Positions 1 to 64,000 of a stretch of 64,000 nt of DNA are shown piece by piece. The translations under genes were made by a program, and so were the position numbers. Source of the stretch: Spirochaetia bacterium (GTDB lineage Bacteria; Spirochaetota; Spirochaetia; UBA9216); assembly GCA_963677925.2 (NCBI GenBank), contig CAXXYH010000003.1, forward strand, positions 1,216,001 through 1,280,000. Reading direction: 5' to 3'. The notes under the pieces were generated by a model that worked only from the letters and a program-made list of their open reading frames with translations, was not told where the DNA came from and did no database searches. Each line of letters begins with the position of its first letter. Positions within the stretch are counted from its first letter, which is position 1.

Positions 1-189
1 CTCACTTTCTGGGTTCTCAAGGCCGGACCATAGGACCGCTTGCCATGGCCTTGCCTGCATGCAGAGCCGAAGGCAAAGCCTGAAATGAGCTGTACAATTA
101 AAAAAACAGGAGGAAAGAAAAAAGCAAGGTTAATTCCCAAGCTTCTAATCTCTTAAAATCCGTGAACAGCTTCTCTGTTTTACCCCACA

Positions 190-218
190 AACCGTGTGAC
201 CACATATCTCTACCCAAT
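190..218. repeat. Direct repeat copy 1, left of the Fic gene
   Basis: AACCGTGTGACCACATATCTCTACCCAAT matches 1600-1628 at 28/29; degenerate similarity extends on both sides. Confidence 0.9.
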
Positions 219-279
219 ATACCCATGGCAAAAATCTCTTCCTAAATCACCTAAGCCCGGACAAAAACACACTTTTCAA

Positions 280-341
280 TGACCCGATTAGATGTTATAA
301 TCTGGTCACATATTGACCCGTTTAATCCATTATTCAGGTCA
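280..341 (+). promoter_or_regulatory. Fic promoter with two tandem TGACC...GGTCA palindromes (probable operators)
   Basis: TGACCCGATTA/TAATCTGGTCA (280-308) and TGACCCGTTTAA/TTATTCAGGTCA (314-341); extended -10 TGnTATAAT at 293-301. Confidence 0.6.
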
Positions 342-355
342 TGGCGAGGACAAAA

Positions 356-1474
356 ATGAAATATATCTGGCAGAACAGCAGCTGGCCTGAATGCACATGG
401 AATACAGACAGAATTATTGACGCTTTAGTTACAGCCCATAAAAAACAGGGGTACATACTGGGAAAGGGCGATTTACTGAATCTTAAGGACATCAGTTATT
501 TCATATCCGAAGAAGCCATGACAACCTCAGAAATTGAAGGTGAAAAGCTGGACAGAAACTCTGTCCGCTCTTCAGTTGCCAGAAGACTCGGCCTACCGAC
601 AGCAGGCCTGCCGGAAGTCAGGCGTGAAACAGACGGATTTGTTCAAATTTTAATTGATGCAACATCCAACTATTCCAGTCCGCTGAATAGAGAAAGACTA
701 TGGGGATGGCATGCAGCACTTTTTCCGACTGGATACTCGGGAATTCAAAGAATAGAAACCGGGTCATGGCGTAAAAATACTGTTCCCATGCAGGTTGTTT
801 CAGGATCAATGGGAAAGGAGCGGGTTCACTATGAAGTCCCCGGGGCTGATAAAATTGAGCAGGAAATTGAGACTTTCTTATCCTGGTGGAATAATAAGAA
901 CAATAAAACAGACGGAATTATGCGAGCTGCTATTGCACATTTCTGGTTTGTTACAATTCACCCATTTGAAGATGGCAACGGCAGAATTGCCCGTGCATTG
1001 ACAGACATGGCCCTGGCTCAGGATGAAAAAACCGGAAAACGGCTTTACAGTTTGTCATCGCGGATAAACAGGGAAAAAACAGACTATTATGACATACTTG
1101 AAAATACACAGAAATGCACAGGCGATATAACAGAGTGGCTTTTCTGGTTTCTTCAGATGTACAGCCGAAGCATTGATGATTCTCTCATAATTATTGAAGC
1201 TTCATACTTCAGAGAATCTTTTTACAGGAACCTCAGCAATCTGATACTCAACGAACGGCAGAAAAAGGTTATTGGAAAACTTCTCGACTCTTATCCTGAA
1301 GAATTTACCGGAGGGATGACCAACAGGAAATATGTAGCAATGACAAAGGCCAGTCCTGAAACGGCTAAAAGAGACTTAAAAAAATTACTGGAAGCTGGAG
1401 TTATAGTAAAGAATGAAGCAAAAGGACGCTCTACAAACTACAGTCTTAATTATCAGTTTCCAGAACAAAGATAG
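356..1474 (+). CDS. Fic family protein (DUF4172-type N-terminus, C-terminal HTH)
   Basis: Fic motif HPFEDGNGRIAR; N-terminal YIWQxxxWP; C-terminal TAKRDL HTH; GAGGA RBS favours ATG 356 over 341. Confidence 0.92.
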   Translation: MKYIWQNSSWPECTWNTDRIIDALVTAHKKQGYILGKGDLLNLKDISYFISEEAMTTSEIEGEKLDRNSVRSSVARRLGLPTAGLPEVRRETDGFVQILIDATSNYSSPLNRERLWGWHAALFPTGYSGIQRIETGSWRKNTVPMQVVSGSMGKERVHYEVPGADKIEQEIETFLSWWNNKNNKTDGIMRAAIAHFWFVTIHPFEDGNGRIARALTDMALAQDEKTGKRLYSLSSRINREKTDYYDILENTQKCTGDITEWLFWFLQMYSRSIDDSLIIIEASYFRESFYRNLSNLILNERQKKVIGKLLDSYPEEFTGGMTNRKYVAMTKASPETAKRDLKKLLEAGVIVKNEAKGRSTNYSLNYQFPEQR

Positions 1475-1599
1475 AAAAAGTCTCCCCATTCCATTACAAA
1501 TTATATAAAATGCTGTGCAAGCTTGTATATTTTAACCCCAAATTTAAATTTACAAGGTTAGAGACTCTTACCAAATCTTAAAAACTTTGAACTTCACCC

Positions 1600-1628
1600 A
1601 ACCGTGTGACCACATATCTTTACCCAAT
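1600..1628. repeat. Direct repeat copy 2, right of the Fic gene
   Basis: AACCGTGTGACCACATATCTTTACCCAAT, 1410 bp from copy 1. Confidence 0.9.
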
Positions 1629-1666
1629 TTAACCGTGGCCAATACCCTCTTCTCAACAATTCAGGC

Positions 1667-1696
1667 AAAAAAAAGAGCACCTTTTCAGGTACTCTT
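1667..1696 (-). terminator. Second terminator after the duplicated tRNA-Pro 3' end
   Basis: AAGAGCACCT-TTTC-AGGTACTCTT hairpin with an A-run (U-tract on the minus strand). Confidence 0.7.
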
Positions 1697-1706
1697 ACAA
1701 ACGGTA

Positions 1707-1720
1707 TCGGGCTGGCCGGA
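1707..1720 (-). repeat. 14-bp duplication of the tRNA-Pro(GGG) 3' end (att-like)
   Basis: TCGGGCTGGCCGGA identical to 1798-1811. Confidence 0.85.
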
Positions 1721-1758
1721 AGACGGCGGAGTGCCGGCGCCCGGCGGACCAGTTGACG

Positions 1759-1788
1759 AAAAAAGCCACTCTTTTCAGAGTGGCTTTT
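1759..1788 (-). terminator. Intrinsic terminator of tRNA-Pro(GGG)
   Basis: AAAAGCCACTCT-TTTC-AGAGTGGCTTTT hairpin with U-tract. Confidence 0.8.
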
Positions 1789-1797
1789 GAGTAGTAG

Positions 1798-1871
1798 TCG
1801 GGCTGGCCGGATTTGAACCGGCGACCCCAAGTCCCCCAGACTTGTACGCTAAACCCCTGCGCTACAGCCCG
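1798..1871 (-). tRNA. tRNA-Pro (GGG)
   Basis: Reverse complement folds as a cloverleaf: acceptor CGGGCTG/CAGCCCG, anticodon arm CAAGT-CTGGGGG-ACTTG, T-loop GTTCAAATC; CCA not encoded. Confidence 0.95.
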
Positions 1872-1905
1872 TTATGTGCTGGTAAAGATACCACTTAAAT
1901 GCTTT

Positions 1906-2709
1906 TTATGTCAATAAATCCGGATACACCTTTTCAATCCATTTCTGCGAATCCATCGGAGGCCTCTTATACCCCTCAGGCGACTGGCGCTCGGGCAGAT
2001 CTATAGGTTCAGGAGTAAGATCATGATACGGAATCTGCTTTAAAAAATGATTGATGGTATTAAGCCTGGCGCAGAACTTGTCATCAGCATCCACAACATT
2101 CCAGGGAGAATCAGGCAGATCCGAGAAGGCAAACATCTCATCCTTTGCCTTCGAATACTCCACCCACTTTGAACGGGCCGTCATATCCATCGGACTGAGC
2201 TTCCAGCGCTTTGCAGGGTCTTTAAGCCTGTCTCTGAACCGTTTTTCCTGCTCCTCATCGCTTACCGAGAACCAGTATTTAATAAGAATAATCCCGCTTC
2301 GAATCAGCATCCGCTCAAACTCGGGTAGTGAGCGCTTGAACTCATCATATTCATCAGGGGTGCAGAAGCCCATAACATGCTCGACTCCCGCCCTGTTGTA
2401 CCAGGAACGGTCAAAAAAGACCATTTCACCGGCCGATGGAAGATGAGTCACATATCGCTGAAAGTACCACTGACTCTTCTCCTTCTCTGTAGGAACAGGC
2501 AGCGCCACAACCCTTGCACCGCGCGGATTTAATCCGGCAGTAATAACCTTAATCACGCCGCCCTTCCCTGCCGCATCACGGCCCTCAAAAAGAACAACAA
2601 CCTTTAATCCCTGCTTCTTAATCCACTGCTGCTGTTTAACAAGCTCAGTAGTAAGTCTTTTCAGCTCTTTCAGATACTCTTTCTTCTTAAGCCTGGATTT
2701 TGTTCCCAT
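1906..2709 (-). CDS. ppk2: Polyphosphate kinase 2
   Basis: FEGRDAAGKGG Walker A, FDRSWYNRAGVE and WKLSPMD motifs. Confidence 0.95.
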   Translation of the reverse strand: MGTKSRLKKKEYLKELKRLTTELVKQQQWIKKQGLKVVVLFEGRDAAGKGGVIKVITAGLNPRGARVVALPVPTEKEKSQWYFQRYVTHLPSAGEMVFFDRSWYNRAGVEHVMGFCTPDEYDEFKRSLPEFERMLIRSGIILIKYWFSVSDEEQEKRFRDRLKDPAKRWKLSPMDMTARSKWVEYSKAKDEMFAFSDLPDSPWNVVDADDKFCARLNTINHFLKQIPYHDLTPEPIDLPERQSPEGYKRPPMDSQKWIEKVYPDLLT

Positions 2710-2857
2710 TCAAAAGCCTCCTGCAGATGGTATACCCGAATTTTAAACTCATCTGCAGTATGAAAGCAAATTTTATTTTTTATTGCCTGTATTGGTTTCT
2801 TACTATATACTTCTATAAAATTTCACAAATAGGCGTAAATTACCGAAAAAAAGACAA

Positions 2858-3973
2858 ATGGCTGATAACAATATACTTGAACAGTTCAATAAAATGCAGC
2901 AAACCGGCGCGCTCAGCGATCTGGCGGCATTACGGCGTGAAAACCGTGAGCTAGAAAAGATAATTACCGATGCGGCGCTTTTAATTACCAATTCCAATGT
3001 TGACGGAATGCTGCAGTTCATGATCAGCAGAATACTCGATCATTTTATTCCCCAGTTTCTCGCTTTTATCATTGAACCGCCCAGAGGCAAAAACCTGCGC
3101 GAGTATACCTACAGGAATCTCAAAGAAGTCGATGACAAAATCCCTGCGCGGTACTACGACCTTCTCAAAGAACATTTTATGCATACCCCTGCGGCAGCCA
3201 GTTTCAAAGATCTTGAAAAAGCTCTGGGTGCAGATAACTTCGGAGATGATTTCCGAGGATTCGGGCCTGAACTGATTTATCCGATGCACGGTATCGGCGG
3301 CCTCTACGGTCTTGTAATACTGGGTAAAAAGTTTACTGCCGATGAATACGGTGAACTTGAAAAACTGTACATGGACAGGATGATCCGCTTTCTTTCTGTG
3401 AGCATACAGAACGGACTTCATCATGAAAGCTCCATCACCGATCCTAAGACCGGTCTGTTCAACTATGATTACTTTATAAGCAGAGTCGATGAAGAAATTG
3501 CCCACGCAGGCAGGCATGGAGTAAGATCCGGAATGCTGATACTTGATGTGGACAAGTTTAAGAATTTCAACGATACCCACGGCCATGTAGCCGGTGATGA
3601 AGCCCTTGTAACCCTGTCAAATGTACTTAGAAAAAGCACCAGAGCCGAGGACTGTGTATCCCGCTTCGGCGGAGAAGAGTTCTCTATACTCATTGCAAAC
3701 TGCAACTCTGCCCTGCTCAAAGAAATTGCTGAAAGAATCAGGAAATCAGTCGAGGAAATGCCGATCCATTTTGAATCAAAGAAACTCAATATTACAGTCA
3801 GCATAGGCGCCAGGATGATCGAATTTACTCCGGGACGAAATGCAGTAAATTTGCTTGAGGATGCCGACAAAGCCCTGTATAATGCAAAGGAAGGCGGAAG
3901 AAACCGTGTAGTCCTTTACGCCTCCGGCTTTCTTGGAAAAGCCGAGGTTACCAGAGAGGGAATACAAAAATAG
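2858..3973 (+). CDS. Diguanylate cyclase with GAF-like N-terminal region
   Basis: DxKTGL, DVDKFKNFND, RFGGEEF; RxxD I-site (RAED). Confidence 0.92.
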   Translation: MADNNILEQFNKMQQTGALSDLAALRRENRELEKIITDAALLITNSNVDGMLQFMISRILDHFIPQFLAFIIEPPRGKNLREYTYRNLKEVDDKIPARYYDLLKEHFMHTPAAASFKDLEKALGADNFGDDFRGFGPELIYPMHGIGGLYGLVILGKKFTADEYGELEKLYMDRMIRFLSVSIQNGLHHESSITDPKTGLFNYDYFISRVDEEIAHAGRHGVRSGMLILDVDKFKNFNDTHGHVAGDEALVTLSNVLRKSTRAEDCVSRFGGEEFSILIANCNSALLKEIAERIRKSVEEMPIHFESKKLNITVSIGARMIEFTPGRNAVNLLEDADKALYNAKEGGRNRVVLYASGFLGKAEVTREGIQK

Positions 3974-4087
3974 TAGTACTAATTTACTAGCAGTTTTACT
4001 GAATTCATTAGAAAATTAATGAAATTAGCGTACTTCTGATGTAAAATATTCCTGATGAGACTTGCATTGGTTTCACAGGAGGATACT

Positions 4088-4300
4088 ATGCCGGGTAAAC
4101 CTAAACTTAAGATTGGGAGTTACCTTGTTTCAAGAGGCCTGATTTCAGTCGAACAGGCAAAAAAGATTAAACTGATCCAGGATAAACTTGGACCGGATAA
4201 TTCTGAAAGATTCGGCAGAATAGCCGTAGAAGTTGGCTTTATCAAAGAAAGCGAACTTAAACAGGCCATGCGTGAAAAGCATGAGCTTGAAAACAAGTGA
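4088..4300 (+). CDS. Small stand-alone MshEN-like (c-di-GMP-binding) protein
   Basis: GGAGGA RBS; tandem motifs KIGSYLVSRGLISVEQAKKIKLIQ and RFGRIAVEVGFIKESELKQAM. Confidence 0.7.
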   Translation: MPGKPKLKIGSYLVSRGLISVEQAKKIKLIQDKLGPDNSERFGRIAVEVGFIKESELKQAMREKHELENK

Positions 4301-4315
4301 GAAAAACAGCCGGAA

Positions 4316-4837
4316 TTGAACGAACGAATATTACTTATAATAGATATGCAGCAGGCTCTGGCTGATGAACAGCCCTACGACTATGACATCGTCTTAAATA
4401 ATATTCAGCAGCTTCTTATCAACCAGCGTATTAATCGCCAGCCCGTTATTCACGTTCAGCACTGCGCCGGACGCGGCACAGAACTTGAACCTGACACCCC
4501 GGGCTGGCAGATAGTTGAAGAGCTGAAACCTGCAGAGGGTGAGCTTGTAATAAAAAAGCGCTTCAACTGCGCCTTCAAATACACAAAACTTGAAGAAGAA
4601 ATACGAAAACACGGCGATTTTGCAGAGCTGATGATAACCGGAATGCAGACTGAATACTGCGTTGACACAACAATACGGTCTGCATTTGAAAAAAGCTTCA
4701 AAGTGATTGTCCCCGAAAAGACCCACACCACATTTGATAATGAATATCTAACTGCCGAGCAGATATATAACCATCATAACAGAATCTTCAAAAACCGCTT
4801 TGCAGAGATAATTCCGGTCGAAGATCTGCTGCAGTAA
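4316..4837 (+). CDS. Isochorismatase-family cysteine hydrolase
   Basis: LLIIDMQ, catalytic Lys (IKKRFN) and GMQTEYCVDTT. Confidence 0.9.
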   Translation: MNERILLIIDMQQALADEQPYDYDIVLNNIQQLLINQRINRQPVIHVQHCAGRGTELEPDTPGWQIVEELKPAEGELVIKKRFNCAFKYTKLEEEIRKHGDFAELMITGMQTEYCVDTTIRSAFEKSFKVIVPEKTHTTFDNEYLTAEQIYNHHNRIFKNRFAEIIPVEDLLQ

Positions 4838-4929
4838 CTAAACCTGAACTAAACAATTGCAATTCATAAAACATAAGCCTTAGCTTCCTTCTTGAAAATT
4901 TCGCGGTATTGCGGTAGCTTCAAGATACC

Positions 4930-6522
4930 TTGAAAATAATATTTACCGTAATACATATAGAAAACACCCCTCCAGCCTTCCCCCTTGCAGCTGCCGTTCT
5001 TAAAACCGCAGTTGAACAGAACCCGCAGCTTGCCGGGTGGAGTACAGGAATCAGAGATTTCTACCTTCCCGCAGAACCTGAAGCAATTGCTGCAAAGCTG
5101 ACCGGGACAGGGTCCGAAGTTATAGCCTTTTCATGCTATACGTGGAATGCTGAGACAGTTCTGCAGACAGCTGCTGCCATCCGCACCAACAGCCCCGGAA
5201 CCATCCTTATTGCCGGAGGGCCCCAGGTAACAGCCGCGGCGGAAGATTTTACAGGCTCATCACTTTTTAATTTTCTGGTAACCGGTGAAGGTGAAAAAGC
5301 AGTTCAGCAGATTCTGTCAAATCTGCCTGCCGAGAGAGATGAGATTGAAAAACTTGCAGCAGAATCTGTAAATATTCTTATTCACAGCGATACTGCTGAT
5401 TTTTCATCATCAGTATCCCCCTACCCGTCTTTACTCTCGGCAAAATCAAGATACAAGGGTGTACTCTGGGAAATTACACGAGGATGTCCCTATAACTGCA
5501 GTTTCTGCTATGAAGCCGGAGGCGAGAAAGGAATCAGGCAGATCAGCCCCACCCGTATCAGAGAGGAGCTGGAATTTTTCCGTTCCCTTAAAGTAAAAAA
5601 GATATGGGTCCTTGACCCGACCTTCAACTTCAAAAGTTCCAAGGCTGCTGAAATCCTTAGATTGATTATTGAGACCTACCCTGACGCCGAATATACATTT
5701 GAAATAAGAGTCGAACTGATGACCCGTGAACTCTGCGAGCTTTTTTCAGATCTTGACTGTAGCCTTCAGATAGGCCTTCAAAGCACCGATGACTATGTTT
5801 TAAAACTGGCAAACAGAAAACTTGATGCTCAAAAATTTATAAACAACTGCATGATGATGAGTGATTACGGACTTCGTTTCGGAATAGATCTGATATACGG
5901 CCTGCCGGGTGACAGCATTGAAAAATTTATTAAATCACTCGATTTTGCAGTTTCCGCAATGCCGAACAACATAGATATTTTTCCACTTTCAGTTCTGCCC
6001 GGAACAAAACTTAGTACACAAGCACAGGATTTCGGCATACAGCACACAGGCTTCCCCGATTACAGAATAACCGGCTCGGATTCATTTTCACAAAAGAATC
6101 TTACAGAAGCTGATGAGCTTACTGCCGTACTGGACCGGGTTTACAACATAGAACGCTCATTTATATGGCTCGGAGCCGTCTGCAGAGAACTGAATCTGAA
6201 ACCGTCTGCTCTTCTGATGCGTATGGCAGGTACAGAAAACTTCAGCAGCCTTACAACTGCAGAGTTTCTGAAAGACACTTTCCTGAGCACCGGAAAAAAG
6301 CAAATCTGGCAGATAATCAGAAGTTTTATAGTCTGGAGTGAAGCCGCAGAGAAAGCCTTTGACTGTCCCGGAGAACAGATAAAAATCACACTTTCCTACC
6401 CCCCTGAAATACTCGATGAACTGATTACCAGCCCTGCATCAGACATCATCAAGGCTAACGGTCAAAGCCGTGAAAAAAGTTACACCCTGTTTTTTGACGG
6501 TGAAGAACTCTATATAAATTAG
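4930..6522 (+). CDS. B12-binding domain radical SAM protein
   Basis: FSCYTWN, GGPQVT, GEGE and RGCPYNCSFC motifs; TTG start uncertain. Confidence 0.88.
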   Translation: MKIIFTVIHIENTPPAFPLAAAVLKTAVEQNPQLAGWSTGIRDFYLPAEPEAIAAKLTGTGSEVIAFSCYTWNAETVLQTAAAIRTNSPGTILIAGGPQVTAAAEDFTGSSLFNFLVTGEGEKAVQQILSNLPAERDEIEKLAAESVNILIHSDTADFSSSVSPYPSLLSAKSRYKGVLWEITRGCPYNCSFCYEAGGEKGIRQISPTRIREELEFFRSLKVKKIWVLDPTFNFKSSKAAEILRLIIETYPDAEYTFEIRVELMTRELCELFSDLDCSLQIGLQSTDDYVLKLANRKLDAQKFINNCMMMSDYGLRFGIDLIYGLPGDSIEKFIKSLDFAVSAMPNNIDIFPLSVLPGTKLSTQAQDFGIQHTGFPDYRITGSDSFSQKNLTEADELTAVLDRVYNIERSFIWLGAVCRELNLKPSALLMRMAGTENFSSLTTAEFLKDTFLSTGKKQIWQIIRSFIVWSEAAEKAFDCPGEQIKITLSYPPEILDELITSPASDIIKANGQSREKSYTLFFDGEELYIN

Positions 6523-6789
6523 ACAGCTGTAAAGGACGGGGGAAAATCACTTTTTTAAATGGCCGGTAATGCTGTAAAAACCGGACTTCTGCATAAATAA
6601 TTAATAGGAGGACACCTGGATTATTCAGCATCCGGAATATCTTATACAGCATGACCGGTTCTGTCCAATTTAATGTATTTATAAAGATGATAGCTCAGGG
6701 CTATAGTTTAATCAGCGGCTCATAATTTGACGCGCATATTAGTAATCTTACTGCTTGTTCCCCTGACGGCTCAGTGATATACTTAACAT

Positions 6790-8220
6790 ATGTACAGTTA
6801 TTCTATAAAACCTGATGTACCTCAGAAACTTACAGAACTTGCAGAATCGGCCAGGTACGATGTCTGCCTTGCAACATGTTCGACAGGAAAAAGCGGACAG
6901 AGAGGCCGTACACGGGACCCTCAGAACCCGCTTACCGACTGGATCTACCCTGCATCCGTTCCCGGACAGGGAACTGTATTCATACTTAAAGTCCTGCAAT
7001 CCAACCAGTGCAGAAATAAATGTACATACTGCAAATTCGCAGCAGACAACGGCAGCCTTCGCCGTGTAACAATGTCCCCGGAAGAGCTATCAGCATCTTT
7101 TATACAGATGTACCGTGCGAGGCTTGTGGACGGTTTGTTTGTTTCATCAGGGGTTTCATGCAGTCCGGACTCATCGATGCAGAACCTGGTCAAAACCGCA
7201 GAAATTCTCCGATTCAAATACAAATTCAGGGGCTATCTGCATTTAAAGGTAATTCCCGGCTGCTCAGAGAATCTCATAGAAGCAGCAGCCCGGTATGCAG
7301 ACAGGCTGTCCATCAACCTTGAAGCCCCTGAAGCCGGCTACCTCCATCAGATAGCACCTGATAAGGATTTATACAAAGACATACTGCCTGCTGCAGAATC
7401 AGTTGCCGGACTGCTGCAGAAAAAAGCAGAAGGCGGCCCTCAATCCTATATCAGGGCTAAAAGCCAGACCACCCAGTTTGTAGTAGGCGCAGCGGATGAA
7501 AAGGATCTGGACATCATGAACACAGTTGATTACCTTTACCGTGATTTTCACATGTTCAGGGCATATTTCTCCGCCTACCAGCAGAGAGGCGGCTATGACA
7601 GACAGGCGGCATCCGAAAATAAAGCTGGTGATGAATTCAAAGGTTCCCCGCTTTTAAGGGAACACCGCCTTTACCAGTGCGATTTTCTGTTAAGGGCGTA
7701 CGGTTTCCGCCTCCCCGACCTTGTTTTTGATGAAACGGGAAATATACCTCTTGAGACCGATCCCAAGACAGCATATGCAGTAATGAACCAGGGCCTTTTT
7801 CCGGTTGATATAAACAGGGCCTCAATAGAGGAACTGCTCAGAGTGCCTGGCATAGGCCCGCAATCTGCGGAACGTATAGTCAGCACACGCTCAATTGATA
7901 AATTCAGGAGCCTCGATGAGCTTAAGGCAACAGGAGCATGGACACGGAGGGCGGCTTCATGGATTGAAATAGACGGAAGAAGACCGGATATCCCAGATAG
8001 AAAAAATACCGATCATGAGTTCGATGCTGAGCAGGGATGGCTGTTTGAAGAACTTGCACCTGAAAACTGGAAGACTTCGATGGAAAGAAAGGATCTTGAT
8101 TATAAATCCCGGAAACATATGCCGAAGTCTGATGAAAGGATCTATGAATACCCTGGCCAGAAAGGAAAATGGGTTAATTATCAGATAAAAAAGAAGGATC
8201 CGAAAATAATGTGCAGATAA
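6790..8220 (+). CDS. Putative DNA modification/repair radical SAM protein with helix-hairpin-helix (TIGR03916-like)
   Basis: CRNKCTYC; YLHLKVIPG, REHRLYQCDFLLRAYGF and DPK motifs; HhH LLRVPGIG. Confidence 0.9.
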   Translation: MYSYSIKPDVPQKLTELAESARYDVCLATCSTGKSGQRGRTRDPQNPLTDWIYPASVPGQGTVFILKVLQSNQCRNKCTYCKFAADNGSLRRVTMSPEELSASFIQMYRARLVDGLFVSSGVSCSPDSSMQNLVKTAEILRFKYKFRGYLHLKVIPGCSENLIEAAARYADRLSINLEAPEAGYLHQIAPDKDLYKDILPAAESVAGLLQKKAEGGPQSYIRAKSQTTQFVVGAADEKDLDIMNTVDYLYRDFHMFRAYFSAYQQRGGYDRQAASENKAGDEFKGSPLLREHRLYQCDFLLRAYGFRLPDLVFDETGNIPLETDPKTAYAVMNQGLFPVDINRASIEELLRVPGIGPQSAERIVSTRSIDKFRSLDELKATGAWTRRAASWIEIDGRRPDIPDRKNTDHEFDAEQGWLFEELAPENWKTSMERKDLDYKSRKHMPKSDERIYEYPGQKGKWVNYQIKKKDPKIMCR

Positions 8221-8221
8221 A

Positions 8222-8953
8222 TCAGCCGTTTTCCCGGTACTGCCTCAGCCTGCCGATAATATCATTGATATGTTTAATCATTGCATCTTCAGGCTCGGTT
8301 TTTGAAGTTCCCCTGACGCTGTTTATTATGGCCATATGCTCTTCTATAGCATAATCATAGCTTTCGAATATCACATATGTAGCCTTGATTTCCTCAAACA
8401 TAAAGTCGCGAAGGACATTATAAATAGACACAAACAGATCATTACCGCTGCTCTTGATAATTACATGATGAAAGTTGTAATCACATTCAATAAGCTCTTC
8501 TATTGACTTATTGCCGATGGCAATCTTCATCTGTTCAAGAACCTCTTGAAGTTCATCGGCGACAGCCCTGCGCTTTCCGGGATTCTCATGTTCAGTGTTT
8601 TTAAGATTCTTTAGAGTCCAGACCTCCAGAGCTCCGCGCATTTCAACCATGTTGAACAGCTCATTCTTACCAAGCAGAATTGCCCAGGTCAGAGCTTCGG
8701 AAGAAATGTTTGCACTGTCGGCAACAAAAGTTCCCTTGGCGGCCTTTGATTCAAGAATTCCAAGATAGTTGAAAACTCTGACAGCCTCCCTTATGGAAGA
8801 CCTGCCTATACCGAAACGTTCCGCCAGTTCATGTTCGGTAGGTATACGATCACCTGAACTGTATTTACCCGATGCAATAAGGTCGCGGATCTGCTCCATG
8901 ACCTGTGCCACGACTGTTTTCTGCTTAATTACTACCCTGGATTCATCACTCAT
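8222..8953 (-). CDS. GntR/FadR family transcriptional regulator
   Basis: wHTH PTEHELAERFGIGRSSIREA; FCD domain DYNFH. Confidence 0.92.
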   Translation of the reverse strand: MSDESRVVIKQKTVVAQVMEQIRDLIASGKYSSGDRIPTEHELAERFGIGRSSIREAVRVFNYLGILESKAAKGTFVADSANISSEALTWAILLGKNELFNMVEMRGALEVWTLKNLKNTEHENPGKRRAVADELQEVLEQMKIAIGNKSIEELIECDYNFHHVIIKSSGNDLFVSIYNVLRDFMFEEIKATYVIFESYDYAIEEHMAIINSVRGTSKTEPEDAMIKHINDIIGRLRQYRENG

Positions 8954-9016
8954 AACAAACTATTATCGGTTATATTGATAATTTTTACAACAACTTCATC
9001 AGACAATTAGACATTG

Positions 9017-9051
9017 GAGCAGGCCTAAAAAGTAAGTTTTTAGACCTGCTC
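9017..9051 (-). terminator. Hairpin after paaK (possible terminator)
   Basis: GAGCAGGCCTAAAAA/TTTTTAGACCTGCTC; no clear U-tract. Confidence 0.5.
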
Positions 9052-9054
9052 TGA

Positions 9055-10368
9055 TTAGAACTGCTGCTCCCGCTCATCAAGCACCCTTTTAGCCTTTCCC
9101 TCTGAAACAGGAAGGACTCCGTGTTCATGAAGTTCAACTACAGGACTTATAGATATGGAAGCCTTCAGGTTCTCTCCTATCTTCTTTTTGAGCGCATACA
9201 GATCTCTAGTATCGTCAGTCAGGATCTCAGGTGTGATTTCCGTTTTTACAATAAGTTTATCAAGAGGCCCGTTTTTCTGAACAACTATAAGATAGTTGGT
9301 TCCAACCTCGGGCATCCGCATAATCACCTCTTCAATCTGTGAAGGGAAGACATTTACACCGTTGATTATAAGCATGTCATCAGTCCTGCCCTTCATACGT
9401 GCAATTCGGCGATGAGTACGTCCGCACTGACAGGTTCCGGGTATGATCCGCGAAAGGTCCCTGGTCCGGTAGCGCAGCAGAGGCATTGCCTCACGGTTAA
9501 GAATTGTAAGAACAAGTTCGCCCTCTTCACCGTCGGGAACCGGCTGCAGGGTATCCGGGTCAATTATTTCAACAATATATGCGTCTTCCCAGACATGCAT
9601 GCAGTCGCGGTATACACATTCAAAGGCCAGCCCCGGGCCGTTCATCTCTGAAAGCCCGTAGGAATTGTATGCCTCGATATTCCAGAGTTTCTCGATTTTC
9701 TTACGGATATCCTCGGAATGCGGCTCGGCACCGATATATGCCTTTTTAAGGTTCAGGTCTTCGGGCTTGTACCCGAATTCTGACATTCTAGAATGCAGAT
9801 AAAGCATATAGCTTGGTGTGGCGTGAACAACCGAAGTGCTGAAGTCTTTCATCATCTTGAACTGCTTGGCAGTATTTCCAGAGCTGGCTGGAATAACCAT
9901 CATGCCGAGGTTCTCTGCACCGTAATGCAGGCCCAGACCGCCTGTAAAAAGCCCGTAGGTCATCATGTTCTGAAAAACATCCTGAGGCTGTGCACCGGTT
10001 GCCACTATTGATCGGGTTGTAATCTCGGTCGATCTTTTAAGATCAGCAGCCGAGAGATAAATTACAGTAGGGGTGCCTGTTGTACCGCTTGATGCATGCA
10101 TCCGCACAACATCATCACGGTCAACGGCAAGCATTCCATAAGGGTATGAATCTCGAAGATCATTCTTCGTTGTGAAGGGAATCTTTGAAAGATCGGCAAG
10201 TGTTCTGATATCTTCGCCGGAACTCAGTCCATGCTCCTTCAGTCTTTTTCCGTAAAAATCAGTCTTAAAAGCCTGGTCTACTGTCTTTTTCAGACCTTCA
10301 AGCTGAATCTTCTCGATGCCTTCCCTGTCAAGAGTTTCTATCTCTTTATCGTAGTATCTAATCTCCAT
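9055..10368 (-). CDS. paaK: Phenylacetate-CoA ligase
   Basis: HASSGTTG P-loop, YGLFTGGLG, YGLSE, RYRTRD, GRTDDML and GVNVFPSQIE. Confidence 0.92.
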   Translation of the reverse strand: MEIRYYDKEIETLDREGIEKIQLEGLKKTVDQAFKTDFYGKRLKEHGLSSGEDIRTLADLSKIPFTTKNDLRDSYPYGMLAVDRDDVVRMHASSGTTGTPTVIYLSAADLKRSTEITTRSIVATGAQPQDVFQNMMTYGLFTGGLGLHYGAENLGMMVIPASSGNTAKQFKMMKDFSTSVVHATPSYMLYLHSRMSEFGYKPEDLNLKKAYIGAEPHSEDIRKKIEKLWNIEAYNSYGLSEMNGPGLAFECVYRDCMHVWEDAYIVEIIDPDTLQPVPDGEEGELVLTILNREAMPLLRYRTRDLSRIIPGTCQCGRTHRRIARMKGRTDDMLIINGVNVFPSQIEEVIMRMPEVGTNYLIVVQKNGPLDKLIVKTEITPEILTDDTRDLYALKKKIGENLKASISISPVVELHEHGVLPVSEGKAKRVLDEREQQF

Positions 10369-10395
10369 TATGCTGCCCTTATGATATGTACTTTT

Positions 10396-10959
10396 TCAGC
10401 CTCTTCCTGCGCGGAATGCTGCGATGTTCTGATTTATGATATCCTCACCCTTTGATGAGAAAAGATTTTTTATAGCCGATTCAATATTTTCCTGATCGAT
10501 GGGAAGATACTTGGACGCGGCGCCGATCATTGCCATATTAGTCGATTTCATGTTTCCTGCTTCCTGGGCAATAGCCTTAGCCTGAACAATCTCCGCCTGA
10601 CCGGTCTTTTCTACGTTTTTAAGAATCTCCGCCTCTTCAGGATAATCGGGGATGTTTATTACAGGAGATGATGCGGTAATAAGTTTTCCGTCTGACTTAA
10701 GATATTCAAGGTAGCGGAGGCTTTCAAGCGGCTCCATACTCAGAATCATATCTGCAGAACCGAATCCGATTAAATCACCCGGGATCTCGCTGTCGGAGAT
10801 TCTGAGGTGAGACATTACAGCGCCTCCCCTCTGAGCCATTCCGTGGACCTCGGACTGACGGACTTTAAGCCCCTGAAGCATTGCTCCTGTTGCAATTCCA
10901 GCCGCTACCGACAGAACGCCCTGTCCGCCTACTCCGGCAAGTATGATGTCGTATTTCAT
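10396..10959 (-). CDS. iorB: Indolepyruvate:ferredoxin oxidoreductase beta subunit
   Basis: AGVGGQG and SEVHGMAQRGG. Confidence 0.93.
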   Translation of the reverse strand: MKYDIILAGVGGQGVLSVAAGIATGAMLQGLKVRQSEVHGMAQRGGAVMSHLRISDSEIPGDLIGFGSADMILSMEPLESLRYLEYLKSDGKLITASSPVINIPDYPEEAEILKNVEKTGQAEIVQAKAIAQEAGNMKSTNMAMIGAASKYLPIDQENIESAIKNLFSSKGEDIINQNIAAFRAGRG

Positions 10960-12560
10960 TTTGCGCCTCCGGATTTTCTGTTTTTTCTTGCTGTTTCAAG
11001 GCATTCTCTCAGCGCAATAATTACTGAAAGTCCCTTGTATTCCATTTCAGCCTTTATGACAGCTGTATTTTCTTCGTGGTTCTTTTTAAGAGGTGTGATG
11101 GTTTTAATGTGTTCTGAATCAACACCTATTCCTTCAAGAACCGATTTAATCCTTGATGAAGGAATTATAGTCTCCTGCCCGCCGGTCATAGCAACTGTTT
11201 CATTGTCCAGAATTATAAGAGTCATGGGTGTTTTACATGCAACAGCGTCAACCAGCGGGGAAAGACCGGAATGCATGAAGGTACTGTCGCCTATTACCGC
11301 AACTACCGGCTCAAAACCGGCTTCAGCGGCACCCTTTGCGGTACCGACAGATGCGCCCATACAGATAATCGTTTCAATTGCGTTATACGGCGGCAGAGCA
11401 CCAAGCGAATAACAGCCGATATCGGATGTAACAATCGAATTGTCAAAAGATTTTCTGGCCTCGTTCAGTGCAGCGTAGGTATCAGCATGCGGACAGCCCT
11501 TACACAGCTGGGGCGGTCGGCCGGGAAGCGCCATTTCGGCTGCAGGCCCCTTCCTTGAGCCAAGACCGAGTGCTGGTCTGATATTATCAGGATTAAGCTC
11601 TCCGGCTGAAGGTACAGGTCCGTCAATCTTTCCGGATATTTCCACACTCTGCTTTAAAAATCCCCGGAGGTAACGTTCAACAAATGAACACCCCTCTTCA
11701 AGAATTACAATCTTATCAACTGAATCTGCAAGCTTCTGTACCAGTTCCTGAGGAACAGGATAGGCGCTGATATGCAGATGTGATGGCTTCTGTCCAAGTT
11801 CTTCAGCGGCTTCATCGTAGTAGTTGCGGCCGAGTCCGGTTGTAATTACACCGAAATCTTTGAAGCTGCTGTTAATAGTAAGAGAGTTAAAGGATGATGC
11901 AGATGTGTAGTCTGTAAAATCCTTCTGCTGATCAAGCAGTGTCGCCCAGTTCTTTCTGGCCATTGCCGGAAGCAGCATCCAGCCTCTTACATTATCTGTT
12001 TTCTCAAGGCTGTTCTGAGCCCTCTTCTCACCGGGAACAACAACTGCACGGGAATGAGCCAGCCTGGTTACAATTCTTATCATGACAGGAATATGAAACT
12101 TCTCTGAAAGGTCAAAAGCTTCCCTGGTCATCTCGTATGTTTCCTGCTGGTTTCTGGGTTCAAGACAGATAATACGGGCAAAATCGGCAAAATACCGTGA
12201 ATCCTGCTCACCCTGCGATGAATGCATCCCCGGATCATCAGCGACCGCAATAACCAGTCCGCCCTTGATATCCAGAAGAGCCGAGTTCATAAAGGGGTCT
12301 GCCGCAACATTAAGTCCTACATGCTTCATTGTTACAAGCGAACGCTTTCCTACAAAGGAGGCTCCGAGTGCCTCTTCATATGCTGTCTTTTCGTTTGAAC
12401 TCCAGGAGGCAAATATACTGCCTGTCTTCTTTGAATAATTTAAAAGGTATTCCATTATCTCGCTTGATGGAGTTCCAGGATAACCATATGCCGATGATAT
12501 ACCGGCATCTATTGCGCCCAATGCAAGCGCTTCATCGCCTAAAAGGACCATTTCGCCCAT
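10956..12560 (-). CDS. iorA: Indolepyruvate:ferredoxin oxidoreductase alpha subunit
   Basis: GYPGTPSSE, MKHVGLNVAADP, LCKGCPH, DIGCY and ThDP motif GDSTF..DN; lacks a C-terminal ferredoxin domain. Confidence 0.93.
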   Translation of the reverse strand: MGEMVLLGDEALALGAIDAGISSAYGYPGTPSSEIMEYLLNYSKKTGSIFASWSSNEKTAYEEALGASFVGKRSLVTMKHVGLNVAADPFMNSALLDIKGGLVIAVADDPGMHSSQGEQDSRYFADFARIICLEPRNQQETYEMTREAFDLSEKFHIPVMIRIVTRLAHSRAVVVPGEKRAQNSLEKTDNVRGWMLLPAMARKNWATLLDQQKDFTDYTSASSFNSLTINSSFKDFGVITTGLGRNYYDEAAEELGQKPSHLHISAYPVPQELVQKLADSVDKIVILEEGCSFVERYLRGFLKQSVEISGKIDGPVPSAGELNPDNIRPALGLGSRKGPAAEMALPGRPPQLCKGCPHADTYAALNEARKSFDNSIVTSDIGCYSLGALPPYNAIETIICMGASVGTAKGAAEAGFEPVVAVIGDSTFMHSGLSPLVDAVACKTPMTLIILDNETVAMTGGQETIIPSSRIKSVLEGIGVDSEHIKTITPLKKNHEENTAVIKAEMEYKGLSVIIALRECLETARKNRKSGGAK

Positions 12561-12632
12561 GACACTACTCCTTGATGAAAAATTAAAACCGGCACCGGAT
12601 AATCCGATGCCGCGTATGGGTCTGTTTATAGT

Positions 12633-14225
12633 TTATTTGCCTATACCGGCAAAGCACTTGTCTACTATTTCAGGATCTTCCACTTTTGTACATAGGCTGA
12701 CAGCAATTGTTACTATGATGGAAACTGGAAGACCGAATACCAGCGGATCCACGAAATCCCAGATTCCGCCCAGAAGCGTCACCTTTCCGGTAAGTGCCTC
12801 GCAAATACCGAAGACCGCAGCCTCTTTTGCATGCAGAAAAAGATAGGCAAAAATCTGTACACCAAGACCGGATACAATTCCGGCGATTGCCCCCCGGCGT
12901 GTAAGCCGCTTCCAGAAAAGCGAGGCTGTGTAAGGAGCCAGAAAGCCGGAGGCCATTATACCGAAAAAGATAGCCGTTGCACGGGCAATAATTCCAGGAC
13001 CCAGTCTCAGAGAGAGAAGGACAGTAAAAATAATTGATAAAACCATTCCGACACGGGTTATAAGCACTCCCCCTGCCTTGGTTTTTCCCTTCATGATTCC
13101 GTATTCAAGGACATCGCGGCCGACAGCTGTGCCGACGGTGTGAAACAGAGAGCTGAGTGTGGACATTGCTGCCGAGATAATCACCAGCATGAACAGGTAT
13201 GCAAACCAGGTCGGCATAACATCTGAAATAAGCAGCGGCATTACGCTGTCAGGGTTACCTCCGGCAGCCTGTATTGCCAGCTGGCCTGATGTTTTCATAA
13301 AATACACATTGGATAAAGGCCCTACAACATAGGTTGTTCCTACGCAGACCAGAATAAACAGTCCTCCAATCAGGACCGCGCGGTGAATTTCCTTATCGCT
13401 TTTTACTGTCATATACCTTACAGCAAGCTGCGGCTGTGCTAAAACTCCGATTCCGACACCGAATACCAGTGAAGAGTAGATGACCCACCACAGGGGACTG
13501 CCTGAGGCCGGAGATTTTGTCCATCCCTGATGTCCGATAGCCCTCAGATTTTCAGGTACCATATCCGCCATGGCAGTCAGGGCGGAATGAGCCTCCACAA
13601 TACCGCCGAGTTTGTAGTAGATAAATATAAGCAGGAACAGCATGCCGCCCAGCATGAGAGTTCCCTGAAAGGCATCAGCATACATGACGCTTTTTATACC
13701 GCCCATAATTACATAAGCAGCTACTACAATTGTGAGAATAGTAACCGAATAGATAAAGGGTATTCCAAGAAGACCTTCCATTATACGGGCGGCGCCGATT
13801 AGAACGGCCGCTGTGTATACAGGCATAAAAATAAAAATAACAAGCCCGCCGAACCACTGAATAAACGGAGATCCTACTCTTCTTGAAAGGAATTCGGGAA
13901 AGGTCTGAGCACCTATGTTAAGCCCCATTCTCCTTGTCCTCTTTCCGTAGACAATAAATGCCAGAAAAATACCGACTATAATATTGCAGGCGGCAAGCCA
14001 GAGAAGACTCATTCCATACATCGACGAAACCCCTCCGAATCCGACAATTGCAGATGTCGAAATAAAGGTAGCGCCGTAGGACATGGCCATTATATAGGGA
14101 TGAACCGAGCGCCCCCCGACCAGGTAGTCAGCGGAGTTTCTGGTTTGACGGTAGCCTGCCCAGCCCAGAGATGCGATGACAGCCAGATATATTATTATAA
14201 TTACAATTAAAGGAAAAATATGCAT
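12633..14225 (-). CDS. Sodium:solute symporter (SSS family)
   Basis: Many TM helices; DYLVGGR, SYGATFIS and AAMST motifs. Confidence 0.92.
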   Translation of the reverse strand: MHIFPLIVIIIIYLAVIASLGWAGYRQTRNSADYLVGGRSVHPYIMAMSYGATFISTSAIVGFGGVSSMYGMSLLWLAACNIIVGIFLAFIVYGKRTRRMGLNIGAQTFPEFLSRRVGSPFIQWFGGLVIFIFMPVYTAAVLIGAARIMEGLLGIPFIYSVTILTIVVAAYVIMGGIKSVMYADAFQGTLMLGGMLFLLIFIYYKLGGIVEAHSALTAMADMVPENLRAIGHQGWTKSPASGSPLWWVIYSSLVFGVGIGVLAQPQLAVRYMTVKSDKEIHRAVLIGGLFILVCVGTTYVVGPLSNVYFMKTSGQLAIQAAGGNPDSVMPLLISDVMPTWFAYLFMLVIISAAMSTLSSLFHTVGTAVGRDVLEYGIMKGKTKAGGVLITRVGMVLSIIFTVLLSLRLGPGIIARATAIFFGIMASGFLAPYTASLFWKRLTRRGAIAGIVSGLGVQIFAYLFLHAKEAAVFGICEALTGKVTLLGGIWDFVDPLVFGLPVSIIVTIAVSLCTKVEDPEIVDKCFAGIGK

Positions 14226-14419
14226 CAGTCCATTTCTCCTGAAAGTTCTTTATCTACTTCGTATTTCTCGGCAAACCAGGCCCTTGCTTCATCCATTTCT
14301 TCAGTCGATACCTCGCCTCCCGAATTCCATTTCAGGAATCCGAAAACCGCACAGCCGGCTGCAGATAATACTGTAAGGATAAAAGCAAGGAAAACCGACA
14401 GATCAGGGATTCCAAGCAT
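14225..14419 (-). CDS. Small symporter accessory membrane protein
   Basis: MLGIPD...TM...CAVFGFLKWN; stop overlaps the SSS start. Confidence 0.8.
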   Translation of the reverse strand: MLGIPDLSVFLAFILTVLSAAGCAVFGFLKWNSGGEVSTEEMDEARAWFAEKYEVDKELSGEMD

Positions 14420-14514
14420 TTTTGATTCTCCAGATTTCTATCTAAAATTATTTGACTGAGTTTAACACTGATTTGATTTTTTTTGAAGCAAATTATTAAT
14501 GAAAAAATAAGCGG

Positions 14515-14552
14515 AACCAATTCAAAAACCGTAACGGTTTTTTGAATTGGTT
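14515..14552. terminator. Strong hairpin (probable terminator) between the two small membrane genes
   Basis: AACCAATTCAAAAACCG/CGGTTTTTTGAATTGGTT, 17-bp stem with one bulge. Confidence 0.75.
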
Positions 14553-14561
14553 TTTAAATAT

Positions 14562-14693
14562 TTAGAAATTGTTCTGTTCGTCTTCCCGTACTGTTACAGG
14601 CGGAACTGTGCTTTCACGGCTCCAGTTGATAAGACCGTATGCAATGCAGCCAACGATCGAAAGAAATAATAATGTGGAAGCGGCAACACCCAT
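14562..14693 (-). CDS. 43-aa small membrane protein, paralog of the symporter accessory protein (below the ORF-track cutoff)
   Basis: AGGAGA RBS + ATG; MGVAASTLLFLSIVGCIAYGLINWSRESTVPPVTVREDEQNNF; CIAYGLINW resembles CAVFGFLKW. Confidence 0.75.
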   Translation of the reverse strand: MGVAASTLLFLSIVGCIAYGLINWSRESTVPPVTVREDEQNNF

Positions 14694-14798
14694 AATGAAA
14701 TCTCCTGTAATATTGTTATATTAATATCCTCGTCAGTATATCACATAACATTTAATTATCCAATTAATTGAATGTTAATTTTGTAAATAGCACATCAA

Positions 14799-15053
14799 TC
14801 ACCGTTCACCCGACCGTCTGCGTTCATGATCGGGCAAATTACTGTCTTCCGGGCTGTTTTTTGAGCGTTTAATAGTTTTATAAAGACCTTTCGCAATAAG
14901 AGCTTCATAAGTACCCGCAGACATCAGGATATTTATATCCTCCAGAAGCTCTGTATCTCCGGATGCATGAAGCGCATTCAGGGCATCCATCATTCTTTTG
15001 TTCGTAGCTGAGAAAACCCGTCTTGCATCAAGTGATTTATCCATCAGCCCCAT
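14799..15053 (-). CDS. Hypothetical protein
   Basis: 84-aa ORF, GGGGG RBS, co-directional with the aminotransferase. Confidence 0.55.
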   Translation of the reverse strand: MGLMDKSLDARRVFSATNKRMMDALNALHASGDTELLEDINILMSAGTYEALIAKGLYKTIKRSKNSPEDSNLPDHERRRSGER

Positions 15054-15098
15054 AACTACCCCCTTCTACCCATAAGGGACATGTCCTGACGGACATGA

Positions 15099-16277
15099 TC
15101 AGAACAGTTCGAAAGCCTTTCTGAATCCCGGCATTGATCCCTCTATTACCTTATCGGCAACACAGAAAGCAATCCTGAAATATCCCGGTGCAGCAAAGCC
15201 TTTACCCGGTACTACTAGTATACGCTCTTTTTGAAGAGTATCAACAAAGGCTGAATCATCTCCGCCGGGAGCTTTGGGAAAAAGATAGAATGTTCCGGCA
15301 GGCTTATGAAAGTCATAGCCTATATCGGACAGCCCGTCACAGAGCATATCCCTCTTTCTCTTGTATTCATTCATATCAACACTGTCGCCCTGCATCTCGC
15401 CTACAATACGCTGCATCAGAGCCGGGGCATTCACAAAGCCTATAATTCGGTTGCACAGCGTTACTGCATTTACAAGGTTATCATAGTCATCTGCAGCAGG
15501 ATTAATTGCGGCATAACCGATGCGTTCACCGGGAATGGAAAGATCCTTCGAATATGAAGTCACAACAACAGTGTTCCTATAGATCGGAAACATTGCAGGA
15601 ACAACAGCCCCGTCAAAAACGATCTTCCGGTACGGCTCATCACAGACAATATAGATCCGGCGTCCGGTTTTTGCTGCAGATCGTTCAAGCATGGCCGCAA
15701 ACTTCTTTAGATTTTCTTCAGAATAGATTGTACCTGTCGGATTATGGGGAGAATTAAGAATAACAGCAGCAACATCGGGTCCCATAGCCTTCTCAAAGGC
15801 ATCAATATCCAGTTCAAAACCTTCTGCAGGTTCAATTATTTCAAGCTTTCCGCCGTGGTTGTCTGCATAAAACTTGTATTCCATAAAGCAGGGAGCACTC
15901 ACAAGAACACGATCGCCATAATTGATAATTGACTTTAAAACAGCATTCATAGCACCGCCGGCGCCGCTGGTCATGATTATTCCGGAGGCATCAACTGCCG
16001 TATTCTGCTCTTTGGAAACCCAGGCTGCTATTGATTTTCTTACATCGGGGTAGCCTGCATTCGGCATATATCCGTGTTTACCGGGGATCTCTGCATCCGC
16101 GTATTTTTTCAGAATCTGTGCAAATTTAGCCGGAGGTTCAATATTGGGATTACCAATACTGAAATCATATACATTGTCCTCACCGAATTCAGCCTTAAGC
16201 TGCGCACCTGCCTCAAACATCTTCCTAACCAGTGAAGATCCTTTTAACATTTCAAGTATGTGTGCTGATACTGCCAT
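15099..16277 (-). CDS. Class I/II PLP-dependent aminotransferase (aspartate/aromatic)
   Basis: NSPHNPTG, DEPY and PLP-Lys motif SYSKDLSIPGERIG; start moved to the ATG after GGAGA. Confidence 0.92.
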   Translation of the reverse strand: MAVSAHILEMLKGSSLVRKMFEAGAQLKAEFGEDNVYDFSIGNPNIEPPAKFAQILKKYADAEIPGKHGYMPNAGYPDVRKSIAAWVSKEQNTAVDASGIIMTSGAGGAMNAVLKSIINYGDRVLVSAPCFMEYKFYADNHGGKLEIIEPAEGFELDIDAFEKAMGPDVAAVILNSPHNPTGTIYSEENLKKFAAMLERSAAKTGRRIYIVCDEPYRKIVFDGAVVPAMFPIYRNTVVVTSYSKDLSIPGERIGYAAINPAADDYDNLVNAVTLCNRIIGFVNAPALMQRIVGEMQGDSVDMNEYKRKRDMLCDGLSDIGYDFHKPAGTFYLFPKAPGGDDSAFVDTLQKERILVVPGKGFAAPGYFRIAFCVADKVIEGSMPGFRKAFELF

Positions 16278-16350
16278 TCTTAGTTCTCCCGATTCTTTAA
16301 TAATATTGATGATAAAATACCGCAATCGGCTGGTTGTTGCAACTGGTATA

Positions 16351-16379
16351 TTGACAGACTGTCAGATTAGCCTTAAATT
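16351..16379 (+). promoter_or_regulatory. sigma70-like promoter with a palindrome over the -35 box
   Basis: TTGACA-17bp-TAAATT; TGACAG-A-CTGTCA palindrome at 16352-16364. Confidence 0.55.
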
Positions 16380-16399
16380 ATACTAAAGAGGTTTAAGTA

Positions 16400-16978
16400 T
16401 TGATTAAGAAGAATGCAGAATTCGGCAACAAGCTCAGGCTCGTGCGCGAAAGAAAAAACATGACTCTCAAGGACGTAGCAGGACAGGCCGGAGTAAGTGA
16501 AAGTCTTGTAAGTCAGATAGAGCGCAACAGGGTTTCCCCCTCAATCGACACGCTTATCGCCATAGCAGATGTTCTTAACCTTGATCTGGAATACCTGTTC
16601 AGGGATCTAAAGAACAACAGTGCTGTTTCAATAGTTAAACCGCAGGACAGGAATGTTATGATAATCAAGGGTGTTGAATATCAGCAGCTTTCCTTTATCC
16701 CGGACTCGGACATCAACCCCTCGGTTGAAGCCTTTCTGCTTGATATTCCGCCCGGAAAAGAAAAGGGTGATCTCGAGTTCGGACATCCGGGAAGAGAGAT
16801 GGGAACAATTACCGAAGGATGCGGTGAGCTGATATATGGAACATCAACATACCAGCTTGAAACCGGCGACACGGTATCATATTCTTCAGACATTCCTCAC
16901 ATAATAAGAAATAACGGAAACGGGCCCCTCAAGGCGATGTGGATCATCACCCCGGGCCGTATATTTACGCAAAATTAA
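16400..16978 (+). CDS. XRE-family regulator with cupin domain
   Basis: HTH SESLVSQIERNRVSPSI; cupin HPGRE...PH. Confidence 0.92.
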   Translation: MIKKNAEFGNKLRLVRERKNMTLKDVAGQAGVSESLVSQIERNRVSPSIDTLIAIADVLNLDLEYLFRDLKNNSAVSIVKPQDRNVMIIKGVEYQQLSFIPDSDINPSVEAFLLDIPPGKEKGDLEFGHPGREMGTITEGCGELIYGTSTYQLETGDTVSYSSDIPHIIRNNGNGPLKAMWIITPGRIFTQN

Positions 16979-16993
16979 TTTTAGGAGCCGGAT

Positions 16994-18274
16994 ATGGGTA
17001 AAACAACAGCTGAAAAGATTTTTGACTCCCACAGGATAGACTCTCCATCAGAAGGGATAGAGGTAATTAAGCTCGACAGGGTTTTCTGCCACGAAATAAC
17101 AACCCCTACTGCTATTGTCGATCTTATGGAAAGGGGTAAGGACAGGGTATTTGATCCTTCAAAAATCAAGGCCGTAATCGATCATGTAACACCAGCAAAG
17201 GATTCTCTTACTGCAACACAGGGAAAGGTTCTAAGGGACTGGGCAAGACGTCACGATATCAAGGATTTCTTTGATGTAGGAAGAAACGGTGTTTGCCATG
17301 CTATTTTCCCTGAAAAAGGATTTGTAAGACCGGGATTTACCATAATAATGGGCGATTCACACACTTGTACACATGGAGCCTTCGGAGCCTTCGCGGCAGG
17401 TGTCGGCACTACAGACCTTGAAGTTGGTATTCTCAAGGGTATATGCGCTTTCAAATCACCAAAGACCATGAAGATAAATGTAACAGGAAAACTGCCTGCA
17501 GGAGTTTACCCCAAGGACATAATCCTGAGTATAATCGGTAAAATCGGAACAGACGGTGCAACAAACCATGTAGTAGAGTTTGCCGGATCGGTAATCGAGG
17601 AAATGAGCATGGAAGGCAGAATGACTGTCTGCAACATGGCTGTTGAAGCCGGTGCAACTTGCGGCATCTGCTACCCCGACAGCACAACTGTTGATTACCT
17701 ATGGCCCTTCATCAGCTCAGAATATGCATCAAAAGAAGAAGCTCTCAAGGATTACTCTCAGTGGCTGCCTGATGCCGATGCCGAATATGCACAGGTAATT
17801 GAACTTGATGCAAACAGCCTTAAGCCTGTCTCAACCTTCGGGTACAAGCCCGATCAGATAAAGAATGTTGAAGATATGGGTGAGGTTAAAGTTGATCAGG
17901 TCTACATCGGCTCCTGTACCAACGGGAGAATCGAAGACCTTCGAGCAGCTGCCGCCGTGCTTAAGGGAAAGAAAATTGCAGAAAGCCTCAGAGTTATCGT
18001 GTCTCCTGCTACTCCGGATATCTACAAGCAGGCACTTTCAGAAGGCCTCATTGATGTATTCATGGATTCAGGCTGCTGTCTCACCAACCCGACCTGCGGT
18101 GCATGTCTGGGAATGAGCAACGGAGTTCTTGCCGCAGATGAGGTTTGTGTTTCAACTACAAACCGTAACTTCAACGGCAGAATGGGAAAGGGCGGAATGG
18201 TTCACCTGGTAAGCCCCGAAACAGCAGCAGCAACAGCCGTTAAAGGCTATCTGACTACAGCGGACAGACTTTAA
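16994..18274 (+). CDS. leuC: 3-isopropylmalate dehydratase/homoaconitase-family large subunit
   Basis: GDSHTCTHGA, GSCTNGR, CGAC and TNRNFxGRMG. Confidence 0.9.
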   Translation: MGKTTAEKIFDSHRIDSPSEGIEVIKLDRVFCHEITTPTAIVDLMERGKDRVFDPSKIKAVIDHVTPAKDSLTATQGKVLRDWARRHDIKDFFDVGRNGVCHAIFPEKGFVRPGFTIIMGDSHTCTHGAFGAFAAGVGTTDLEVGILKGICAFKSPKTMKINVTGKLPAGVYPKDIILSIIGKIGTDGATNHVVEFAGSVIEEMSMEGRMTVCNMAVEAGATCGICYPDSTTVDYLWPFISSEYASKEEALKDYSQWLPDADAEYAQVIELDANSLKPVSTFGYKPDQIKNVEDMGEVKVDQVYIGSCTNGRIEDLRAAAAVLKGKKIAESLRVIVSPATPDIYKQALSEGLIDVFMDSGCCLTNPTCGACLGMSNGVLAADEVCVSTTNRNFNGRMGKGGMVHLVSPETAAATAVKGYLTTADRL

Positions 18275-18284
18275 GGAGTAAGTA

Positions 18285-18809
18285 ATGAAGAATTTTTCAG
18301 GAAAAGCACTGTTCATCGACAGAAGCGATATAAATACAGACGAGATCATCCCGGCAAAATACCTGACCGAGATTGAAAAAAAGGCTATGGGCCCCCACCT
18401 GCTCGAAGATCTAAAGCTTGACGGTTTTGATCCTAATAAAGATCTTGACGGCGTAGAGGTGATAGTTACAAGAAACAACTTCGGCTGCGGCTCGTCCCGT
18501 GAGCATGCTCCCTGGGCACTTGAAGCCAGAGGAATTAATCTTGTAGCAGCAGCAGGTTTTGCAAGGATTTTCCGCCAGAACATGTACAACTGCGGAATGA
18601 TGGCTGTGGACCTTCCGGAAGCTGTAATTGATGAGCTTTTTGCAGAATTCGCAGGAAAAGCAACGGAAGTATCAACTGACTTTGAGGCCAGAAAAATGAC
18701 AGTAAAGTCCGGCAGTATTGAGAAGACGGTTGATTTCAGTATTTCAGGATATGATGAATCACTGGTTAAAGCAGGTGGCTGGGTAGAATACGCGGACAGT
18801 AATTACTGA
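18285..18809 (+). CDS. leuD: 3-isopropylmalate dehydratase small subunit
   Basis: DINTDEIIP and NFGCGSSREHA. Confidence 0.9.
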   Translation: MKNFSGKALFIDRSDINTDEIIPAKYLTEIEKKAMGPHLLEDLKLDGFDPNKDLDGVEVIVTRNNFGCGSSREHAPWALEARGINLVAAAGFARIFRQNMYNCGMMAVDLPEAVIDELFAEFAGKATEVSTDFEARKMTVKSGSIEKTVDFSISGYDESLVKAGGWVEYADSNY

Positions 18810-18844
18810 ACCGGCATCCACCCTGCCGCAGCTTGATTTGACTG

Positions 18845-19159
18845 CTATTGGATAAGACTGAGGAGCTCGCCTACTGCGGGCTCTTTTTCTTTTACACCTG
18901 TTTTTCTGACGGCTTTCCGGATGATAGTTTCCCACTGTTTCTCAGGTATATCTTCCATCATATTTTCAAGCAGATCCGGAATTCGGTCATCAATTGCAAT
19001 ATTGTAAATTTTAGTTTCATCGAAGAAAAAGAATGAATGGAGCTCATTTATATAATCTCCAACACTCATTTCCGCTCTGTCACCTTTCTGCAGTCGCTCT
19101 TCTTTTTTAATTGCTTTCTTAATATCTCTTTCTTTTCGTGCAAGATCAGTACGTTTCAT
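18845..19159 (-). CDS. Hypothetical protein (charged, helical)
   Basis: 104-aa ORF with AGGGGA RBS. Confidence 0.7.
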   Translation of the reverse strand: MKRTDLARKERDIKKAIKKEERLQKGDRAEMSVGDYINELHSFFFFDETKIYNIAIDDRIPDLLENMMEDIPEKQWETIIRKAVRKTGVKEKEPAVGELLSLIQ

Positions 19160-19234
19160 GACTTTCCCCTGTTCCTGAGAGATATGTGGTCATTCTGCTT
19201 TCGGTATAATATAACTGAAAAAACGATGATCGGC

Positions 19235-19282
19235 AAGTATGATAAGCTAAGATGAGATATCTCATCTTAGCTTATCATACTT
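19235..19282. repeat. Perfect 48-bp palindrome with no spacer
   Basis: AAGTATGATAAGCTAAGATGAGAT|ATCTCATCTTAGCTTATCATACTT. Confidence 0.95.
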
Positions 19283-19361
19283 TTACGCCAGGATATTCTT
19301 ATTTGCGCTATTTTAACGGAGAGCTAACCTGTTTCTAATAAATGAAGCCTAAATATAAGTA

Positions 19362-20573
19362 GTGGAAAATATTGATTCTGTTTATGATTATGGAAACGCA
19401 AATCAGCAGCTGTCCCGTTTATATGATAACGCGGAACAGTATTCCATATCCAAATCATCACCGGTTATAATTTTCAGTGATCTGCATATTGGCAACGGCG
19501 GTAAAAACGACGATTTTAAAAAGAATTCAGAATTATTCACCGAGGCCTTAAAATCCTACTACAGCCCAAACCGCTATACACTGGTACTCAACGGTGACAT
19601 TGAGGAGCTGCAGAAGTTCCGCCTTGATCAGATAAGAAAACAATGGATGGAGCTTTACAATGTTTTCGACAGTTTCGCTGAAGACAAAAGGCTGATAAAG
19701 CTGACCGGTAACCACGATGATATGCTCGAGTCGGGACTTATAGAAAACCGCTACGGTTCAAAGCAGGCCGCAAAATTGAAATTAGAAGGAATCCGCAATC
19801 CTCTGTTTATCTTCCACGGCCACCAGGCTTCATGGTACTACCAGCATATGAACAAGCTGAATGAAATTCTGCTGCGCTACATTGTGAACCCGTCGGGGAT
19901 AGGTAATATTTCTAAGAAATACGATTATGCAAGAAGGATGAAGCTTGAGAAGCGGATATACGATTTCTCCAAGGAAAACAAGCTGATATCCATAATAGGA
20001 CATACTCACAGACCACTTTTTGAATCTCTTTCAAGGGTAGATTCACTTAGGTTTATGATTGAAAGCCTCCTGCGGGCCTATCGAAACGCTCCACTTGGAA
20101 AGAGAGCTGAAATAGCAGCAAGGATACACCAGCTTAAGCATAACTTTGATACATGCTCCGGAAAAAACAGACACAGCGAACCTGTAACAAGGCTGTACAG
20201 CGGTGAGATCCCTGTTCCATGCATGTTCAACAGCGGATGTGCAATCGGCAAGCGTGGAATCACAGGTATTGAAATTAATGATGGACGTATATCACTGGTT
20301 CACTGGTTTGACAGCAGGGTCAGCAACCGCTTTATTTTTTCATCTGAAATGGAACCGAAGAAGCTGTCTGCAGACTCACCGCTTTACCGCGTAGTGCTTC
20401 GTGAAGACAGCCTCCATTATATCAATGATTCCATCCAGATTCTCGGGGGGATCCCCGGAAGTGAAGATGTAATCATTGAAAAACCTGTTTCCATTTTCTC
20501 AGAAAATGAAATCTTTTCTGATATTTCAGACATTTCTGTTTATTCTAAACAAAACCTTACACTCCGCTATTAA
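19362..20573 (+). CDS. Calcineurin-like metallophosphoesterase
   Basis: DLH, GD, GNHD, HGH and GHTH motifs. Confidence 0.88.
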   Translation: MENIDSVYDYGNANQQLSRLYDNAEQYSISKSSPVIIFSDLHIGNGGKNDDFKKNSELFTEALKSYYSPNRYTLVLNGDIEELQKFRLDQIRKQWMELYNVFDSFAEDKRLIKLTGNHDDMLESGLIENRYGSKQAAKLKLEGIRNPLFIFHGHQASWYYQHMNKLNEILLRYIVNPSGIGNISKKYDYARRMKLEKRIYDFSKENKLISIIGHTHRPLFESLSRVDSLRFMIESLLRAYRNAPLGKRAEIAARIHQLKHNFDTCSGKNRHSEPVTRLYSGEIPVPCMFNSGCAIGKRGITGIEINDGRISLVHWFDSRVSNRFIFSSEMEPKKLSADSPLYRVVLREDSLHYINDSIQILGGIPGSEDVIIEKPVSIFSENEIFSDISDISVYSKQNLTLRY

Positions 20574-20600
20574 CAGATGTTTCCAAAGAGAATAAAGCAT

Positions 20601-20630
20601 AAAAAAAAGAGTCTGTCATTCGACAGACTC
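20601..20630 (-). terminator. Intrinsic terminator of trxA
   Basis: GAGTCTGTC-ATTC-GACAGACTC plus 8-nt U-tract on the minus strand. Confidence 0.85.
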
Positions 20631-20656
20631 CCTTTACTGTGTGGTTATTCAAATGT

Positions 20657-21007
20657 TTAAAGAAGACTCTCGTCAATGATCTTCTTCAACTGGGCTTCCG
20701 GAAGGGCACCTGCAGCCATCTGAGGCTGGCCTTCCATCGGGATAAATAGAAGTGAGGGAATACTCTGAATACCGAATGCACCGGCTAGTTCAGGTTCATC
20801 TTCTGTATTAACCTTGTAGAAAGCTACCTTTCCATCATAGTCCTTTGAAAGTTTTTCAATGGTAGGGGCAAGCATTTTACAGGGCATGCACCAGTCTGCG
20901 TAGAAGTCTACTACTGCGGGAACCCCGCCCTCATATTTCCATTCTTTATTATTCTCATAATCAAAAACCTTGGTTTTGAATTCTGCGGATGTTAGATGTT
21001 CAGCCAT
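20657..21007 (-). CDS. trxA: Thioredoxin
   Basis: DFYADWCMPCK and cis-Pro motif SIP. Confidence 0.93.
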   Translation of the reverse strand: MAEHLTSAEFKTKVFDYENNKEWKYEGGVPAVVDFYADWCMPCKMLAPTIEKLSKDYDGKVAFYKVNTEDEPELAGAFGIQSIPSLLFIPMEGQPQMAAGALPEAQLKKIIDESLL

Positions 21008-21144
21008 AATGGGCCTCCTTTATATTTTCTCTATATATAAAATAACTAATATTTAGACAGAGGTCAACACAAATCGATATTTTTTAATTCATATTAATAT
21101 CTGCCGCTATTATAAATATAGTATCTGCCGCCCTTCAAAATCCA

Positions 21145-22140
21145 CTAAAAAATCTGTATTTCAGCATTTTCTTTCAGTTCTGCAGTGAAAGTGCGTACTT
21201 TGTTATTCAGTTTCTCGTTGTTCAGATAATATTCAATGCTTTCCTGTACATCTTCATATGAAGCGGTGGTTTCTTCTGTTCGATCTGTAAGAAGAATAAT
21301 ATGGTAACCGAACTGCGTTCTGACCGGCTGACTTAGCTCTCCTACTTCAAGCTGAAGCACTGCCTGTTCAAAAGGAGGTACCATGTCGCCCTTTCTGAAA
21401 ACGCCAAGCTCCCCGCCTCTGACGTTGCTCGGACCTTCCGAATACTCTTTTGCCAGTTCAGCAAAATCTTCACCGTTAACAATTCTTTCACGTATGCCGG
21501 TAATTTTCTCTTTTACAGCCTGAATTTCTTCTTCTGAAGCATCCTCTTGAATAAGAAGAAGTATATGACTGGCCTGGAAGGTTTCCTCCTGAATAAAGTA
21601 ATCGGGGTTGTTATTGTAGAAATCCTCCTTTTCAGTTTCAGAAATCTCAATACCGGACTGAAATTCGGTAATAACAAAATCACGTACAACGTAATACCGT
21701 TTAGTATCTGTACGAAGCTGCTCCATATCTGTACCGCTTTGTGCCAGCATCGATTCAAGAGCCTCTAGGCCTCCGTAATTCATTGAAAGATCGTTTATGT
21801 ACTGTTCTACTTCTGCCTCATCGGCTGCATACCCCTTTTCCACTGCCGCCTGAAAAAGCAGCTCCCGGCTGATCAGAGTGTCCATAGCGTTCATGCTCAT
21901 CTGTTCAATCATAGCGGAATCAGGGTACTGCCCCCTGGACATCATTTCCTGGTAGGCTATCTGTATTTCCCTGTTGAGACTGTTCTCAGAAATAGCAACG
22001 CCATTGACGGAGGCCACGTTTTTTTCAGCGGCTGTTTCCTGATCTGCATCCGCAGCAGCAGTATCCTGAGCTGTAACTGTCTGAAGAGGTATTAAAAATG
22101 AAATTAAGACAAATAAATGTAGTAGATTTTTTCTATTCAA
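21145..22140 (-). CDS. Exported parvulin-type peptidyl-prolyl isomerase (SurA/PrsA-like)
   Basis: Signal peptide; ASHIL, FAELAKEYS, GGELG and TQFGYHII. Confidence 0.9.
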   Translation of the reverse strand: MNRKNLLHLFVLISFLIPLQTVTAQDTAAADADQETAAEKNVASVNGVAISENSLNREIQIAYQEMMSRGQYPDSAMIEQMSMNAMDTLISRELLFQAAVEKGYAADEAEVEQYINDLSMNYGGLEALESMLAQSGTDMEQLRTDTKRYYVVRDFVITEFQSGIEISETEKEDFYNNNPDYFIQEETFQASHILLLIQEDASEEEIQAVKEKITGIRERIVNGEDFAELAKEYSEGPSNVRGGELGVFRKGDMVPPFEQAVLQLEVGELSQPVRTQFGYHIILLTDRTEETTASYEDVQESIEYYLNNEKLNNKVRTFTAELKENAEIQIF

Positions 22141-22259
22141 ATTATGCTCCTGTTTGTATGGCTACAGCATATCCCATCACCCTGCTGATGTCCATTAGAA
22201 TTGTGCTAATCGTGCAAAGTCTGAACAAATGTGTTTGAAATCAAATATATGTTCGTGAT

Positions 22260-23864
22260 ATGCTTCTTCGTATGAGTACAGAACATATTGATTTGGATTT
22301 GGCTAAACGGATTCTTCATAATTATAATGAAGGGCTTTATGATAATGTAAAACCGGTTGAGGTTACAGGAATACCCGGGATTGACGGGAAAAGCATAATC
22401 GATCGTGCAAACCTTGAAAACTGGTCATACCCGCTTGAAACAGTCACTGAAAACCTGAACAGAATTCATCCCGGTTTTAACGCAGAGCTTCTGGGAACAG
22501 TATTCGGTAAAAAGGAAACGGCAGACGGAAATTCCGTCATAACCTTTTCCAGGAAAGAGCTCCATGATATTGGAGTCCAGCTCTATCCCTTCGTATCATT
22601 CGGAATCTTAAACGGAGGCTCAGCAACCAGTTATGCTGATTTGAAAAAGAATTCATCACTGAGCAGGGAACTCATGAGTATATATGAGGATATCTTTGAG
22701 GATGCTTCAGAGAACGCCACAGGCAAGGCAAAGGGAATTACGCCGGCCTACATGAACCCGGATGGCAGCTATGGACCTGATTTTATTGAGATAAAAATCA
22801 GAGCACTGCTGATTGAAAACCTGAGATACAGTCTAATCGTTAATGAAAACAATTCTCTATACAGTGATTTCGAAAGCCTGAAAAAACAGGCATGCTTTCC
22901 AATGTTTCAGATGACAAGCTTCAGTACTGATTCACAAATAAAGGAAGCGCTTGAAAAATATACAAAAAGCCCCGTACTCACGGATCTTATAGAAAGAACA
23001 GGGATAGACATTACAGAGATCCTTACCGGAATTCAGCCGCTTATAGCCGCCTATACACACTCAGATGTCGGCAGGCCGAAACAGATTTTCACCTTTGCCA
23101 ACGGCAGGGACGGAGAAATGCTGCCGCTGCCGGGAGGTCACGGACAGAACTTTCTTGTACTGTCTGAAATTTACCGTTATCTGCATTCTGAACTGGGTAA
23201 AAAGTTCATCTATATAACAAATGTTGACAATCTGGGTAATATGCCCGACCCTGTATCTCTTGCAGTTACCGCCATGTCCGGCAGACAGGCAGCCTTTGAT
23301 TTCTGTTTCAGAACACCAGTTGATGTAAAGGGCGGGATACTTGTCCTGGACGGCAGAGGGCGGCTGAACTGTGCCGACATCGGTCCTGCAGTCTCAAAGG
23401 AGGAGGTTCACAGGCAGGAAGAATCGGGGAAAAAGATTCTTTACAACTGCGCAACCGGCCTTTTCAGCCTTGACTACCTTGTCCCGAACCTGGAACAGGT
23501 CATAAATAAACTCCCAATGAGATTTACCGACCAGGTGAAGGACGCCGGCTCCTACTCACAGGCGGAGCAGGTTACCTGGGAGATTATCGGCATTCTCGAT
23601 GATTTTCTGATTTTCGGAGTAGATAAATACCGGAGGTTCCTGGCTGCTAAACTGCTTCTTGAATCCTTTATCACAAGCGGTCTGCGCATAGACAGGCCGG
23701 AGTTCCCGACAGATCCCGATCCTGCTGAAGATTTCAAGGCAACAGCCGAAAATCTATACAGGGGACTGAGGGAAAACCTTGAACAGGTATACGGAATGAA
23801 TTCGGACGGTACTAAATGGCGTCCTGATTCAATAGAGAAACTAGAAGAAATTATTAGAGGTTGA
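22260..23864 (+). CDS. UDPGP-family nucleotidyltransferase (UTP-glucose-1-phosphate uridylyltransferase-like)
   Basis: LNGGSATS, PGGHG, NVDNL and DVKGG motifs. Confidence 0.8.
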   Translation: MLLRMSTEHIDLDLAKRILHNYNEGLYDNVKPVEVTGIPGIDGKSIIDRANLENWSYPLETVTENLNRIHPGFNAELLGTVFGKKETADGNSVITFSRKELHDIGVQLYPFVSFGILNGGSATSYADLKKNSSLSRELMSIYEDIFEDASENATGKAKGITPAYMNPDGSYGPDFIEIKIRALLIENLRYSLIVNENNSLYSDFESLKKQACFPMFQMTSFSTDSQIKEALEKYTKSPVLTDLIERTGIDITEILTGIQPLIAAYTHSDVGRPKQIFTFANGRDGEMLPLPGGHGQNFLVLSEIYRYLHSELGKKFIYITNVDNLGNMPDPVSLAVTAMSGRQAAFDFCFRTPVDVKGGILVLDGRGRLNCADIGPAVSKEEVHRQEESGKKILYNCATGLFSLDYLVPNLEQVINKLPMRFTDQVKDAGSYSQAEQVTWEIIGILDDFLIFGVDKYRRFLAAKLLLESFITSGLRIDRPEFPTDPDPAEDFKATAENLYRGLRENLEQVYGMNSDGTKWRPDSIEKLEEIIRG

Positions 23865-23865
23865 A

Positions 23866-25044
23866 ATGAAGTTAAACAGCTTTAGAAAAATATGGCTTGT
23901 GCTGGTTTTAACAGCTGCCGCCGCCGCCATGTACGCGCAGGATATTACCGAAGAAGAAAAGGTTCTTGCGCTTATTGAGTTCAAAAACATGGAGGACAAC
24001 GGTGAACATGATTACCTGGCAAGCCTCATTTCTGCTGTACTTCGCGAAGATCTTTCACATACAGAGGGCATAACCCTGGTTGAACGCTCCAGGATTGACA
24101 GTATAATCAACGAGCAGCAGCTGCAGCTTTCCGGACTCACTGCGGAAGACGATGCTCTTAAAGCCGGACGGATGCTCGGAAGCGATTACTTAAGCGGCGG
24201 CAGTTTTATAGTCATCGGCGGTGAAGTTCTGCTGGATGTCACTCTGATAAATGTTGAAACATCAAAGGTTCTGTCATTTGCCAGCCGCGGAAGTACAGAC
24301 GACCTGATTCATATCGCAGCAGAAAAAATTGCCCGTGAACTCACAGGAAAAACAAGGGTTTTCAGAACCGCGGAATCAGGGCGACCGATAATCAAGAATG
24401 AACTGCTTCCGCCGGGAAAACTCAAACTATTTTCTCATCTTATTGATGCAAGAATATATATCGATGATGAGTTTGTCGGATACACAAGCGGCGACCGCAC
24501 AATTCCGGTTGAAATTGAGCTTCAGCCCGGCGAACACACTATTGAAACAGATCTGGGAAACAGCTTCGGCGTTATAAAGGAACCGGAAATCATATTCGAA
24601 CACTGGAAGGTACCGTTTACAGTTGAATCAAGCGGTGTGATAATACTTGAAGACGGAACACGACATTACAACAGTATTCTTTATGAGCTGCTGCGGCTGA
24701 CCCATGACGACAAAGAGTTCAGAAACGGCGACAGGGAGCCATATCAGACCGAAGAATCTTTCAGTTTTACCGACAGAGAGGGAAATCCAGTAGCCGGCAG
24801 CTTTACAATCTACATCACCCCTACTGAGGAAAGGGGGTTGAAAATGCAGATGATGCTCATCTATAACGGGAACAGGGAGGTCTTTGATTATTCCTGCGAG
24901 CCTGGTGAAGATGAAGAGTTCGAGCATGAAACGGGGCACATCAAAATGGAAGTAGAGCTCAGCTGCAGATACCCGGATAGACTCGAAGTCTCATGGAATC
25001 TCGAACGTACGGATATCTGGCAGAGCATGTTCTACAATAACTGA
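23866..25044 (+). CDS. Exported CsgG/TolB-N-like and PEGA domain protein
   Basis: Signal peptide; LVERSRIDSIINEQQLQLSG; ARIYIDDEFVG. Confidence 0.7.
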   Translation: MKLNSFRKIWLVLVLTAAAAAMYAQDITEEEKVLALIEFKNMEDNGEHDYLASLISAVLREDLSHTEGITLVERSRIDSIINEQQLQLSGLTAEDDALKAGRMLGSDYLSGGSFIVIGGEVLLDVTLINVETSKVLSFASRGSTDDLIHIAAEKIARELTGKTRVFRTAESGRPIIKNELLPPGKLKLFSHLIDARIYIDDEFVGYTSGDRTIPVEIELQPGEHTIETDLGNSFGVIKEPEIIFEHWKVPFTVESSGVIILEDGTRHYNSILYELLRLTHDDKEFRNGDREPYQTEESFSFTDREGNPVAGSFTIYITPTEERGLKMQMMLIYNGNREVFDYSCEPGEDEEFEHETGHIKMEVELSCRYPDRLEVSWNLERTDIWQSMFYNN

Positions 25045-26339
25045 TTCCCTGTTTTTCTCATATTTACAGGAATATAATCAGAAGCCTTCTTTTCAGTAAA
25101 ATTCCTTTTTAATCTGGCAAAGCGCATTCTCCCGTTCTCATACGGTACAGCGGGAGGTGCCGAACCTGTCAGAGGCATGGCATATTCAATAAATTCATCG
25201 GTTACATCAAGCCCGTCCGCAGTGATCCATGAGTACGGAAGATGTCTTACCGAGTTGGCAACAATATCAAGCCTTACTTTATCGTAATACACACTGTATC
25301 CGCTTACAGCCCGATCGCGCAGAATCGTGGCCATCCATCCCGAACCGTCTTTTACTGCAGTTTCAACCGCAAACTTTCCGACCTGAAAGGCTTCTTCAAT
25401 ATCAACTGATGAGGCATAAAGACTGGTGCTGCGCTGCAGAATCCCGGGAACCTGTCCAGTAGCCTGTCCGCGGGCTTTGAGTCCATGACTGTTAAGGTAA
25501 TTGACTATTTTCTGGGCTACAGTAGATTCGCTTGCACCGTATTCGATGTGCCCGAATCCGTCACGGGCTTCTCCAAGGCTGCCGGCATTGAACCCTTCGC
25601 TTGCAACAACTATACAGCGGCCTCGTTCTATAAGGCAGCGGTTAACATTTTCGGCCAGTGATTCAAGATTATGATCGGTTTCGGCAAGATAAAGCTGTAT
25701 AGGGGCTTCACGATCCGGGTCGGCCAGTCTTGCGGCCGCAGGGATAAATCCGCTGGTCCGGCCCATTGCCTGGAAAACGGATACAGGCTCGGATACATCA
25801 ATCGCACGGTTTTCTTCATTCGTCTGCTGAATAATGTGTTTCCAGTAGCTGGCTGCCGATCCGTACCCCGGCGTATGATCAATAATAGTAAACTCTTCAT
25901 CGCCAAGATCGTTGTCTATGGTCTTCGGTACACCTGCTACAATCAGCTCATAGCCTTCCCTTTTTGCAAGTGCAGCTACCTTGTCGGCCGTATCCATGGA
26001 GTCGTTTCCACCGATGTAGAAAAACCAGCCCACATCCTGTGCTCTGCATACATCGATAATCCGCTGAAAATCTTCGGTATTCTCCTCTTTCAGCTTATAC
26101 CGGCAGGTTCCTATTGCCCCTGAAGCAGGGGTATGGCGCAGAAGAGATAATTCATAATCATCCTCAGCATTGATATCTATCAGTTCTTCCTTAAGAACTC
26201 CTTCTATTCCATGCCATCCGGCAAAGATACGTCCGAACTTTTCCGGCATTGCTCTGCAGGCTTCGATTACACCAAGCAGAGAGGCATTGATCACCGGTGA
26301 TGGTCCGCCGGACTGTGCTACTATTACATTACTTTTCAT
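25032..26339 (-). CDS. Pyrophosphate-dependent phosphofructokinase family
   Basis: QSGGP, IGGNDS (Asp typical of PPi use), PKTIDND and MGR. Confidence 0.88.
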   Translation of the reverse strand: MKSNVIVAQSGGPSPVINASLLGVIEACRAMPEKFGRIFAGWHGIEGVLKEELIDINAEDDYELSLLRHTPASGAIGTCRYKLKEENTEDFQRIIDVCRAQDVGWFFYIGGNDSMDTADKVAALAKREGYELIVAGVPKTIDNDLGDEEFTIIDHTPGYGSAASYWKHIIQQTNEENRAIDVSEPVSVFQAMGRTSGFIPAAARLADPDREAPIQLYLAETDHNLESLAENVNRCLIERGRCIVVASEGFNAGSLGEARDGFGHIEYGASESTVAQKIVNYLNSHGLKARGQATGQVPGILQRSTSLYASSVDIEEAFQVGKFAVETAVKDGSGWMATILRDRAVSGYSVYYDKVRLDIVANSVRHLPYSWITADGLDVTDEFIEYAMPLTGSAPPAVPYENGRMRFARLKRNFTEKKASDYIPVNMRKTGNQLL

Positions 26340-26471
26340 AGTTTTATAATATTACATCACTCATACATTCATCAATATTCATGAGGGTCTTCAATTTTTT
26401 ATTCTTAAATTTGTAAATTTTGATGTGATCTACTAATATTTTTATAGACAAGAACCGGAAGAGGAAGAAAT

Positions 26472-27707
26472 ATGCCTGAATTTTCAATTCTGATTGTTGA
26501 TGATGAAGCAAATGTACTCGCAGCACTGCACAGGCTGTTCAGGGCAAACAAAAGGCTGCAGGTTCATACAGCGACCGATGCGCGTTCAGGCGTAGAGGTT
26601 CTAAGAAAAAACGATATAGATCTCGTGATCAGTGATGAAAGAATGCCTGAGGTTGAAGGTCATAAGTTTCTAGCCTATCTTCGTAAGAACTTTCCGGATG
26701 TTGTGCGGATAATGCTCAGCGGCTATGCAGAACAGGATGCCATTCTTGATGCTATTAATAAGGGTGAGGTATACCGTTTCATTACAAAACCCTGGAACAA
26801 CCATGAATTGATGATAACAATTGAAAAAGCGCTTGAACACGGCAGGCTTGCAAAGGAAAACCGGAAACTCGCAGAGGAGCTGAAAAAGAAAAACCGGGAA
26901 CTGTCAGAAATAAATAAAACCCTTGAACTCAAGGTTAAACAGCGGACTGAAGAACTGGAGAAGGCAATGCTGCAGATCAGCAGTCAGCGCGATGCGGCTC
27001 AGAACGGACTTGCCGATACTGCAACCTTTCTTACCAGCATGGTAGGTCTTATACGCAAGGATATAAGGGATCATGTCAAAAGGATTGCCGACACCGCCCA
27101 GAAAGTGGTACGTGAACTAAAACTGCCTGCGGCCGAAGTTCAGCCTATCATTATGGCTTCATACTTTCATGAACTGGGCCGGTTCGGAGGCAGTACTGAA
27201 GACGGCGAAGACGAAGAAAAAACATCGGAACTGAGCGAACACCTGATCCGAAGTGTTCTAAAAATGACTGAACTTGCTGAGATTGTAAGACATTACCGGG
27301 AAAACTGGGATGGTTCAGGCTCCCCTGATAATCTTAAGGAAGAGAAAATCCCCATAGGAAGCAGAATTCTCCGGGTCTGTAAAGACTATGATCACATGCT
27401 CTATATACGGAACAACAATAGCGCCGAAACTGAAGACTTCCTAATCCAGCATTCCGGAATCTATTACGACCGTGATGTTGTGGCAGCTCTTTTGAGTAAA
27501 GTAAAAAATGATGATAAAGACGGTAAATGGGTAAAAGTCACTGAGCTGAAAGACAATATGGTGCTTTACGGTAATGTTTATCTGGAGAGCGGAGTTCTTT
27601 TTCTGCCGGCAAACACGGTTGTTGATGAAAATGTAACAAGGCGTATAGAGGATTTTGCCGAGCTTATCGATATGGAAAAGCAGGTATATGTAAAACTTCT
27701 GAAATAA
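26472..27707 (+). CDS. Response regulator with degenerate HD-GYP domain
   Basis: REC (VDD, SDERMP, KP), coiled coil; FHELG and HYRENWDGSGSP in place of HD/GYP. Confidence 0.85.
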   Translation: MPEFSILIVDDEANVLAALHRLFRANKRLQVHTATDARSGVEVLRKNDIDLVISDERMPEVEGHKFLAYLRKNFPDVVRIMLSGYAEQDAILDAINKGEVYRFITKPWNNHELMITIEKALEHGRLAKENRKLAEELKKKNRELSEINKTLELKVKQRTEELEKAMLQISSQRDAAQNGLADTATFLTSMVGLIRKDIRDHVKRIADTAQKVVRELKLPAAEVQPIIMASYFHELGRFGGSTEDGEDEEKTSELSEHLIRSVLKMTELAEIVRHYRENWDGSGSPDNLKEEKIPIGSRILRVCKDYDHMLYIRNNNSAETEDFLIQHSGIYYDRDVVAALLSKVKNDDKDGKWVKVTELKDNMVLYGNVYLESGVLFLPANTVVDENVTRRIEDFAELIDMEKQVYVKLLK

Positions 27708-27777
27708 CCGGAGGCCTTTTTCTTAATCACCCAGGACCGTATTTTTTTAATTCTGCGGTAAATTGCAGACGGAGCAA

Positions 27778-29007
27778 TTACTCCTCAATAATATCGCAGC
27801 AGAGGATATAGGGTATGTTATTTCCATCAGAAAAAGGCAGGGCTATAGTTGTACAGAGGTGTCCCGAGTTCCTTGAGATGTATTTCTTTGTAGTATATTT
27901 ATGAAGCCCGGTGCTGAAGTGAAAGAAATAACTCTTGTAGGAATGATCGAACCCGGCAGACGAGACATGAAAGAGTCTGCTTTTCGGGGAAAAGTCATCA
28001 CTGAAGACACAGTCGCCAACCTGAATACCGTTTTCATCAAGGATATAGACACAGTCAATGACAGCCTGCCGGTTTACGGCAGTGTGCAGGTATTTGTGAA
28101 AACCATGATTCGGCATTGCTGAAAGTTCAAGAATAAACTGGGACATCACGGTATCATATCGTGTAAAATTAAGGTGTCGGTTCTTCACCATCTGGAGGGT
28201 CCTGTTCCTGAATCCCGAAGCAACCGGAACAGCATCAGCCGCCTGAAGAACGTATAGCTCCTCAGTTTCCTGAGGATGCAGGATAAGGAAGCCCTGGAGC
28301 AGGTCGGAACCGTATTCAAGCGAAGTTACGGCTTCATCTTCGGTCTCAACCCCCTCGACAATAACAACAGCCCCTACCTGATGTGAAATTGAGTTTATCG
28401 CCTGAACTATTTCTTTCTTATAGATATCATTCTCAATGTTTCTGACAAGAGCACTGTCTATTTTAATAATATCCGGCTGAAGAATTACAACCCTCTCAAG
28501 GTTTGACAGAGTTTTGCCTGTACCCGTAAGCGCTATCAGAAATCCGGATTTTTTGAAAGCATCAATCGAGCTTTTCAGAACCTCAATGCTGTTGATATCA
28601 GATTCCAGAATTTCAAGTATTATTGAAGCAGGGCTTAAACCGGCTTTGATAGCCATATCAGTAATTTCTTCTGCAGATGTATCAATACTTAATATAGTCG
28701 GCTCCAGATTTACTGCAAGCAGAAGGTCTCGGTCATCCTTTTGAATCCTGCCGAAGCGTTCAAAAGCTTTTCTTAGGCAAAGCCTGTCAAGATCAGCTGC
28801 AGTGGTAGTTCTCCGGCCCATATAAAAAAGCAGTTCCGGATTGACCAGTTCTCTGTCGGAAGTCAAGCCGCGGCTTAAAGCTTCTACTATCACGGTTCTG
28901 TTCTCTGAACCTGAGACAATAGGCTGAAAACAGGTGATGACAGATTCATTCTCTAAAATCCAGTGATAGTCTTTTTCTGTGACATTCTGTAGCACTTTAT
29001 ATTCCAT
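27778..29007 (-). CDS. EAL domain protein with YkuI-like C-terminal sensor domain (degenerate)
   Basis: FQPIV, EAL, KID, EGVE and QGF present; DDFG replaced by TGTG. Confidence 0.85.
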   Translation of the reverse strand: MEYKVLQNVTEKDYHWILENESVITCFQPIVSGSENRTVIVEALSRGLTSDRELVNPELLFYMGRRTTTAADLDRLCLRKAFERFGRIQKDDRDLLLAVNLEPTILSIDTSAEEITDMAIKAGLSPASIILEILESDINSIEVLKSSIDAFKKSGFLIALTGTGKTLSNLERVVILQPDIIKIDSALVRNIENDIYKKEIVQAINSISHQVGAVVIVEGVETEDEAVTSLEYGSDLLQGFLILHPQETEELYVLQAADAVPVASGFRNRTLQMVKNRHLNFTRYDTVMSQFILELSAMPNHGFHKYLHTAVNRQAVIDCVYILDENGIQVGDCVFSDDFSPKSRLFHVSSAGFDHSYKSYFFHFSTGLHKYTTKKYISRNSGHLCTTIALPFSDGNNIPYILCCDIIEE

Positions 29008-29064
29008 ATCAGTTTATTCCTGCTCTATTAATCGGCCTGGGCCCATGTAAATTATAGGAAAAAA

Positions 29065-30702
29065 CTATCTCCTATTCAAATCAAGCGCATAATTTGCCGC
29101 ATGCTCAAATGTATCAATAAAATGTATTTTTTCTGTGGTTTCAGTTATACCGCTCCGGTTAAGTTCACCAAGTACAGATTCATTAACACCTGAAAAAATA
29201 ACTGTAACACCTGAGTGTCTAAGAACCCTTAAAACTCCCTTTATATTCATAAGTCCTGTCATATCAATAAATGGTACATGTCTCATCCTGATAATAAGTA
29301 TATGACAGTCACAGGCAATTGAACGTATATTCTCTGCGTAGTGTCTTGCCAGACCGAAGAACATCGGTCCGCTTATCTCATAGACACAGATATCTTCAGG
29401 AAGGTCGGAATAGCTGTCTATTATATCCCTGTCCACCTCCGGAGGAATCTTTCCGCTCATATCAGCCATTCTGCGCATAAACAGCATGGATGCCAGAACA
29501 ACACCGACTTCAATTGCCATTGTCAAATCAACCAGTACAGTCAGAATAAATGTCACCAGCAGTATCAGAATATCAGAAGCGGCTCCCCTGAAAACCGAAA
29601 CAAAGGATCTCCATTCACTCATATTATAGGCGACAACTATCAAAATACCGGCAAGCGTGGACATCGGAATTAATTTGGCAAATCGTCCGAGAAAAAGCAT
29701 TATCATCAGCAGAGTCAGAGAATGAATGATACCTGCTATCGGAGTTCGTCCGCCGTTTTTAACGTTGGCTGCTGTACGGGCAATAGCACCTGTAGCAGGG
29801 ATGCCTCCGAAAAACGGGGTTACAATATTGGCAATCCCCTGCGCTATCAGTTCAGTGTTGGAACGGTGATTACCGCTTATCATCCCATCTGAAACAACAG
29901 CCGAAAGCAGCGACTCAATACCTCCAAGCAGCGCAATTGTTATTGCAGGCTGAATATAACGGGTTAAATCACCAGGGCTGAAATGCGGGAGAATAAACGT
30001 CATGCCGGAAGGTATTTCACCGAAAAACGATTCAATAGTAGTCACCGGAAGCCCTAACAGCTGCACTGCCAGGGTTGTAACCACAAGGGCAAATATTGAA
30101 CCCGGAACCTTTGAGGTCAGCTTCTTTGACAGAAGAACAATGAGTATGGTTACAGCGGTAATTATTAACGCATAAGGATTTATTGTGTGAAGCTCTGAGA
30201 TATACAGCTTCCATTTCCCGATAAAATCAGCCGGAACAGATGCAATATCAAGGCCGAGCGCATCCTTTATCTGTGTGGAGAATATTACAAGAGCTATTCC
30301 GCTTGTGAATCCTATTATCAGCGGCTGCGGGATATATTTCAGAAGAGAACCGAATTTTATCAGTCCGAAAATAACAAGAAGAATACCGGCCATTATAGTC
30401 GAAATCATCAGTCCTTCTATTCCGTATTCCATTGCAATGCCGTTTACAATTACAATGAAAGCACCGGTCGGACCGCCTATCTGAACACGGCTGCCGCCGA
30501 GCAGTGAAATAATAAATCCTGCAATGACAGCAGTAATAATTCCTTTTTCGGGAGAAACCCCGGAAGCCACGGCAAAGGCGATCGAAAGAGGCAGTGCAAC
30601 TATTCCGACAACTATGCCGGACATTATATCAGCGCTAATCTGCTGTCTGCTTACCCCCGCCTTGAGTAGTGAAAACAATTTTGGTTTGAATATTTTTTCC
30701 AT
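29065..30702 (-). CDS. SulP family anion permease with STAS domain
   Basis: GIVALPLSIAFA, GGPTGAF, TGAIART; C-terminal STAS. Confidence 0.93.
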   Translation of the reverse strand: MEKIFKPKLFSLLKAGVSRQQISADIMSGIVVGIVALPLSIAFAVASGVSPEKGIITAVIAGFIISLLGGSRVQIGGPTGAFIVIVNGIAMEYGIEGLMISTIMAGILLVIFGLIKFGSLLKYIPQPLIIGFTSGIALVIFSTQIKDALGLDIASVPADFIGKWKLYISELHTINPYALIITAVTILIVLLSKKLTSKVPGSIFALVVTTLAVQLLGLPVTTIESFFGEIPSGMTFILPHFSPGDLTRYIQPAITIALLGGIESLLSAVVSDGMISGNHRSNTELIAQGIANIVTPFFGGIPATGAIARTAANVKNGGRTPIAGIIHSLTLLMIMLFLGRFAKLIPMSTLAGILIVVAYNMSEWRSFVSVFRGAASDILILLVTFILTVLVDLTMAIEVGVVLASMLFMRRMADMSGKIPPEVDRDIIDSYSDLPEDICVYEISGPMFFGLARHYAENIRSIACDCHILIIRMRHVPFIDMTGLMNIKGVLRVLRHSGVTVIFSGVNESVLGELNRSGITETTEKIHFIDTFEHAANYALDLNRR

Positions 30703-30769
30703 ATCTCTCAGAGGATTACCCTATCTGAGAAACAAAATCAATCAGTTTGGCTGTTTTTTCGTCAGAAAA

Positions 30770-31900
30770 TCAACCATCCTGCGAAACTACCATATTTCTG
30801 CCGTGAGTTTTTGCATAATACAGCCTGATATCGGCAGATTTCAGAATTCCCTGAATTGAACCGGTTTCCGAAAAAGCTGCAATCCCGAAGCTGGCAGTAA
30901 GCTGATATTTACCGCAGAACCGGTGTTCTGCAATTATGGTCTTTAATCTCTGAGCAAGCTGTTCAGTACTGTCCAGCGGAGTTTCGGGACAAATAATAAG
31001 AAATTCCTCACCTCCCCATCGCCCGCAGACATCCACTTCCCTGATATGTTTACTAATTATGCCGGCGAATTCCACAAGAACCTTATCACCTGTATCATGA
31101 CCGTAGCTGTCATTAACATCTTTGAATAAGTCAATATCCATCAGTATTACACTGTATTCCTTGTTATACCGTATGGTCTTTCCCGTGACTTCTTTCAGCA
31201 CCTCATCAAGTTTTCTTCTATTATACATTGCTGTAAGACTGTCCCGGATTGACTGCTCAACTAGTACAGCGTTTACTGCTTCTATCTCTTTTTTATGATG
31301 AAAGCCCCGTACAAAACTGCGGTAATTCAGACTGATAAGAATAAAAGCGATCATCCCGTTGGAGATTACATCTGCACTGTAGCTTGATAAAATGATCTCC
31401 GGATGATATACCGGAAGAAGTATCAGAGCCGCAACACTAACTGCTGCATAACATATAAAACCCTGAATGTAATCAAGATAGAAAATTACCGCTATTCCGT
31501 AAAGCGCTGCGATATATATGGTAGGAATTCGTCCAAGATCGGCTTCAATCAGAATAAACCGGTAAAGAGCTATACCCATACCGGAAATAATGAAAAGCTG
31601 GACAAATATCTGTTTGGCAAATATTTTGGCTTTAAGCCCGGTTTTCATAAAAAGAAGACTGAATATCACAAAAAAAGCCATCAATAAAGATGAATATATA
31701 TAAACTGTCTTCATCAGAGATGGAATGTTGCTGACCCTGAAAGCATAAAACAGCTGTTCAACTACCAGAAATGCAGAAATTATGAGAATTCTGAATACAT
31801 TATTTTCAGACTGGTAGGTCCTGAATTCGAGTTTTTCACCGGGCTCAATCGGCTGACCGAATACGCTGATTTTAAGTTTTACAAACGTTTCCATTAACAC
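30770..31900 (-). CDS. Membrane diguanylate cyclase
   Basis: About 6 TM helices; RWGGEEF with RxxD I-site. Confidence 0.92.
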   Translation of the reverse strand: MLMETFVKLKISVFGQPIEPGEKLEFRTYQSENNVFRILIISAFLVVEQLFYAFRVSNIPSLMKTVYIYSSLLMAFFVIFSLLFMKTGLKAKIFAKQIFVQLFIISGMGIALYRFILIEADLGRIPTIYIAALYGIAVIFYLDYIQGFICYAAVSVAALILLPVYHPEIILSSYSADVISNGMIAFILISLNYRSFVRGFHHKKEIEAVNAVLVEQSIRDSLTAMYNRRKLDEVLKEVTGKTIRYNKEYSVILMDIDLFKDVNDSYGHDTGDKVLVEFAGIISKHIREVDVCGRWGGEEFLIICPETPLDSTEQLAQRLKTIIAEHRFCGKYQLTASFGIAAFSETGSIQGILKSADIRLYYAKTHGRNMVVSQDG

Positions 31901-31960
31901 TTCGGAACCATACTAAATCGATTAACCCAAAACTTCAATATGGACACTGTTCAGTTTCTG

Positions 31961-33556
31961 CTAATTATCCTGAATAATGATGTCCCCATCGGTAAAATAT
32001 GCAATTGAATTTTTACCTGAATTTTTTACCTTGTACATTGCTGTATCAGCTTCATTGAGTATCCGATCAAGATTTTCATGATTACCGCCTTCAACAAGGC
32101 TTACACCGATACTTGCTCCAATATTTATCTCATGTCCTTTGATTATGAGTTTCTCATCTATTGCAGTTAGAATTTTTTTTATTACGATATCACACTCTTT
32201 TTCACCGGACACACGGGGAAGAAGCACTATAAATTCATCGCCTCCATACCGTCCTACCGTATCAGAACTGCGAAGGACCGACCTCATTTTATGCCCGATA
32301 TTCTGAAGAAGCAGATCACCTACATCATGGCCAAACTGATCATTGACATTCTTGAATCCGTCAAGATCAATGAAGCAGACGGCAATTTTATAATGATATC
32401 GGTCAGCAAGCTCCAGCTGCCTTGTAATTCTGTCGAAAATCAGATTTCGATTCGGCAAATCTGTCAGGTTGTCATAGAGGGCGGCATGTTCCATTGATTT
32501 ACGGTATTTATTCCGCTGTATTATTATCCTGGATATAAGCAGAGTCCCGACAATATCAAACAATAAAATAATCAGAGCAAGAATGGTATACCGGTATTGA
32601 AAATCTTGGGGTCCCATTCCGAATTCCTCTGCTCTTATAAAGTGAATAAGAAACCAGGAATTTTCTGAGTTATCAATAAAATCAAGCTCCTCATAGGGGT
32701 TTATCTTTAAAGCTGAAACCAGAACCCTATTTTTATAAACCTGATAAAAATCATTATTCTGCATAGACTCCCAGACTTGAGGACATTCAAGGCTGAAAGA
32801 AACTGCCTCCCGATCTGGGAACATGAACCCCCATTCTTTTTCAGGATCATTACGGTAAAGCCAGTCGCCGTTTTCATTAGCCAGAAAAAAACTTCCCGGA
32901 TTATTCAGGGTCAGGTTTTCAAAAATATCAATCAAATTATGCCCCAGAAAATTCAGTACAACAGCGCCCTTCAGTTCACCGTTATGATAGACAGGACTTC
33001 CTATCCGAATCATTGGCTTTAAAGGTTTTTCAATCCTTCCGTTCTCTATATTCAAATCAAACAGTGAGATGTAAACCTGGCCTTCATGAAGTTTAACTGT
33101 CTCTGTAAAATAATACCTGCTATATTTATCCTGCAGCTGTTCTTCTGAAACAAGTACAGGCTTTCCATCAACCAGATTAACACGAACAATTTCCATTCCG
33201 GTTTCATCAATATATCGAACCTGATCAAAGACTCTCTTATTTTCGCTGAAATTAAGCAGATCCTGCTGCAGTTTATTTTTTTCGAGACCTGTTTCAATCA
33301 GGCTGTGCAGTGATGATAAAACAGTCAGAAATTTCACATCGTAGACAAGTTCCTTATAATAATCTGAAACAATTTCTGACTGAGCCTGAAGCAGCCGTTC
33401 AGAATCACGACCTTGCGTATTTATATGTTCTGATCTATGAGAGAGGACAGAGATAGTATATATACCGAAACTTAATACTATTACTGCTGAAAGTGTTTTG
33501 GCGACGATACTTCCTGACGCTAAAGCTTCTTTTAAAATCTTTTTATATTTATGCAT
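31961..33556 (-). CDS. Cache-sensor diguanylate cyclase
   Basis: Periplasmic Cache (DQVRYID, LQDK..RYYF, DLNIE); RYGGDEF. Confidence 0.92.
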   Translation of the reverse strand: MHKYKKILKEALASGSIVAKTLSAVIVLSFGIYTISVLSHRSEHINTQGRDSERLLQAQSEIVSDYYKELVYDVKFLTVLSSLHSLIETGLEKNKLQQDLLNFSENKRVFDQVRYIDETGMEIVRVNLVDGKPVLVSEEQLQDKYSRYYFTETVKLHEGQVYISLFDLNIENGRIEKPLKPMIRIGSPVYHNGELKGAVVLNFLGHNLIDIFENLTLNNPGSFFLANENGDWLYRNDPEKEWGFMFPDREAVSFSLECPQVWESMQNNDFYQVYKNRVLVSALKINPYEELDFIDNSENSWFLIHFIRAEEFGMGPQDFQYRYTILALIILLFDIVGTLLISRIIIQRNKYRKSMEHAALYDNLTDLPNRNLIFDRITRQLELADRYHYKIAVCFIDLDGFKNVNDQFGHDVGDLLLQNIGHKMRSVLRSSDTVGRYGGDEFIVLLPRVSGEKECDIVIKKILTAIDEKLIIKGHEINIGASIGVSLVEGGNHENLDRILNEADTAMYKVKNSGKNSIAYFTDGDIIIQDN

Positions 33557-33619
33557 TTCATTCTAATGATATAGATTTATCCGTATATTTGCAAATTACA
33601 GTCTTATCGTTAACCTATG

Positions 33620-33654
33620 AAAAAGGCTGTCCGGAGATTACTCACGGACAGCCT
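33620..33654 (-). terminator. Terminator of the decarboxylase operon
   Basis: AGGCTGTCCG/CGGACAGCCT stem plus U-tract on the minus strand. Confidence 0.8.
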
Positions 33655-33674
33655 GAATTGAAACCGTTTTTAAA

Positions 33675-34844
33675 CTAATTAAGCGACAACAGAACACCCG
33701 CAGCAATTGCAGAGCCTATAACTCCGGCTACGTTGGGGCCCATTGCGTTCATAAGCAGGAAGTTGCCCGGATCTTCTTTCTGGCCGACCTTCTGTACTAC
33801 CCGCGCAGCCATCGGTACAGCAGATACTCCTGCGGCTCCGATCATCGGATTGATCTTTCCGCCGCTTATCTTGCTCATCAGCTTTCCAAGCATAACTCCG
33901 CCGCCGGTTCCTACTCCGAATGCTATACATCCGAGTACTATAATGAATATCGTCTCAAATGTAAGGAAGTGGTCGGCTGACATCTTTGAACCTACTGATA
34001 TTCCAAGGAATATCGTTACTATGTTGATAAGCTCGTTCTGGGCTGTCTTTGAAAGCCTGTCTACAACTCCGCATTCCTTGAACAGGTTTCCAAGCATAAG
34101 CATTCCGATAAGCGGTGCTGATGCCGGAATAAGCAGGGCTGTAACTATTGTTGTGATTATCGGGAAAAGAATCTTGGTCCGTTTTGAAACAGGCTTCGGA
34201 TCCTCCATCCTGATAAGTCTTTCCTTCTTGGTTGTAAGAGCCTTGATAATAGGCGGCTGTATAATCGGTACAAGCGCCATATACGTATAGGCTGCTACTG
34301 CAATAGGTCCAAGCAGATGCGGTGCAAGCTTAGATGTGAGATATATAGCTGTAGGACCGTCAGCCCCTCCGATTATTGCGATGGAAGAGGCCTCTGCAAA
34401 GTTGAAGCCCAGATCATGCGCAGCAAGAAAGGGGATTGCTCCAAGAGCCTTGGCTCCAAGCAGGGTTATAAATATACCAAGCTGGGCAGCTGCTCCCAGA
34501 AGAAAGGTCTGCGGCTTGCCCAGAAGCGGTCCGAAGTCCGTCATCGCTCCGATTCCCATGAAGATAATCGGCGGGAACAGTCCAAGCTGAACACCCTGAT
34601 AAAAGTAATATATAAGTCCGCCGGCCTGGTCTCCGATTGGTCCTTCCAAAAGCCCTGTAAGCGGAAGGTTTACCAGTATTGCTCCGAATCCTATCGGGAT
34701 AAGCAGCAGCGGCTCATAACCCTTTGCTATTGCAAGGTAAACAAGCAGACAGCCGATTGCAATCATTACCAGGTTCTGCCAGGTGATTGCCGTGAAGGCG
34801 GTGCTGCTTAGAAATCTTAATATTAGATCTACGAAATTCACCAA
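33675..34844 (-). CDS. Na+-translocating decarboxylase beta subunit (OadB/MmdB/MadB family)
   Basis: [29 protein letters not shown] and [12 protein letters not shown]. Confidence 0.95.
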
Positions 34845-34853
34845 ATCCCTCCG

Positions 34854-35330
34854 TTAGCCGATGTCTACAAGCGGCTGTCCTTCGGTTACGTTTGTACCCG
34901 GAGTTACATGGATGGCGTTTACTGTACCGGCGTTGCTTGCAAATACTTCAATGTCCATCTTCATTGCTTCCATTATCAGAAGAAGATCTCCCTTGGCTAC
35001 GCTTGCGCCCTGGGCTACCTTGATTTCCTTGATTGTTCCTGTTATTGCAGCCTTCTCGGTTCCGGCTCCGGCTGCTACAGGGGCGGCGGCTGGTGCCGGC
35101 GCGGCGGCTGCGGGAGAGGGTGCTACAGCTGCCGGTGCAGGCGCTGCCGGTGCAGCAGGAGCTGCAGGCGCAGCGGGCGCTGCTACAGGAGCTGCTGTTG
35201 CTCCTGCAGGGGTTGCAAGGCTTACAAGGTAACTATCGCCTTCATGCTCAATTGTAAGGACATTTCCGTTTCTTGTTACGTTTATGTCGTAAAGGGTTCC
35301 TTCATATTCAAACTTAATATTCTTGCTCAT
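34854..35330 (-). CDS. Biotin carboxyl carrier subunit (MmdC/MadF-like)
   Basis: Ala/Pro linker and EAMKM biotinylation motif. Confidence 0.93.
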   Translation of the reverse strand: MSKNIKFEYEGTLYDINVTRNGNVLTIEHEGDSYLVSLATPAGATAAPVAAPAAPAAPAAPAAPAPAAVAPSPAAAAPAPAAAPVAAGAGTEKAAITGTIKEIKVAQGASVAKGDLLLIMEAMKMDIEVFASNAGTVNAIHVTPGTNVTEGQPLVDIG

Positions 35331-35335
35331 AACTC

Positions 35336-35722
35336 TTATACTCCTGGTGCTTTTCTTGTGATTTTATTGTTTGCGACCCACGGGTCATACTTTGCTGCTC
35401 CCGCTGAACTCCATCCTGAAGCCTTTGGGGCATTCTGCTCATCTTCCTCAGCTGCCAGAAACGCTGATACCGCAGCCGAAAGCCATTTCGCGTTATCGGC
35501 CATTGTAGCAGTTGCTGCTGCAACTATTACTGGCAGGGGCAGGCCGCCGCTCTTCTTTGCTGAAGATGTCCCGGCAGATTTCGGCGCTTTGCTTTTGGCT
35601 GTATCACCGTCTGCAAATTTCTTTATCAGAACCATCAGCAGACTCAGAAGGACCAACAGTGTAAACACTATCAGTATTCCAAGTATTGATGTCATAACAC
35701 TGTAAATAAATTCTTCCTGCAT
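35336..35722 (-). CDS. OadG/MmdD-like membrane anchor subunit
   Basis: N-terminal TM GILIVFTLLVLL, AAVSAF and a late W..AG motif; operon position. Confidence 0.8.
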   Translation of the reverse strand: MQEEFIYSVMTSILGILIVFTLLVLLSLLMVLIKKFADGDTAKSKAPKSAGTSSAKKSGGLPLPVIVAAATATMADNAKWLSAAVSAFLAAEEDEQNAPKASGWSSAGAAKYDPWVANNKITRKAPGV

Positions 35723-35737
35723 AAAACTCTCCGCCTC

Positions 35738-37288
35738 CTACAGTGGTATATTGCCGTGTTTCTTGGCAGGTCTGTCTTCACGCTTTTTGATGTTGATTTC
35801 AAGCGCTCTGATGAGTTCTGCACGGGTGTATTCGGGGTCGATTATGTCATCTACAAGACCTAGGCCTGCGGCTACGTAGGGGTTCATGAACTCTGTCTGG
35901 AACTCTGCTATCTTTTCCTGTCTCTTTGCTTCAGGATCCGATGCTGAGTTGATGTCCTTTCTGAATATGATGTTTGCTGCGCCCTCTGCTCCCATTACTG
36001 CTATTTCTGCTGTCGGGTATGCAAGGACTCTGTCATATCCAAGAGACTTGGATGACATTGCTATCATTGAACCGCCGTAGGACTTTCTCATAATCAGTGA
36101 AATCTTGGGCACTGTCGCCTCTGCTATTGCGTAGAGGATCTTTGCTCCGTGTCTGATGATTCCGCCGTGCTCCTGGGCAACGCCGGGAAGGTAGCCGGGG
36201 ACATCAACAAGTGTGATTACCGGAATATTGAAAGCATCACAGAAGCGGATGAACCTTGCTCCCTTATCTGATGAGTTGATATCAAGTGAGGCAGCCATGA
36301 ACTTGGGCTGGTTTGCAAAGATACCTACAGTGCGGCCGTTGAGTTTTGCAAAACCTACTACTACGCTTTTTGCGAAGTCTTCCTGTACTTCAAGAAATGA
36401 ACCTGCGTCAAAGGCGCTTCCGATTATGTCGCGTACATCGTAGGGCTTTCTTGCCTCTTCGGGGATGATCGACATGATTTCGGGTGTGGTTCTTTCAAGT
36501 GAATCTGTACAGGCACTTACCGGCGGCTGCTCTGTGTTGTTTGAAGGCAGGTAGTCCATAAGTCTTCTGATGAAATCAAAACATTCCTGCTCGGATGAAA
36601 AACGGAAGTGGGCGACTCCGCTTTTTGCACAGTGAGCTGATGCTCCGCCGAGGTCTTCGTGGCTGATTACCTCACCGGTTACTGTCTTTATTACATCCGG
36701 ACCGGTGATGTACATGTGACTTGAACCGTCTACCATGAATATGAAGTCGGTGATGGCCGGTGAGTAAACTGCACCTCCGGCACAGGGACCGAGTATTACT
36801 GAAAACTGGGGGATAACTCCTGATGAAAGGGTGTTATTCCTGAAAATTTTGGCGTATCCGTTGAGTGAGAGTATTCCCTCCTGGATTCTTGCTCCGCCTG
36901 AATCGTTGACCTGGATAAACGGTGAACCGTTTTTTAGTGCAAGGCTCTGGGCCTCTGCAATCTTTTCGGCATGCATTTCTCCAAGTGAACCGCCGAGAAC
37001 GGTAAAATCCTGGGCTGACAGGAATACCTGCTTGCCGTTCATCTTGCCTGTTCCGGTTACGACTCCGTCGCCGGCAAACTTGTTTTTATCCATGCCGAAC
37101 TGACTGGTGCGGGTCTGGATGTATGCCTGGCTTTCAACGAAACTTCCCTCATCCAGAAGTCCGGTGATCCTTTCTCTGGCGGTAAATTTCCCTTTATCAT
37201 GCTGGGCTTTGATTCTGGCGTCGCCGCCGCCCTTCTGCATTTTTGCTCTGAAGTCTTTAAACTCCTGAAGCCGCTCATTGTTATTCAT
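35738..37288 (-). CDS. Acyl-CoA carboxyltransferase (MmdA/PccB-type alpha subunit)
   Basis: QDFTVLGGSLG, DSGGARIQEG, GPCAGGAVYSPA and KKHGNIPL. Confidence 0.95.
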   Translation of the reverse strand: MNNNERLQEFKDFRAKMQKGGGDARIKAQHDKGKFTARERITGLLDEGSFVESQAYIQTRTSQFGMDKNKFAGDGVVTGTGKMNGKQVFLSAQDFTVLGGSLGEMHAEKIAEAQSLALKNGSPFIQVNDSGGARIQEGILSLNGYAKIFRNNTLSSGVIPQFSVILGPCAGGAVYSPAITDFIFMVDGSSHMYITGPDVIKTVTGEVISHEDLGGASAHCAKSGVAHFRFSSEQECFDFIRRLMDYLPSNNTEQPPVSACTDSLERTTPEIMSIIPEEARKPYDVRDIIGSAFDAGSFLEVQEDFAKSVVVGFAKLNGRTVGIFANQPKFMAASLDINSSDKGARFIRFCDAFNIPVITLVDVPGYLPGVAQEHGGIIRHGAKILYAIAEATVPKISLIMRKSYGGSMIAMSSKSLGYDRVLAYPTAEIAVMGAEGAANIIFRKDINSASDPEAKRQEKIAEFQTEFMNPYVAAGLGLVDDIIDPEYTRAELIRALEINIKKREDRPAKKHGNIPL

Positions 37289-37349
37289 TCTAAGCTCCTG
37301 AATTTCCCAAAAAATTGTGAAAGAATGTAATTTAATTCTTAATACTCAA

Positions 37350-37377
37350 ATTATCCGTAATATAGATTACGGATAAT
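37350..37377. terminator. Hairpin between madM and the carboxyltransferase gene
   Basis: ATTATCCGTAAT-ATAG-ATTACGGATAAT perfect 12-bp stem; weak U-tract. Confidence 0.55.
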
Positions 37378-37404
37378 CAGATTTCCATTTATATACTAAA
37401 CTTA

Positions 37405-38166
37405 CTAGAAAATAGCGTTAACTATCAGATACCCTACTGAAGGACAAAGAAGTGTTCCAAGTCCTGTATAGAAAGTTGCAGTCATTGCACCGTAGGGAAC
37501 AAGCTTGATATCGGTAGCCGCAAGTCCGCCTGCAACACCGCTGGTTGTTCCGATAATTCCGCCGTATACCATTGCTGTAGTCGGGTTATCAAGACCGATC
37601 TTCTTGGCAATGAGCGGTGTCATAATCATTGTAAGAACAGACTTAACAACACCTGCTGCAACAGACAGGGCAACAACCGAAGAACTGACGCCCAGGGCAT
37701 CACCTGTAACAGGACCTACAATGAAGGTAACTGTACCTGCACCGATTGTTGTGAGTTCTTTAGGATCAACAAAGCCGAGTATACGGGCAATTATGACTCC
37801 TACTACGAATGAGAATATTACTCCTATAAAGAGCGATACAACGCCTGCCAATCCTGCTTTTTTAAGATTCTCCATCTTAACACCATATGCTGTTGATACA
37901 ATGGTGTAGTCTCTGAGGGCACTTCCTCCAAGTATGAGAAAACCTGCAAAAAGAGGCAGATCAGCAAGACCTTTTTTTCCGCCGGTGAATTTACCGGCAA
38001 CATATGCAAGAATAAGGGCAAGTATGATTGCAAAAGCAGATCCCATCTTTCCCTGTTTGATCATTTTTGCTACATAGTAAGCAAGAAGCATCGCAAGAGC
38101 GACAAAACCGAAAGCGAGGACAAGGTGATCACGTCCCATGATACTGTTCATTATTTTTGCAATCAT
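37405..38166 (-). CDS. madM: Malonate transporter subunit MadM
   Basis: GGKKGLAD, LRD..IVSTAYG, GTTSGVAGGLAATD and YGAMTATFYTGLG. Confidence 0.92.
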   Translation of the reverse strand: MIAKIMNSIMGRDHLVLAFGFVALAMLLAYYVAKMIKQGKMGSAFAIILALILAYVAGKFTGGKKGLADLPLFAGFLILGGSALRDYTIVSTAYGVKMENLKKAGLAGVVSLFIGVIFSFVVGVIIARILGFVDPKELTTIGAGTVTFIVGPVTGDALGVSSSVVALSVAAGVVKSVLTMIMTPLIAKKIGLDNPTTAMVYGGIIGTTSGVAGGLAATDIKLVPYGAMTATFYTGLGTLLCPSVGYLIVNAIF

Positions 38167-38540
38167 ACTTCTTCTCCTTTATCTTTACCAAGTTTGGCTA
38201 CTAATGGTACAAGAAACAGTGAAGCTATAGTTGCAATGCCTCCGGCCAGAAATGCAACCGCACCGCCGTCAACTGCAGCTACAACATTCTGGGATGCTGC
38301 CATAGCAACAACAACCGGAATGTAGATAGAACTCAGAAAAAGTATTCCGTTTTCAGTTTTTGGACTGAAACCGCCCTTTTTTGATTTTTGAACTCTTGCA
38401 GTAACAATAACCAGAAGAAGCATTGCTATACCTACACCGCCGACATTACCCCCGATGCCGATTACCGCACCAAGAATTCTGCCGATGAAATTTCCGACAA
38501 AGTAACAGGCTGCTACTATTCCAAGGCCGTATATTTCCAT
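38163..38540 (-). CDS. madL: Malonate transporter subunit MadL
   Basis: IYG, NVGGVGIAML and YIPVVVAMAASQNV; overlaps the madM start. Confidence 0.92.
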   Translation of the reverse strand: MEIYGLGIVAACYFVGNFIGRILGAVIGIGGNVGGVGIAMLLLVIVTARVQKSKKGGFSPKTENGILFLSSIYIPVVVAMAASQNVVAAVDGGAVAFLAGGIATIASLFLVPLVAKLGKDKGEEV

Positions 38541-38579
38541 ATCCTTTTCTCCTTAAACTTAAATTTGGTTTTAATAGTT

Positions 38580-39803
38580 TTATTTTTTGTCGAAGACAAC
38601 TCCGCTGTTCAGCAGTTCTTCAACTTTTTCTTTTGAATATCCGAGTTCATTCTGCAGATATTCAATTGTGTGCTCCCCAAGTCCGGGAGCCGGTGTTCTG
38701 ACTGTACCGGGAGTTTCCGTCATTTTAAACGGAGATCCGGCCATAGTTACTTTACCAACTCCGGGCTGTTCAACATCAACTATCATTTCGCGGTAAAGCA
38801 GGTTCGGGTCTTTTACAACCTTATCAATTGTGTTCAATGGTGAATACGGCAGGCCGTTTTCATCAAGAAGCTTGATCCATTCTTCGGATGTCTTCTTTTT
38901 CATTTCAACATCCAGAATTCTGACCAGTTCATCTCGGTTCTGTGTTCTGAGAGGATTAGTTTTGAAAAGTTCATGATCAGTCAGATCTTCTCTTTCAATA
39001 AGTGTACAGAATTTCTTCCAGAGAGAATCATTACCGATAGGTGTTATAACCCAGCTGCCGTCACTTGTTTCAAATGCCTGAAACGGAGTTATGGTCGGGT
39101 GAGCACTTCCGAGAGGTACGGGAATTTCACCTTTGGCAGTGTATCTGACAATTGCATTCTCAAGAATGTACACAAGACCGTCTACCATGGAAATATCTAT
39201 ATGCTGTCCTTCGCCGGTTCGGTTTTTATGCTGCAGAGCTGCAAGAATGCCGATCGCACCCTGATGCCCTGCAACTACATCACCTACAGACGAGCCTACA
39301 CGTACCGGAGCTCCGCCGAGGGGTCCTGTGATACTCATCAAACCGCTGAATCCCTGTGCAACCATGTCGTATGCCGGACGGGTTGCATACTCGGGAAGAG
39401 CATCATGTCCGAATCCGCAGATTGAGCAATAAATAATTCCGGGATTTATTTTTTTTAATTCTTCAAATGAGAAACCAAGTTTTCTCATGGTTGTCGGACG
39501 GTAGTTTTCAACTACGATATCCGCATCCTTAATCATGTCCGTCAGCAGAGCCTTACCTTCATCTTTTTTAAGATCAACACAAATACTCTTTTTATTTCTG
39601 TTAATACTGATGAAGTAGCCGCTCTGCTTACCGTCGCCTTCCTGTTCATCGATAAAGGGTCCGAAAGCCCTTGAATCATCACCGATAGGGGGTTCAACTT
39701 TTACAACATCAGCCCCCATATCTGCCAGAATCATCGTGCAGAACGGAGCAGCAAGTACATGACTAAGATCGACTATTTTAATTCCTTCCAATGCCTTTTT
39801 CAT
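38580..39803 (-). CDS. Family III CoA-transferase (CaiB/BaiF)
   Basis: AAPFCTMILADMGADVVKVE, NRNKKS, ENYRP, catalytic Asp (SVGD) and APGLGEHT. Confidence 0.93.
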   Translation of the reverse strand: MKKALEGIKIVDLSHVLAAPFCTMILADMGADVVKVEPPIGDDSRAFGPFIDEQEGDGKQSGYFISINRNKKSICVDLKKDEGKALLTDMIKDADIVVENYRPTTMRKLGFSFEELKKINPGIIYCSICGFGHDALPEYATRPAYDMVAQGFSGLMSITGPLGGAPVRVGSSVGDVVAGHQGAIGILAALQHKNRTGEGQHIDISMVDGLVYILENAIVRYTAKGEIPVPLGSAHPTITPFQAFETSDGSWVITPIGNDSLWKKFCTLIEREDLTDHELFKTNPLRTQNRDELVRILDVEMKKKTSEEWIKLLDENGLPYSPLNTIDKVVKDPNLLYREMIVDVEQPGVGKVTMAGSPFKMTETPGTVRTPAPGLGEHTIEYLQNELGYSKEKVEELLNSGVVFDKK

Positions 39804-39924
39804 AAAGGCCTCCTGTGATTTTTGTTTTCACAAAATCACTTGATCACTAATAAATTGAATTAAACACACTCTTTCACAATGTTATTTTCTTGAAACCTCC
39901 AGGGGCTCTCTTTTTTTTATGAGC

Positions 39925-39959
39925 AAAAAAAAAGAGAAGTATTCTGACACTACTTCTCT
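39925..39959 (-). terminator. Attenuator terminator in the leader of the CoA-transferase/mad operon
   Basis: Minus strand AGAGAAGUA-GUGUCAGAA-UACUUCUCU followed by a long U-run. Confidence 0.85.
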
Positions 39960-40030
39960 AATACACGCGTTAATAAAATTTCACTACAGGGACTGAACAC
40001 TAATACACACTAAATTTTTTCAGTCCTGTT
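39945..40030 (-). promoter_or_regulatory. UAG/UAGUG repeat cluster, probable HutP-binding antitermination site
   Basis: Plus-strand CACTA at 39948, 39982, 39998 and 40008; CTAATACAC at 39958 and 40000; overlaps the terminator 5' arm. Confidence 0.65.
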
Positions 40031-40046
40031 TATACACAAATAAATA

Positions 40047-40469
40047 TTATTTTAAATGCATAACCCCAAGCGCACACCGCTCATGGTTTGTTATTGGATA
40101 GAAGGCGGAATCACCGTAAATCGCAACAGCAACCCATTCCTCATTGGTAACAATGCCCACCTTAAGTTTCAGGCTGGCCTCTGCCGGAACACTGCTGATA
40201 ACACCGTTAAGCGCTTCAAGGGCAGCATGAAGAACAGCATGAACCTGCGTTCCGGTTTTTTTGATCAATCCATTCTGAAGTGAACAACCGACGATTGATT
40301 TTACAAAACTCTTCTTGATATCGGAGGTCAGACCGGTAATAAAAGTCACCGCAAGTTTTTCCTTTCCGATAGTGTTATTGACTTCGGCCTTAATCTGGCG
40401 CTCTTCTTCTTCATCAGACATAGCAGCAAGAAGTGCCATTTTTCCAATACGATCCGTATTCAACTTCAT
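40047..40469 (-). CDS. HutP-family RNA-binding antiterminator
   Basis: RIGKMALL start, HAVLHAALEALNG and WVAVAIYG...HE..LGVMHL resemble B. subtilis HutP, including the His metal ligands. Confidence 0.85.
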   Translation of the reverse strand: MKLNTDRIGKMALLAAMSDEEEERQIKAEVNNTIGKEKLAVTFITGLTSDIKKSFVKSIVGCSLQNGLIKKTGTQVHAVLHAALEALNGVISSVPAEASLKLKVGIVTNEEWVAVAIYGDSAFYPITNHERCALGVMHLK

Positions 40470-40554
40470 GTTTAGTCATACTACACTCGGAAATGCACAA
40501 TTGTCAATAAAAAAACTAAAGCTATCGGGGAATTTTTATCTATATATACAGAGA

Positions 40555-42765
40555 TCAACCATCAAAATTTCTATATTCACGGCTGAACCTGCCGGGTATT
40601 GCAATACAGAACGATGTTCCCTGCTTAGGTTTTGAATCAACAGTAATACTGCCGTCCAGGGCATCAACAATATTTTTCACAATGGCAAGACCAAGGCCCA
40701 TACCGCGGTGTATTTTTGTATAAATATTTTCAAGCTGCTGAAAGGGCTCAAAAATCAGAGGTAAGTCTTCCTTTTTAATTCCTGGTCCTTCATCTGAAAT
40801 TTTAAGGATGAGTTCATCCGCCAATTCAGTAATAGTACATATGATATCACCCTTATCAGAATATTTTATTGCGTTAGTAATAAGATTGTTAACAACCTGG
40901 GCAATACGGGTCTCATCTCCGTAAAAATATCCCGACTCATATTTTTTAAAAACTGACAGTTCAAGGTCCTTCATTTCCATAGAATCTCTGAAAATTTCGG
41001 AGGCAAGCATTGCCAGATTATCAATTCTGAAAAACTGCTTATTAATGGAAATTTTCCCGATACTGAACTGAGTGAAGTTCAGAAGATCCTCTATTATTGT
41101 CTTCAGGTTTTCAGAGGAAACGAGGGCAAGTTTATACCACTCACGTTCTTTATCGGTGAAAGAAGCTCCGGAGATCAGGGTGAGCATTCCGAAAACCCCG
41201 TTAAGAGGTGTCCGGAGTTCATGGCTGATATTTGCAAGAAAATCATTTTTTACTCTAAGAGCTGTTTCCGCCTTAATTCTTGCATGCTCCATCTGTTCGG
41301 ATATTTTTATTTTTTCAGTTACATCGTGTATGATCGCATATAGATATTCATGATTGCCTGTGCTAAGCCGTCCGCTGAATATCTCGACATGACGTGTGTC
41401 TTTCTTTGCAAGCTTTATTCTCATAGTCCTGCCGGATAATTCATCAAACTTGAAAGAACCTTCTTCAACATTCTCTTCATCGGCAAGCAGATTGTAAAGC
41501 GACAGATTTTTCAGAGCTTTTTCAGGATATCCAAGATAATCCATTGCAGCCTGATTCAAATCGATAATTCTGCTTGTAACCGGTTCGAACAGAATGATGA
41601 TTGATGTATTGTCATAAAAGAGACTTCTGTATTTCATTTCACTCTGACGAAGAGCTGACTCAGCCTTTTTCCTGATATTAATATTTATGAGTGAAAATAG
41701 AAGTAAAACTGCCATTATACTGAAAATGCTTACCGAACTTAGCACCAGAACCTTATTTTCCCTGAGAAAACTGTAAGGTCTGTTTATGATTTCAGAGTCG
41801 TTTGGCAGTTTTCTCAAACTGACTCCGAATCGCTTAAGTTCCTGAAAATCAAATATATAATGATTTTCAGCATCGCTCCGTATTGGCATTGAAGCCGAAG
41901 ATTCGCCGTTCAGGATTTTAAGGGCAGTTTCTGCGGCACTGATGGCCTGCTCATAATGACTAATCACCCTGCCTCCGAAAACACCGTCGCCAAAACCATG
42001 ATACCAGAGATGAAAGAGCGGGATTTTCAAATTCTCATAGATTATATTGAGGCTCTCATTGAAGAGCATGTTATTACCTTCACTATCAGTATAAGCAGAC
42101 AGGAGCAGTATACTTGTATCTCTTCCCAGACCGGAAAGAACCGCTGCAAATTCCTGCCATGAATAATCTTTAAGAGATATCGTTCTGAACTTATATGAAG
42201 GATACTCGCCCTGAAGCTCATTGAAAGCTCTTTCATCAGCAGTTCCGCTGGTAGTTGCATCTGAAATTGCTGCAATGGTTTCAGTTGAAGGGAAAAGAGA
42301 AATCATCAGCTCAATAGTATCCTTCATTGAGACGGCTTCAATGAACCCTGTAACCAGCGGATCATCATTATAACTCAGCGCCTGAGCGATATCATTAACC
42401 CCGAAAAACACTATCGGAACATCTTCAAAAAACTCATCCCGCATACTCATGCAGAAAGCAAGCGCATTATCATCAGCGGTGATTACCAAATCATATTTTG
42501 GAACATGCTGAAACTTATAGGTAATAAAATCTTTCCTGAGATTGATGACCTGTCCTGTATTAAAACGCTTTGAATCCAGGAATTCCATATCCAGAAGTAC
42601 ATGCTGCTTATCCAGTACAGAACGCAATCCGTCAATCTGATGATTGAAGGTTGGAAATGAGGGATTATATGAACTAATAAATAGGATTCTTTTAAAATGA
42701 TCATGAGCAGAGGCCGGCAGACATAACGTCAGCATAATCAGAATCAGGACACACTTCTTAAGCAT
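40555..42765 (-). CDS. Sensor histidine kinase (periplasmic ABC-binding-like domain, PAS)
   Basis: ISHELRTPLN, NLITNAIKY, DEGPG and GLGL boxes; start uncertain. Confidence 0.92.
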   Translation of the reverse strand: MLKKCVLILIMLTLCLPASAHDHFKRILFISSYNPSFPTFNHQIDGLRSVLDKQHVLLDMEFLDSKRFNTGQVINLRKDFITYKFQHVPKYDLVITADDNALAFCMSMRDEFFEDVPIVFFGVNDIAQALSYNDDPLVTGFIEAVSMKDTIELMISLFPSTETIAAISDATTSGTADERAFNELQGEYPSYKFRTISLKDYSWQEFAAVLSGLGRDTSILLLSAYTDSEGNNMLFNESLNIIYENLKIPLFHLWYHGFGDGVFGGRVISHYEQAISAAETALKILNGESSASMPIRSDAENHYIFDFQELKRFGVSLRKLPNDSEIINRPYSFLRENKVLVLSSVSIFSIMAVLLLFSLININIRKKAESALRQSEMKYRSLFYDNTSIIILFEPVTSRIIDLNQAAMDYLGYPEKALKNLSLYNLLADEENVEEGSFKFDELSGRTMRIKLAKKDTRHVEIFSGRLSTGNHEYLYAIIHDVTEKIKISEQMEHARIKAETALRVKNDFLANISHELRTPLNGVFGMLTLISGASFTDKEREWYKLALVSSENLKTIIEDLLNFTQFSIGKISINKQFFRIDNLAMLASEIFRDSMEMKDLELSVFKKYESGYFYGDETRIAQVVNNLITNAIKYSDKGDIICTITELADELILKISDEGPGIKKEDLPLIFEPFQQLENIYTKIHRGMGLGLAIVKNIVDALDGSITVDSKPKQGTSFCIAIPGRFSREYRNFDG

Positions 42766-42863
42766 ATTTAAATTATATGAAAGATGAAAGCGCAATGCAA
42801 TTATTATTTCATTTCTTCCGGCGACCCTTGAATTCCATTAAAAATAATCTGGTTTAAATTAAT

Positions 42864-44339
42864 ATGCCCGGAGACTATTTTTCTAATGATCCAGTTCAGC
42901 GAACTGCCGCGGAGAGTTTCGATCTGAAATTTCTTTATCCGTATCAAAGGCTTGTAATTGCAAACATTCTTGAAACCGCAGGCTTTTATGGAGCTGAGAA
43001 GAATAATGAAGAAAATGAGAAGACAGATTATCGCTCCAGGCAGATAGTAATTCTCCCGACCGGTGCAGGTAAAAGTCTCTGTTTCATGCTTCCCTCTCTC
43101 CTGCTGTCAGGCCCCACACTTATAATCTTCCCTCTTCTATCACTTATAGCCGATCAAAAACGCCGCTGTGATGATGCCGGAATCAGTTCCGCAGCCCTCA
43201 CCGGAGGACAAAGCAGGAAGGAAAGGGATGAAATATTCAGAAGTATTGTAAACGGCAGCCTGCGTATAATACTGTCTAATCCGGAAACAGCTCTATCTCC
43301 GCCGGTATTCAGGCGTTTGTCGGAGGCCGGAATATCTCATTTGGTTTTTGATGAGGTGCATACGGTATCTGAGTGGGGAGACAGTTTCCGCCCCGTATAC
43401 CTGGAGTGCCGGAAGCTGATCGCTGAAATGAATATTCCTGTGGTAACAGCATTCACCGCTACGGCATCTGAAACCGTGTTGTCCAGGATTATCGAGATAC
43501 TTTTTCCAGGCGAATCACCTCATATAATTTCAGCAAATCCTGACCGTCCTAATATTTCATACAGCGTTCATCCCTGCCTGTCTAAAATCCATGAACTTGA
43601 AATACAGATAAAAACAGCCTGCAGACCTATCCTGGTCTTCTGCGGAAAGAGAAAGACTGCAGAAAGAACAGCTGTGCTTCTGAGGCTGCGGCTCCGTGAA
43701 AAGCAGGTATTCTTCTACCACGCAGGCCTTACTAAAGCGGAAAAAAAGAAGATTGAAAACTGGTACTTCAATTCCGCCGACGGGATTCTGCTGGCAACGA
43801 CTGCATACGGAATGGGTGTTGATAAGCCGAATATTCGAACTGTAATACACTATGATCTTTCACCATCTGTTGAGGCATATCTGCAGGAATCCGGACGTGC
43901 GGGACGTGATCGTGAACCCGCTGCAGCAATCCTGCTTTTGAAAAAAACAGATTATCTGCGCCATACCGTCATTTCACGCGATTCTTTACCGGAAAGGTTT
44001 CAAAAGCTGCTGGGATTTGCACTTAACACCGCCAAATGCAGGCGTGAATCACTGATGGAGCTGCTCGGAGCGGAACCTGAAGCCTGTTTCGGATGTGATG
44101 TTTGCAGCGGCAGCGCTGTTACGGCCGATAAATGGGAACAGAGAATTATCAGTTTTATAAGAAGAAATCCATTGTGCTATACACCTGCAGGTGCCGCAGA
44201 AAAGCTCAACAGCCTTTCGAATGAAATTGAGAAGGATGATGCGGAGGAGATGATAGAAGACCTGCTGCTAACAGGAAAACTTTCTTTATCAAAGAAAGGG
44301 TTTCTTAAAAAAAAGAGAAGGACCGAAGCCCTTCTCTAA
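42864..44339 (+). CDS. recQ: RecQ family ATP-dependent DNA helicase (short form, no HRDC)
   Basis: PTGAGKS, DEVH, TATA, QESGRAGRD and Zn-binding CRR..C..CD.C. Confidence 0.9.
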   Translation: MPGDYFSNDPVQRTAAESFDLKFLYPYQRLVIANILETAGFYGAEKNNEENEKTDYRSRQIVILPTGAGKSLCFMLPSLLLSGPTLIIFPLLSLIADQKRRCDDAGISSAALTGGQSRKERDEIFRSIVNGSLRIILSNPETALSPPVFRRLSEAGISHLVFDEVHTVSEWGDSFRPVYLECRKLIAEMNIPVVTAFTATASETVLSRIIEILFPGESPHIISANPDRPNISYSVHPCLSKIHELEIQIKTACRPILVFCGKRKTAERTAVLLRLRLREKQVFFYHAGLTKAEKKKIENWYFNSADGILLATTAYGMGVDKPNIRTVIHYDLSPSVEAYLQESGRAGRDREPAAAILLLKKTDYLRHTVISRDSLPERFQKLLGFALNTAKCRRESLMELLGAEPEACFGCDVCSGSAVTADKWEQRIISFIRRNPLCYTPAGAAEKLNSLSNEIEKDDAEEMIEDLLLTGKLSLSKKGFLKKKRRTEALL

Positions 44340-44366
44340 TTTCATGTTCAATTTAACTGTTCAATA

Positions 44367-44975
44367 CTAGAGCCCTGCAAGATAAAGTTCATTTACCCTC
44401 TTCCAGTTGATTACATTGAAAAAATTCTCAATATATTCCGGGCGCCTGTTCTGATATTTAAGATAATAGGCATGCTCCCAGACATCCAGTCCAAGAACAG
44501 GAGTCAGTCCTTCGGAGAGCGGGCTGTCCTGGTTGGCAGTGCTGATTACACCTACCTTGCCGCTGTTTTCCGAAACAAGCCAGGCCCAGCCGCTCCCGAA
44601 TCTTGAGGCGGCAGCATTGGAAAAAGCCGAAACAAAATCGGAAAAACCGCCGATATCTCTTTGAATAGCATCGGCAACTGCACCTTCCGGCATCCCTCCA
44701 GCTGACGGTGACATAATCTCCCAGAACAGACTGTGATTATAATGTCCTCCCCCGTTATTCTGCACTGCTGTTCTAATATCAGATGGAAGCTGATCAAGCT
44801 CCTTCAGAAGTTTATCAACAGGCCAGCTGCTGTATTCTGTTCCATCAACTGCAGCATTAAGTTTTGAAGTGTAACCAGTATGATGTTTATCATGGTGAAT
44901 CTGCATTGTAGCCTTATCAATATAGGGCTCAAGTGCATCGTATGCATATGGTAAATCTGGTGTTGTAAAAGACAT
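44367..44975 (-). CDS. sodA: Mn/Fe superoxide dismutase (Mn-type signature)
   Basis: [18 protein letters not shown] and DVWEHAYY. Confidence 0.93.
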
Positions 44976-45107
44976 TTATGTCCTCCTTACTTTTTATTAT
45001 TACTAATTTACTCATATATCATAATAAAGTAAAATTTTCCCGGCATTAACCATACTTTATGTATACAGACTGTTCATAATAGTTTTAACAGGGTATTATC
45101 ATGACTA

Positions 45108-45875
45108 ATGGAAATAACTGTACTTGGGTCAGGCACGTCCTGCGGTGTTCCAACCATCAACTGCAGCTGTGATGTCTGCAGTTCCAAAGATCCCCATGAC
45201 AACAGAACCAGAGCTTCAATCTGGATACAGTCAGAGGAACTCTCAATTATCATTGATACTTCAACAGACCTCAGATTCCAGGCATTGCGGGAAAAAATTA
45301 CTGCCCTTGACTGCATTCTTATTACACATGGACATGCTGATCATATTCACGGAATGGATGATATACGCCCATTCTCTTCAAAAAGACCGATTCCGGTATA
45401 TGGAAATGAAATTACCATAAAAGAGGTTGAAGAACGTTTCAGCTATATATTCAAACTTACCCAAAGAGGCGGCGGAAAGCCCAGAATAAAGCTGAATGAA
45501 ATTAAGCCGGAAGAATATAACCTGGGCTTTAAAGTCGGTTCATTAAGAATTCTTCCAGTCCCGATGCTGCATGGTAACCTGGAGACTACCGGATACCGAA
45601 TAGGTGATTTTGCCTATCTCTCAGACTGCAGCAGTATTCCCGAAGCCAGCTTCAAAAAACTTGAGGGCGTAAAATATCTGATTATTGACGGACTCAGGTA
45701 TCGTGAACATCCGACACATTTTACCATTCCCGAAGCCATGGAAGCTGCGAAAAGGATCGGTGCAGAGAAAACCTGGTTTACCCATCTTTGCCATGATTTC
45801 AGTCATAAACAGTTAAAGCAGAAGCTGCCTGACGGCTTTGCTCCTGCTTTTGACGGGTTAAAAATATATATATGA
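45108..45875 (+). CDS. MBL-fold metallohydrolase (PhnP-like)
   Basis: LGSGTSCGVP..C.C..C and THGHADH. Confidence 0.9.
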   Translation: MEITVLGSGTSCGVPTINCSCDVCSSKDPHDNRTRASIWIQSEELSIIIDTSTDLRFQALREKITALDCILITHGHADHIHGMDDIRPFSSKRPIPVYGNEITIKEVEERFSYIFKLTQRGGGKPRIKLNEIKPEEYNLGFKVGSLRILPVPMLHGNLETTGYRIGDFAYLSDCSSIPEASFKKLEGVKYLIIDGLRYREHPTHFTIPEAMEAAKRIGAEKTWFTHLCHDFSHKQLKQKLPDGFAPAFDGLKIYI

Positions 45876-45892
45876 TTAATAGATATGCTGGA

Positions 45893-46084
45893 TTAGACTG
45901 CTTTCTGAACTTTACCGGATCTGAGGCAACTTGTACAAATTTTTACTTTCTGCTTTTTGCCGCCGATCAGGGCCTGGATCTTAACCAGATTAGGTTTCCA
46001 GACTCTTCTGGTTTTGTTATGTGCATGGCTGACATTATTGCCGCTTACAGTTCCTTTTCCACATATATCACATTTACGGGCCAT
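45893..46084 (-). CDS. rpmB: 50S ribosomal protein L28 (Zn-binding form)
   Basis: [32 protein letters not shown]. Confidence 0.97.
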
Positions 46085-46152
46085 TATATTCCTACCTTTG
46101 CTTGTATACTGGGTCTGTAATCTACCAGAATTTCAATTTTATGTAAAGGCAT

Positions 46153-46785
46153 ATGAACAATAGAATAGAAAAGATTTACCAAATACTGAACAGGCTTGCA
46201 CCGGAACAAATCGTTTTCCTGCAAGCAGATACTACCTATAAATTGCTTATAGGCGTCATCCTCTCGGCACAGACTACCGATAATCAGGTAAACATAGTGC
46301 TTCCGGAGCTCTTCAGACACTACCCTACTCCCGAGGCCCTGGGAAGAGCTTTCAGACCGGATGTCGAAGAAATTATACGGTCTACCGGTTTTTACTCTGT
46401 AAAAGCCGCCAATATCATCGCAACCGGTAAAATGCTGGCTGAAGAGTTCGGCTCGGAAGTTCCTGGTAAAATGGAAGAACTTTTGAAACTTCCTGGAGTT
46501 GGAAGAAAAACAGCAAATGTTATACTGGGAGCCTGCTTTGACAAACCGGCAATTATTGTTGATACACATTTTTCAAGAACTGTAAGGCGGCTTGGATTCA
46601 CAGATGAAAAAACTCCTGAAAAGATTGAATCGGATCTCAGGGGAAAAATTGATCCTGAAATACAATACCGTTTTTCTATGCTGTTTAATAAATTAGGAAG
46701 AGATTTCTGTAAATCAAGAAAACCCGAATGTATGAACTGTCCGATTAATGAATACTGTGATTCAGCAGATAAAACTGCATTCTGA
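46153..46785 (+). CDS. nth: Endonuclease III
   Basis: LSAQTTD, LPGVGRKTANV, VDTH and CX6CX2CX5C. Confidence 0.93.
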   Translation: MNNRIEKIYQILNRLAPEQIVFLQADTTYKLLIGVILSAQTTDNQVNIVLPELFRHYPTPEALGRAFRPDVEEIIRSTGFYSVKAANIIATGKMLAEEFGSEVPGKMEELLKLPGVGRKTANVILGACFDKPAIIVDTHFSRTVRRLGFTDEKTPEKIESDLRGKIDPEIQYRFSMLFNKLGRDFCKSRKPECMNCPINEYCDSADKTAF

Positions 46786-46789
46786 TTTT

Positions 46790-47233
46790 TCAGCTGTTGA
46801 TATTTTTTTCCCAGTTTGCCCGGGATACAGGCTCGCCCTTATCAAGGATACCTGTTATATAGGTACTGCAGTTTTTAAACCGTTCCGCGGTTTCTGAATC
46901 GATGACATGCTCAATATTACAGGCCTGCTCAACGGCTCTGGAATGCGGAAGCAGCAGAATCTTTTCAAGAAACTCTACAAGAACTGAATGTTTGTTAAAG
47001 ATATCTTCAGCAGCTGTCTTTCCTTCATCAGTCAGGCTGATAAAAGAGTTTTTTTCGTAATTTACCAGCCCCTTCTCACGAAGGTTTTTCAATGCCCCAG
47101 TTACCGAAGGCATTTGCACATTTAAATGGGCTGCAATGTCTCTTACCCGGGCTACACGATGCCGGTTTTCAAGGATAAGTATCGCTTCGAGATAATCTTC
47201 AAGACTTGGTGAAAGAGATTTACATTCAGCCAT
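46790..47233 (-). CDS. DtxR/MntR family metal-dependent regulator
   Basis: SLEDYLEAI, PSVT and ACNIEH. Confidence 0.9.
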   Translation of the reverse strand: MAECKSLSPSLEDYLEAILILENRHRVARVRDIAAHLNVQMPSVTGALKNLREKGLVNYEKNSFISLTDEGKTAAEDIFNKHSVLVEFLEKILLLPHSRAVEQACNIEHVIDSETAERFKNCSTYITGILDKGEPVSRANWEKNINS

Positions 47234-47277
47234 AATGATAATAATATATAGGATAAAAGAGAGAGAATAAAGTCTTT

Positions 47278-48927
47278 ATGAAAGGAATATCTGAAAAAAC
47301 CAGTAAAAAGCTTAATGAACTGCGGCAAGGTTACTTTTCTAAGCTGCCCCGAAGATTCAACGAGATAAAAACACTGTCTTCCCAGGCTGTTGCAGCCCAG
47401 TCGGATTACGAAGTAATGGCCGGCCTGAAAATGGCGCTTCACAAGATTGCAGGTTCTGCAGCGACCTTCGGTATCAATCGACTGACCGAAACAGCAGGTA
47501 AATTTGAAATACTGATAGAAACAATTATCGGTTCAAGCGCCAATATTGACCAGGCTGCGACAAAACTGATTCATCAGTATCTGCTGGAAATGAGGGAAAT
47601 CTGTGCTGATCCTGAAAAATACTCTGAAAATACCGGACTGGATGAGGACGGAGATAACACAGGAAGCGGAACAGAAAAAAAGATAGTCTTTGTACTTGGA
47701 GAGAAAGACTCTGTTGCAAAGGATCTTTCTGAACAGCTCGGCTACTTCGGTTACCATGTAGAGATACTGAAGAGCTTCTCGGCTCTCAAGGAACATATGG
47801 AAGCGGCTGACAATGAACTTCTTATTCTTAACTCTTCGATAATAGAAAACAATCCGAAAACTGCAGATGTTGTTAAAAATATAAAATACGATTACAAACG
47901 CCAGCTTGGAATTATCTTTTTCTCCTATAAAGATAATTTTGACATCCGGCTTGACTGTGTAAAAGCCGGAGGCGATGATTTCTTTACGGTTCCGCTGGAT
48001 GTCAGCAGGCTGATAGACAGGGTTGATTCACTTACAAAGGATGAAAACACCAACCCCTTTCATATTCTGATAATCGATGACGATCCCGAACAGGTATCCT
48101 ACTATGCACTTCTGCTGCAGCAGGCCGGAATGATTACTTCAGTTGCATCAGATCCTAGAAAAGTTCTGGACATTATGGCGGAATCAAAGCCTGATCTTAT
48201 TCTAATGGATATGTATATGCCCGGATGCGACGGTCCGGAGCTTGCCTCAATAATCAGGCAGCAGGAAGCATTTCTCAGTATCCCTATTGTGTATCTCAGC
48301 TATGAATCCAATAAAGAGATACAGCTTGAAGCAATGAGAACCGGAGGCGACGACTTCCTCACAAAACCAATAAAGGCTCATCATCTTATAACCTCGGTTA
48401 TGGCAAAAGCCGAAAGAACCAGAAGCCTTCGATATTTCATGGAGCGCGATTCACTTACCGGTCTGTTAAACCACACAAATACAAAAGAATCGCTTGCTAA
48501 TGAAGTGTTAAGGGCTGAACGTTCCGAGGGAAATATGTGTTTTGCGATGATTGATATTGATCATTTTAAAAAGGTCAACGATGAGCATGGACATATGACC
48601 GGAGACAGAGTCCTCAAAAGTCTTTCACGGCTGCTTCAGGATCGACTGCGCAGAACTGATATTATCGGACGCTACGGGGGTGAAGAATTTGCTGTAATTC
48701 TGATAAACACCGATATAACTAATGCCTCACGTATAATGGATAAGATAAGGCAGAACTTCAGTCAGATACGGCAAATTTCAGCCGAAGGTGATTTCTATGT
48801 AACTTTCAGCTGCGGAATTGCCTCATTCCCGTCCTACCGCGGGGCTTCGGAGCTAAATAGCGCGGCGGACCAGGCCTTATACAAGGCGAAGGATAAAGGA
48901 CGTAACCAAATAGTTACCGCCGGCTGA
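47278..48927 (+). CDS. Hpt-REC-REC-GGDEF diguanylate cyclase
   Basis: HKIAGSAATFG Hpt; REC domains; RYGGEEF with RxxD. Confidence 0.92.
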   Translation: MKGISEKTSKKLNELRQGYFSKLPRRFNEIKTLSSQAVAAQSDYEVMAGLKMALHKIAGSAATFGINRLTETAGKFEILIETIIGSSANIDQAATKLIHQYLLEMREICADPEKYSENTGLDEDGDNTGSGTEKKIVFVLGEKDSVAKDLSEQLGYFGYHVEILKSFSALKEHMEAADNELLILNSSIIENNPKTADVVKNIKYDYKRQLGIIFFSYKDNFDIRLDCVKAGGDDFFTVPLDVSRLIDRVDSLTKDENTNPFHILIIDDDPEQVSYYALLLQQAGMITSVASDPRKVLDIMAESKPDLILMDMYMPGCDGPELASIIRQQEAFLSIPIVYLSYESNKEIQLEAMRTGGDDFLTKPIKAHHLITSVMAKAERTRSLRYFMERDSLTGLLNHTNTKESLANEVLRAERSEGNMCFAMIDIDHFKKVNDEHGHMTGDRVLKSLSRLLQDRLRRTDIIGRYGGEEFAVILINTDITNASRIMDKIRQNFSQIRQISAEGDFYVTFSCGIASFPSYRGASELNSAADQALYKAKDKGRNQIVTAG

Positions 48928-49483
48928 CGGACTTGATGTAACGCTCATCAAGATATTCAACAACTACATCTTCCCACCATTTAGACGTATCAACAGTCAG
49001 CTTTAAAATGGACAAGCGGCAGCTTTTCCATTTTTTAATATTATCAGGAAGAGCCTCGATACGGGCTTTCAGGATCGGCAGCACACTTCCCGCACCGCTC
49101 TCATTCAAATCAGCCATATAGAGTCCTTCGCAGGAGCCTAAAACAGAATTATCAGGATTACCATCTGCAATCTGAGCAGCAATCCCCGAGAAAAAGCCGT
49201 AATCGTTCTCCCAGCCAATCGACAGCCGATTCTGCTTCTCATTAATTTGATTAAAAACAATACCGGATGAAGGAAAGCCTGAGATTTCAAGTTTTCCCAA
49301 ATTTACTGCGGTGTCAGCTGGTGCTACAGGAACCATCGGAGTTAGCGCCCAGGCAGAAATAACACCCGTGGTATAGAAGAGCTCTTTCTTTAAGCGCAGA
49401 ATTTCCATCTCGATATGATTCTGAGGTACTGCTGCAAGTAAAAATAATTCTTTTTTCATAATTCTGTATTTGCTATGAATCAT
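48914..49483 (-). CDS. Hypothetical protein
   Basis: Long ORF filling the gap; no motif recognised. Confidence 0.6.
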   Translation of the reverse strand: MIHSKYRIMKKELFLLAAVPQNHIEMEILRLKKELFYTTGVISAWALTPMVPVAPADTAVNLGKLEISGFPSSGIVFNQINEKQNRLSIGWENDYGFFSGIAAQIADGNPDNSVLGSCEGLYMADLNESGAGSVLPILKARIEALPDNIKKWKSCRLSILKLTVDTSKWWEDVVVEYLDERYIKSVSRR

Positions 49484-49509
49484 ACCCTGTTTATGTTAGA
49501 ATATACAAT

Positions 49510-50283
49510 ATGAGACAAAGAGTTCAGAAAATTTCAGCTACCCTTTCCGAGCGTCTATCCGGATGGAAAGAAGTAGACTCAATAACCGCAATGAAGGCTG
49601 CCGATGAAGATCTTACAAGTCCGTATTTTTTCATCAGCCTTGATGTTTATTACAGGGGTGATATTCCACCAGCCGAAACAAGGCAGAAGCTTTTTTCTGA
49701 TGCGGGCGCATTTGAATCTTCCAGCCACGGAAAGAAGGACCGCTTTTTCATGGACGAAATTCCGGTGCGAATAGAATTCAAGGACATGGAACGAATAAAC
49801 CATATACTGAATATTAATCCTGACAATTTCTGGACCTTCAGAGCCACCGGAACTTATATGTTTTACCGCATCATGAACGGACGGGTACTCTTTCAGAAAA
49901 GTCCCTGGCTTAACCAGGTAAGGGAAAAACTGGCGGAGATTCCCGAGCATTTCTGGACACTACTGATCAACTCATGCCTGACAACAATGGAACACTATCT
50001 TGTGGATGTGAAGTCATCGGCAGTACTTGGAGATCAGCTGTTTTATACACTGTCGCTTAGCGGCTTTCTTAAGAGTTTTATAAGCCTGATGTTTGCCATC
50101 AATCATACCTTTGAACCTTCATCAAGGAATCTGAAGTCTCAGATGGACTCGCTTTCACTCACCCCCGAGCATTTTAAGAGCCGGTTCGGCATCCTGTTTT
50201 CAGACCAGGAAGAGATGTCCCCGGAACGTAAAGCCGAGATTTGCGAACTTCTGGCAAGAAGCGTAATTCCCTTTATAAAATAG
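49510..50283 (+). CDS. DUF4037/nucleotidyltransferase-like protein
   Basis: Architecture and C-terminal LMFAINHTFEP resemble DUF4037 proteins. Confidence 0.6.
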   Translation: MRQRVQKISATLSERLSGWKEVDSITAMKAADEDLTSPYFFISLDVYYRGDIPPAETRQKLFSDAGAFESSSHGKKDRFFMDEIPVRIEFKDMERINHILNINPDNFWTFRATGTYMFYRIMNGRVLFQKSPWLNQVREKLAEIPEHFWTLLINSCLTTMEHYLVDVKSSAVLGDQLFYTLSLSGFLKSFISLMFAINHTFEPSSRNLKSQMDSLSLTPEHFKSRFGILFSDQEEMSPERKAEICELLARSVIPFIK

Positions 50284-50326
50284 ACTTATGAGCTGATTAT
50301 TAGATTAAAATATTGCCGCTTAAGAC

Positions 50327-50355
50327 TTGACTCATGTCTGCAAAATTCTTATACT
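50327..50355 (+). promoter_or_regulatory. sigma70 promoter of the tRNA pair
   Basis: TTGACT-17bp-TATACT. Confidence 0.75.
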
Positions 50356-50375
50356 TTGCAGACTTCATGAGAAAC

Positions 50376-50448
50376 CGGGATGTAGCCTAGTGGCTAAGGC
50401 GCCTGCTTTGGGAGCAGGAGATCGCGAGTTCGAGTCCCGCCATCCCGA
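50376..50448 (+). tRNA. tRNA-Pro (TGG)
   Basis: Acceptor CGGGATG/CATCCCG; anticodon arm CCTGC-TTTGGGA-GCAGG; GTTCGAGTC. Confidence 0.95.
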
Positions 50449-50468
50449 TAGCGGAAATATCTGCACGA

Positions 50469-50542
50469 GCGTCCATAGCTCAGCTGGATAGAGCAACGGC
50501 CTTCTAAGCCGTAGGTCAGAGGTTCGAATCCTCTTGGACGTA
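50469..50542 (+). tRNA. tRNA-Arg (TCT)
   Basis: Acceptor GCGTCCA/TGGACGT; anticodon arm ACGGC-CTTCTAA-GCCGT; GGTTCGAATCC. Confidence 0.96.
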
Positions 50543-50546
50543 AATG

Positions 50547-50581
50547 AAACGAGTTCACCTTTAGGTGGGCTCGTTTTTTTT
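50547..50581 (+). terminator. Terminator of the tRNA pair
   Basis: AAACGAGTTCACC/GGTGGGCTCGTTT plus T-run. Confidence 0.85.
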
Positions 50582-50590
50582 GTACAAATT

Positions 50591-50713
50591 GGGAAGATTC
50601 GAACCGAGTGCGCGCGCGAAGCGGAAGCGAGGCACGATGCCGAGCGCCAGCGAACGAGGCGGCTTGGCCGAGCCTGCCGGATGCAGGCTACAAACAAGCG
50701 AATCCTCTTGGAC
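50591..50713. repeat. GC-rich tRNA-linked mini-element ending in a 15-bp copy of the tRNA-Arg 3' end
   Basis: CGAATCCTCTTGGAC at 50525-50539 and 50699-50713; begins with an inverted T-arm-like GAAGATTCGAACC. Confidence 0.8.
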
Positions 50714-50855
50714 TGCGTTATGCTATATAGTCTCTCCCTGAAAGCAGCACAGAGACGAAGTCGAGGTACCGTAAAAAATACCGAAGTGACCGTAAGGTTG
50801 CCGTGAGAACTGCTTTTAGTTATTCAGAGCTTTAAACAAGAAAGTTCCGCTTTAT

Positions 50856-51842
50856 TTATTCTCTTGCTATAATGGTATAGTTTATCAGATTCTCAGTCAT
50901 CAGAGTTTCTTTAGCTTCTATTGATAATCCACGTGCAATAAAGCCCTGTGATATTTCTCCTATGTCGACAAATGCAGTTTCAATACCATCATACTGACTT
51001 GTTGAAGCTATTACTTTTATAAATTCTGTCCCATAGGGAGCTTCCAGTTCAAAGTTAAAAGGATATGAACCATCCGGTATTTTGTAGATTGTTTCAGAAG
51101 ATATATAATTATTTTCAAAGTACTCATTAGGAAAAATAAGCTGATACTGACCTTCCACATCAATATGATATATTTTTACATAGCAGTTTTTATTGGCTAT
51201 TAAGTTAACAATAAGATTCTCTCCCTCGAAATATACTCCGCCATCCCCCCTGCTTGTCCAACCTTTTAGAACTAATTCATCATCATGCTTTAAAATTCCT
51301 GATATCTCTTTAATTACATTCTTTGCTTTATTATAGTTATCAGGATATAAGGCTATTTTACCTGGAATAACACCCTTAGGGATACTGATTTTAACAGTAT
51401 TTAAAGTAACAGCTGTCCTTATAGAAAGTAAATCCAGATATAACTCAATGTTTTCATCGAAAACATAATACTTCCCGGTTATAAGCGTATCTACACCCTT
51501 CAGTTCTCCAGCTGTAAGTCCAGCTTCATCATCAAACAATCCTGATAATTCAAGGGTTATCTCATCAATGATCTGCTCCATATTATTACGGTTAACGACA
51601 TTAACCGCTGATTCTTCAGTTAAAACAAGTTCAATCCGCTCAGATACATAGGAACTGAATTCAGATCCTATATTTTTATCAGATAGCACAATATTTCCAA
51701 TACCGATTGTTAAATTTTCTTCAACCGGATTGATCAATTTTATTAAAGGGGGATACAGGATTGAATCCATAGAATCTGAAAAAACCAACCCTCCAATAAA
51801 AACAAGATAAATCACTGTCAAAACTTTCTTAGCTAAGCTCAT
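50856..51842 (-). CDS. Exported CsgG/FlgO-like and DUF4384 domain protein
   Basis: Signal-like N-terminus; NRNNMEQIIDEITLELSGL; Y..GE...LIFPN...PYGTEFIKVIAS; AT-rich. Confidence 0.75.
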   Translation of the reverse strand: MSLAKKVLTVIYLVFIGGLVFSDSMDSILYPPLIKLINPVEENLTIGIGNIVLSDKNIGSEFSSYVSERIELVLTEESAVNVVNRNNMEQIIDEITLELSGLFDDEAGLTAGELKGVDTLITGKYYVFDENIELYLDLLSIRTAVTLNTVKISIPKGVIPGKIALYPDNYNKAKNVIKEISGILKHDDELVLKGWTSRGDGGVYFEGENLIVNLIANKNCYVKIYHIDVEGQYQLIFPNEYFENNYISSETIYKIPDGSYPFNFELEAPYGTEFIKVIASTSQYDGIETAFVDIGEISQGFIARGLSIEAKETLMTENLINYTIIARE

Positions 51843-52000
51843 ACTTCCTTCCATAACTATTTAAAATTCCTCTAACTGATTCACTATACCATGACTGACA
51901 GGTATATCAAAAGTCTTTCTTGACGGCTCCTCGAAGATCAAATACCATATTAAAAATTAAAAAATGCTTTTTATTCTTCCAAAGAAGAATGGGGACAGTA

Positions 52001-55000
52001 ATGAAAAAACTAATAATAATTCTTGTAATCATAATATCTGCATGTAGCTGTTCAACACAGAGTGAATTTCAAAATATCGAATACAAAACAACAACTTCAC
52101 AATATTCAGTAATAAACAGACCGGAAAATCCTCCTTCAGATTTTAATCCTGTGATAGAAATTGATCCCGGCGGACATACCAGTGCTGTAAAAAGTATAAC
52201 AGCTTCAAAATCTGGTATCACTATATTTACCGCAGGGCAGGATAGAGCTATCAGACTTTTTGACAAAGAAACAGGCATGCAGCTTAGCAAATTTATATTT
52301 GAACTCAATTCAACTGGAGGGAAAGCTTTTTTAAATTCTATTTCATTATCACCTGATGAAAATTATATTGCGGCCGGAGGCACAACAGCAGGAATCAGAA
52401 TCTTTGATGTCAACTCAGGTAAAATGGTAAAAATAATTTACGGTCCAATGAGCATTATCCATGACTTGAAATACAGTCCGGACGGTAAATATATCGCGGC
52501 TGGTTTTACAGATGGTAACGGAGGCGGGATAGCTGTTTTTTCTGTTTTAGATAATTATCAGAATATTTTTGAAATTAGAACCGATGATAATTACCCTATG
52601 GATATTGAATTTTTTAATAAAAAGAATGAAGTCTTTTTAACTGCAGGATATGTAAGAAAAGGAAGAATTGATCTCATTTCAGTCACTCTTGAAAAAGTCA
52701 TAAAAACGGTCACAACAACCTCAGTAGTACGTGATATAGCAGTAAATGATAATAGCATTGCAGCAGCCTTTCAGGAAAACAGCGTGATCATTTTTTATGA
52801 TTTAAGTTTGAATAAAGTACGGGAATTAAGAAGTGAAATTAAAAATCCATATAAAATACTTTTTACGCCTGATAATAGGTATGTAGTAATTGGTGCTGGT
52901 TCCGGACTTCCCTTTAAGTGCATAAGCTATGAATTGAAAACTCTACAAAAAGTCTCTGAGTTTACCATGCATGAAGGCTCGGTATTATCAATGGCATCAC
53001 TCCCGGATAATACAATATTAAGTGGCGGTGTCGAAGGAAAAATCTTCAATTGGAATCCTGAAACAGGGACTCTGGTTATGGAATTGGGAAAACAGGAACA
53101 ACCAATCAGACGTATATGTACTGACGGTCAGAAAATCTTCTTTGCTTATAACTGGACACGAAACAATTCTGAAATTTCCGAATTTAATTTTTCCGGTTAT
53201 ATAAAACCAGAGAATTTCAATTTTGAAATGGGCGATTTCAGTATACCTCAGGGTTCTTTTCTAAACACGGAAAAGGATGGTCTGAAAATACAAGCAGTTA
53301 ATTCTGCCGAGATTGAACTAACACTTGATAACGGTGAAAAGAAGATTATTTCTCCTGGATACGGATCCCGGGGCTTGGGTATCACAAAAGACAGGTTATT
53401 TGTGATCGGCAGCTGGGAAGGCACGATATCAATCTTTGATTCTGAAGGTAATTTCAGAGCAAAACTCACAGGGCATGATGGTGTAGTATCCGGATTTACA
53501 GAATATAAAGACTACCTTGTCTCCTGCGGTGATGACAGAACTATACGATTCTGGGATCTTGGCATAATTGATGATCTCTCAGCTCTCCCTATGAGTTTTA
53601 TTATAAAAGAAGTTTTTCCCGGAGGCCCGGCAGATAAATCCGGACTTGATGCAGGGGATATAATAATTGCTGTCAATGGTAGAAAATTCAATGATACTAC
53701 TTCGTTTGTAGATTATGTCCGCAACACCAATCAATGCAGTTTTGAAATAAGAAGGGAGAATAGGAATATCACAATTGATGCAGCGAAGGAAGAAAATGAG
53801 ATGTATGCATTCTCACTTGGAACAAATGAATCATCTCTAAAACCTTCAATATCCTTTTATATATCACAGAAAGAAGGAATTGTTGCCTGGACACCTGATG
53901 GAGCATTTGATGGTTCCATGGGAGCCGGCGAAAATATTGGGTTTCATATCAACCAGGGATTGACATATGAATCGGATTGGCTGCCCTTAAGGCAACTGGC
54001 TGATATCTACTATAAACCGGGACTTGTAACGGATTTTTTTAACGGAAATCAAATAACCCCACCGCCATCGATAAAATCACTTAAACTTCCACCTATACTT
54101 ACTGTTCTGAACATTGTAAAAAAAGATGATCTTGCGTTAATCAAGTTAAGATGTGAAGATCGCGGAGGTGATGCAGTAAATATCAAACTCTATAGAAATA
54201 ACAGAATTGTTGAGACTTCAATTGAGACCACCTATTCTGAAAAAATGGTTAAAGAGTTTGAACTGACATCTGAAATGACAGATGGAAAAAATGTATTTCT
54301 TATTTCGGCTGAATCAACAGATACACTAACCTCATTCTCAAATAAAGTTGAATTTATCAACCCCACAACTAATGAGACTAAACCCGAATTATACATATTA
54401 TCTGCCGGAGTAAACACATACTCAGATATTAATTTAAATACCGAAAAACGGGGATTGACCATAAATAAAACCGCGAACAGCCAGGACTCAAATAATGAAA
54501 AAGTAACAAACTACAATTATTTCCCAAGTCTGAACTATTCAGTAAAAGATGCTGAAGATTTTACTGCTGCCTACATGGGTGGGGGGCCGAACAAGTTTTC
54601 CAACACTGCAGTAACTACGCTGATTGATGACAATGCAACAAAAGAAAATATTATTAATAATCTCAATGAACTCTCACAAAAAACGGACTCAAATGACCGT
54701 GTAGTACTGTTTTTTGCGGGACATGGTATAACAGTGGAAAAACAGTATTACTTTGTACCCTATGGAGTAAACACTCTCGAAGAGGTTAAGGAATTCGGAA
54801 TATCCGCTGAAGAAATAACAAACTGCATTGAAAAAATACAGGCTGATGAAATCTTTCTTATTCTTGACACGTGTCAAAGCGGTGCAACCAATGATGAACT
54901 CTCTAAAAGCATTTTCGGATCGTTGCTCCTGTTAGGAGAAAAGACCGGGATTTGGGTTATGGCTTCTTCTACGGAATCAGAAGCTAGCCTTGAAAGCAGT

Positions 55001-55204
55001 CAACTTGAAAATGGTCTATTTACTTACTGCTTAACTGATGTAATCAAGTCAGCCAAAGATCTTCCTTATGGAATTTATTTTCAGGAGGCGGCATTAAAAA
55101 CAAATAAACTCATCAAGGAAAAACTAAAAATTTTCAGTACAAATTCTACGCTTAATCAGACAATCATGTTTACACATGAGATGGATACAATATTTGCTCA
55201 ATGA
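52001..55204 (+). CDS. Lipoprotein with WD40 repeats, PDZ domain and C-terminal caspase-like (peptidase C14) domain
   Basis: Lipobox-like ISAC; GH..DD/WD repeats; GPADKSGLDAGDIIIAVNG; FFAGHG and LDTCQSG catalytic dyad. Confidence 0.88.
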   Translation: MKKLIIILVIIISACSCSTQSEFQNIEYKTTTSQYSVINRPENPPSDFNPVIEIDPGGHTSAVKSITASKSGITIFTAGQDRAIRLFDKETGMQLSKFIFELNSTGGKAFLNSISLSPDENYIAAGGTTAGIRIFDVNSGKMVKIIYGPMSIIHDLKYSPDGKYIAAGFTDGNGGGIAVFSVLDNYQNIFEIRTDDNYPMDIEFFNKKNEVFLTAGYVRKGRIDLISVTLEKVIKTVTTTSVVRDIAVNDNSIAAAFQENSVIIFYDLSLNKVRELRSEIKNPYKILFTPDNRYVVIGAGSGLPFKCISYELKTLQKVSEFTMHEGSVLSMASLPDNTILSGGVEGKIFNWNPETGTLVMELGKQEQPIRRICTDGQKIFFAYNWTRNNSEISEFNFSGYIKPENFNFEMGDFSIPQGSFLNTEKDGLKIQAVNSAEIELTLDNGEKKIISPGYGSRGLGITKDRLFVIGSWEGTISIFDSEGNFRAKLTGHDGVVSGFTEYKDYLVSCGDDRTIRFWDLGIIDDLSALPMSFIIKEVFPGGPADKSGLDAGDIIIAVNGRKFNDTTSFVDYVRNTNQCSFEIRRENRNITIDAAKEENEMYAFSLGTNESSLKPSISFYISQKEGIVAWTPDGAFDGSMGAGENIGFHINQGLTYESDWLPLRQLADIYYKPGLVTDFFNGNQITPPPSIKSLKLPPILTVLNIVKKDDLALIKLRCEDRGGDAVNIKLYRNNRIVETSIETTYSEKMVKEFELTSEMTDGKNVFLISAESTDTLTSFSNKVEFINPTTNETKPELYILSAGVNTYSDINLNTEKRGLTINKTANSQDSNNEKVTNYNYFPSLNYSVKDAEDFTAAYMGGGPNKFSNTAVTTLIDDNATKENIINNLNELSQKTDSNDRVVLFFAGHGITVEKQYYFVPYGVNTLEEVKEFGISAEEITNCIEKIQADEIFLILDTCQSGATNDELSKSIFGSLLLLGEKTGIWVMASSTESEASLESSQLENGLFTYCLTDVIKSAKDLPYGIYFQEAALKTNKLIKEKLKIFSTNSTLNQTIMFTHEMDTIFAQ

Positions 55205-55338
55205 ACCTTTCATAAATAAGCACCGGCACTAAGTAGAAGTTCAGTACTCCCCATTACCTATCGCTTTTCTCCTTAAATTGAATCGGCAGAAACTTTTTCG
55301 GGGTTTTAACAGGCAAACCATCAAACAAGGAGAAAAAT

Positions 55339-56196
55339 ATGAAATCAGTAAAAGTATTAAGCATCATCAGTCTTATTCTTATCACAATAGTTGTGATAAG
55401 CGGATGCGGAGGAGCGCCGGATTCACCGGCAAAAGCAACCGGAGTAATTAACATCACAATCGGCTCTTCGGCCGGACAGGCGGCAAGAAATCTGGACCCG
55501 CTTGACTCCGCAATTGCAAGTGCAAACAGCGACCTCTTTGAGGTTCTTATTTACAACGACAGCACCCTGCTCTCCGCTATCCCGGGGGATGCTGCTGAAA
55601 CAATCAGTCTTTCTGTTAATCCCGGAACCTACACAGTAATGGTAATAGCGGGAACGGGTGCTGAATCAAACGCGCTTTATCTGGGTTCAGGGTATCAGGA
55701 TGCGGTTGAGGTAATAGAAGATACTATTACTGATGTAACAATCACCCTCATGCCGGCAGGGCATGAACTTGTTATCCCTGAAACAGTTAACTGCTCAGAC
55801 ACTTATATCGTCAGTTTCAGCGGCGATACAAACTCAGACCTGCTGGGGATATCCTGGGGAGGCACCGCTATGACAAACAGACCCTACATTGAACTTGGTA
55901 CTGATGCTACAAATATCTACCTCGCATGCAGTGAATCCGGCTCTTCACTATCCGGTTCTGTAGAGCTGACAGCACCGACCGCCGAAGGCTCACTGGAAAT
56001 AAGATTCTACGGCAGCAGAATAAGACTGACTGATGCCGCATACCTGATTGAGAGCGATCTGGTTGATTTCGGAAGCATCAACTGGATGTGGGTGGGTGAA
56101 ACCGTTGTTCCGGACAGTCTTGCAGCTGAGGCAGCAGGAACAGTTGATTTTGTCTCAACAGGTTCCGGCGTCGGAGTAACTGTAAACTGGTATTAA
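55339..56196 (+). CDS. Hypothetical beta-rich lipoprotein
   Basis: AAGGAG RBS; signal peptide with ISGC lipobox; acidic, beta-rich. Confidence 0.75.
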   Translation: MKSVKVLSIISLILITIVVISGCGGAPDSPAKATGVINITIGSSAGQAARNLDPLDSAIASANSDLFEVLIYNDSTLLSAIPGDAAETISLSVNPGTYTVMVIAGTGAESNALYLGSGYQDAVEVIEDTITDVTITLMPAGHELVIPETVNCSDTYIVSFSGDTNSDLLGISWGGTAMTNRPYIELGTDATNIYLACSESGSSLSGSVELTAPTAEGSLEIRFYGSRIRLTDAAYLIESDLVDFGSINWMWVGETVVPDSLAAEAAGTVDFVSTGSGVGVTVNWY

Positions 56197-56204
56197 ACTA
56201 AATC

Positions 56205-56245
56205 CTCCCGGGATAAGCCTGGCAGAGTTTATCCCGGAGTTTTTT
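56205..56245 (+). terminator. Intrinsic terminator
   Basis: CCGGGATAA/TTATCCCGG plus T-run. Confidence 0.75.
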
Positions 56246-56384
56246 ATCCAATAATTGAATAAGAATTGAGATTTCTGTCATTACAAAAGAATAAAAAAAA
56301 CACCGTTCATCTTTTTTTAATTTCTAAAATAGATAAACTCCTGCTTATGACAAAAGAATTTAAACTTTTCCGATGCAAAAAACA

Positions 56385-56975
56385 CTAATCATCCAGCGGT
56401 TCCAGCTCTTCAATCAGCGCATCACCGTTATCAATTTCATTCATAAACCACTCTTTCATCTCACGGAAGCGGATTTCACGCAGCTGGTCATTTTTTGATG
56501 AAAGGCTGCATCCAAGCAGTTCATCAAAGTATTTTACAAGACCCGGATGCGGTCCTGCCTCGGGCCGTATCCGCCTAAGCTCGTCCACGGCCTTCTGCTC
56601 ATCATTATGGATAAGATACAGGTAGCCAAGGGCTATAGCCGCCGATCTGGAGACTCCACGCCAGCAGTGAATTACGTAGCCGCTTGCGCTGTCCTTTGTT
56701 TTATTGAAATATCTGATTGCCCTTCTTGCATCACGCTTCTGAGGTATCCGCTTTGGCCGCATAGTACCCAGATGTTCTTTTTTCAGAACATCAAAGAACT
56801 CAAGTCTGAGTATTGATTTGAAAGTCTTTTTGAATATCTCAGGTACTATAGTGTCCACACTATGCCGGAAAAATTTTCCCGGATTACCTATTGAGACAAG
56901 ATGGGTTTCAAGAGGCTCTCCCTTTTCGATCAGCTCAATAAGCTCTGTCTGTCCGTAAATCTGTATCTTCATCAT
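56385..56975 (-). CDS. PTP/dual-specificity phosphatase-like protein
   Basis: HCWRGVSRS (CX5R) motif, LEFFD loop and RPEAGPH. Confidence 0.85.
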   Translation of the reverse strand: MMKIQIYGQTELIELIEKGEPLETHLVSIGNPGKFFRHSVDTIVPEIFKKTFKSILRLEFFDVLKKEHLGTMRPKRIPQKRDARRAIRYFNKTKDSASGYVIHCWRGVSRSAAIALGYLYLIHNDEQKAVDELRRIRPEAGPHPGLVKYFDELLGCSLSSKNDQLREIRFREMKEWFMNEIDNGDALIEELEPLDD

Positions 56976-57037
56976 TTATCACTATTATAGCCCTGGAGAC
57001 GATGAATTACATGCAGGTTTTTCTTTCCGCCCTAAAA

Positions 57038-57361
57038 TCAGGATTTTCTGTAAACAAGTAATGAGGCTGTGCCTGTACCCTTAGTGAATACTATTGTGAA
57101 ACTGTATACGGGTAATGTTTTCTCTGTGAAATCAAGCTCATCTATTTCTACCGCTTCATCAGCAATTGTAACCCTTGCACTCACGGGAACTGCTTCCTCT
57201 GCAGGTTTAATCACCGTTTCAGGAAAATTAGCAGCAATTTCAAGAGACATTCCCTCAACTTCAGTTCTGTAAAGATCTCCGGTTATAAGTTTATCTTCAA
57301 TAACCGAAACAGCCTCGTCATATCCTGTCAGGACGTATTCGTTTTCTTTTTCCATTCCCAT
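57038..57361 (-). CDS. Hypothetical protein
   Basis: 107-aa ORF, no motif recognised. Confidence 0.5.
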   Translation of the reverse strand: MGMEKENEYVLTGYDEAVSVIEDKLITGDLYRTEVEGMSLEIAANFPETVIKPAEEAVPVSARVTIADEAVEIDELDFTEKTLPVYSFTIVFTKGTGTASLLVYRKS

Positions 57362-57418
57362 AAGCTTAATTATAATTATTTTTTATTCTGAATCAAAAAA
57401 TCTTGATATTTTCCATCT

Positions 57419-57461
57419 TAGTGTTACAATTACACATATAGATAGTGTTTATTCAACACTA
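57419..57461. promoter_or_regulatory. Tandem GT-N7-AC palindromes (NrtR-like operators)
   Basis: TAGTGT-TACAATT-ACACAT (57419-57437) and TAGTGT-TTATTCA-ACACTA (57443-57461). Confidence 0.6.
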
Positions 57462-57488
57462 ATATTTAGGTAATTAAGGAAACAGCTG

Positions 57489-59417
57489 ATGATTGGAGCA
57501 GTAATAGGTTCACCCTATGAGGTTAAATCAACCAAAGATAAGAGCTTTCCCCTGATAACTATTTTTTCGAATATTACTGATGATACAGTTATGACCTGCG
57601 CCGCGGCCCTGACACTCCTGAACAGGGGACTTGATGCTGAGGCTGATGATTTTGCTGATTCGTTCCGTAAACTCGGTAATAAGTATCCCGGTGCCGGTTA
57701 TGGGGGTAATTTCAGGCGATGGCTGCAGAAACCCGATGCTCCTGCGTATAATTCATGGGGCAACGGTTCCGCTATGAGGGTCAGCCCTATCGGATGGATT
57801 GGGGAGGATGAAAAAACGGTTCTGATACTTGCCGAAGCCTCTGCAGCCTGTACTCATAACCATCCTGACGGAATAAAAGGCGCTCAGGCTTCAGCCCTGG
57901 CCGTTTTTATGGCCAGAAAAGGAAAATCAAAGGCAGAAATCAGGGGTCGTCTCACAGAACTTTTCGGATATGACCTGAATAGAAAAACAGATGACATAAG
58001 AGAAAATTATACTTTCCAGGTCAGCTGCATGGAATCAGTACCGGAAGCTATCATTGCATTTCTTGATTCAGACAGCTTTGAAGATGCCCTGCGTAATGCT
58101 GTTTCGCTTGGAGGCGATTCCGATACCCAGGCGGCAATCTGCTGCTCGATCGCCGAAGCCTTCTACGGGGAAATCCCTGAAAAAATATTAGCAATGGTTC
58201 TTCCCCGCATTCCGCATGATCTGCTCTCTATTGTTCACAGCTTCTCGCAGAGCTGTCTTCCTGAATCATCTGTAAAGGCTGTTAGAAATGAAATGAAATA
58301 CAGATCAGGAAATAACATGGATGGAATCTTTAAGCAGCCCGGCCGCTACAGCATTCTGCTTCACTCAAAAACGCAGAATAATCTACAGGACTACATGGAT
58401 TCATTAAAAGACGGAACCGCTGCTCCCGGAAGACGGCTGCAGCAACAGCTTGAAGGGTTTCAGGTCGCAAAAGAAAAATGGGAGTTTATGCTTCAGTGCC
58501 TGTTGAACAGCAAGCAGCCGCGTATTTACGCAGAAAGCGAACTCAGAGGCGACGGCAGCGACTGGAATAATGAGGAACTTAAAATACTCGGCGGTATATC
58601 TGTTGCCGTTCCCGTAAGCGTTTTTGACGATGGCAGACACTATGCACCTGAAATCCATACAGAACCCTTTGAAGCCTGTCTTATTTATACTCCGGGAGTA
58701 CTGCGAAGAAACGACACCGGCGATCCCCCCGTAGACCGGGACATTATATCTGACGGCAGTATAAATCAGGATTTATTCACCGAACTCTATGAAATAAAGC
58801 TGCTCCCGGCATTTAAATACGCCAGTGCAGTTTCCCTGAAAAAGAACAAAAAGGCCATAGTAACAGTGCCGGGAATAGGCTGCGGGCAGTTCGCCGGCCG
58901 GTATAAACACAATGCCCCCTACTATCTCAAAACCGCACTTGAAAGCATCCTTGAGAAACATTGTGAAAGTCTCAGGGGAATAGCCCTTGTATATTATCAT
59001 CCCTACAGTGAATGCTCTGATGATGAAAAAACATTCGGCAGTCTTACAATGAAGACCCGTCCGCTAAGAAAAACCTCGCGCCCGCTTTCCCAGCTATTCA
59101 GACCACAAGCCTACGCCGAGAACGGGGATGATTATTCAGGACATGAACTTTACAGCATAGTAGCCTGGGATCATGTCTCATGGCCCGGGAATGATTTTTA
59201 TACAGGAAACAGGGCAACAGACGACGGGGTGAAGGCTGCGGCAACCGATTCAATGTTCAGAATTACCGGGATACGGGGTTTTTATGATTCTGATACAAAC
59301 AGATACCTGCCCCCGAAAGGATATGAAAACTGGGAAAGCGCGGTGCTTCAGAACCGTCTGGAACTCAGGGCATCGGGGAATGTTATTCTTACCGGAGATG
59401 ATACGCTGTGGAAGTGA
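57489..59417 (+). CDS. ADP-ribosylglycohydrolase (DraG/ARH family) fused to a macrodomain-like C-terminal domain
   Basis: TDDT, GNGSAMR, THNHP and GGDSDT; C-terminal VPGIGCGQFAG glycine loop. Confidence 0.8.
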   Translation: MIGAVIGSPYEVKSTKDKSFPLITIFSNITDDTVMTCAAALTLLNRGLDAEADDFADSFRKLGNKYPGAGYGGNFRRWLQKPDAPAYNSWGNGSAMRVSPIGWIGEDEKTVLILAEASAACTHNHPDGIKGAQASALAVFMARKGKSKAEIRGRLTELFGYDLNRKTDDIRENYTFQVSCMESVPEAIIAFLDSDSFEDALRNAVSLGGDSDTQAAICCSIAEAFYGEIPEKILAMVLPRIPHDLLSIVHSFSQSCLPESSVKAVRNEMKYRSGNNMDGIFKQPGRYSILLHSKTQNNLQDYMDSLKDGTAAPGRRLQQQLEGFQVAKEKWEFMLQCLLNSKQPRIYAESELRGDGSDWNNEELKILGGISVAVPVSVFDDGRHYAPEIHTEPFEACLIYTPGVLRRNDTGDPPVDRDIISDGSINQDLFTELYEIKLLPAFKYASAVSLKKNKKAIVTVPGIGCGQFAGRYKHNAPYYLKTALESILEKHCESLRGIALVYYHPYSECSDDEKTFGSLTMKTRPLRKTSRPLSQLFRPQAYAENGDDYSGHELYSIVAWDHVSWPGNDFYTGNRATDDGVKAAATDSMFRITGIRGFYDSDTNRYLPPKGYENWESAVLQNRLELRASGNVILTGDDTLWK

Positions 59418-59424
59418 GTAAATA

Positions 59425-60147
59425 ATGAATAGTCTAAGAGTAATAGATAATGCTGCCGTCTATCGTGGGGATCTCCAGGATAATTCAGTACACAGCCATC
59501 ACGCCATGCAGATCATCATTTCGCCTGAGGGTGAAGCAGAACTTCTGATAAACAATCGTTTAATCAAATATGAATCAATTATAATAAATCATGATATTCC
59601 GCATGCCGTTAAGAATACATCAAAAAATCTTGTTATCATTTTGTTTGAACCGCTTCTCGATAGTTTATTTAAACTTTCTCTGGATGCTGACTATGAAATA
59701 CTCAATCAGAACTTACAGGCAACATTGCTGGATGTTATTTCAGGAAGAATTGATAAAAATATCATTAAACTTGTTTTCAAAGAAAAAAGCAGGATTAAAT
59801 TAGACCCGCGAATCCAATTTATAATCAATCATGTAGAGAGAGAGGAAAACTGCATTCATGATCTCACCTACTACGAAGATAAACTTAGCCTGTCAAAAAG
59901 CAGAATCTCGCACCTCTTCACCGGAGAAATCGGCATACCTCTAAAACAGTACATTTTATGGAAAAAGCTTCTCTTTGCCATTGACTCAATCCGTTCAGTC
60001 TCAGATTTAAGCCAAATTGCGATTGACTGCGGATTTTCTGATCTGTCTCATTTAAGCCGTACCTTTAAAAAGATGTTCGGCCACACAACCTCGTCAATAT
60101 TTAAAAACAGCAGTTCCGTTCAAGTCAATTTTTCAGATTCCCTGTAA
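59425..60147 (+). CDS. AraC family transcriptional regulator
   Basis: HSHHAMQ cupin; SRISHLF and GFSDLSHLSRTFKKMFG. Confidence 0.9.
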   Translation: MNSLRVIDNAAVYRGDLQDNSVHSHHAMQIIISPEGEAELLINNRLIKYESIIINHDIPHAVKNTSKNLVIILFEPLLDSLFKLSLDADYEILNQNLQATLLDVISGRIDKNIIKLVFKEKSRIKLDPRIQFIINHVEREENCIHDLTYYEDKLSLSKSRISHLFTGEIGIPLKQYILWKKLLFAIDSIRSVSDLSQIAIDCGFSDLSHLSRTFKKMFGHTTSSIFKNSSSVQVNFSDSL

Positions 60148-60170
60148 TTTATATTTCATAGGAGAACATT

Positions 60171-60878
60171 ATGAAAGAATATTTACAGGAAACTGAGTTA
60201 TTAAATTTTACTAATCCATCAATAACTGAACTTTCATTAAAAATGGGGTGGAAAAATCTATCTGAGACAGAAAAAATAAGAAGTATCTATGATTATGTAC
60301 GTGATGATATAAAATTCGGCTATAACATAGATGACAAAATTCCCGCCAGTCAGGTTCTAAGCGACGGATACGGTCAATGCAATACAAAAGCGATTTTATT
60401 TATGACGTTGCTCCGGAAAGAAGGAATTCCGTGCAGATTTCACGGCTTTACTATCAATAAAGCACTGCAGAAAGGAGCGATTACCGGTATATGGTACAAG
60501 CTTAGTCCAAAGTCCATTGTTCATAGCTGGGTCGAAATTTATCACGATGGTGTTTGGTATGATATAGAAGGATTTATAATTGACATTGAATATTTGACGA
60601 CAATACAGATGCTGAATCCGGATTCTAAAAACTTCTGCGGATACGGGATCGCCACAAAAGACCTGATGAATCCTGAGGTTAAATGGAACAGAAACAATAC
60701 CTACATACAGAAAGAAGGGATCAATAATGATTTTGGAATTTACAGCGATCCTGATTCATTTTTCGGTGAACACAGTCAAAAACTTGGACACCTGAAGCGA
60801 ACTGTATACAGACATCTCACAAGACATATAATGAACAGAAATGTAAAAAGAATCAGAACTTATCAAATCAAAGAATAA
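60171..60878 (+). CDS. Transglutaminase-like protein
   Basis: GQCNTK, HSWVE and DIEG catalytic triad region. Confidence 0.88.
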   Translation: MKEYLQETELLNFTNPSITELSLKMGWKNLSETEKIRSIYDYVRDDIKFGYNIDDKIPASQVLSDGYGQCNTKAILFMTLLRKEGIPCRFHGFTINKALQKGAITGIWYKLSPKSIVHSWVEIYHDGVWYDIEGFIIDIEYLTTIQMLNPDSKNFCGYGIATKDLMNPEVKWNRNNTYIQKEGINNDFGIYSDPDSFFGEHSQKLGHLKRTVYRHLTRHIMNRNVKRIRTYQIKE

Positions 60879-60956
60879 AGTTTACAAAAAAGGTTCATTA
60901 AATTTTTTGTTTTAATTATAGTTAATCCAGTTTCAACAAGTTTGAGGAGGTTAAAT

Positions 60957-61445
60957 ATGGAAGCAAAAAAAATCGGTGACAGTGCTCTGACAATGATTCA
61001 GCTCATGGAAAGGGCGGACGCGAACCTGGCAGGCAACGTTCATGGCGGTGTTATCATGAAACTGGTGGATAATGCCGCCGGTATAGTATGCGCAAGGCAC
61101 AGCGGACGGAATGCGGTTACCGCCTCAATTGACAGGCTTGATTTTCACTCCCCTGTATTTATCGGGGATCTTATCAGGATTCACGCAAGTATAAACTACG
61201 TTGGAAAAACCTCAATGGAGGTCGGTGTAAGGGTTGAGGCTGAAGATGTGATCACGAGTGAAATCAGACACACAGGTTCGGCCTACCTGACATATGTATC
61301 ACTTGATGATAAGCTTCGGCCGGTTGAACTTCCTCCCCTGATTGTCGAGACTGAGGCGGAAAAACGAAGACACGCCGCAGCCATTGAGCGAAAGGCCAGC
61401 AGAATGAAAGAAAGAAAAGCGGAGAAAGAATCCGGAGATATTTAA
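60957..61445 (+). CDS. Acyl-CoA thioesterase (YciA/HotDog)
   Basis: DANLAGNVHGG, VTASID and GKTSMEVGV; GAGGAGG RBS. Confidence 0.92.
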   Translation: MEAKKIGDSALTMIQLMERADANLAGNVHGGVIMKLVDNAAGIVCARHSGRNAVTASIDRLDFHSPVFIGDLIRIHASINYVGKTSMEVGVRVEAEDVITSEIRHTGSAYLTYVSLDDKLRPVELPPLIVETEAEKRRHAAAIERKASRMKERKAEKESGDI

Positions 61446-61448
61446 AAT

Positions 61449-61486
61449 AAAAGGGAAGCAATTGCGAAAACCAGCTTCCCTTTTTT
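61449..61486. terminator. Bidirectional terminator
   Basis: AAAAGGGAAGC/GCTTCCCTTTT between convergent genes. Confidence 0.7.
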
Positions 61487-62117
61487 ATATATTGTTAAGC
61501 AGATCGCTGACTGAGCTTAAAATAAAATCAGCCTTTCCGTAATTTACTGCGTCCCCGATTGCAGCCGATCTGAATCCTCCGGCTATTGCGGCATCTATGC
61601 CGGAATATGCATCTTCCACAACCAGACATTCTGCGGGCTCAAGGCCGAGGAACTCTGCAGCTTTAAGAAATACTTCAGGGTCGGGTTTGCTGTTTTTAAT
61701 GTTGGTTCCGTCTGAGACAGCATCAAAAAGTTCCGTTATACCCGTCTTCTCAAGAATAAATTTGGCATTCCGGCTTGAACTTCCAATAGCGGTTTTAATG
61801 CCCCGCCTTCTGAGTTCATTCAGTGTATCCAGCACTCCGCTATCAAGAGATTCAGGAGACATTTCATTCAATGATTCCTTGTATACTTCATTTTTTTCTG
61901 TTGTGTATTGGAGCTTTTCATTCTCATCCATACTCCGGCTGTTATGTTCAAGAATAATCTCAAAACTTTCCATTCTTGACACACCCCGGAGCCGGTTATT
62001 GATCTGTTCGTCAAACTCAAGCCCCAGGCGGTCTGCAACAACTTTCCAGGCTTTATAATGATAGTCATCGGTATGAACCAGAACTCCGTCGAGATCGAAT
62101 ATAATTCCCTTTATCAT
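61485..62117 (-). CDS. pgmB: Beta-phosphoglucomutase
   Basis: FDLDGVL..T..H..AW, LRGVSR, SSSRNA, KPDPE and VEDA; AAGGAG RBS. Confidence 0.9.
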   Translation of the reverse strand: MIKGIIFDLDGVLVHTDDYHYKAWKVVADRLGLEFDEQINNRLRGVSRMESFEIILEHNSRSMDENEKLQYTTEKNEVYKESLNEMSPESLDSGVLDTLNELRRRGIKTAIGSSSRNAKFILEKTGITELFDAVSDGTNIKNSKPDPEVFLKAAEFLGLEPAECLVVEDAYSGIDAAIAGGFRSAAIGDAVNYGKADFILSSVSDLLNNI

Positions 62118-62127
62118 TTTGAACTCC

Positions 62128-63834
62128 TTACAGTCTTGTATCCCATTTTCCGCAGAAAGGATCAACAGGACTAATACCTTTGAATGGGGATCTGCCCATC
62201 AGTTTGTCGATAAGTTTCTCAAGTGTGACATCGTTGGAGCTGTATGTATTGATATAGGTTTTAACACGTGGAACATCAAGCAGATGGTAGGGATTCTCAA
62301 GCGAGATAAACACCGTGGGCACTGAAGTCATATAGATTGGAACATTTGCTCCCATCGGCATAGCCCACTCTATTCTTACAACTGTCTGATTGCTTTTTGT
62401 ATCAAGACTTGCAAGATAGAGAATCAGATCATAATTATCAGTTATTTCAGTGGACGCCTGCATAAGGCCTTCCATTCCCTTTGAAGGATCAAAACGATCC
62501 ACTTTGAAACCCTCGGCTTCAAGCATTTCCATAAATGTCCGATAGACAGGTTTTTTCTCTCCGTGAAAGAATCCTCCTTCATCCTGGATATCATAGAGAA
62601 GTACTCTTTTATATTTTTCGGGAGAAAGAGGCAGAATATCCTCGAGATTTTTAACGAGTGTTATAGATTCATCAGCGCATTCTTCTGCCCAGTTTTTATA
62701 TTTATGAGATCCCAACGCCGACTTAAGTGCGCCAAGTTCAGGGACGGTTTCTCCGCTCTTGTGCTTTTGATGAAGCTTCAGCGCAGCCTTTAAAGCGAGT
62801 ATCCTTGTTACTGCCTCATCAAGCCGCTGCGCGGTAATTGTTCCGTCAGCGACACCGGCCTTCATGAATGCAAAGTCCTCTTCCATATTTCTTGTAAAAA
62901 GAAACATATCACAGCCCGCAGCAATAGCAGCCGGAACAGCCTTTGCTCTCGGCATGGGAATGGCCATCCCGGCCATCGCTGTAGCATCGGAGATTACAAG
63001 ACCGTTGAACCCGAGCTCCTTCCGAAGAAGACCTTCTATAAGTTCCGGAGACAGGGTTGCAGGAAGAATTTCATCGTCACTCAGTTCAGGGTTGAGCTTA
63101 CGGCTCCAGGAAGGAAGCATGATATGCCCGGCCATCACCGTCAGCACTCCGGCATCAATACAGTCCCGGAATATCTTTCCGTATGTTCTGTCCCAGTCTT
63201 CACAGCTCAGGTCATTAACAGTGGAAACCAGATGCTGATCCCTTTCATCAACCCCGTCACCGGGAAAGTGCTTCGCAGTGGCAGCCATGCCTTCCTTCTG
63301 TACAGCTTTTATAAATTCGGTCCCCATGGAGGATACAGTCTGCGGATCGGAACCGAAGGTACGCAGATTGGTAATGGGATTGCGGAAATTCATATCAATA
63401 TCAACAATAGGAGCGAAGGTCCAGTTTGCTCCGCAGGCAAGTCCCTCAACAGCACAGATCTCTCCAAGCCGGCGTGCAGTTTCAGTTTTACCCGTAGCAG
63501 CGGTCTGCATGGGAGAGCCCAGCGAGGTGCCGCCGTTTACCAGTCCGTTGCCGCCTCTTTCAAGATTTGCTGAGATAAGCATCGGAATTTCTGTGTTCTT
63601 CTGCAGAGTGCCGATAGTTTTAACAAGCTCTTCAGGCTCCATTGCACGGCACATCAGACCTCCCGGTTTTATATCCTTCGCCATGTGCATCAGAAAACCT
63701 TCATCCGGCGCATAGGCAATGAGACAGAACAGCTGGGCAATTTTTTCATCTTCAGAGAGGTCGGCAAGTGAAGAGTTAACCCATTTAATATCATCATCAC
63801 AGAGGTTAAATGGTTTAGCTTTAAGATCTATCAT
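62128..63834 (-). CDS. Glycoside hydrolase family 3 (Nag3/BglP-like)
   Basis: KHFPGDGVDERDQH and nucleophile motif ISDATAM; AGGAG RBS before MIDLKAKPF. Confidence 0.9.
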   Translation of the reverse strand: MIDLKAKPFNLCDDDIKWVNSSLADLSEDEKIAQLFCLIAYAPDEGFLMHMAKDIKPGGLMCRAMEPEELVKTIGTLQKNTEIPMLISANLERGGNGLVNGGTSLGSPMQTAATGKTETARRLGEICAVEGLACGANWTFAPIVDIDMNFRNPITNLRTFGSDPQTVSSMGTEFIKAVQKEGMAATAKHFPGDGVDERDQHLVSTVNDLSCEDWDRTYGKIFRDCIDAGVLTVMAGHIMLPSWSRKLNPELSDDEILPATLSPELIEGLLRKELGFNGLVISDATAMAGMAIPMPRAKAVPAAIAAGCDMFLFTRNMEEDFAFMKAGVADGTITAQRLDEAVTRILALKAALKLHQKHKSGETVPELGALKSALGSHKYKNWAEECADESITLVKNLEDILPLSPEKYKRVLLYDIQDEGGFFHGEKKPVYRTFMEMLEAEGFKVDRFDPSKGMEGLMQASTEITDNYDLILYLASLDTKSNQTVVRIEWAMPMGANVPIYMTSVPTVFISLENPYHLLDVPRVKTYINTYSSNDVTLEKLIDKLMGRSPFKGISPVDPFCGKWDTRL

Positions 63835-63856
63835 ATAGAATTTCTCCTGTTGTTTT

Positions 63857-64000
63857 TTATTCTCCGGCAAAGGCGGCATTCACCGTTTCAATTGCGGTAT
63901 CCGGGTTCGGAAGCATCTGCAGGGCACTTCGCAGCGTCACAAGTTTTTCAGTAAAAATAACCGCCTTAAGAAATCCCGGCGCGTCGAGTTCATCAAGGGT
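63857..64000 (-). CDS. 3' end of an upstream gene (partial, runs off the window)
   Basis: Open frame TLDELDAPGFLKAVIFTEK...AAFAGE-stop directly upstream of the GH3 gene. Confidence 0.6.
   Translation of the reverse strand, partial: TLDELDAPGFLKAVIFTEKLVTLRSALQMLPNPDTAIETVNAAFAGE

Follow-up and report, generated by a model that had tools for sequence, protein, structure and literature searches.

The window analysed here, a stretch of 64,000 nucleotides from a Spirochaetia bacterium, contains seven co-directional ORFs on the minus strand at 33675–39803, which encode, in order, a family III CoA-transferase, MadL, MadM, a single-chain carboxyltransferase, an OadG-like anchor, a biotin carrier and an OadB-type beta subunit. 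All features placed below lie on this strand unless noted. These gene families and their order are established by the present analysis: the initial annotation had reported such a run, and we found every ORF at its annotated coordinates, with family scores in agreement. MadL (125 aa; 38163–38540) and MadM (253 aa; 37405–38166), whose genes overlap by 4 nt, both score above the NCBI equivalog cut-offs for the malonate transporter (small subunit, TIGR00807, 127.8 against 113.45; large subunit, TIGR00808, 307.7 against 236.3), and the MadM locus is the only one in the whole genome. In a review, MadLM is characterised as a malonate symporter that depends on Na+.

The four genes that follow madM have the layout of a methylmalonyl-CoA decarboxylase (Mmd), as had been claimed for them. 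They encode a carboxyltransferase of the Mmd/PCC-beta type (alpha, 516 aa; 35738–37288; PF01039 Carboxyl_trans, 633 bits; best PDB matches 1vrg and 1x0u), an OadG-like membrane anchor (delta, 128 aa; 35336–35722), a biotin carboxyl carrier protein (gamma, 158 aa; 34854–35330; PF00364 Biotin_lipoyl, 59.6 bits) that contains an EAMKM biotinylation motif and a linker rich in Ala and Pro, and a Na+-translocating carboxybiotin decarboxylase (beta, 389 aa; 33675–34844; PF03977 OAD_beta, 539 bits; TIGR01109, 520.4 against a cut-off of 190.6). The anchor is marginal by score (PF04277 OAD_gamma, 26.0 against 27; TIGR01195 oadG_fam, 31.4 against a cut-off of 36.05); it has a hydrophobic helix at the N terminus, its gene position is conserved, and its counterpart at locus L009 scored 53 bits. 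The same four-subunit layout is found in the Mmd Na+ pump (EC 7.2.4.3) of Veillonella and Propionigenium. However, the window pump shows linkage to MadLM and a CoA-transferase rather than to genes for mutase, MeaB or epimerase, its second copy is linked to an aminotransferase and an acylating aldehyde dehydrogenase, and its carboxyltransferase falls below the TIGR01117 mmdA cut-off (780.1 against 998.8).

Could this be a classical succinate-to-propionate system, or an oxaloacetate or glutaconyl-CoA decarboxylase, that happens to have a dicarboxylate transporter nearby? The four-gene layout would fit Mmd/Gcd-type pumps. On the other hand, the alpha subunit belongs to the acyl-CoA carboxyltransferases of the PCC-beta/MmdA type, the OadA models match the biotin carrier only, via its biotinyl domain (55–67 bits against cut-offs of 756–892), and the oxaloacetate decarboxylase beta models stay far below cut-off on the beta subunit (443 against 820). 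Furthermore, the whole genome contains no methylmalonyl-CoA mutase (the control search was positive in 8 of 14 reference genomes), so the pump cannot serve a succinate-to-propionate route in this genome. We consider this explanation highly improbable.

The Malonomonas rubra malonate decarboxylase Na+ pump (mad, EC 7.2.4.4) shares MadL/MadM, a biotin carrier and an OadB-family membrane carboxybiotin decarboxylase with the window operon. However, the window operon is without the MadA/MdcA ACP-transferase, the ACP and the split MadC/MadD carboxyltransferase, it has no adjoining MdcG or CitG-type cofactor genes, and its beta subunit fails the Malonomonas-type model TIGR03136 (only 170 against a cut-off of 596.9). 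The initial annotation had noted that these ACP-type components were missing, and they proved absent both from the window and from the whole genome, which is 99.63% complete. A full mdc/mad ACP set elsewhere, which could have accounted for MadLM, was likewise not found: the genome-wide search gave no match to the malonate ACP (PF06857) and a single one to MdcA/MadA (PF16957), of 19.8 bits, which is below the cut-off and carries an internal stop codon. The thioester carrier here would instead be free CoA, loaded by the family III CoA-transferase.

This CoA-transferase of the CaiB/BaiF family (407 aa; 38580–39803; PF02515 CoA_transf_3, 424.9 bits) scored far under the cut-off in all NCBIfam equivalog models (best 354.9 against 700). 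Among known structures, it comes closest to human SUGCT (9br6, 299 bits) and E. coli YfdE (4hl6, 273 bits), and the Asp in its GxxxxDxxxG stretch, presumably the catalytic residue, aligns with that of SUGCT. SUGCT, YfdE and the formyl-CoA transferase Frc belong to the same fold family over the full length of PF02515, but the genomic partners of the window enzyme are MadLM and a Na+ pump. Its nearest characterised relatives, SUGCT and YfdE (the latter an acetyl-CoA:oxalate transferase), have small dicarboxylates as substrates, and the public names of its relatives are either generic or "CoA:oxalate CoA-transferase". We propose that it is an acetyl-CoA:malonate CoA-transferase. In a tree of 96 sequences, the MadLM-linked transferases do not form one clade but fall in at least three scattered places. 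The closest metagenomic relatives (56–61% identity) lie mostly in contexts other than MadLM, with a TRAP transporter and a TauE sulfite exporter or with a ChrA-like transporter, which indicates that the transferase family as a whole is not malonate-specific.

Two features were not part of the initial annotation, namely a HutP-family gene at 40047–40469 with its terminator-containing leader, and a 99.0% identical duplicate of 33620–37267. The HutP-family gene, the only one in the genome, is the first gene of the operon and encodes a 140-aa protein (PF09021, 108.9 bits) that scored 39.9 against the NCBIfam HutP equivalog cut-off of 155 and only 27 bits against the B. subtilis HutP structures, with the HxxxH motif and the C-terminal His aligned. 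Ahead of it lies a sigma-70-like promoter candidate (TTGACA-18-TAGTAT; 40478–40507; 10 of 12 consensus matches), which is a consensus match only, as promoter-like sites are not enriched in the region (21 against a shuffle mean of 16.7). The 243-nt leader between this gene and the CoA-transferase gene (39804–40046) contains a hairpin, five UAG triplets and an intrinsic terminator, AGAGAAGUA-N9-UACUUCUCU and then a U run (39925–39959), whose 9-bp stem is present in both the MFE and centroid structures and whose 5' arm carries UAG/AAG triplets. It escaped a simple terminator scan, which allows loops of at most 8 nt, as its own loop has 9 nt. The 287-nt stretch examined contains six UAG triplets, five of which precede the terminator or lie within it, and the fold z-score of the whole leader is only −1.55, no better than shuffles.

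The HutP-family protein is proposed to be an RNA-binding antiterminator. The L-histidine/Mg2+-activated HutP of Bacillus subtilis, a member of the same Pfam family, has a similar arrangement in the hut operon: first gene, then intrinsic terminator, then catabolic genes. However, no hut genes lie downstream in the window, and its UAG triplets are spaced unlike the NAG sites of B. subtilis hut. For HutP, a 2025 review on RNA-binding antiterminators names hut operons of Bacillus only. We also examined 40 MadLM loci from the 45 MadM-positive genomes among 401 Negativicutes-class genomes, and 23 of these 40 classical ACP-type mad clusters share with the window operon a HutP-family gene (32–45% identical to that of the window). 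At locus L164 it lies directly 5' of MadA-ACP-MadC-MadD, in a cluster that also holds MadB, MdcG-type genes and MadL-MadM-CitG, and a terminator is found 3' of every HutP-family gene in these clusters. The regulator links the operon to classical malonate clusters, which lends independent support to a malonate reading. A covariance model built from 21 of the Negativicutes leaders did not find the leader of the window, and the HutP-family part of our model is its weaker part.

How could these genes work together? The most likely function, judging from gene content, is that malonate is imported, converted to malonyl-CoA by CoA transfer and decarboxylated by the Na+ pump. Transcription would start ahead of the HutP-family gene and stop at the intrinsic terminator of the leader unless the HutP-family protein, loaded with its ligand (we propose malonate and Mg2+), bound the terminator's 5' arm, which is rich in UAG/NAG, and permitted read-through. 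MadLM would take up malonate with Na+, and the CoA-transferase would turn malonate and acetyl-CoA into malonyl-CoA plus acetate. The membrane beta subunit would then couple decarboxylation of carboxybiotin to Na+ export, with the OadG-like anchor holding the complex together. The net reaction would be malonate + H+ → acetate + CO2, at zero ATP cost and with a gain in the Na+ gradient; we infer the substrate, the CoA donor, the ion and the co-transcription of the operon, as well as the ligand and RNA target of the regulator, from the genes and their arrangement. The initial annotation had proposed the same import, CoA transfer and Na+ export, and the conserved synteny and the absence of an ACP set and of a methylmalonyl-CoA mutase argue for it. 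We regard it as probable that the eight genes form a catabolic operon for energy-conserving malonate decarboxylation via free malonyl-CoA.

The same net conversion of malonate to acetate and CO2 with Na+ export is described for the M. rubra mad pump. In 1994, Dehning and Schink reportedly observed malonate activation by CoA transfer and an avidin-sensitive malonyl-CoA decarboxylase in extracts of Sporomusa malonica, that is, the same chemistry as proposed here, acetyl-CoA:malonate CoA transfer followed by a biotin-dependent malonyl-CoA decarboxylase. The cycle is therefore less new than the initial annotation had supposed. The literature searched gave no gene assignment for the Sporomusa malonyl-CoA route, which to date has been described in cell extracts alone, and the operon offers candidates for its genes.

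Could the pump decarboxylate methylmalonyl-CoA instead? By sequence it is an ordinary Mmd-type pump, and that sequence would fit malonyl-CoA and methylmalonyl-CoA alike. With the same architecture, methylmalonate (or another small 2-substituted malonate) could be imported by MadLM, converted by the transferase to methylmalonyl-CoA and then, by a true methylmalonyl-CoA decarboxylase, to propionyl-CoA and propionate. The pump is equally near to both kinds of module: its carboxyltransferase is 57.8–58.1% identical to those of the mutase/epimerase-linked modules of Halanaerobium and Acidaminobacter and 58.5–58.6% identical to the malonate- and aldehyde-dehydrogenase-linked copies of Acidaminobacter, and within that genome these two copies have the mutase-linked one as their sister. 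The position of PccB D422, which is Ile in the window carboxyltransferase, does not discriminate, because the 12S transcarboxylase uses methylmalonyl-CoA and yet has Leu. A 3-hydroxyisobutyryl-CoA-hydrolase-family gene (387 bits against 274) after the aldehyde-dehydrogenase-linked pump copy of Acidaminobacter hints at branched C4 metabolism. Against methylmalonate stand the MadL and MadM scores above the malonate-transporter cut-offs, the presence of the regulator's relatives in the same clusters as MadA and the malonate ACP, and the lack of a methylmalonyl-CoA epimerase gene beside either pump copy, unlike at L118 and L119. Furthermore, in the environment, free methylmalonate is rarer as a substrate than malonate. 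We judge the methylmalonate route unlikely.

The pump itself is duplicated. A 3648-bp block (33620–37267; no strand assigned), comprising the four pump genes except for the 21 nt with which the carboxyltransferase gene begins, recurs at G000:C3:362687–366334 with 99.013% identity (blastn; 36 mismatches, no gaps). Of these differences, 34 are silent and fall within the beta and carboxyltransferase genes, another replaces a residue (I396V) and the last is located in a spacer. This pattern indicates that both copies are maintained under purifying selection. The second copy adjoins a class III aminotransferase, whose best structural match is the taurine:2-oxoglutarate aminotransferase 6jix at 477 bits, and a CoA-acylating aldehyde dehydrogenase, which reaches 553.6 bits with the SauS model (cut-off 600). 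In Acidaminobacter, aminotransferase and CoA-acylating aldehyde dehydrogenase genes also lie directly upstream of a pump copy, which is 98.1% identical to the MadLM-linked one. This second context indicates the same thioester, as beta-alanine would be converted via malonate semialdehyde to malonyl-CoA, although the two enzymes could equally convert beta-aminoisobutyrate to methylmalonyl-CoA.

Did the pump, then, land beside MadLM merely by a recent duplication? The CoA-transferase and MadLM might serve another purpose (e.g., biosynthetic malonyl-CoA) or another acid, and the pump only the aminotransferase/aldehyde dehydrogenase pathway or some other. The duplicate is sharply bounded and has a higher G+C (0.48–0.51) than its flanks (0.39–0.44), and the 116-nt spacer between madM and the carboxyltransferase gene contains a promoter-like site and a perfect 12-bp inverted repeat without a U tail, ATTATCCGTAAT-CTAT-ATTACGGATAAT (37350–37377); in the second copy, a CCGTAA-N8-TTACGG repeat lies about as far from the start codon. 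Many relatives of the transferase lie in unrelated contexts, and Halanaerobium congolense has CoAT-MadL-MadM without an adjacent pump. Co-transcription, and even functional coupling, of the madM side and the pump is putative in this genome, and the search of RNA runs gave none that contains the locus. However, Acidaminobacter, of a different phylum, has the same gene order with a spacer of only 44 nt, and CoA transfer from acetyl-CoA without a decarboxylase would leave the donor unregenerated. A chance adjacency is thus quite unlikely.

The synteny, a point on which the initial annotation had suggested a check, is indeed conserved, and the gene order recurs in other phyla. Among 24 genome loci encoding a relative of the transferase, the full cluster is present in a 99%-identical Spirochaetia MAG, which keeps both pump copies, a point against chance adjacency, the full CoAT-MadL-MadM-CT-OadG-BCCP-OadB order in the Acidaminobacter MAG (50–69% protein identity), and CoAT-MadL-MadM in H. 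congolense. The transferase adjoins MadLM in none of the 40 Negativicutes MadLM loci. Among 80 metagenome loci, CoAT-MadLM occurs in one (L055), HutP-CoAT in one (L064) and a Na+ pump beside the transferase, without MadLM, in three (L040, L048 and L053), the last of which also speak against chance adjacency. Halanaerobium has one Mmd-type pump elsewhere in its genome, which could accept the malonyl-CoA and weakens the argument from its lone cassette. In Neobacillus, the CoAT is oriented divergently from a unit of crotonase, MadL and MadM that comes with a GntR regulator; this would appear to be the same activation cassette, combined with a decarboxylase candidate of another, non-pumping type.

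The minus-strand region 33675–39803 carries seven ORFs separated by short gaps or overlaps, and their Pfam and NCBIfam matches bear out in every part the seven-gene description of the initial annotation, which had proposed an ACP-free, CoA-transferase-driven module for Na+-pumping decarboxylation of malonate (or methylmalonate). The first gene encodes a full-length family III CoA-transferase (PF02515 positions 1–366 of 366, 424.9 bits). It is followed by MadL and MadM, both of which pass the NCBIfam equivalog models of the malonate transporter (TIGR00807, 127.8 against a cut-off of 113.45; TIGR00808, 307.7 against 236.3). The carboxyltransferase (CT) is one chain of 516 aa that covers positions 2–493 of PF01039 (633 bits) and scores below the mmdA subfamily model (TIGR01117, 780.1 against 998.8). 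The OadG-like anchor is marginal (26.0 against 27; 31.4 against 36.05), the biotin carrier has an Ala/Pro linker and an EAMKM motif, and the beta subunit belongs to the OadB family (TIGR01109, 520 against 190.6). All of these parts are members of known families.

We consider it fairly likely that the operon carries out malonate decarboxylation by CoA transfer combined with a Na+ pump, in four steps. MadLM would bring malonate in with Na+, the transferase would swap CoA between acetyl-CoA and malonate, the CT would move the carboxyl group onto biotin with regeneration of acetyl-CoA, and the beta subunit would decarboxylate carboxybiotin with export of Na+. PMC8085960 describes MadLM as a Na+-dependent symporter; its text states 2 Na+ per decarboxylation for the Malonomonas enzyme, of which one is electrogenic, and its Table 6 states 1 Na+. 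The net energy gain in Malonomonas is small, and the same would hold for the window operon.

Could an ACP-based decarboxylase of the Malonomonas type (Mad) elsewhere in the genome account for MadLM? The assembly (5.04 Mb in 4 contigs, 99.63% complete), of which the window spans C3:1216001–1280000, contains MadM in single copy. Across the whole genome, the sole match to the MdcA/MadA ACP-transferase (PF16957) scored 19.8 bits against a cut-off of 25.4 and has an internal TGA, and there were zero matches to the malonate/citrate-lyase type of ACP (MadE/MdcC; PF06857). The supposition that no mdc/mad ACP set elsewhere explains madLM therefore stood. Compared with the Mad system, this genome is without the ACP-transferase and the dedicated acyl carrier protein, the split carboxyltransferase MadC/MadD has one chain as its counterpart (MdcE model, 21.8 against 32.7), and the beta subunit fails the model for the MadB-type carboxybiotin decarboxylase (TIGR03136, 170 against 596.9) while passing the general beta model; the MadL/MadM transporter is common to both. 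On the other hand, the four-subunit layout of the methylmalonyl-CoA decarboxylase Na+ pump (Mmd), with a single-chain CT, a small anchor, a biotin carrier, and an OadB-family beta subunit, is matched, with the reservation that the anchor is marginal and the CT falls short of the Mmd alpha subunit model. The Mmd supply of (S)-methylmalonyl-CoA by mutase and epimerase is lacking, as no methylmalonyl-CoA mutase (PF01642) was found in the genome and no epimerase lies beside either of its two pump copies, unlike the mutase/epimerase-linked pump loci L118 and L119. Because the genome has no such mutase, the pump cannot serve a succinate-to-propionate pathway, which we ruled out. In the other MadM-positive genome of the phylum (G397, locus L030), a 3.6-kb contig that also encodes MdcG and a biotin protein marks the system as classical.

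The nearest solved structures to the transferase are human succinate-hydroxymethylglutarate CoA-transferase (SUGCT, 299 bits), a small-dicarboxylate enzyme, and E. coli YfdE (273 bits), which is likewise active on small dicarboxylates. The Asp of its GSSVGDVVAG motif, presumably the catalytic residue, aligns with the SUGCT Asp. None of the seven NCBIfam models for the characterised specificity group (formyl-CoA, oxalate, mesaconate, glutarate, carnitine) was passed, the best score being 354.9 against 700. For the 120 closest clusters listed, public names are either generic or read ‘CoA:oxalate CoA-transferase’ or ‘carnitine dehydratase’, and malonate occurs in none of them. A quick tree of 96 relatives placed the MadLM-linked transferases in at least three places, with the window, a Spirochaetia MAG, and Halanaerobium together, Acidaminobacter and the metagenome locus L055 in another part, and Neobacillus far off; a single malonate clade was thereby ruled out. 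The malonate assignment of the window transferase is based on its own neighbours and not on clade membership.

A 56–61% identical metagenomic group lies beside TRAP transporters and a TauE sulfite exporter, or beside a ChrA-like transporter. At two metagenome loci (L033 and L034), transferases 60–61% identical to that of the window are flanked by a TRAP transporter (DctPQM) on one side and a TauE/SafE sulfite exporter on the other, which may point to activation of a sulfonated acid, for example sulfoacetate, by some members of the family. The transferase family probably covers several small acids, perhaps with sulfoacetate among them.

A scan of one genome per species gave 24 loci encoding a relative of the transferase, the neighbours of which were examined by tblastn. 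The Spirochaetia MAG carries the entire block at ~99% identity, with the upstream kinase and HutP-family genes included, and an Acidaminobacter MAG keeps the order CoA-transferase–MadL–MadM–CT–OadG–biotin carrier–OadB at 50–69% identity, with a dCache histidine kinase and a sigma-54 response regulator before the cluster and an NhaC-type antiporter after it. Halanaerobium congolense has CoA-transferase–MadL–MadM alone among unrelated neighbours. In Neobacillus sp. PS3-12 (L028, 7438–11203), the transferase is divergent to a unit of a crotonase-family gene, MadL, and MadM, and a GntR/FCD regulator adjoins; no OadB-family gene was found in that genome, which is a candidate for a pathway variant without a pump, in which a crotonase-type enzyme would decarboxylate malonyl-CoA. 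Among the 80 metagenome loci kept, one (L055) has CoA-transferase–MadLM, one (L064) has HutP–CoA-transferase cut by the contig end, and three (L040, L048, L053) have a Na+ pump adjoining the transferase without MadLM; the majority of the remainder were too short to judge or in other contexts. We also took a sample of 401 genomes from the Negativicutes, the class to which Sporomusa and an Acidaminococcaceae MAG belong; 45 had MadM, and the transferase was beside MadLM in none of the 40 loci fetched (L151–L190). The proposed synteny of CoA-transferase, madLM, and pump was thus upheld, in full order in Acidaminobacter and as CoA-transferase–MadLM in further genomes. Among the 24 genome loci and 80 metagenome loci, the gene order is kept across phyla, yet it is one among several contexts for the transferase family.

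A blastn search of the window's own genome revealed that 33620–37267 is repeated at C3:362687–366334 with 99.0% identity, 36 mismatches, and no gaps. The duplicated block comprises the four pump genes minus the first 21 nt of the CT gene. Silent differences number 19 in the beta gene and 15 in the CT gene, the sole residue change is I396V in the CT, one further difference falls in the CT–anchor spacer, and the anchor and carrier genes are identical. Because nearly all differences are silent, we conclude that both copies are maintained, possibly with gene conversion.

Did the pump block merely land beside a transferase–MadLM cassette? The duplication boundaries are sharp, the G+C of the pump block is higher, and a 116-nt spacer with a 28-nt palindrome (37350–37377) lies between madM and the CT gene, all of which would suit such an event; however, the same order recurs in Acidaminobacter, and we regard this second rival as very unlikely. 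The palindrome consists of two perfect 12-bp arms around a 4-nt loop, lacks a U tail, and may serve as an operator or in the processing or stability of RNA. At a comparable position, the second pump copy carries CCGTAA-N8-TTACGG, with flanks that are otherwise unrelated.

Besides the pump copy that would work on malonate after CoA transfer, the second copy lies outside the window, at 10667–14280 of locus L005 (C3:352000–371999). There, an NCS2 permease and two small ORFs (126 and 146 aa; no family match) precede the pump, which is divergent to genes for a CoA-acylating aldehyde dehydrogenase and a class III aminotransferase. The dehydrogenase scores 553.6 against 600 with the SauS model, and its best structures are an acylating succinate-semialdehyde dehydrogenase and AdhE; the best structure for the aminotransferase is taurine:2-oxoglutarate aminotransferase (6jix, 477 bits). 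Replacing the sulfonate of taurine and sulfoacetaldehyde by a carboxylate gives beta-alanine and malonate semialdehyde, and by this analogy the simplest reading is a second feeder that would convert beta-alanine into malonyl-CoA, the thioester proposed from malonate too. A route from beta-aminoisobutyrate to methylmalonyl-CoA fits as well. The second locus may represent an energy-conserving pathway for beta-alanine or a related amine. An SSS-family symporter and an IS1595-type transposase were also seen in its vicinity.

Acidaminobacter has three Mmd-type pump modules (L009, L117, L118). The first follows CoA-transferase–MadLM; the second, 98.1% identical to it in DNA, follows the dehydrogenase–aminotransferase pair on the same strand; and the third, 82.9% identical, follows mutase, MeaB, and epimerase in a canonical Mmd operon. 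At the second module, the dehydrogenase is apparently frameshifted in the assembly, and a gene of the 3-hydroxyisobutyryl-CoA-hydrolase family comes after the pump copy. The related Spirochaetia MAG has two beta genes as well. In a tree of 14 carboxyltransferases, the mutase-linked CT of Acidaminobacter was sister (SH-aLRT 99) to the other two copies of that genome, and the window CT is nearly equidistant from all three (57.8–58.6% identity). From this grouping, the pump is an ordinary Mmd-type enzyme recruited via lineage-specific duplication and does not form a malonyl-CoA decarboxylase family of its own. Malonyl-CoA is presumably also accepted by the enzymes of Veillonella and Propionigenium, which would ease such recruitment.

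The main rival keeps the architecture and makes methylmalonate the substrate; we judge it unlikely. No residue separating malonyl-CoA from methylmalonyl-CoA was found among the positions examined. Work by Diacovich et al. in 2004 is said to have identified D422 of PccB as a specificity position. The window residue at its equivalent is Ile, but the enzymes of T. maritima and Sulfolobus, an acetyl-CoA carboxylase, and the 12S transcarboxylase, which uses methylmalonyl-CoA, have Ile or Leu there as well, so this Ile, being common to enzymes of different substrates, was discarded as a marker. The unusual Met of GGSMIAM was discarded too, as it is absent from the Acidaminobacter and Peptococcaceae homologues.

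Independently of these enzymes, regulation also bears on the malonate reading. The genome has a single HutP-family gene, which immediately precedes the seven genes at 40047–40469 (PF09021, 108.9 against 25) and has a promoter-like site ahead of it. Its product fails the HutP equivalog model (39.9 against 155) and is remote from B. subtilis HutP (27 bits); nonetheless, the HxxxH pair and the C-terminal His, which we take to be Mg2+ ligands, are aligned. The 243-nt leader between this gene and the transferase gene contains a hairpin, five UAG triplets, and an intrinsic terminator at 39925–39959 (AGAGAAGUA-N9-UACUUCUCU and a U run, with a 9-bp stem). The layout of regulator gene, terminator, and then structural genes is the same as in the B. 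subtilis hut operon, which controls histidine utilisation, whereas the window regulator precedes CoA-transferase, madLM, and pump genes. According to a review, HutP with L-histidine and Mg2+ binds NAG triplets in the hut operon and blocks terminator formation. The hut-type arrangement is two sets of three NAG with 4-nt spacers, compared with irregular spacing of the five UAG triplets before or in the window terminator.

In 23 of the 40 Negativicutes MadLM loci, a HutP-family gene 32–45% identical to that of the window stands just before madA. At L164, a cluster of the classical Malonomonas type, the order is MadB, biotin ligase, HutP-family gene (1066–1597), MadA, ACP, MadC, MadD, AMP-binding protein, MdcG, MadL, MadM, and CitG. 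Each of the Negativicutes HutP-family genes is then followed by a conserved AUANUGG...GAGAG motif leading into a terminator. This HutP-family branch is a regular part of malonate decarboxylase clusters, and it consequently ties the window operon to malonate independently of MadLM. A covariance model made from 21 Negativicutes leaders found no match in the window leader or in L006, L064, L009, L007, L028, L055, L117, L030, and L005; its only match was a terminator at 44308–44361 (E = 2.4). The leader of L064, the closest HutP–CoA-transferase contig, aligns poorly with that of the window. The model thus did not demonstrate a leader element common to the window and the Negativicutes, and we infer a putative antitermination mechanism here from the layout, not from a conserved RNA.

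A wider reading, which we put forward tentatively as a possibility, takes this HutP branch as the dedicated RNA-binding antiterminator of malonate operons and the pump as a plug-in cassette with two feeders. Malonate would be sensed, perhaps as an Mg2+ chelate in the L-histidine/Mg2+ pocket of HutP, and the branch would serve both the ACP-type clusters of Negativicutes and the CoA-type cluster of the window. The pump would have been duplicated and kept near-identical so that two feeders can use it, namely, CoA transfer to malonate, and beta-alanine via the taurine-type aminotransferase and the SauS-type dehydrogenase. If true, the beta-alanine feeder would be an undescribed energy-conserving anaerobic route. 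To our knowledge, HutP, a textbook antiterminator, is known solely from histidine utilisation, and its relatives in malonate operons suggest a possible second job. The available part of a 2025 review of RNA-binding antiterminators names HutP solely for hut operons.

In the literature searched, mostly outside subscription journals, we found no gene-level description of an operon combining MadLM, a family III transferase, and an Mmd-type pump, no HutP-family regulator of such an operon, and no twin-feeder pump duplication. The same chemistry was reportedly described in 1994 work on Sporomusa malonica. We know of a gene-level account of decarboxylation-driven growth on malonate only for the ACP-based Malonomonas system, and of the free-CoA malonate route only from extracts. 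The operon supplies candidates for the genes behind that route and behind EC 2.8.3.3 activity, and a proposed substrate for one branch of CaiB/BaiF, a very large family whose members are mostly unassigned. Furthermore, the evolution of the Na+ pump appears modular, with the same Mmd-type module copied onto different feeder genes in two phyla.

Several neighbours of the operon were also noted. Immediately before the HutP-family gene and in the same orientation, 40555–42795 encodes a histidine kinase with an ABC-type substrate-binding-like sensor and a PAS domain, with no response regulator adjoining. This kinase is 84% identical in the related MAG, where the operon genes are mostly 96–99.6% identical (biotin carrier, 84%). 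Downstream, 27778–33556 on the same strand encodes two GGDEF diguanylate cyclases (one with a Cache-type sensor), an EAL phosphodiesterase, and a SulP/DauA-like C4-dicarboxylate transporter (493 bits against a cut-off of 614). At 45108–45875, an MBL-fold hydrolase scores 325.8 bits against 360 with the ‘GPMC system’ model, named after Geobacter and Pelobacter.

What the first reader, a model, noticed from the sequence alone, without database searches (positions are those of the whole stretch)
39804..40469. HutP-family antiterminator apparently repurposed to control a dicarboxylate operon, with its RNA target visible
Seen: the hutP-like gene is followed by a 243-nt leader. It carries four clustered UAGUG repeats, two GUGUAUUAG copies, a hairpin (39986-40029) with two UAGs in or at the edge of its loop, and an intrinsic terminator (39925-39959) whose 5' arm and loop contain UAGs. 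Known: B. subtilis HutP binds NAG/UAG triplets in the hut leader when activated by L-histidine and Mg2+ and destabilises the terminator. The His metal ligands look conserved here. Inference: this HutP regulates the CoA-transferase/madLM operon and may sense malonate or a related acid rather than histidine, a possibly new ligand-RNA-protein switch. No histidine-utilisation genes are adjacent.
Basis: partly seen in the sequence, partly recalled or inferred. Interest (0 to 1): 0.8.

Follow-up and report, generated by a model that had tools for sequence, protein, structure and literature searches.

The report
HutP-like antiterminator of a malonate operon
A relative of the Bacillus histidine-sensing RNA-binding protein HutP sits in front of a transcription stop signal and a malonate-breakdown operon, and comparison with other genomes suggests that this branch of the family switches on malonate genes through a different RNA repeat and probably senses malonate, not histidine.

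Summary
Observation confirmed; interpretation largely upheld with one correction. All genes lie on the minus strand. They are a HutP-family gene (40047-40469), a 243-nt leader, then CoA-transferase III, madL, madM and a four-subunit Na+-pumping biotin decarboxylase.

The leader holds a loop-displaying hairpin, an intrinsic terminator (9-bp stem, U9) and five UAGUG. UAG alone is not enriched (6 vs 4.8 expected). The signal is (A/U)GUG, that is G-N-G cores, at an 8-nt period. Canonical hutH-linked leaders show NAG at a 7-nt period.

Three units cover the terminator's 5' arm. A second three-unit array overlaps a hairpin beside the Shine-Dalgarno sequence. These two arrays are the two best matches in the 5-Mb genome to a motif built from other loci.

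Of 51 related genomic loci, 41 link this HutP branch to malonate genes of two non-homologous routes. The genome has no urocanase or histidase.

Best reading: ligand-activated HutP hexamers sequester the terminator's 5' arm. The ligand, probably Mg-malonate, is inferred only.

Not described in the papers searched. This scan noted the same idea earlier on other DNA (e1-3858554).

The parts
40478..40507 (-). Promoter-like site TTGACA-18-TAGTAT, ending 8 nt before the hutP ATG (a near-leaderless hutP mRNA is implied)
   Evidence: 10 of 12 matches. It is the only promoter-like site on the minus strand between the kinase gene and the CoA-transferase start. L006 has a similar arrangement.
40047..40469 (-). 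HutP-family RNA-binding protein, 140 aa
   Evidence: Pfam PF09021 E 2.8e-31. AF2 model pLDDT 90; the top 10 PDB matches are all HutP, TM 0.69-0.78. NCBIfam HutP equivalog scores 39.9 bits against a cut-off of 155.
39987..40028 (-). Hairpin 1 (stem 40028-40019 / 39997-39987) showing site I, two UAGUG units (40012-40008, 40002-39998), in its loop
   Evidence: Equivalent hairpins with different stem sequences and GUG-type repeats in the loop occur in L056, L060 and L007; none is evident in L006.
39979..39986 (-). Single UAGUGAAA unit just 3' of hairpin 1
39945..39968 (-). Site II: three 8-nt units GCGUGUAU-UAGAGAAG-UAGUGUCA. Units 2 and 3 cover the terminator's 5' arm and the start of its loop.
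   Evidence: Second-best three-unit match in the 5.04-Mb genome to a motif built from six other loci (19.2 bits). Conserved in all 5 aligned leaders.
39925..39959 (-). Intrinsic terminator: 9-bp stem AGAGAAGUA/UACUUCUCU, 9-nt loop, U9
   Evidence: dG -9.8 to -11.5. A hairpin plus U-run is found in 14 of 16 CoA-transferase-linked leaders. One stem pair covaries: G-C in the window, A-U in L056, U-A in L007.
39864..39879 (-). Site III: two units UUGUGAAA-GAGUGUGU
   Evidence: (C/U)GUGAAA(G/U)AGUGAA is conserved in L007, L056 and L060.
39826..39849 (-). Site IV: three units UAGUGAUC-AAGUGAUU-UUGUGAAA
   Evidence: Best three-unit match in the whole genome (23.9 bits). It is 1 of only 2 exact 3xGTG period-8 sites in the genome. 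It is the most conserved block of the leader alignment.
39815..39839 (-). Hairpin GUGAUUUUG/CAAAAAUCAC ending 1 nt before the Shine-Dalgarno sequence; its 5' arm lies inside site IV
   Evidence: alifold consensus in 5 of 5 leaders. The arms are conserved without covariation, so a DNA operator cannot be excluded.
39809..39814 (-). Shine-Dalgarno sequence AGGAGG of the CoA-transferase gene
38580..39803 (-). Family III CoA-transferase (proposed malonate:acyl-CoA CoA-transferase)
   Evidence: PF02515 E 3.7e-127. Below the cut-off of every named NCBIfam equivalog.
37405..38540 (-). madL (38163-38540) and madM (37405-38166), the Na+/malonate symporter
   Evidence: NCBIfam equivalogs passed: MadL 127.8 vs 113.45, MadM 307.7 vs 236.3. 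Function per Schaffitzel 1998, as cited in PMC8085960 (passages).
33675..37288 (-). Na+-translocating biotin decarboxylase: carboxyltransferase (35738-37288), small subunit (35336-35722), biotin carrier (34854-35330), membrane beta subunit (33675-34844)
   Evidence: The mmdA subfamily scores 780 bits, below its 998.8 cut-off; Na_pump_decarbB scores 520 against 190.6. No mutase or epimerase follows; the next gene is a Cache-GGDEF protein.

Best explanation
This is a HutP-type protein-RNA antitermination switch that has been re-assigned from histidine utilisation to malonate catabolism.

Transcription starts at the promoter in front of hutP. Without inducer it stops at the intrinsic terminator 39959-39925, so only hutP is made.

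When activated by its ligand, the HutP-family oligomer binds short single-stranded units of consensus U-A-G-U-G spaced every 8 nt. The ligand is most likely malonate chelated to the Mg2+ held by the conserved His triad; this is inferred. The protein is presumably a hexamer with two three-fold RNA-binding faces, as in B. subtilis.

Site I lies in the loop of hairpin 1. Site II covers the 5' arm of the terminator. Occupying site II keeps that arm single-stranded, so the terminator cannot form, and RNA polymerase reads on into the operon: CoA-transferase, madLM and the Na+-pumping (malonyl-CoA) decarboxylase.

A second pair of arrays (sites III and IV) overlaps a hairpin abutting the Shine-Dalgarno sequence. 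It probably adds control of translation or of mRNA structure; the direction of that effect is unknown.

Shown here: the family and fold of the protein, the anatomy and conservation of terminator and repeats, the period and its difference from hut leaders, the gene linkage, and the lack of hut genes.

Inferred: RNA binding, antitermination, hexamer formation and the ligand.
For: (1) The protein is HutP-like. Pfam E 2.8e-31. The AF2 model (pLDDT 90) matches only HutP structures at E <= 5.1e-7. The three His, plus E81 and E139 in B. subtilis numbering, are conserved in all groups.

(2) Layout: a promoter-like site only upstream of hutP, then hutP, terminator and operon.

(3) Repeat statistics in the leader: TAGTG 5 vs 0.54, GTG 13 vs 5.24, three-unit G.G chains 2 vs 0.01 (each 0 of 2000 shuffles). 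Strand bias is 5:0 for TAGTG and 13:1 for GTG.

(4) Period 8. In 8 Spirochaetota-like leaders GTG pairs at lag 8 number 27 vs 0.5 expected (z 37), and G.G pairs 42 vs 4.1. In 7 Bacillota CoA-transferase leaders G.G at lag 8 is 26 vs 1.9. As a control, 16 hutH-linked leaders give AG at lag 7 as 54 vs 17.9 (z 9.5) and nothing at lag 8. This fits the published U498/U505/U512 spacing (PMC2425495, passages).

(5) A hairpin plus U-run follows hutP in 14 of 16 CoA-transferase-linked leaders. In 12 of those 14 a three-unit period-8 chain sits on or just before the 5' arm.

(6) A motif built from 43 units of six other loci ranks window sites IV and II first and second in the 5.04-Mb genome.

(7) Linkage. 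Of 51 genomic loci, 14 have the CoA-transferase directly downstream. Another 27 have the Malonomonas-type mad genes, for example Rhodobacter capsulatus CitG-MadB-biotin ligase-MadA-ACP and Neobacillus MadB-HutP-MadA-ACP-MadC-MadD-MdcG. Sporomusa malonica, a malonate fermenter (PMC8085960, passages), has the CoA-transferase form.

(8) hutH-linked HutPs form a separate group on a long branch.

(9) No urocanase or histidase was found in the 99.63%-complete genome.
Against: No experiment and no RNA data were available.

UAG itself is not enriched.

Two CoA-transferase-linked leaders (L015, L010) show no terminator.

The 13 alphaproteobacterial mad leaders show only a weak period-8 signal (z 2.4). 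The mad-linked Bacillota leaders mostly have two-unit chains.

Ten of the 51 loci are not malonate-linked: oxamate-type allFGH, V-ATPase and others.

Malonate-linked proteins are not one clade on the quick tree, and the deep forks are unresolved.

The leaders compared are partly orthologous. The z-scores and the genome ranking therefore mix descent with constraint, and I picked the motif units by eye.

An array next to the ribosome-binding site could repress rather than activate.

E81, which I recall as touching the ligand in B. subtilis, is conserved, so a histidine-like ligand is not excluded by sequence alone.
Confidence: 0.7

Rival explanations
1. The switch is real, but the protein still senses L-histidine or another amino acid. 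Only the target operon changed.
For: The His triad and E81 are conserved. All named sources call these proteins hut regulators.
Against: The genome has no urocanase or histidase. The same branch sits with two non-homologous malonate routes whose only shared specific metabolite is malonate. The pocket region differs from the hutH-linked group: Y69 is deleted, R88 is not conserved, the R98/T99 region is replaced by S-L-K-L-K, and 4-aa and 8-aa loops are deleted. The roles of these residues are my recollection.
Confidence: 0.1
2. The terminator merely ends the hutP transcript. The operon has its own promoter in the distal leader, controlled by a DNA-binding factor at the palindrome 39839-39815. 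HutP acts, if at all, only on translation through sites III and IV, possibly as a repressor.
For: The hairpin beside the Shine-Dalgarno sequence has conserved arms of the form TTTTGT-N4-ACAAAA without covariation, which looks like an operator. Site IV lies close to the ribosome-binding site. L015 and L010 lack a terminator. The alphaproteobacterial loci have 450-nt gaps that could hold promoters.
Against: The scan found no promoter-like site in the leader. The repeats are strongly strand-specific and spaced 8 nt apart, unlike DNA operators. Site II overlaps the terminator arm in 12 of 14 leaders. No DNA-binding regulator gene is conserved next to these loci; the kinase upstream was found only in L005, the locus 99% identical to the window.
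Confidence: 0.12
3. The leader is a ligand-binding riboswitch or a small-RNA target, and the HutP-family gene is unrelated to it.
For: Conserved structured elements are present.
Against: There is no Rfam match in 33000-43000 at E <= 1 apart from a chance isrG hit. The conserved parts are short repeats, not a complex fold, and the whole-leader fold has z -1.25. The repeats co-occur with hutP across phyla with unrelated flanking sequence.
Confidence: 0.03

Closest known systems
Bacillus subtilis HutP and the hutP-hutH terminator (hutPHUIGM operon)
   Same: Same protein family and fold. The regulator gene comes first, then a terminator, then the catabolic genes. Short purine-rich repeats lie in two clusters, one of them on the terminator. 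The His triad is conserved (mechanism from PMC2425495 and PMC12591593, passages and sections read).
   Different: Only 21-28% identity to solved HutPs, and far below the NCBIfam equivalog cut-off. The repeat is (A/U)GUG at an 8-nt period instead of NAG at a 7-nt period. Site I is displayed in a hairpin loop. A further array lies at the ribosome-binding site. The target is malonate catabolism, and the genome has no hut genes. The pocket and two loops differ.
TRAP (trp RNA-binding attenuation protein) of Bacillus
   Same: A ligand-activated ring protein reads repeated G/UAG triplets in a leader and controls both termination and translation (recalled; compared with HutP in PMC2425495).
   Different: It is an unrelated fold (no such Pfam hit). 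TRAP promotes termination, whereas here antitermination is inferred.
Known malonate regulators MdcR, MdcY and MatR
   Same: They control malonate decarboxylase or mat operons in response to malonate (PMC5845375, passages).
   Different: These are described there as transcriptional regulators or repressors. I recall them as DNA-binding LysR and GntR types. The element here is an RNA-binding protein acting after initiation.
   Same: The same idea on other DNA: a HutP relative, terminators with GAG-rich sites, and malonate as the suspected ligand.
   Different: A different genome and the mad-type operon. It is an AI note, not independent evidence. I examined Negativicutes and Bacillota loci myself.

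Membership tests
HutP family (Pfam PF09021) | Match to the family profile above the gathering score, over the full length | tested here: met
   108.9 bits against a cut-off of 25, profile 1-128 of 128
HutP family (Pfam PF09021) | HutP fold (helices packed on a four-stranded antiparallel sheet) | tested here: met
   AF2 model with pLDDT 90 and pTM 0.86, four strands and four helices. The Foldseek top 10 are all HutP, TM 0.69-0.78, E 9e-9 to 5e-7.
HutP family (Pfam PF09021) | Three His that hold the divalent metal (His73, His77, His138 of B. subtilis; residue roles recalled, the paper is not held) | tested here: met
   The aligned His are invariant: H77, H81 and H129 in window numbering.
HutP family (Pfam PF09021) | Homohexamer with two RNA-binding faces | not tested
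   No oligomer prediction was run. Three-unit arrays in pairs fit a three-fold face.
Histidine-utilisation antiterminator HutP proper (NCBIfam NF002838 equivalog) | Score above the equivalog cut-off | tested here: not met
   39.9 bits against 155
Histidine-utilisation antiterminator HutP proper (NCBIfam NF002838 equivalog) | Linked to hutH/hutU | tested here: not met
   The downstream genes are CoA-transferase and madLM. PF01175 and PF00221 were not found in the genome. By contrast, 18 of 20 loci from 121 genomes of the class of the Neobacillus locus L040 have hutH downstream.
Histidine-utilisation antiterminator HutP proper (NCBIfam NF002838 equivalog) | RNA target of NAG triplets with about 4-nt spacers (7-nt period) in two sites at the terminator | tested here: not met
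   UAG is not enriched. The unit is (A/U)GUG at period 8. The control hut leaders give period 7.
Histidine-utilisation antiterminator HutP proper (NCBIfam NF002838 equivalog) | Activation by L-histidine plus Mg2+ | not testable with these tools
   Only indirect evidence: the pocket region differs and there is no hut pathway.
Intrinsic (Rho-independent) terminator | Stable stem-loop directly followed by a U-run | tested here: met
   9-bp stem, dG -9.8 to -11.5, U9. Conserved in 5 of 5 aligned leaders. The consensus scan missed it (the loop is 9 nt).
MadLM malonate transporter | NCBIfam equivalog cut-offs for MadL and MadM | tested here: met
   127.8 vs 113.45 and 307.7 vs 236.3

The most novel reading that the evidence does not exclude
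HutP may be a general platform for sensing small metal-chelating acids, not a one-off histidine sensor. In this branch the amino-acid-Mg2+ chelate would be replaced by a malonate-Mg2+ chelate. That would make it the first RNA-binding protein sensor of a dicarboxylate and the first post-initiation regulator of malonate catabolism. Its RNA code would be re-tuned, from NAG every 7 nt to (A/U)GUG every 8 nt, and it would use two double-site modules to control termination and translation of one operon. Sister groups next to oxamate (allFGH) and V-ATPase genes would sense yet other ligands.
Probability: 0.4. Interest if true: 0.8.

Novelty: new variant of a known kind. Interest (0 to 1): 0.7.

Why it matters
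HutP is a structural textbook case of a ligand- and metal-activated RNA-binding antiterminator. In the literature I could search it is tied only to histidine utilisation in Bacillus (2025 review PMC12591593).

A branch that controls malonate fermentation and respiration genes in Spirochaetota, Negativicutes, Bacillota, Caldisericota and Rhodobacter would have several consequences:
- It would show that the fold can be re-tuned both in ligand and in RNA code (period 8, GUG core).
- It would give malonate catabolism an RNA-level regulator beside the DNA-binding MdcR, MdcY and MatR.
- It would offer a compact, orthogonal malonate-responsive switch for synthetic biology.
- It flags the CoA-transferase, MadLM and Na+-decarboxylase cluster as the likely genes of the malonyl-CoA route of malonate fermentation.

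Cultivable carriers (Rhodobacter capsulatus, Sporomusa malonica) make this directly testable.

Tried and rejected
- Rfam scan of 33000-43000 at E <= 1: only a chance isrG hit at 17.8 bits against a gathering score of 100.
- Consensus terminator scan: none found, because its loop limit is 8 nt.
- RNA evidence: no RNA holder listed for 38500-40700. I did not lay reads, since contigs cannot show 3' ends.
- UAG as the unit: rejected, not enriched.
- Exact-pattern genome scans. 3x AG.G at period 8 gave 19 hits, none in the leader. 2x TAGTG at period 8 gave 2 hits, none in the leader. 3x GTG gave 2 hits, one in the leader.
- The third-ranked genomic motif site (contig C4) lies in no telling context.
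- Looking for B. subtilis ligand-residue roles in print: the paper is not held, and a residue-name search returned nothing relevant among the 10 papers listed, none holding the term HutP. Those roles stay recalled.
- Literature searches. HutP with malonate gave 2 irrelevant papers. HutP-like/family/homolog gave 1 review. Searches on mad-cluster regulators and on Sporomusa found no RNA-level regulator. PMC8307300 held nothing on malonate growth of Rhodobacter. The library lacks most subscription journals, and supplements were closed.
- The histidine kinase upstream (40555-42795) as partner: it was found only in L005, the locus 99% identical to the window.
- A small ORF after the conserved GGAGG at 39900-39896: no start codon at a usable distance. 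I read this by eye.
- Earlier notes for this genome: none.
Full report
**What is there.** All relevant genes lie on the minus strand.
- A sensor histidine kinase (40555-42795) is followed by a promoter-like site TTGACA-18-TAGTAT (40507-40478).
- Next comes a 140-aa gene (40047-40469). It matches Pfam HutP end to end (E 2.8e-31).
- After a 243-nt leader come a family III CoA-transferase (38580-39803), madL and madM, and a four-subunit Na+-translocating biotin decarboxylase (33675-37288).
- MadL and MadM pass NCBI's equivalog cut-offs. The carboxyltransferase is mmdA-like but below its cut-off. The CoA-transferase passes no named equivalog.
- The next gene is a Cache-GGDEF protein, and no mutase or epimerase is present. 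The operon therefore reads as malonate uptake, CoA transfer and Na+-pumping decarboxylation of malonyl-CoA. That assignment is an inference from the families.

**The protein.**
- An AlphaFold model (23-sequence alignment, pLDDT 90, pTM 0.86) matches only HutP crystal structures at the top (10 of the top 10, TM 0.69-0.78, 21-28% identity).
- Sequence similarity to solved HutPs is weak (E 4e-5). The NCBIfam HutP equivalog scores 39.9 bits against a cut-off of 155.
- The three His that align with His73, His77 and His138 of B. subtilis HutP are invariant. I recall these as the metal ligands, but the paper is not held.
- A group-wise alignment shows differences from hutH-linked HutPs. Y69 is deleted and R88 is not conserved. 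A 4-residue and an 8-residue loop are missing. The R98/T99 stretch is replaced by S-L-K-L-K. E137 becomes N, T140 becomes R and N146 becomes M. What these residues do in B. subtilis is my recollection, so I use them only as a sign that pocket and RNA surface changed.
- The family is small. From this query, 69 of 1.84 billion representative proteins reach E <= 1e-3.

**The leader.**
- Hairpin 1 (40028-40019 / 39997-39987) has two UAGUG in its loop, and a third UAGUG lies just after it.
- The terminator has a 9-bp stem, a 9-nt loop and U9 (39959-39925; dG -9.8 to -11.5).
- UAG as such is not enriched: 6 vs 4.84 expected. TAGTG (5 vs 0.54), GTG (13 vs 5.24) and three G.G cores at period 8 (2 vs 0.01) each exceed all 2000 shuffles.
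- The motifs are strand-specific: TAGTG 5:0 and GTG 13:1.
- Read in an 8-nt register, the leader holds four arrays. Site I is in the loop. Site II is GCGUGUAU-UAGAGAAG-UAGUGUCA, whose last two units are the terminator's 5' arm and the start of its loop. Site III has two units (39879-39864). Site IV is UAGUGAUC-AAGUGAUU-UUGUGAAA (39849-39826).
- Site IV overlaps the 5' arm of a hairpin that ends one base before the Shine-Dalgarno sequence.
- The whole-leader fold is not exceptional (z -1.25).

**Relatives.**
- The protein is patchy among kin. It was found in 2 of the 60 relatives' genomes searched (3 of 61 counting the window's own genome).
- A pattern scan of one genome per species returned 51 loci. 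I assigned contexts with tblastn and Pfam.
- Fourteen loci have the CoA-transferase directly downstream. They come from Spirochaetota, a Syntrophaceae MAG, Treponema, Caldisericota, and Sporomusa and other Negativicutes/Bacillota, including Sporomusa malonica.
- Twenty-seven loci sit in Malonomonas-type mad clusters. Fifteen are Alphaproteobacteria, including Rhodobacter capsulatus with CitG-MadB-biotin ligase-MadA-ACP. Eleven are Bacillota, such as Neobacillus with LysR-MadB-HutP-MadA-ACP-MadC-MadD-MdcG. One is a Spirochaetota MAG. For L054 and L055 the hutP is fragmentary and the call rests alone.
- Ten loci have no malonate gene. Six (L031-L036) are from Caldisericota, Coprothermobacterota and unclassified MAGs; the two I Pfam-scanned, L031 and L033, have AllH, FdrA-like and (L033 only) AllG oxamate genes. 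Three are Bacteroidales next to a V-type ATPase, and one is a Leptospirales tandem pair.
- Four of the 15 metagenome loci add CoA-transferase cases.
- The two malonate routes share no enzyme with each other. The common denominator is the substrate.
- S. malonica grows by malonate decarboxylation (PMC8085960, passages). I recall, but did not see, a 1994 paper on malonate degradation via malonyl-CoA in S. malonica and R. capsulatus.

**Control group and tree.**
- In 121 genomes of the class to which the Neobacillus locus L040 belongs, 21 have a PF09021 match. Of the 20 loci above the cut-off, 18 have an aromatic amino acid lyase (hutH) downstream. Five were Pfam-checked and the rest were assigned by tblastn. 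One has an ABC binding protein, and one is the Neobacillus mad locus.
- The tree is a quick IQ-TREE run with 84 rows, 141 columns and SH-aLRT support only. I left out rows under 115 aa, duplicates and fragmentary hutPs.
- The hutH-linked rows, plus one S. malonica paralogue, fall in one group (support 89) on a branch of length 2.65.
- The window's protein falls in a 31-row group (99*): 17 mad, 7 CoA-transferase, 3 V-ATPase and 4 other.
- A Bacillota malonate group has 17 rows (94), and the allFGH-type group has 14 rows (94). I labelled 12 of those 14 by similarity, not by scan.
- The forks between these groups are unresolved, and the malonate label needs several changes. I therefore claim separation from the hut group, not a single malonate clade.

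**The RNA code.**
- Pairs of G.G, AG.G and GTG in 8 Spirochaetota-like leaders pile up at lag 8: 42 vs 4.1, 18 vs 0.5 and 27 vs 0.5, with a second peak at 16. Seven Bacillota CoA-transferase leaders behave the same way (G.G 26 vs 1.9).
- The same test on 16 hutH-linked leaders recovers the known period of 7 (AG 54 vs 17.9, TAG 13 vs 1.5) and nothing at 8. This agrees with the mapped U498/U505/U512 (PMC2425495).
- Forty-three units that I read off six other loci give the profile U(0.72) A(0.68) G(0.97) U(0.86) G(0.97). Three such units at period 8 score best in the whole 5.04-Mb genome at window site IV (23.9 bits) and second best at site II (19.2). The next site scores 16.6, in no telling context.
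- A hairpin plus U-run follows hutP in 14 of 16 CoA-transferase-linked leaders. In 12 of those 14 a three-unit chain lies on or just before the 5' arm. Examples are Bacillota GAGUGAAU-GAGGGACA-GAGUGGAA and L007 GAGUGUAA-GAGAGAAU-UAGUGUAC.
- Five aligned leaders conserve exactly site II with its terminator and site IV with its hairpin. One terminator pair covaries: G-C, A-U, U-A.
- Hairpin 1 keeps its shape with unrelated stems in the window, L056/L060 and L007, but is not evident in L006.

**Caveats on the RNA code.**
- The leaders are partly orthologous, and I chose the units by eye.
- L015 and L010 have no terminator.
- The alphaproteobacterial leaders show little periodicity (z 2.4).
- The mad-linked Bacillota leaders mostly have two-unit chains.

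**Mechanism.** The best-supported reading is HutP-style antitermination by sequestering the terminator's 5' arm (site II), helped by site I on the other face of a hexamer.
- This parallels the two-site wrap described for B. subtilis (PMC2425495 and PMC12591593).
- Sites III and IV form a second two-site module at the ribosome-binding site. Binding there would melt the adjacent hairpin and might aid or hinder initiation; I cannot tell which.
- The ligand is inferred from linkage to be malonate. A bidentate Mg2+ chelate in place of the amino-acid chelate is chemically plausible but untested.

**Rivals.** These are a retained histidine ligand, an internal promoter with a DNA operator at the palindrome, and a protein-independent RNA element. 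They are given with their evidence in the Rival explanations section.

**Novelty.**
- No paper in the searched library joins HutP with malonate.
- A 2025 review lists HutP only for hutPHUIGM of Bacillus.
- The known malonate regulators found are the transcriptional regulators MdcR, MdcY and MatR.
- The library omits most subscription journals, and supplements were closed.
- This scan had already noted the same idea in a Negativicutes mad operon (e1-3858554), and an 8-nt period in another HutP-like branch (e1-1168415). Those are unchecked AI notes.
- I rate this a new variant of a known kind.

Noticed in passing
window 33675-39803 (minus strand): The cluster of CoA-transferase III, madLM and an MmdABCD-like Na+ pump, with no mutase or epimerase, looks like a gene set for malonate fermentation through free malonyl-CoA. 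It differs from the ACP-based mad/mdc systems. The same CoA-transferase follows hutP in Sporomusa malonica (L046).
   Followed up: partly
L031 6426-10786; L033 3419-11106: A sister group of these HutP-like proteins (L031-L035 and similar metagenome loci, several from Caldisericota) is followed at once by AllH, an FdrA-like CoA-ligase protein and, in L033, AllG (oxamate carbamoyltransferase). Also present are a cyclase, a molybdopterin-dehydrogenase FAD subunit and, in L033, a xanthine/uracil permease. This suggests a purine or oxamate-related ligand.
   Followed up: partly
L012-L014 (L014 6001-10753): In gut Bacteroidales, including Segatella copri, a member of the same 31-row group sits directly upstream of a V-type ATPase operon.
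   Followed up: no
L008 5992-7117; L009 6001-6927: Two loci carry tandem duplicated hutP-like genes. L009 is followed by MadB and MadA, and L008 by a sodium:solute symporter.
   Followed up: no
window 40469-40507; L006 about 5960-6003: The -10 element of the hutP promoter-like site ends 8 nt before the ATG and there is no Shine-Dalgarno sequence, so hutP may be translated from a leaderless or near-leaderless mRNA.
   Followed up: no
L015 about 5880-5960; L046/L041 just upstream of hutP: In L015 a three-unit array (UAGAGAAU-AAGUGAGU-UAGUGAUA) lies in the 5' UTR of hutP itself. In Sporomusa-type loci GAG-rich units overlap the hutP ribosome-binding site. Autoregulation is possible.
   Followed up: no
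window 39895-39901 and equivalent places in L006, L056, L060, L011: A conserved GGAGG lies 15-25 nt after the terminator, with no start codon at a usable distance. Its function is unknown.
   Followed up: partly
window 39906-39918: An A-rich stretch (A8-GAGAG) can pair with the terminator's 3' arm and U-tract to form a 13-bp alternative hairpin in the MFE fold. It is not conserved in the other leaders.
   Followed up: partly
window 56848-56863 and 57419-57465: TAGTG-containing palindromes (ATAGTGTCCACACTAT, and TAGTGTT-N5-AACACTA) lie in intergenic DNA. They look like operators of a DNA-binding factor and are unrelated to the leader repeats.
   Followed up: no
L071, L074, L075 (Sporomusa malonica genome): S. 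malonica has three PF09021 genes. One is the CoA-transferase-linked copy, one groups with hutH-linked HutPs and lies about 1.9 kb from a hutH-like gene, and one is very divergent and pairs with the ABC-importer-linked L076.
   Followed up: partly
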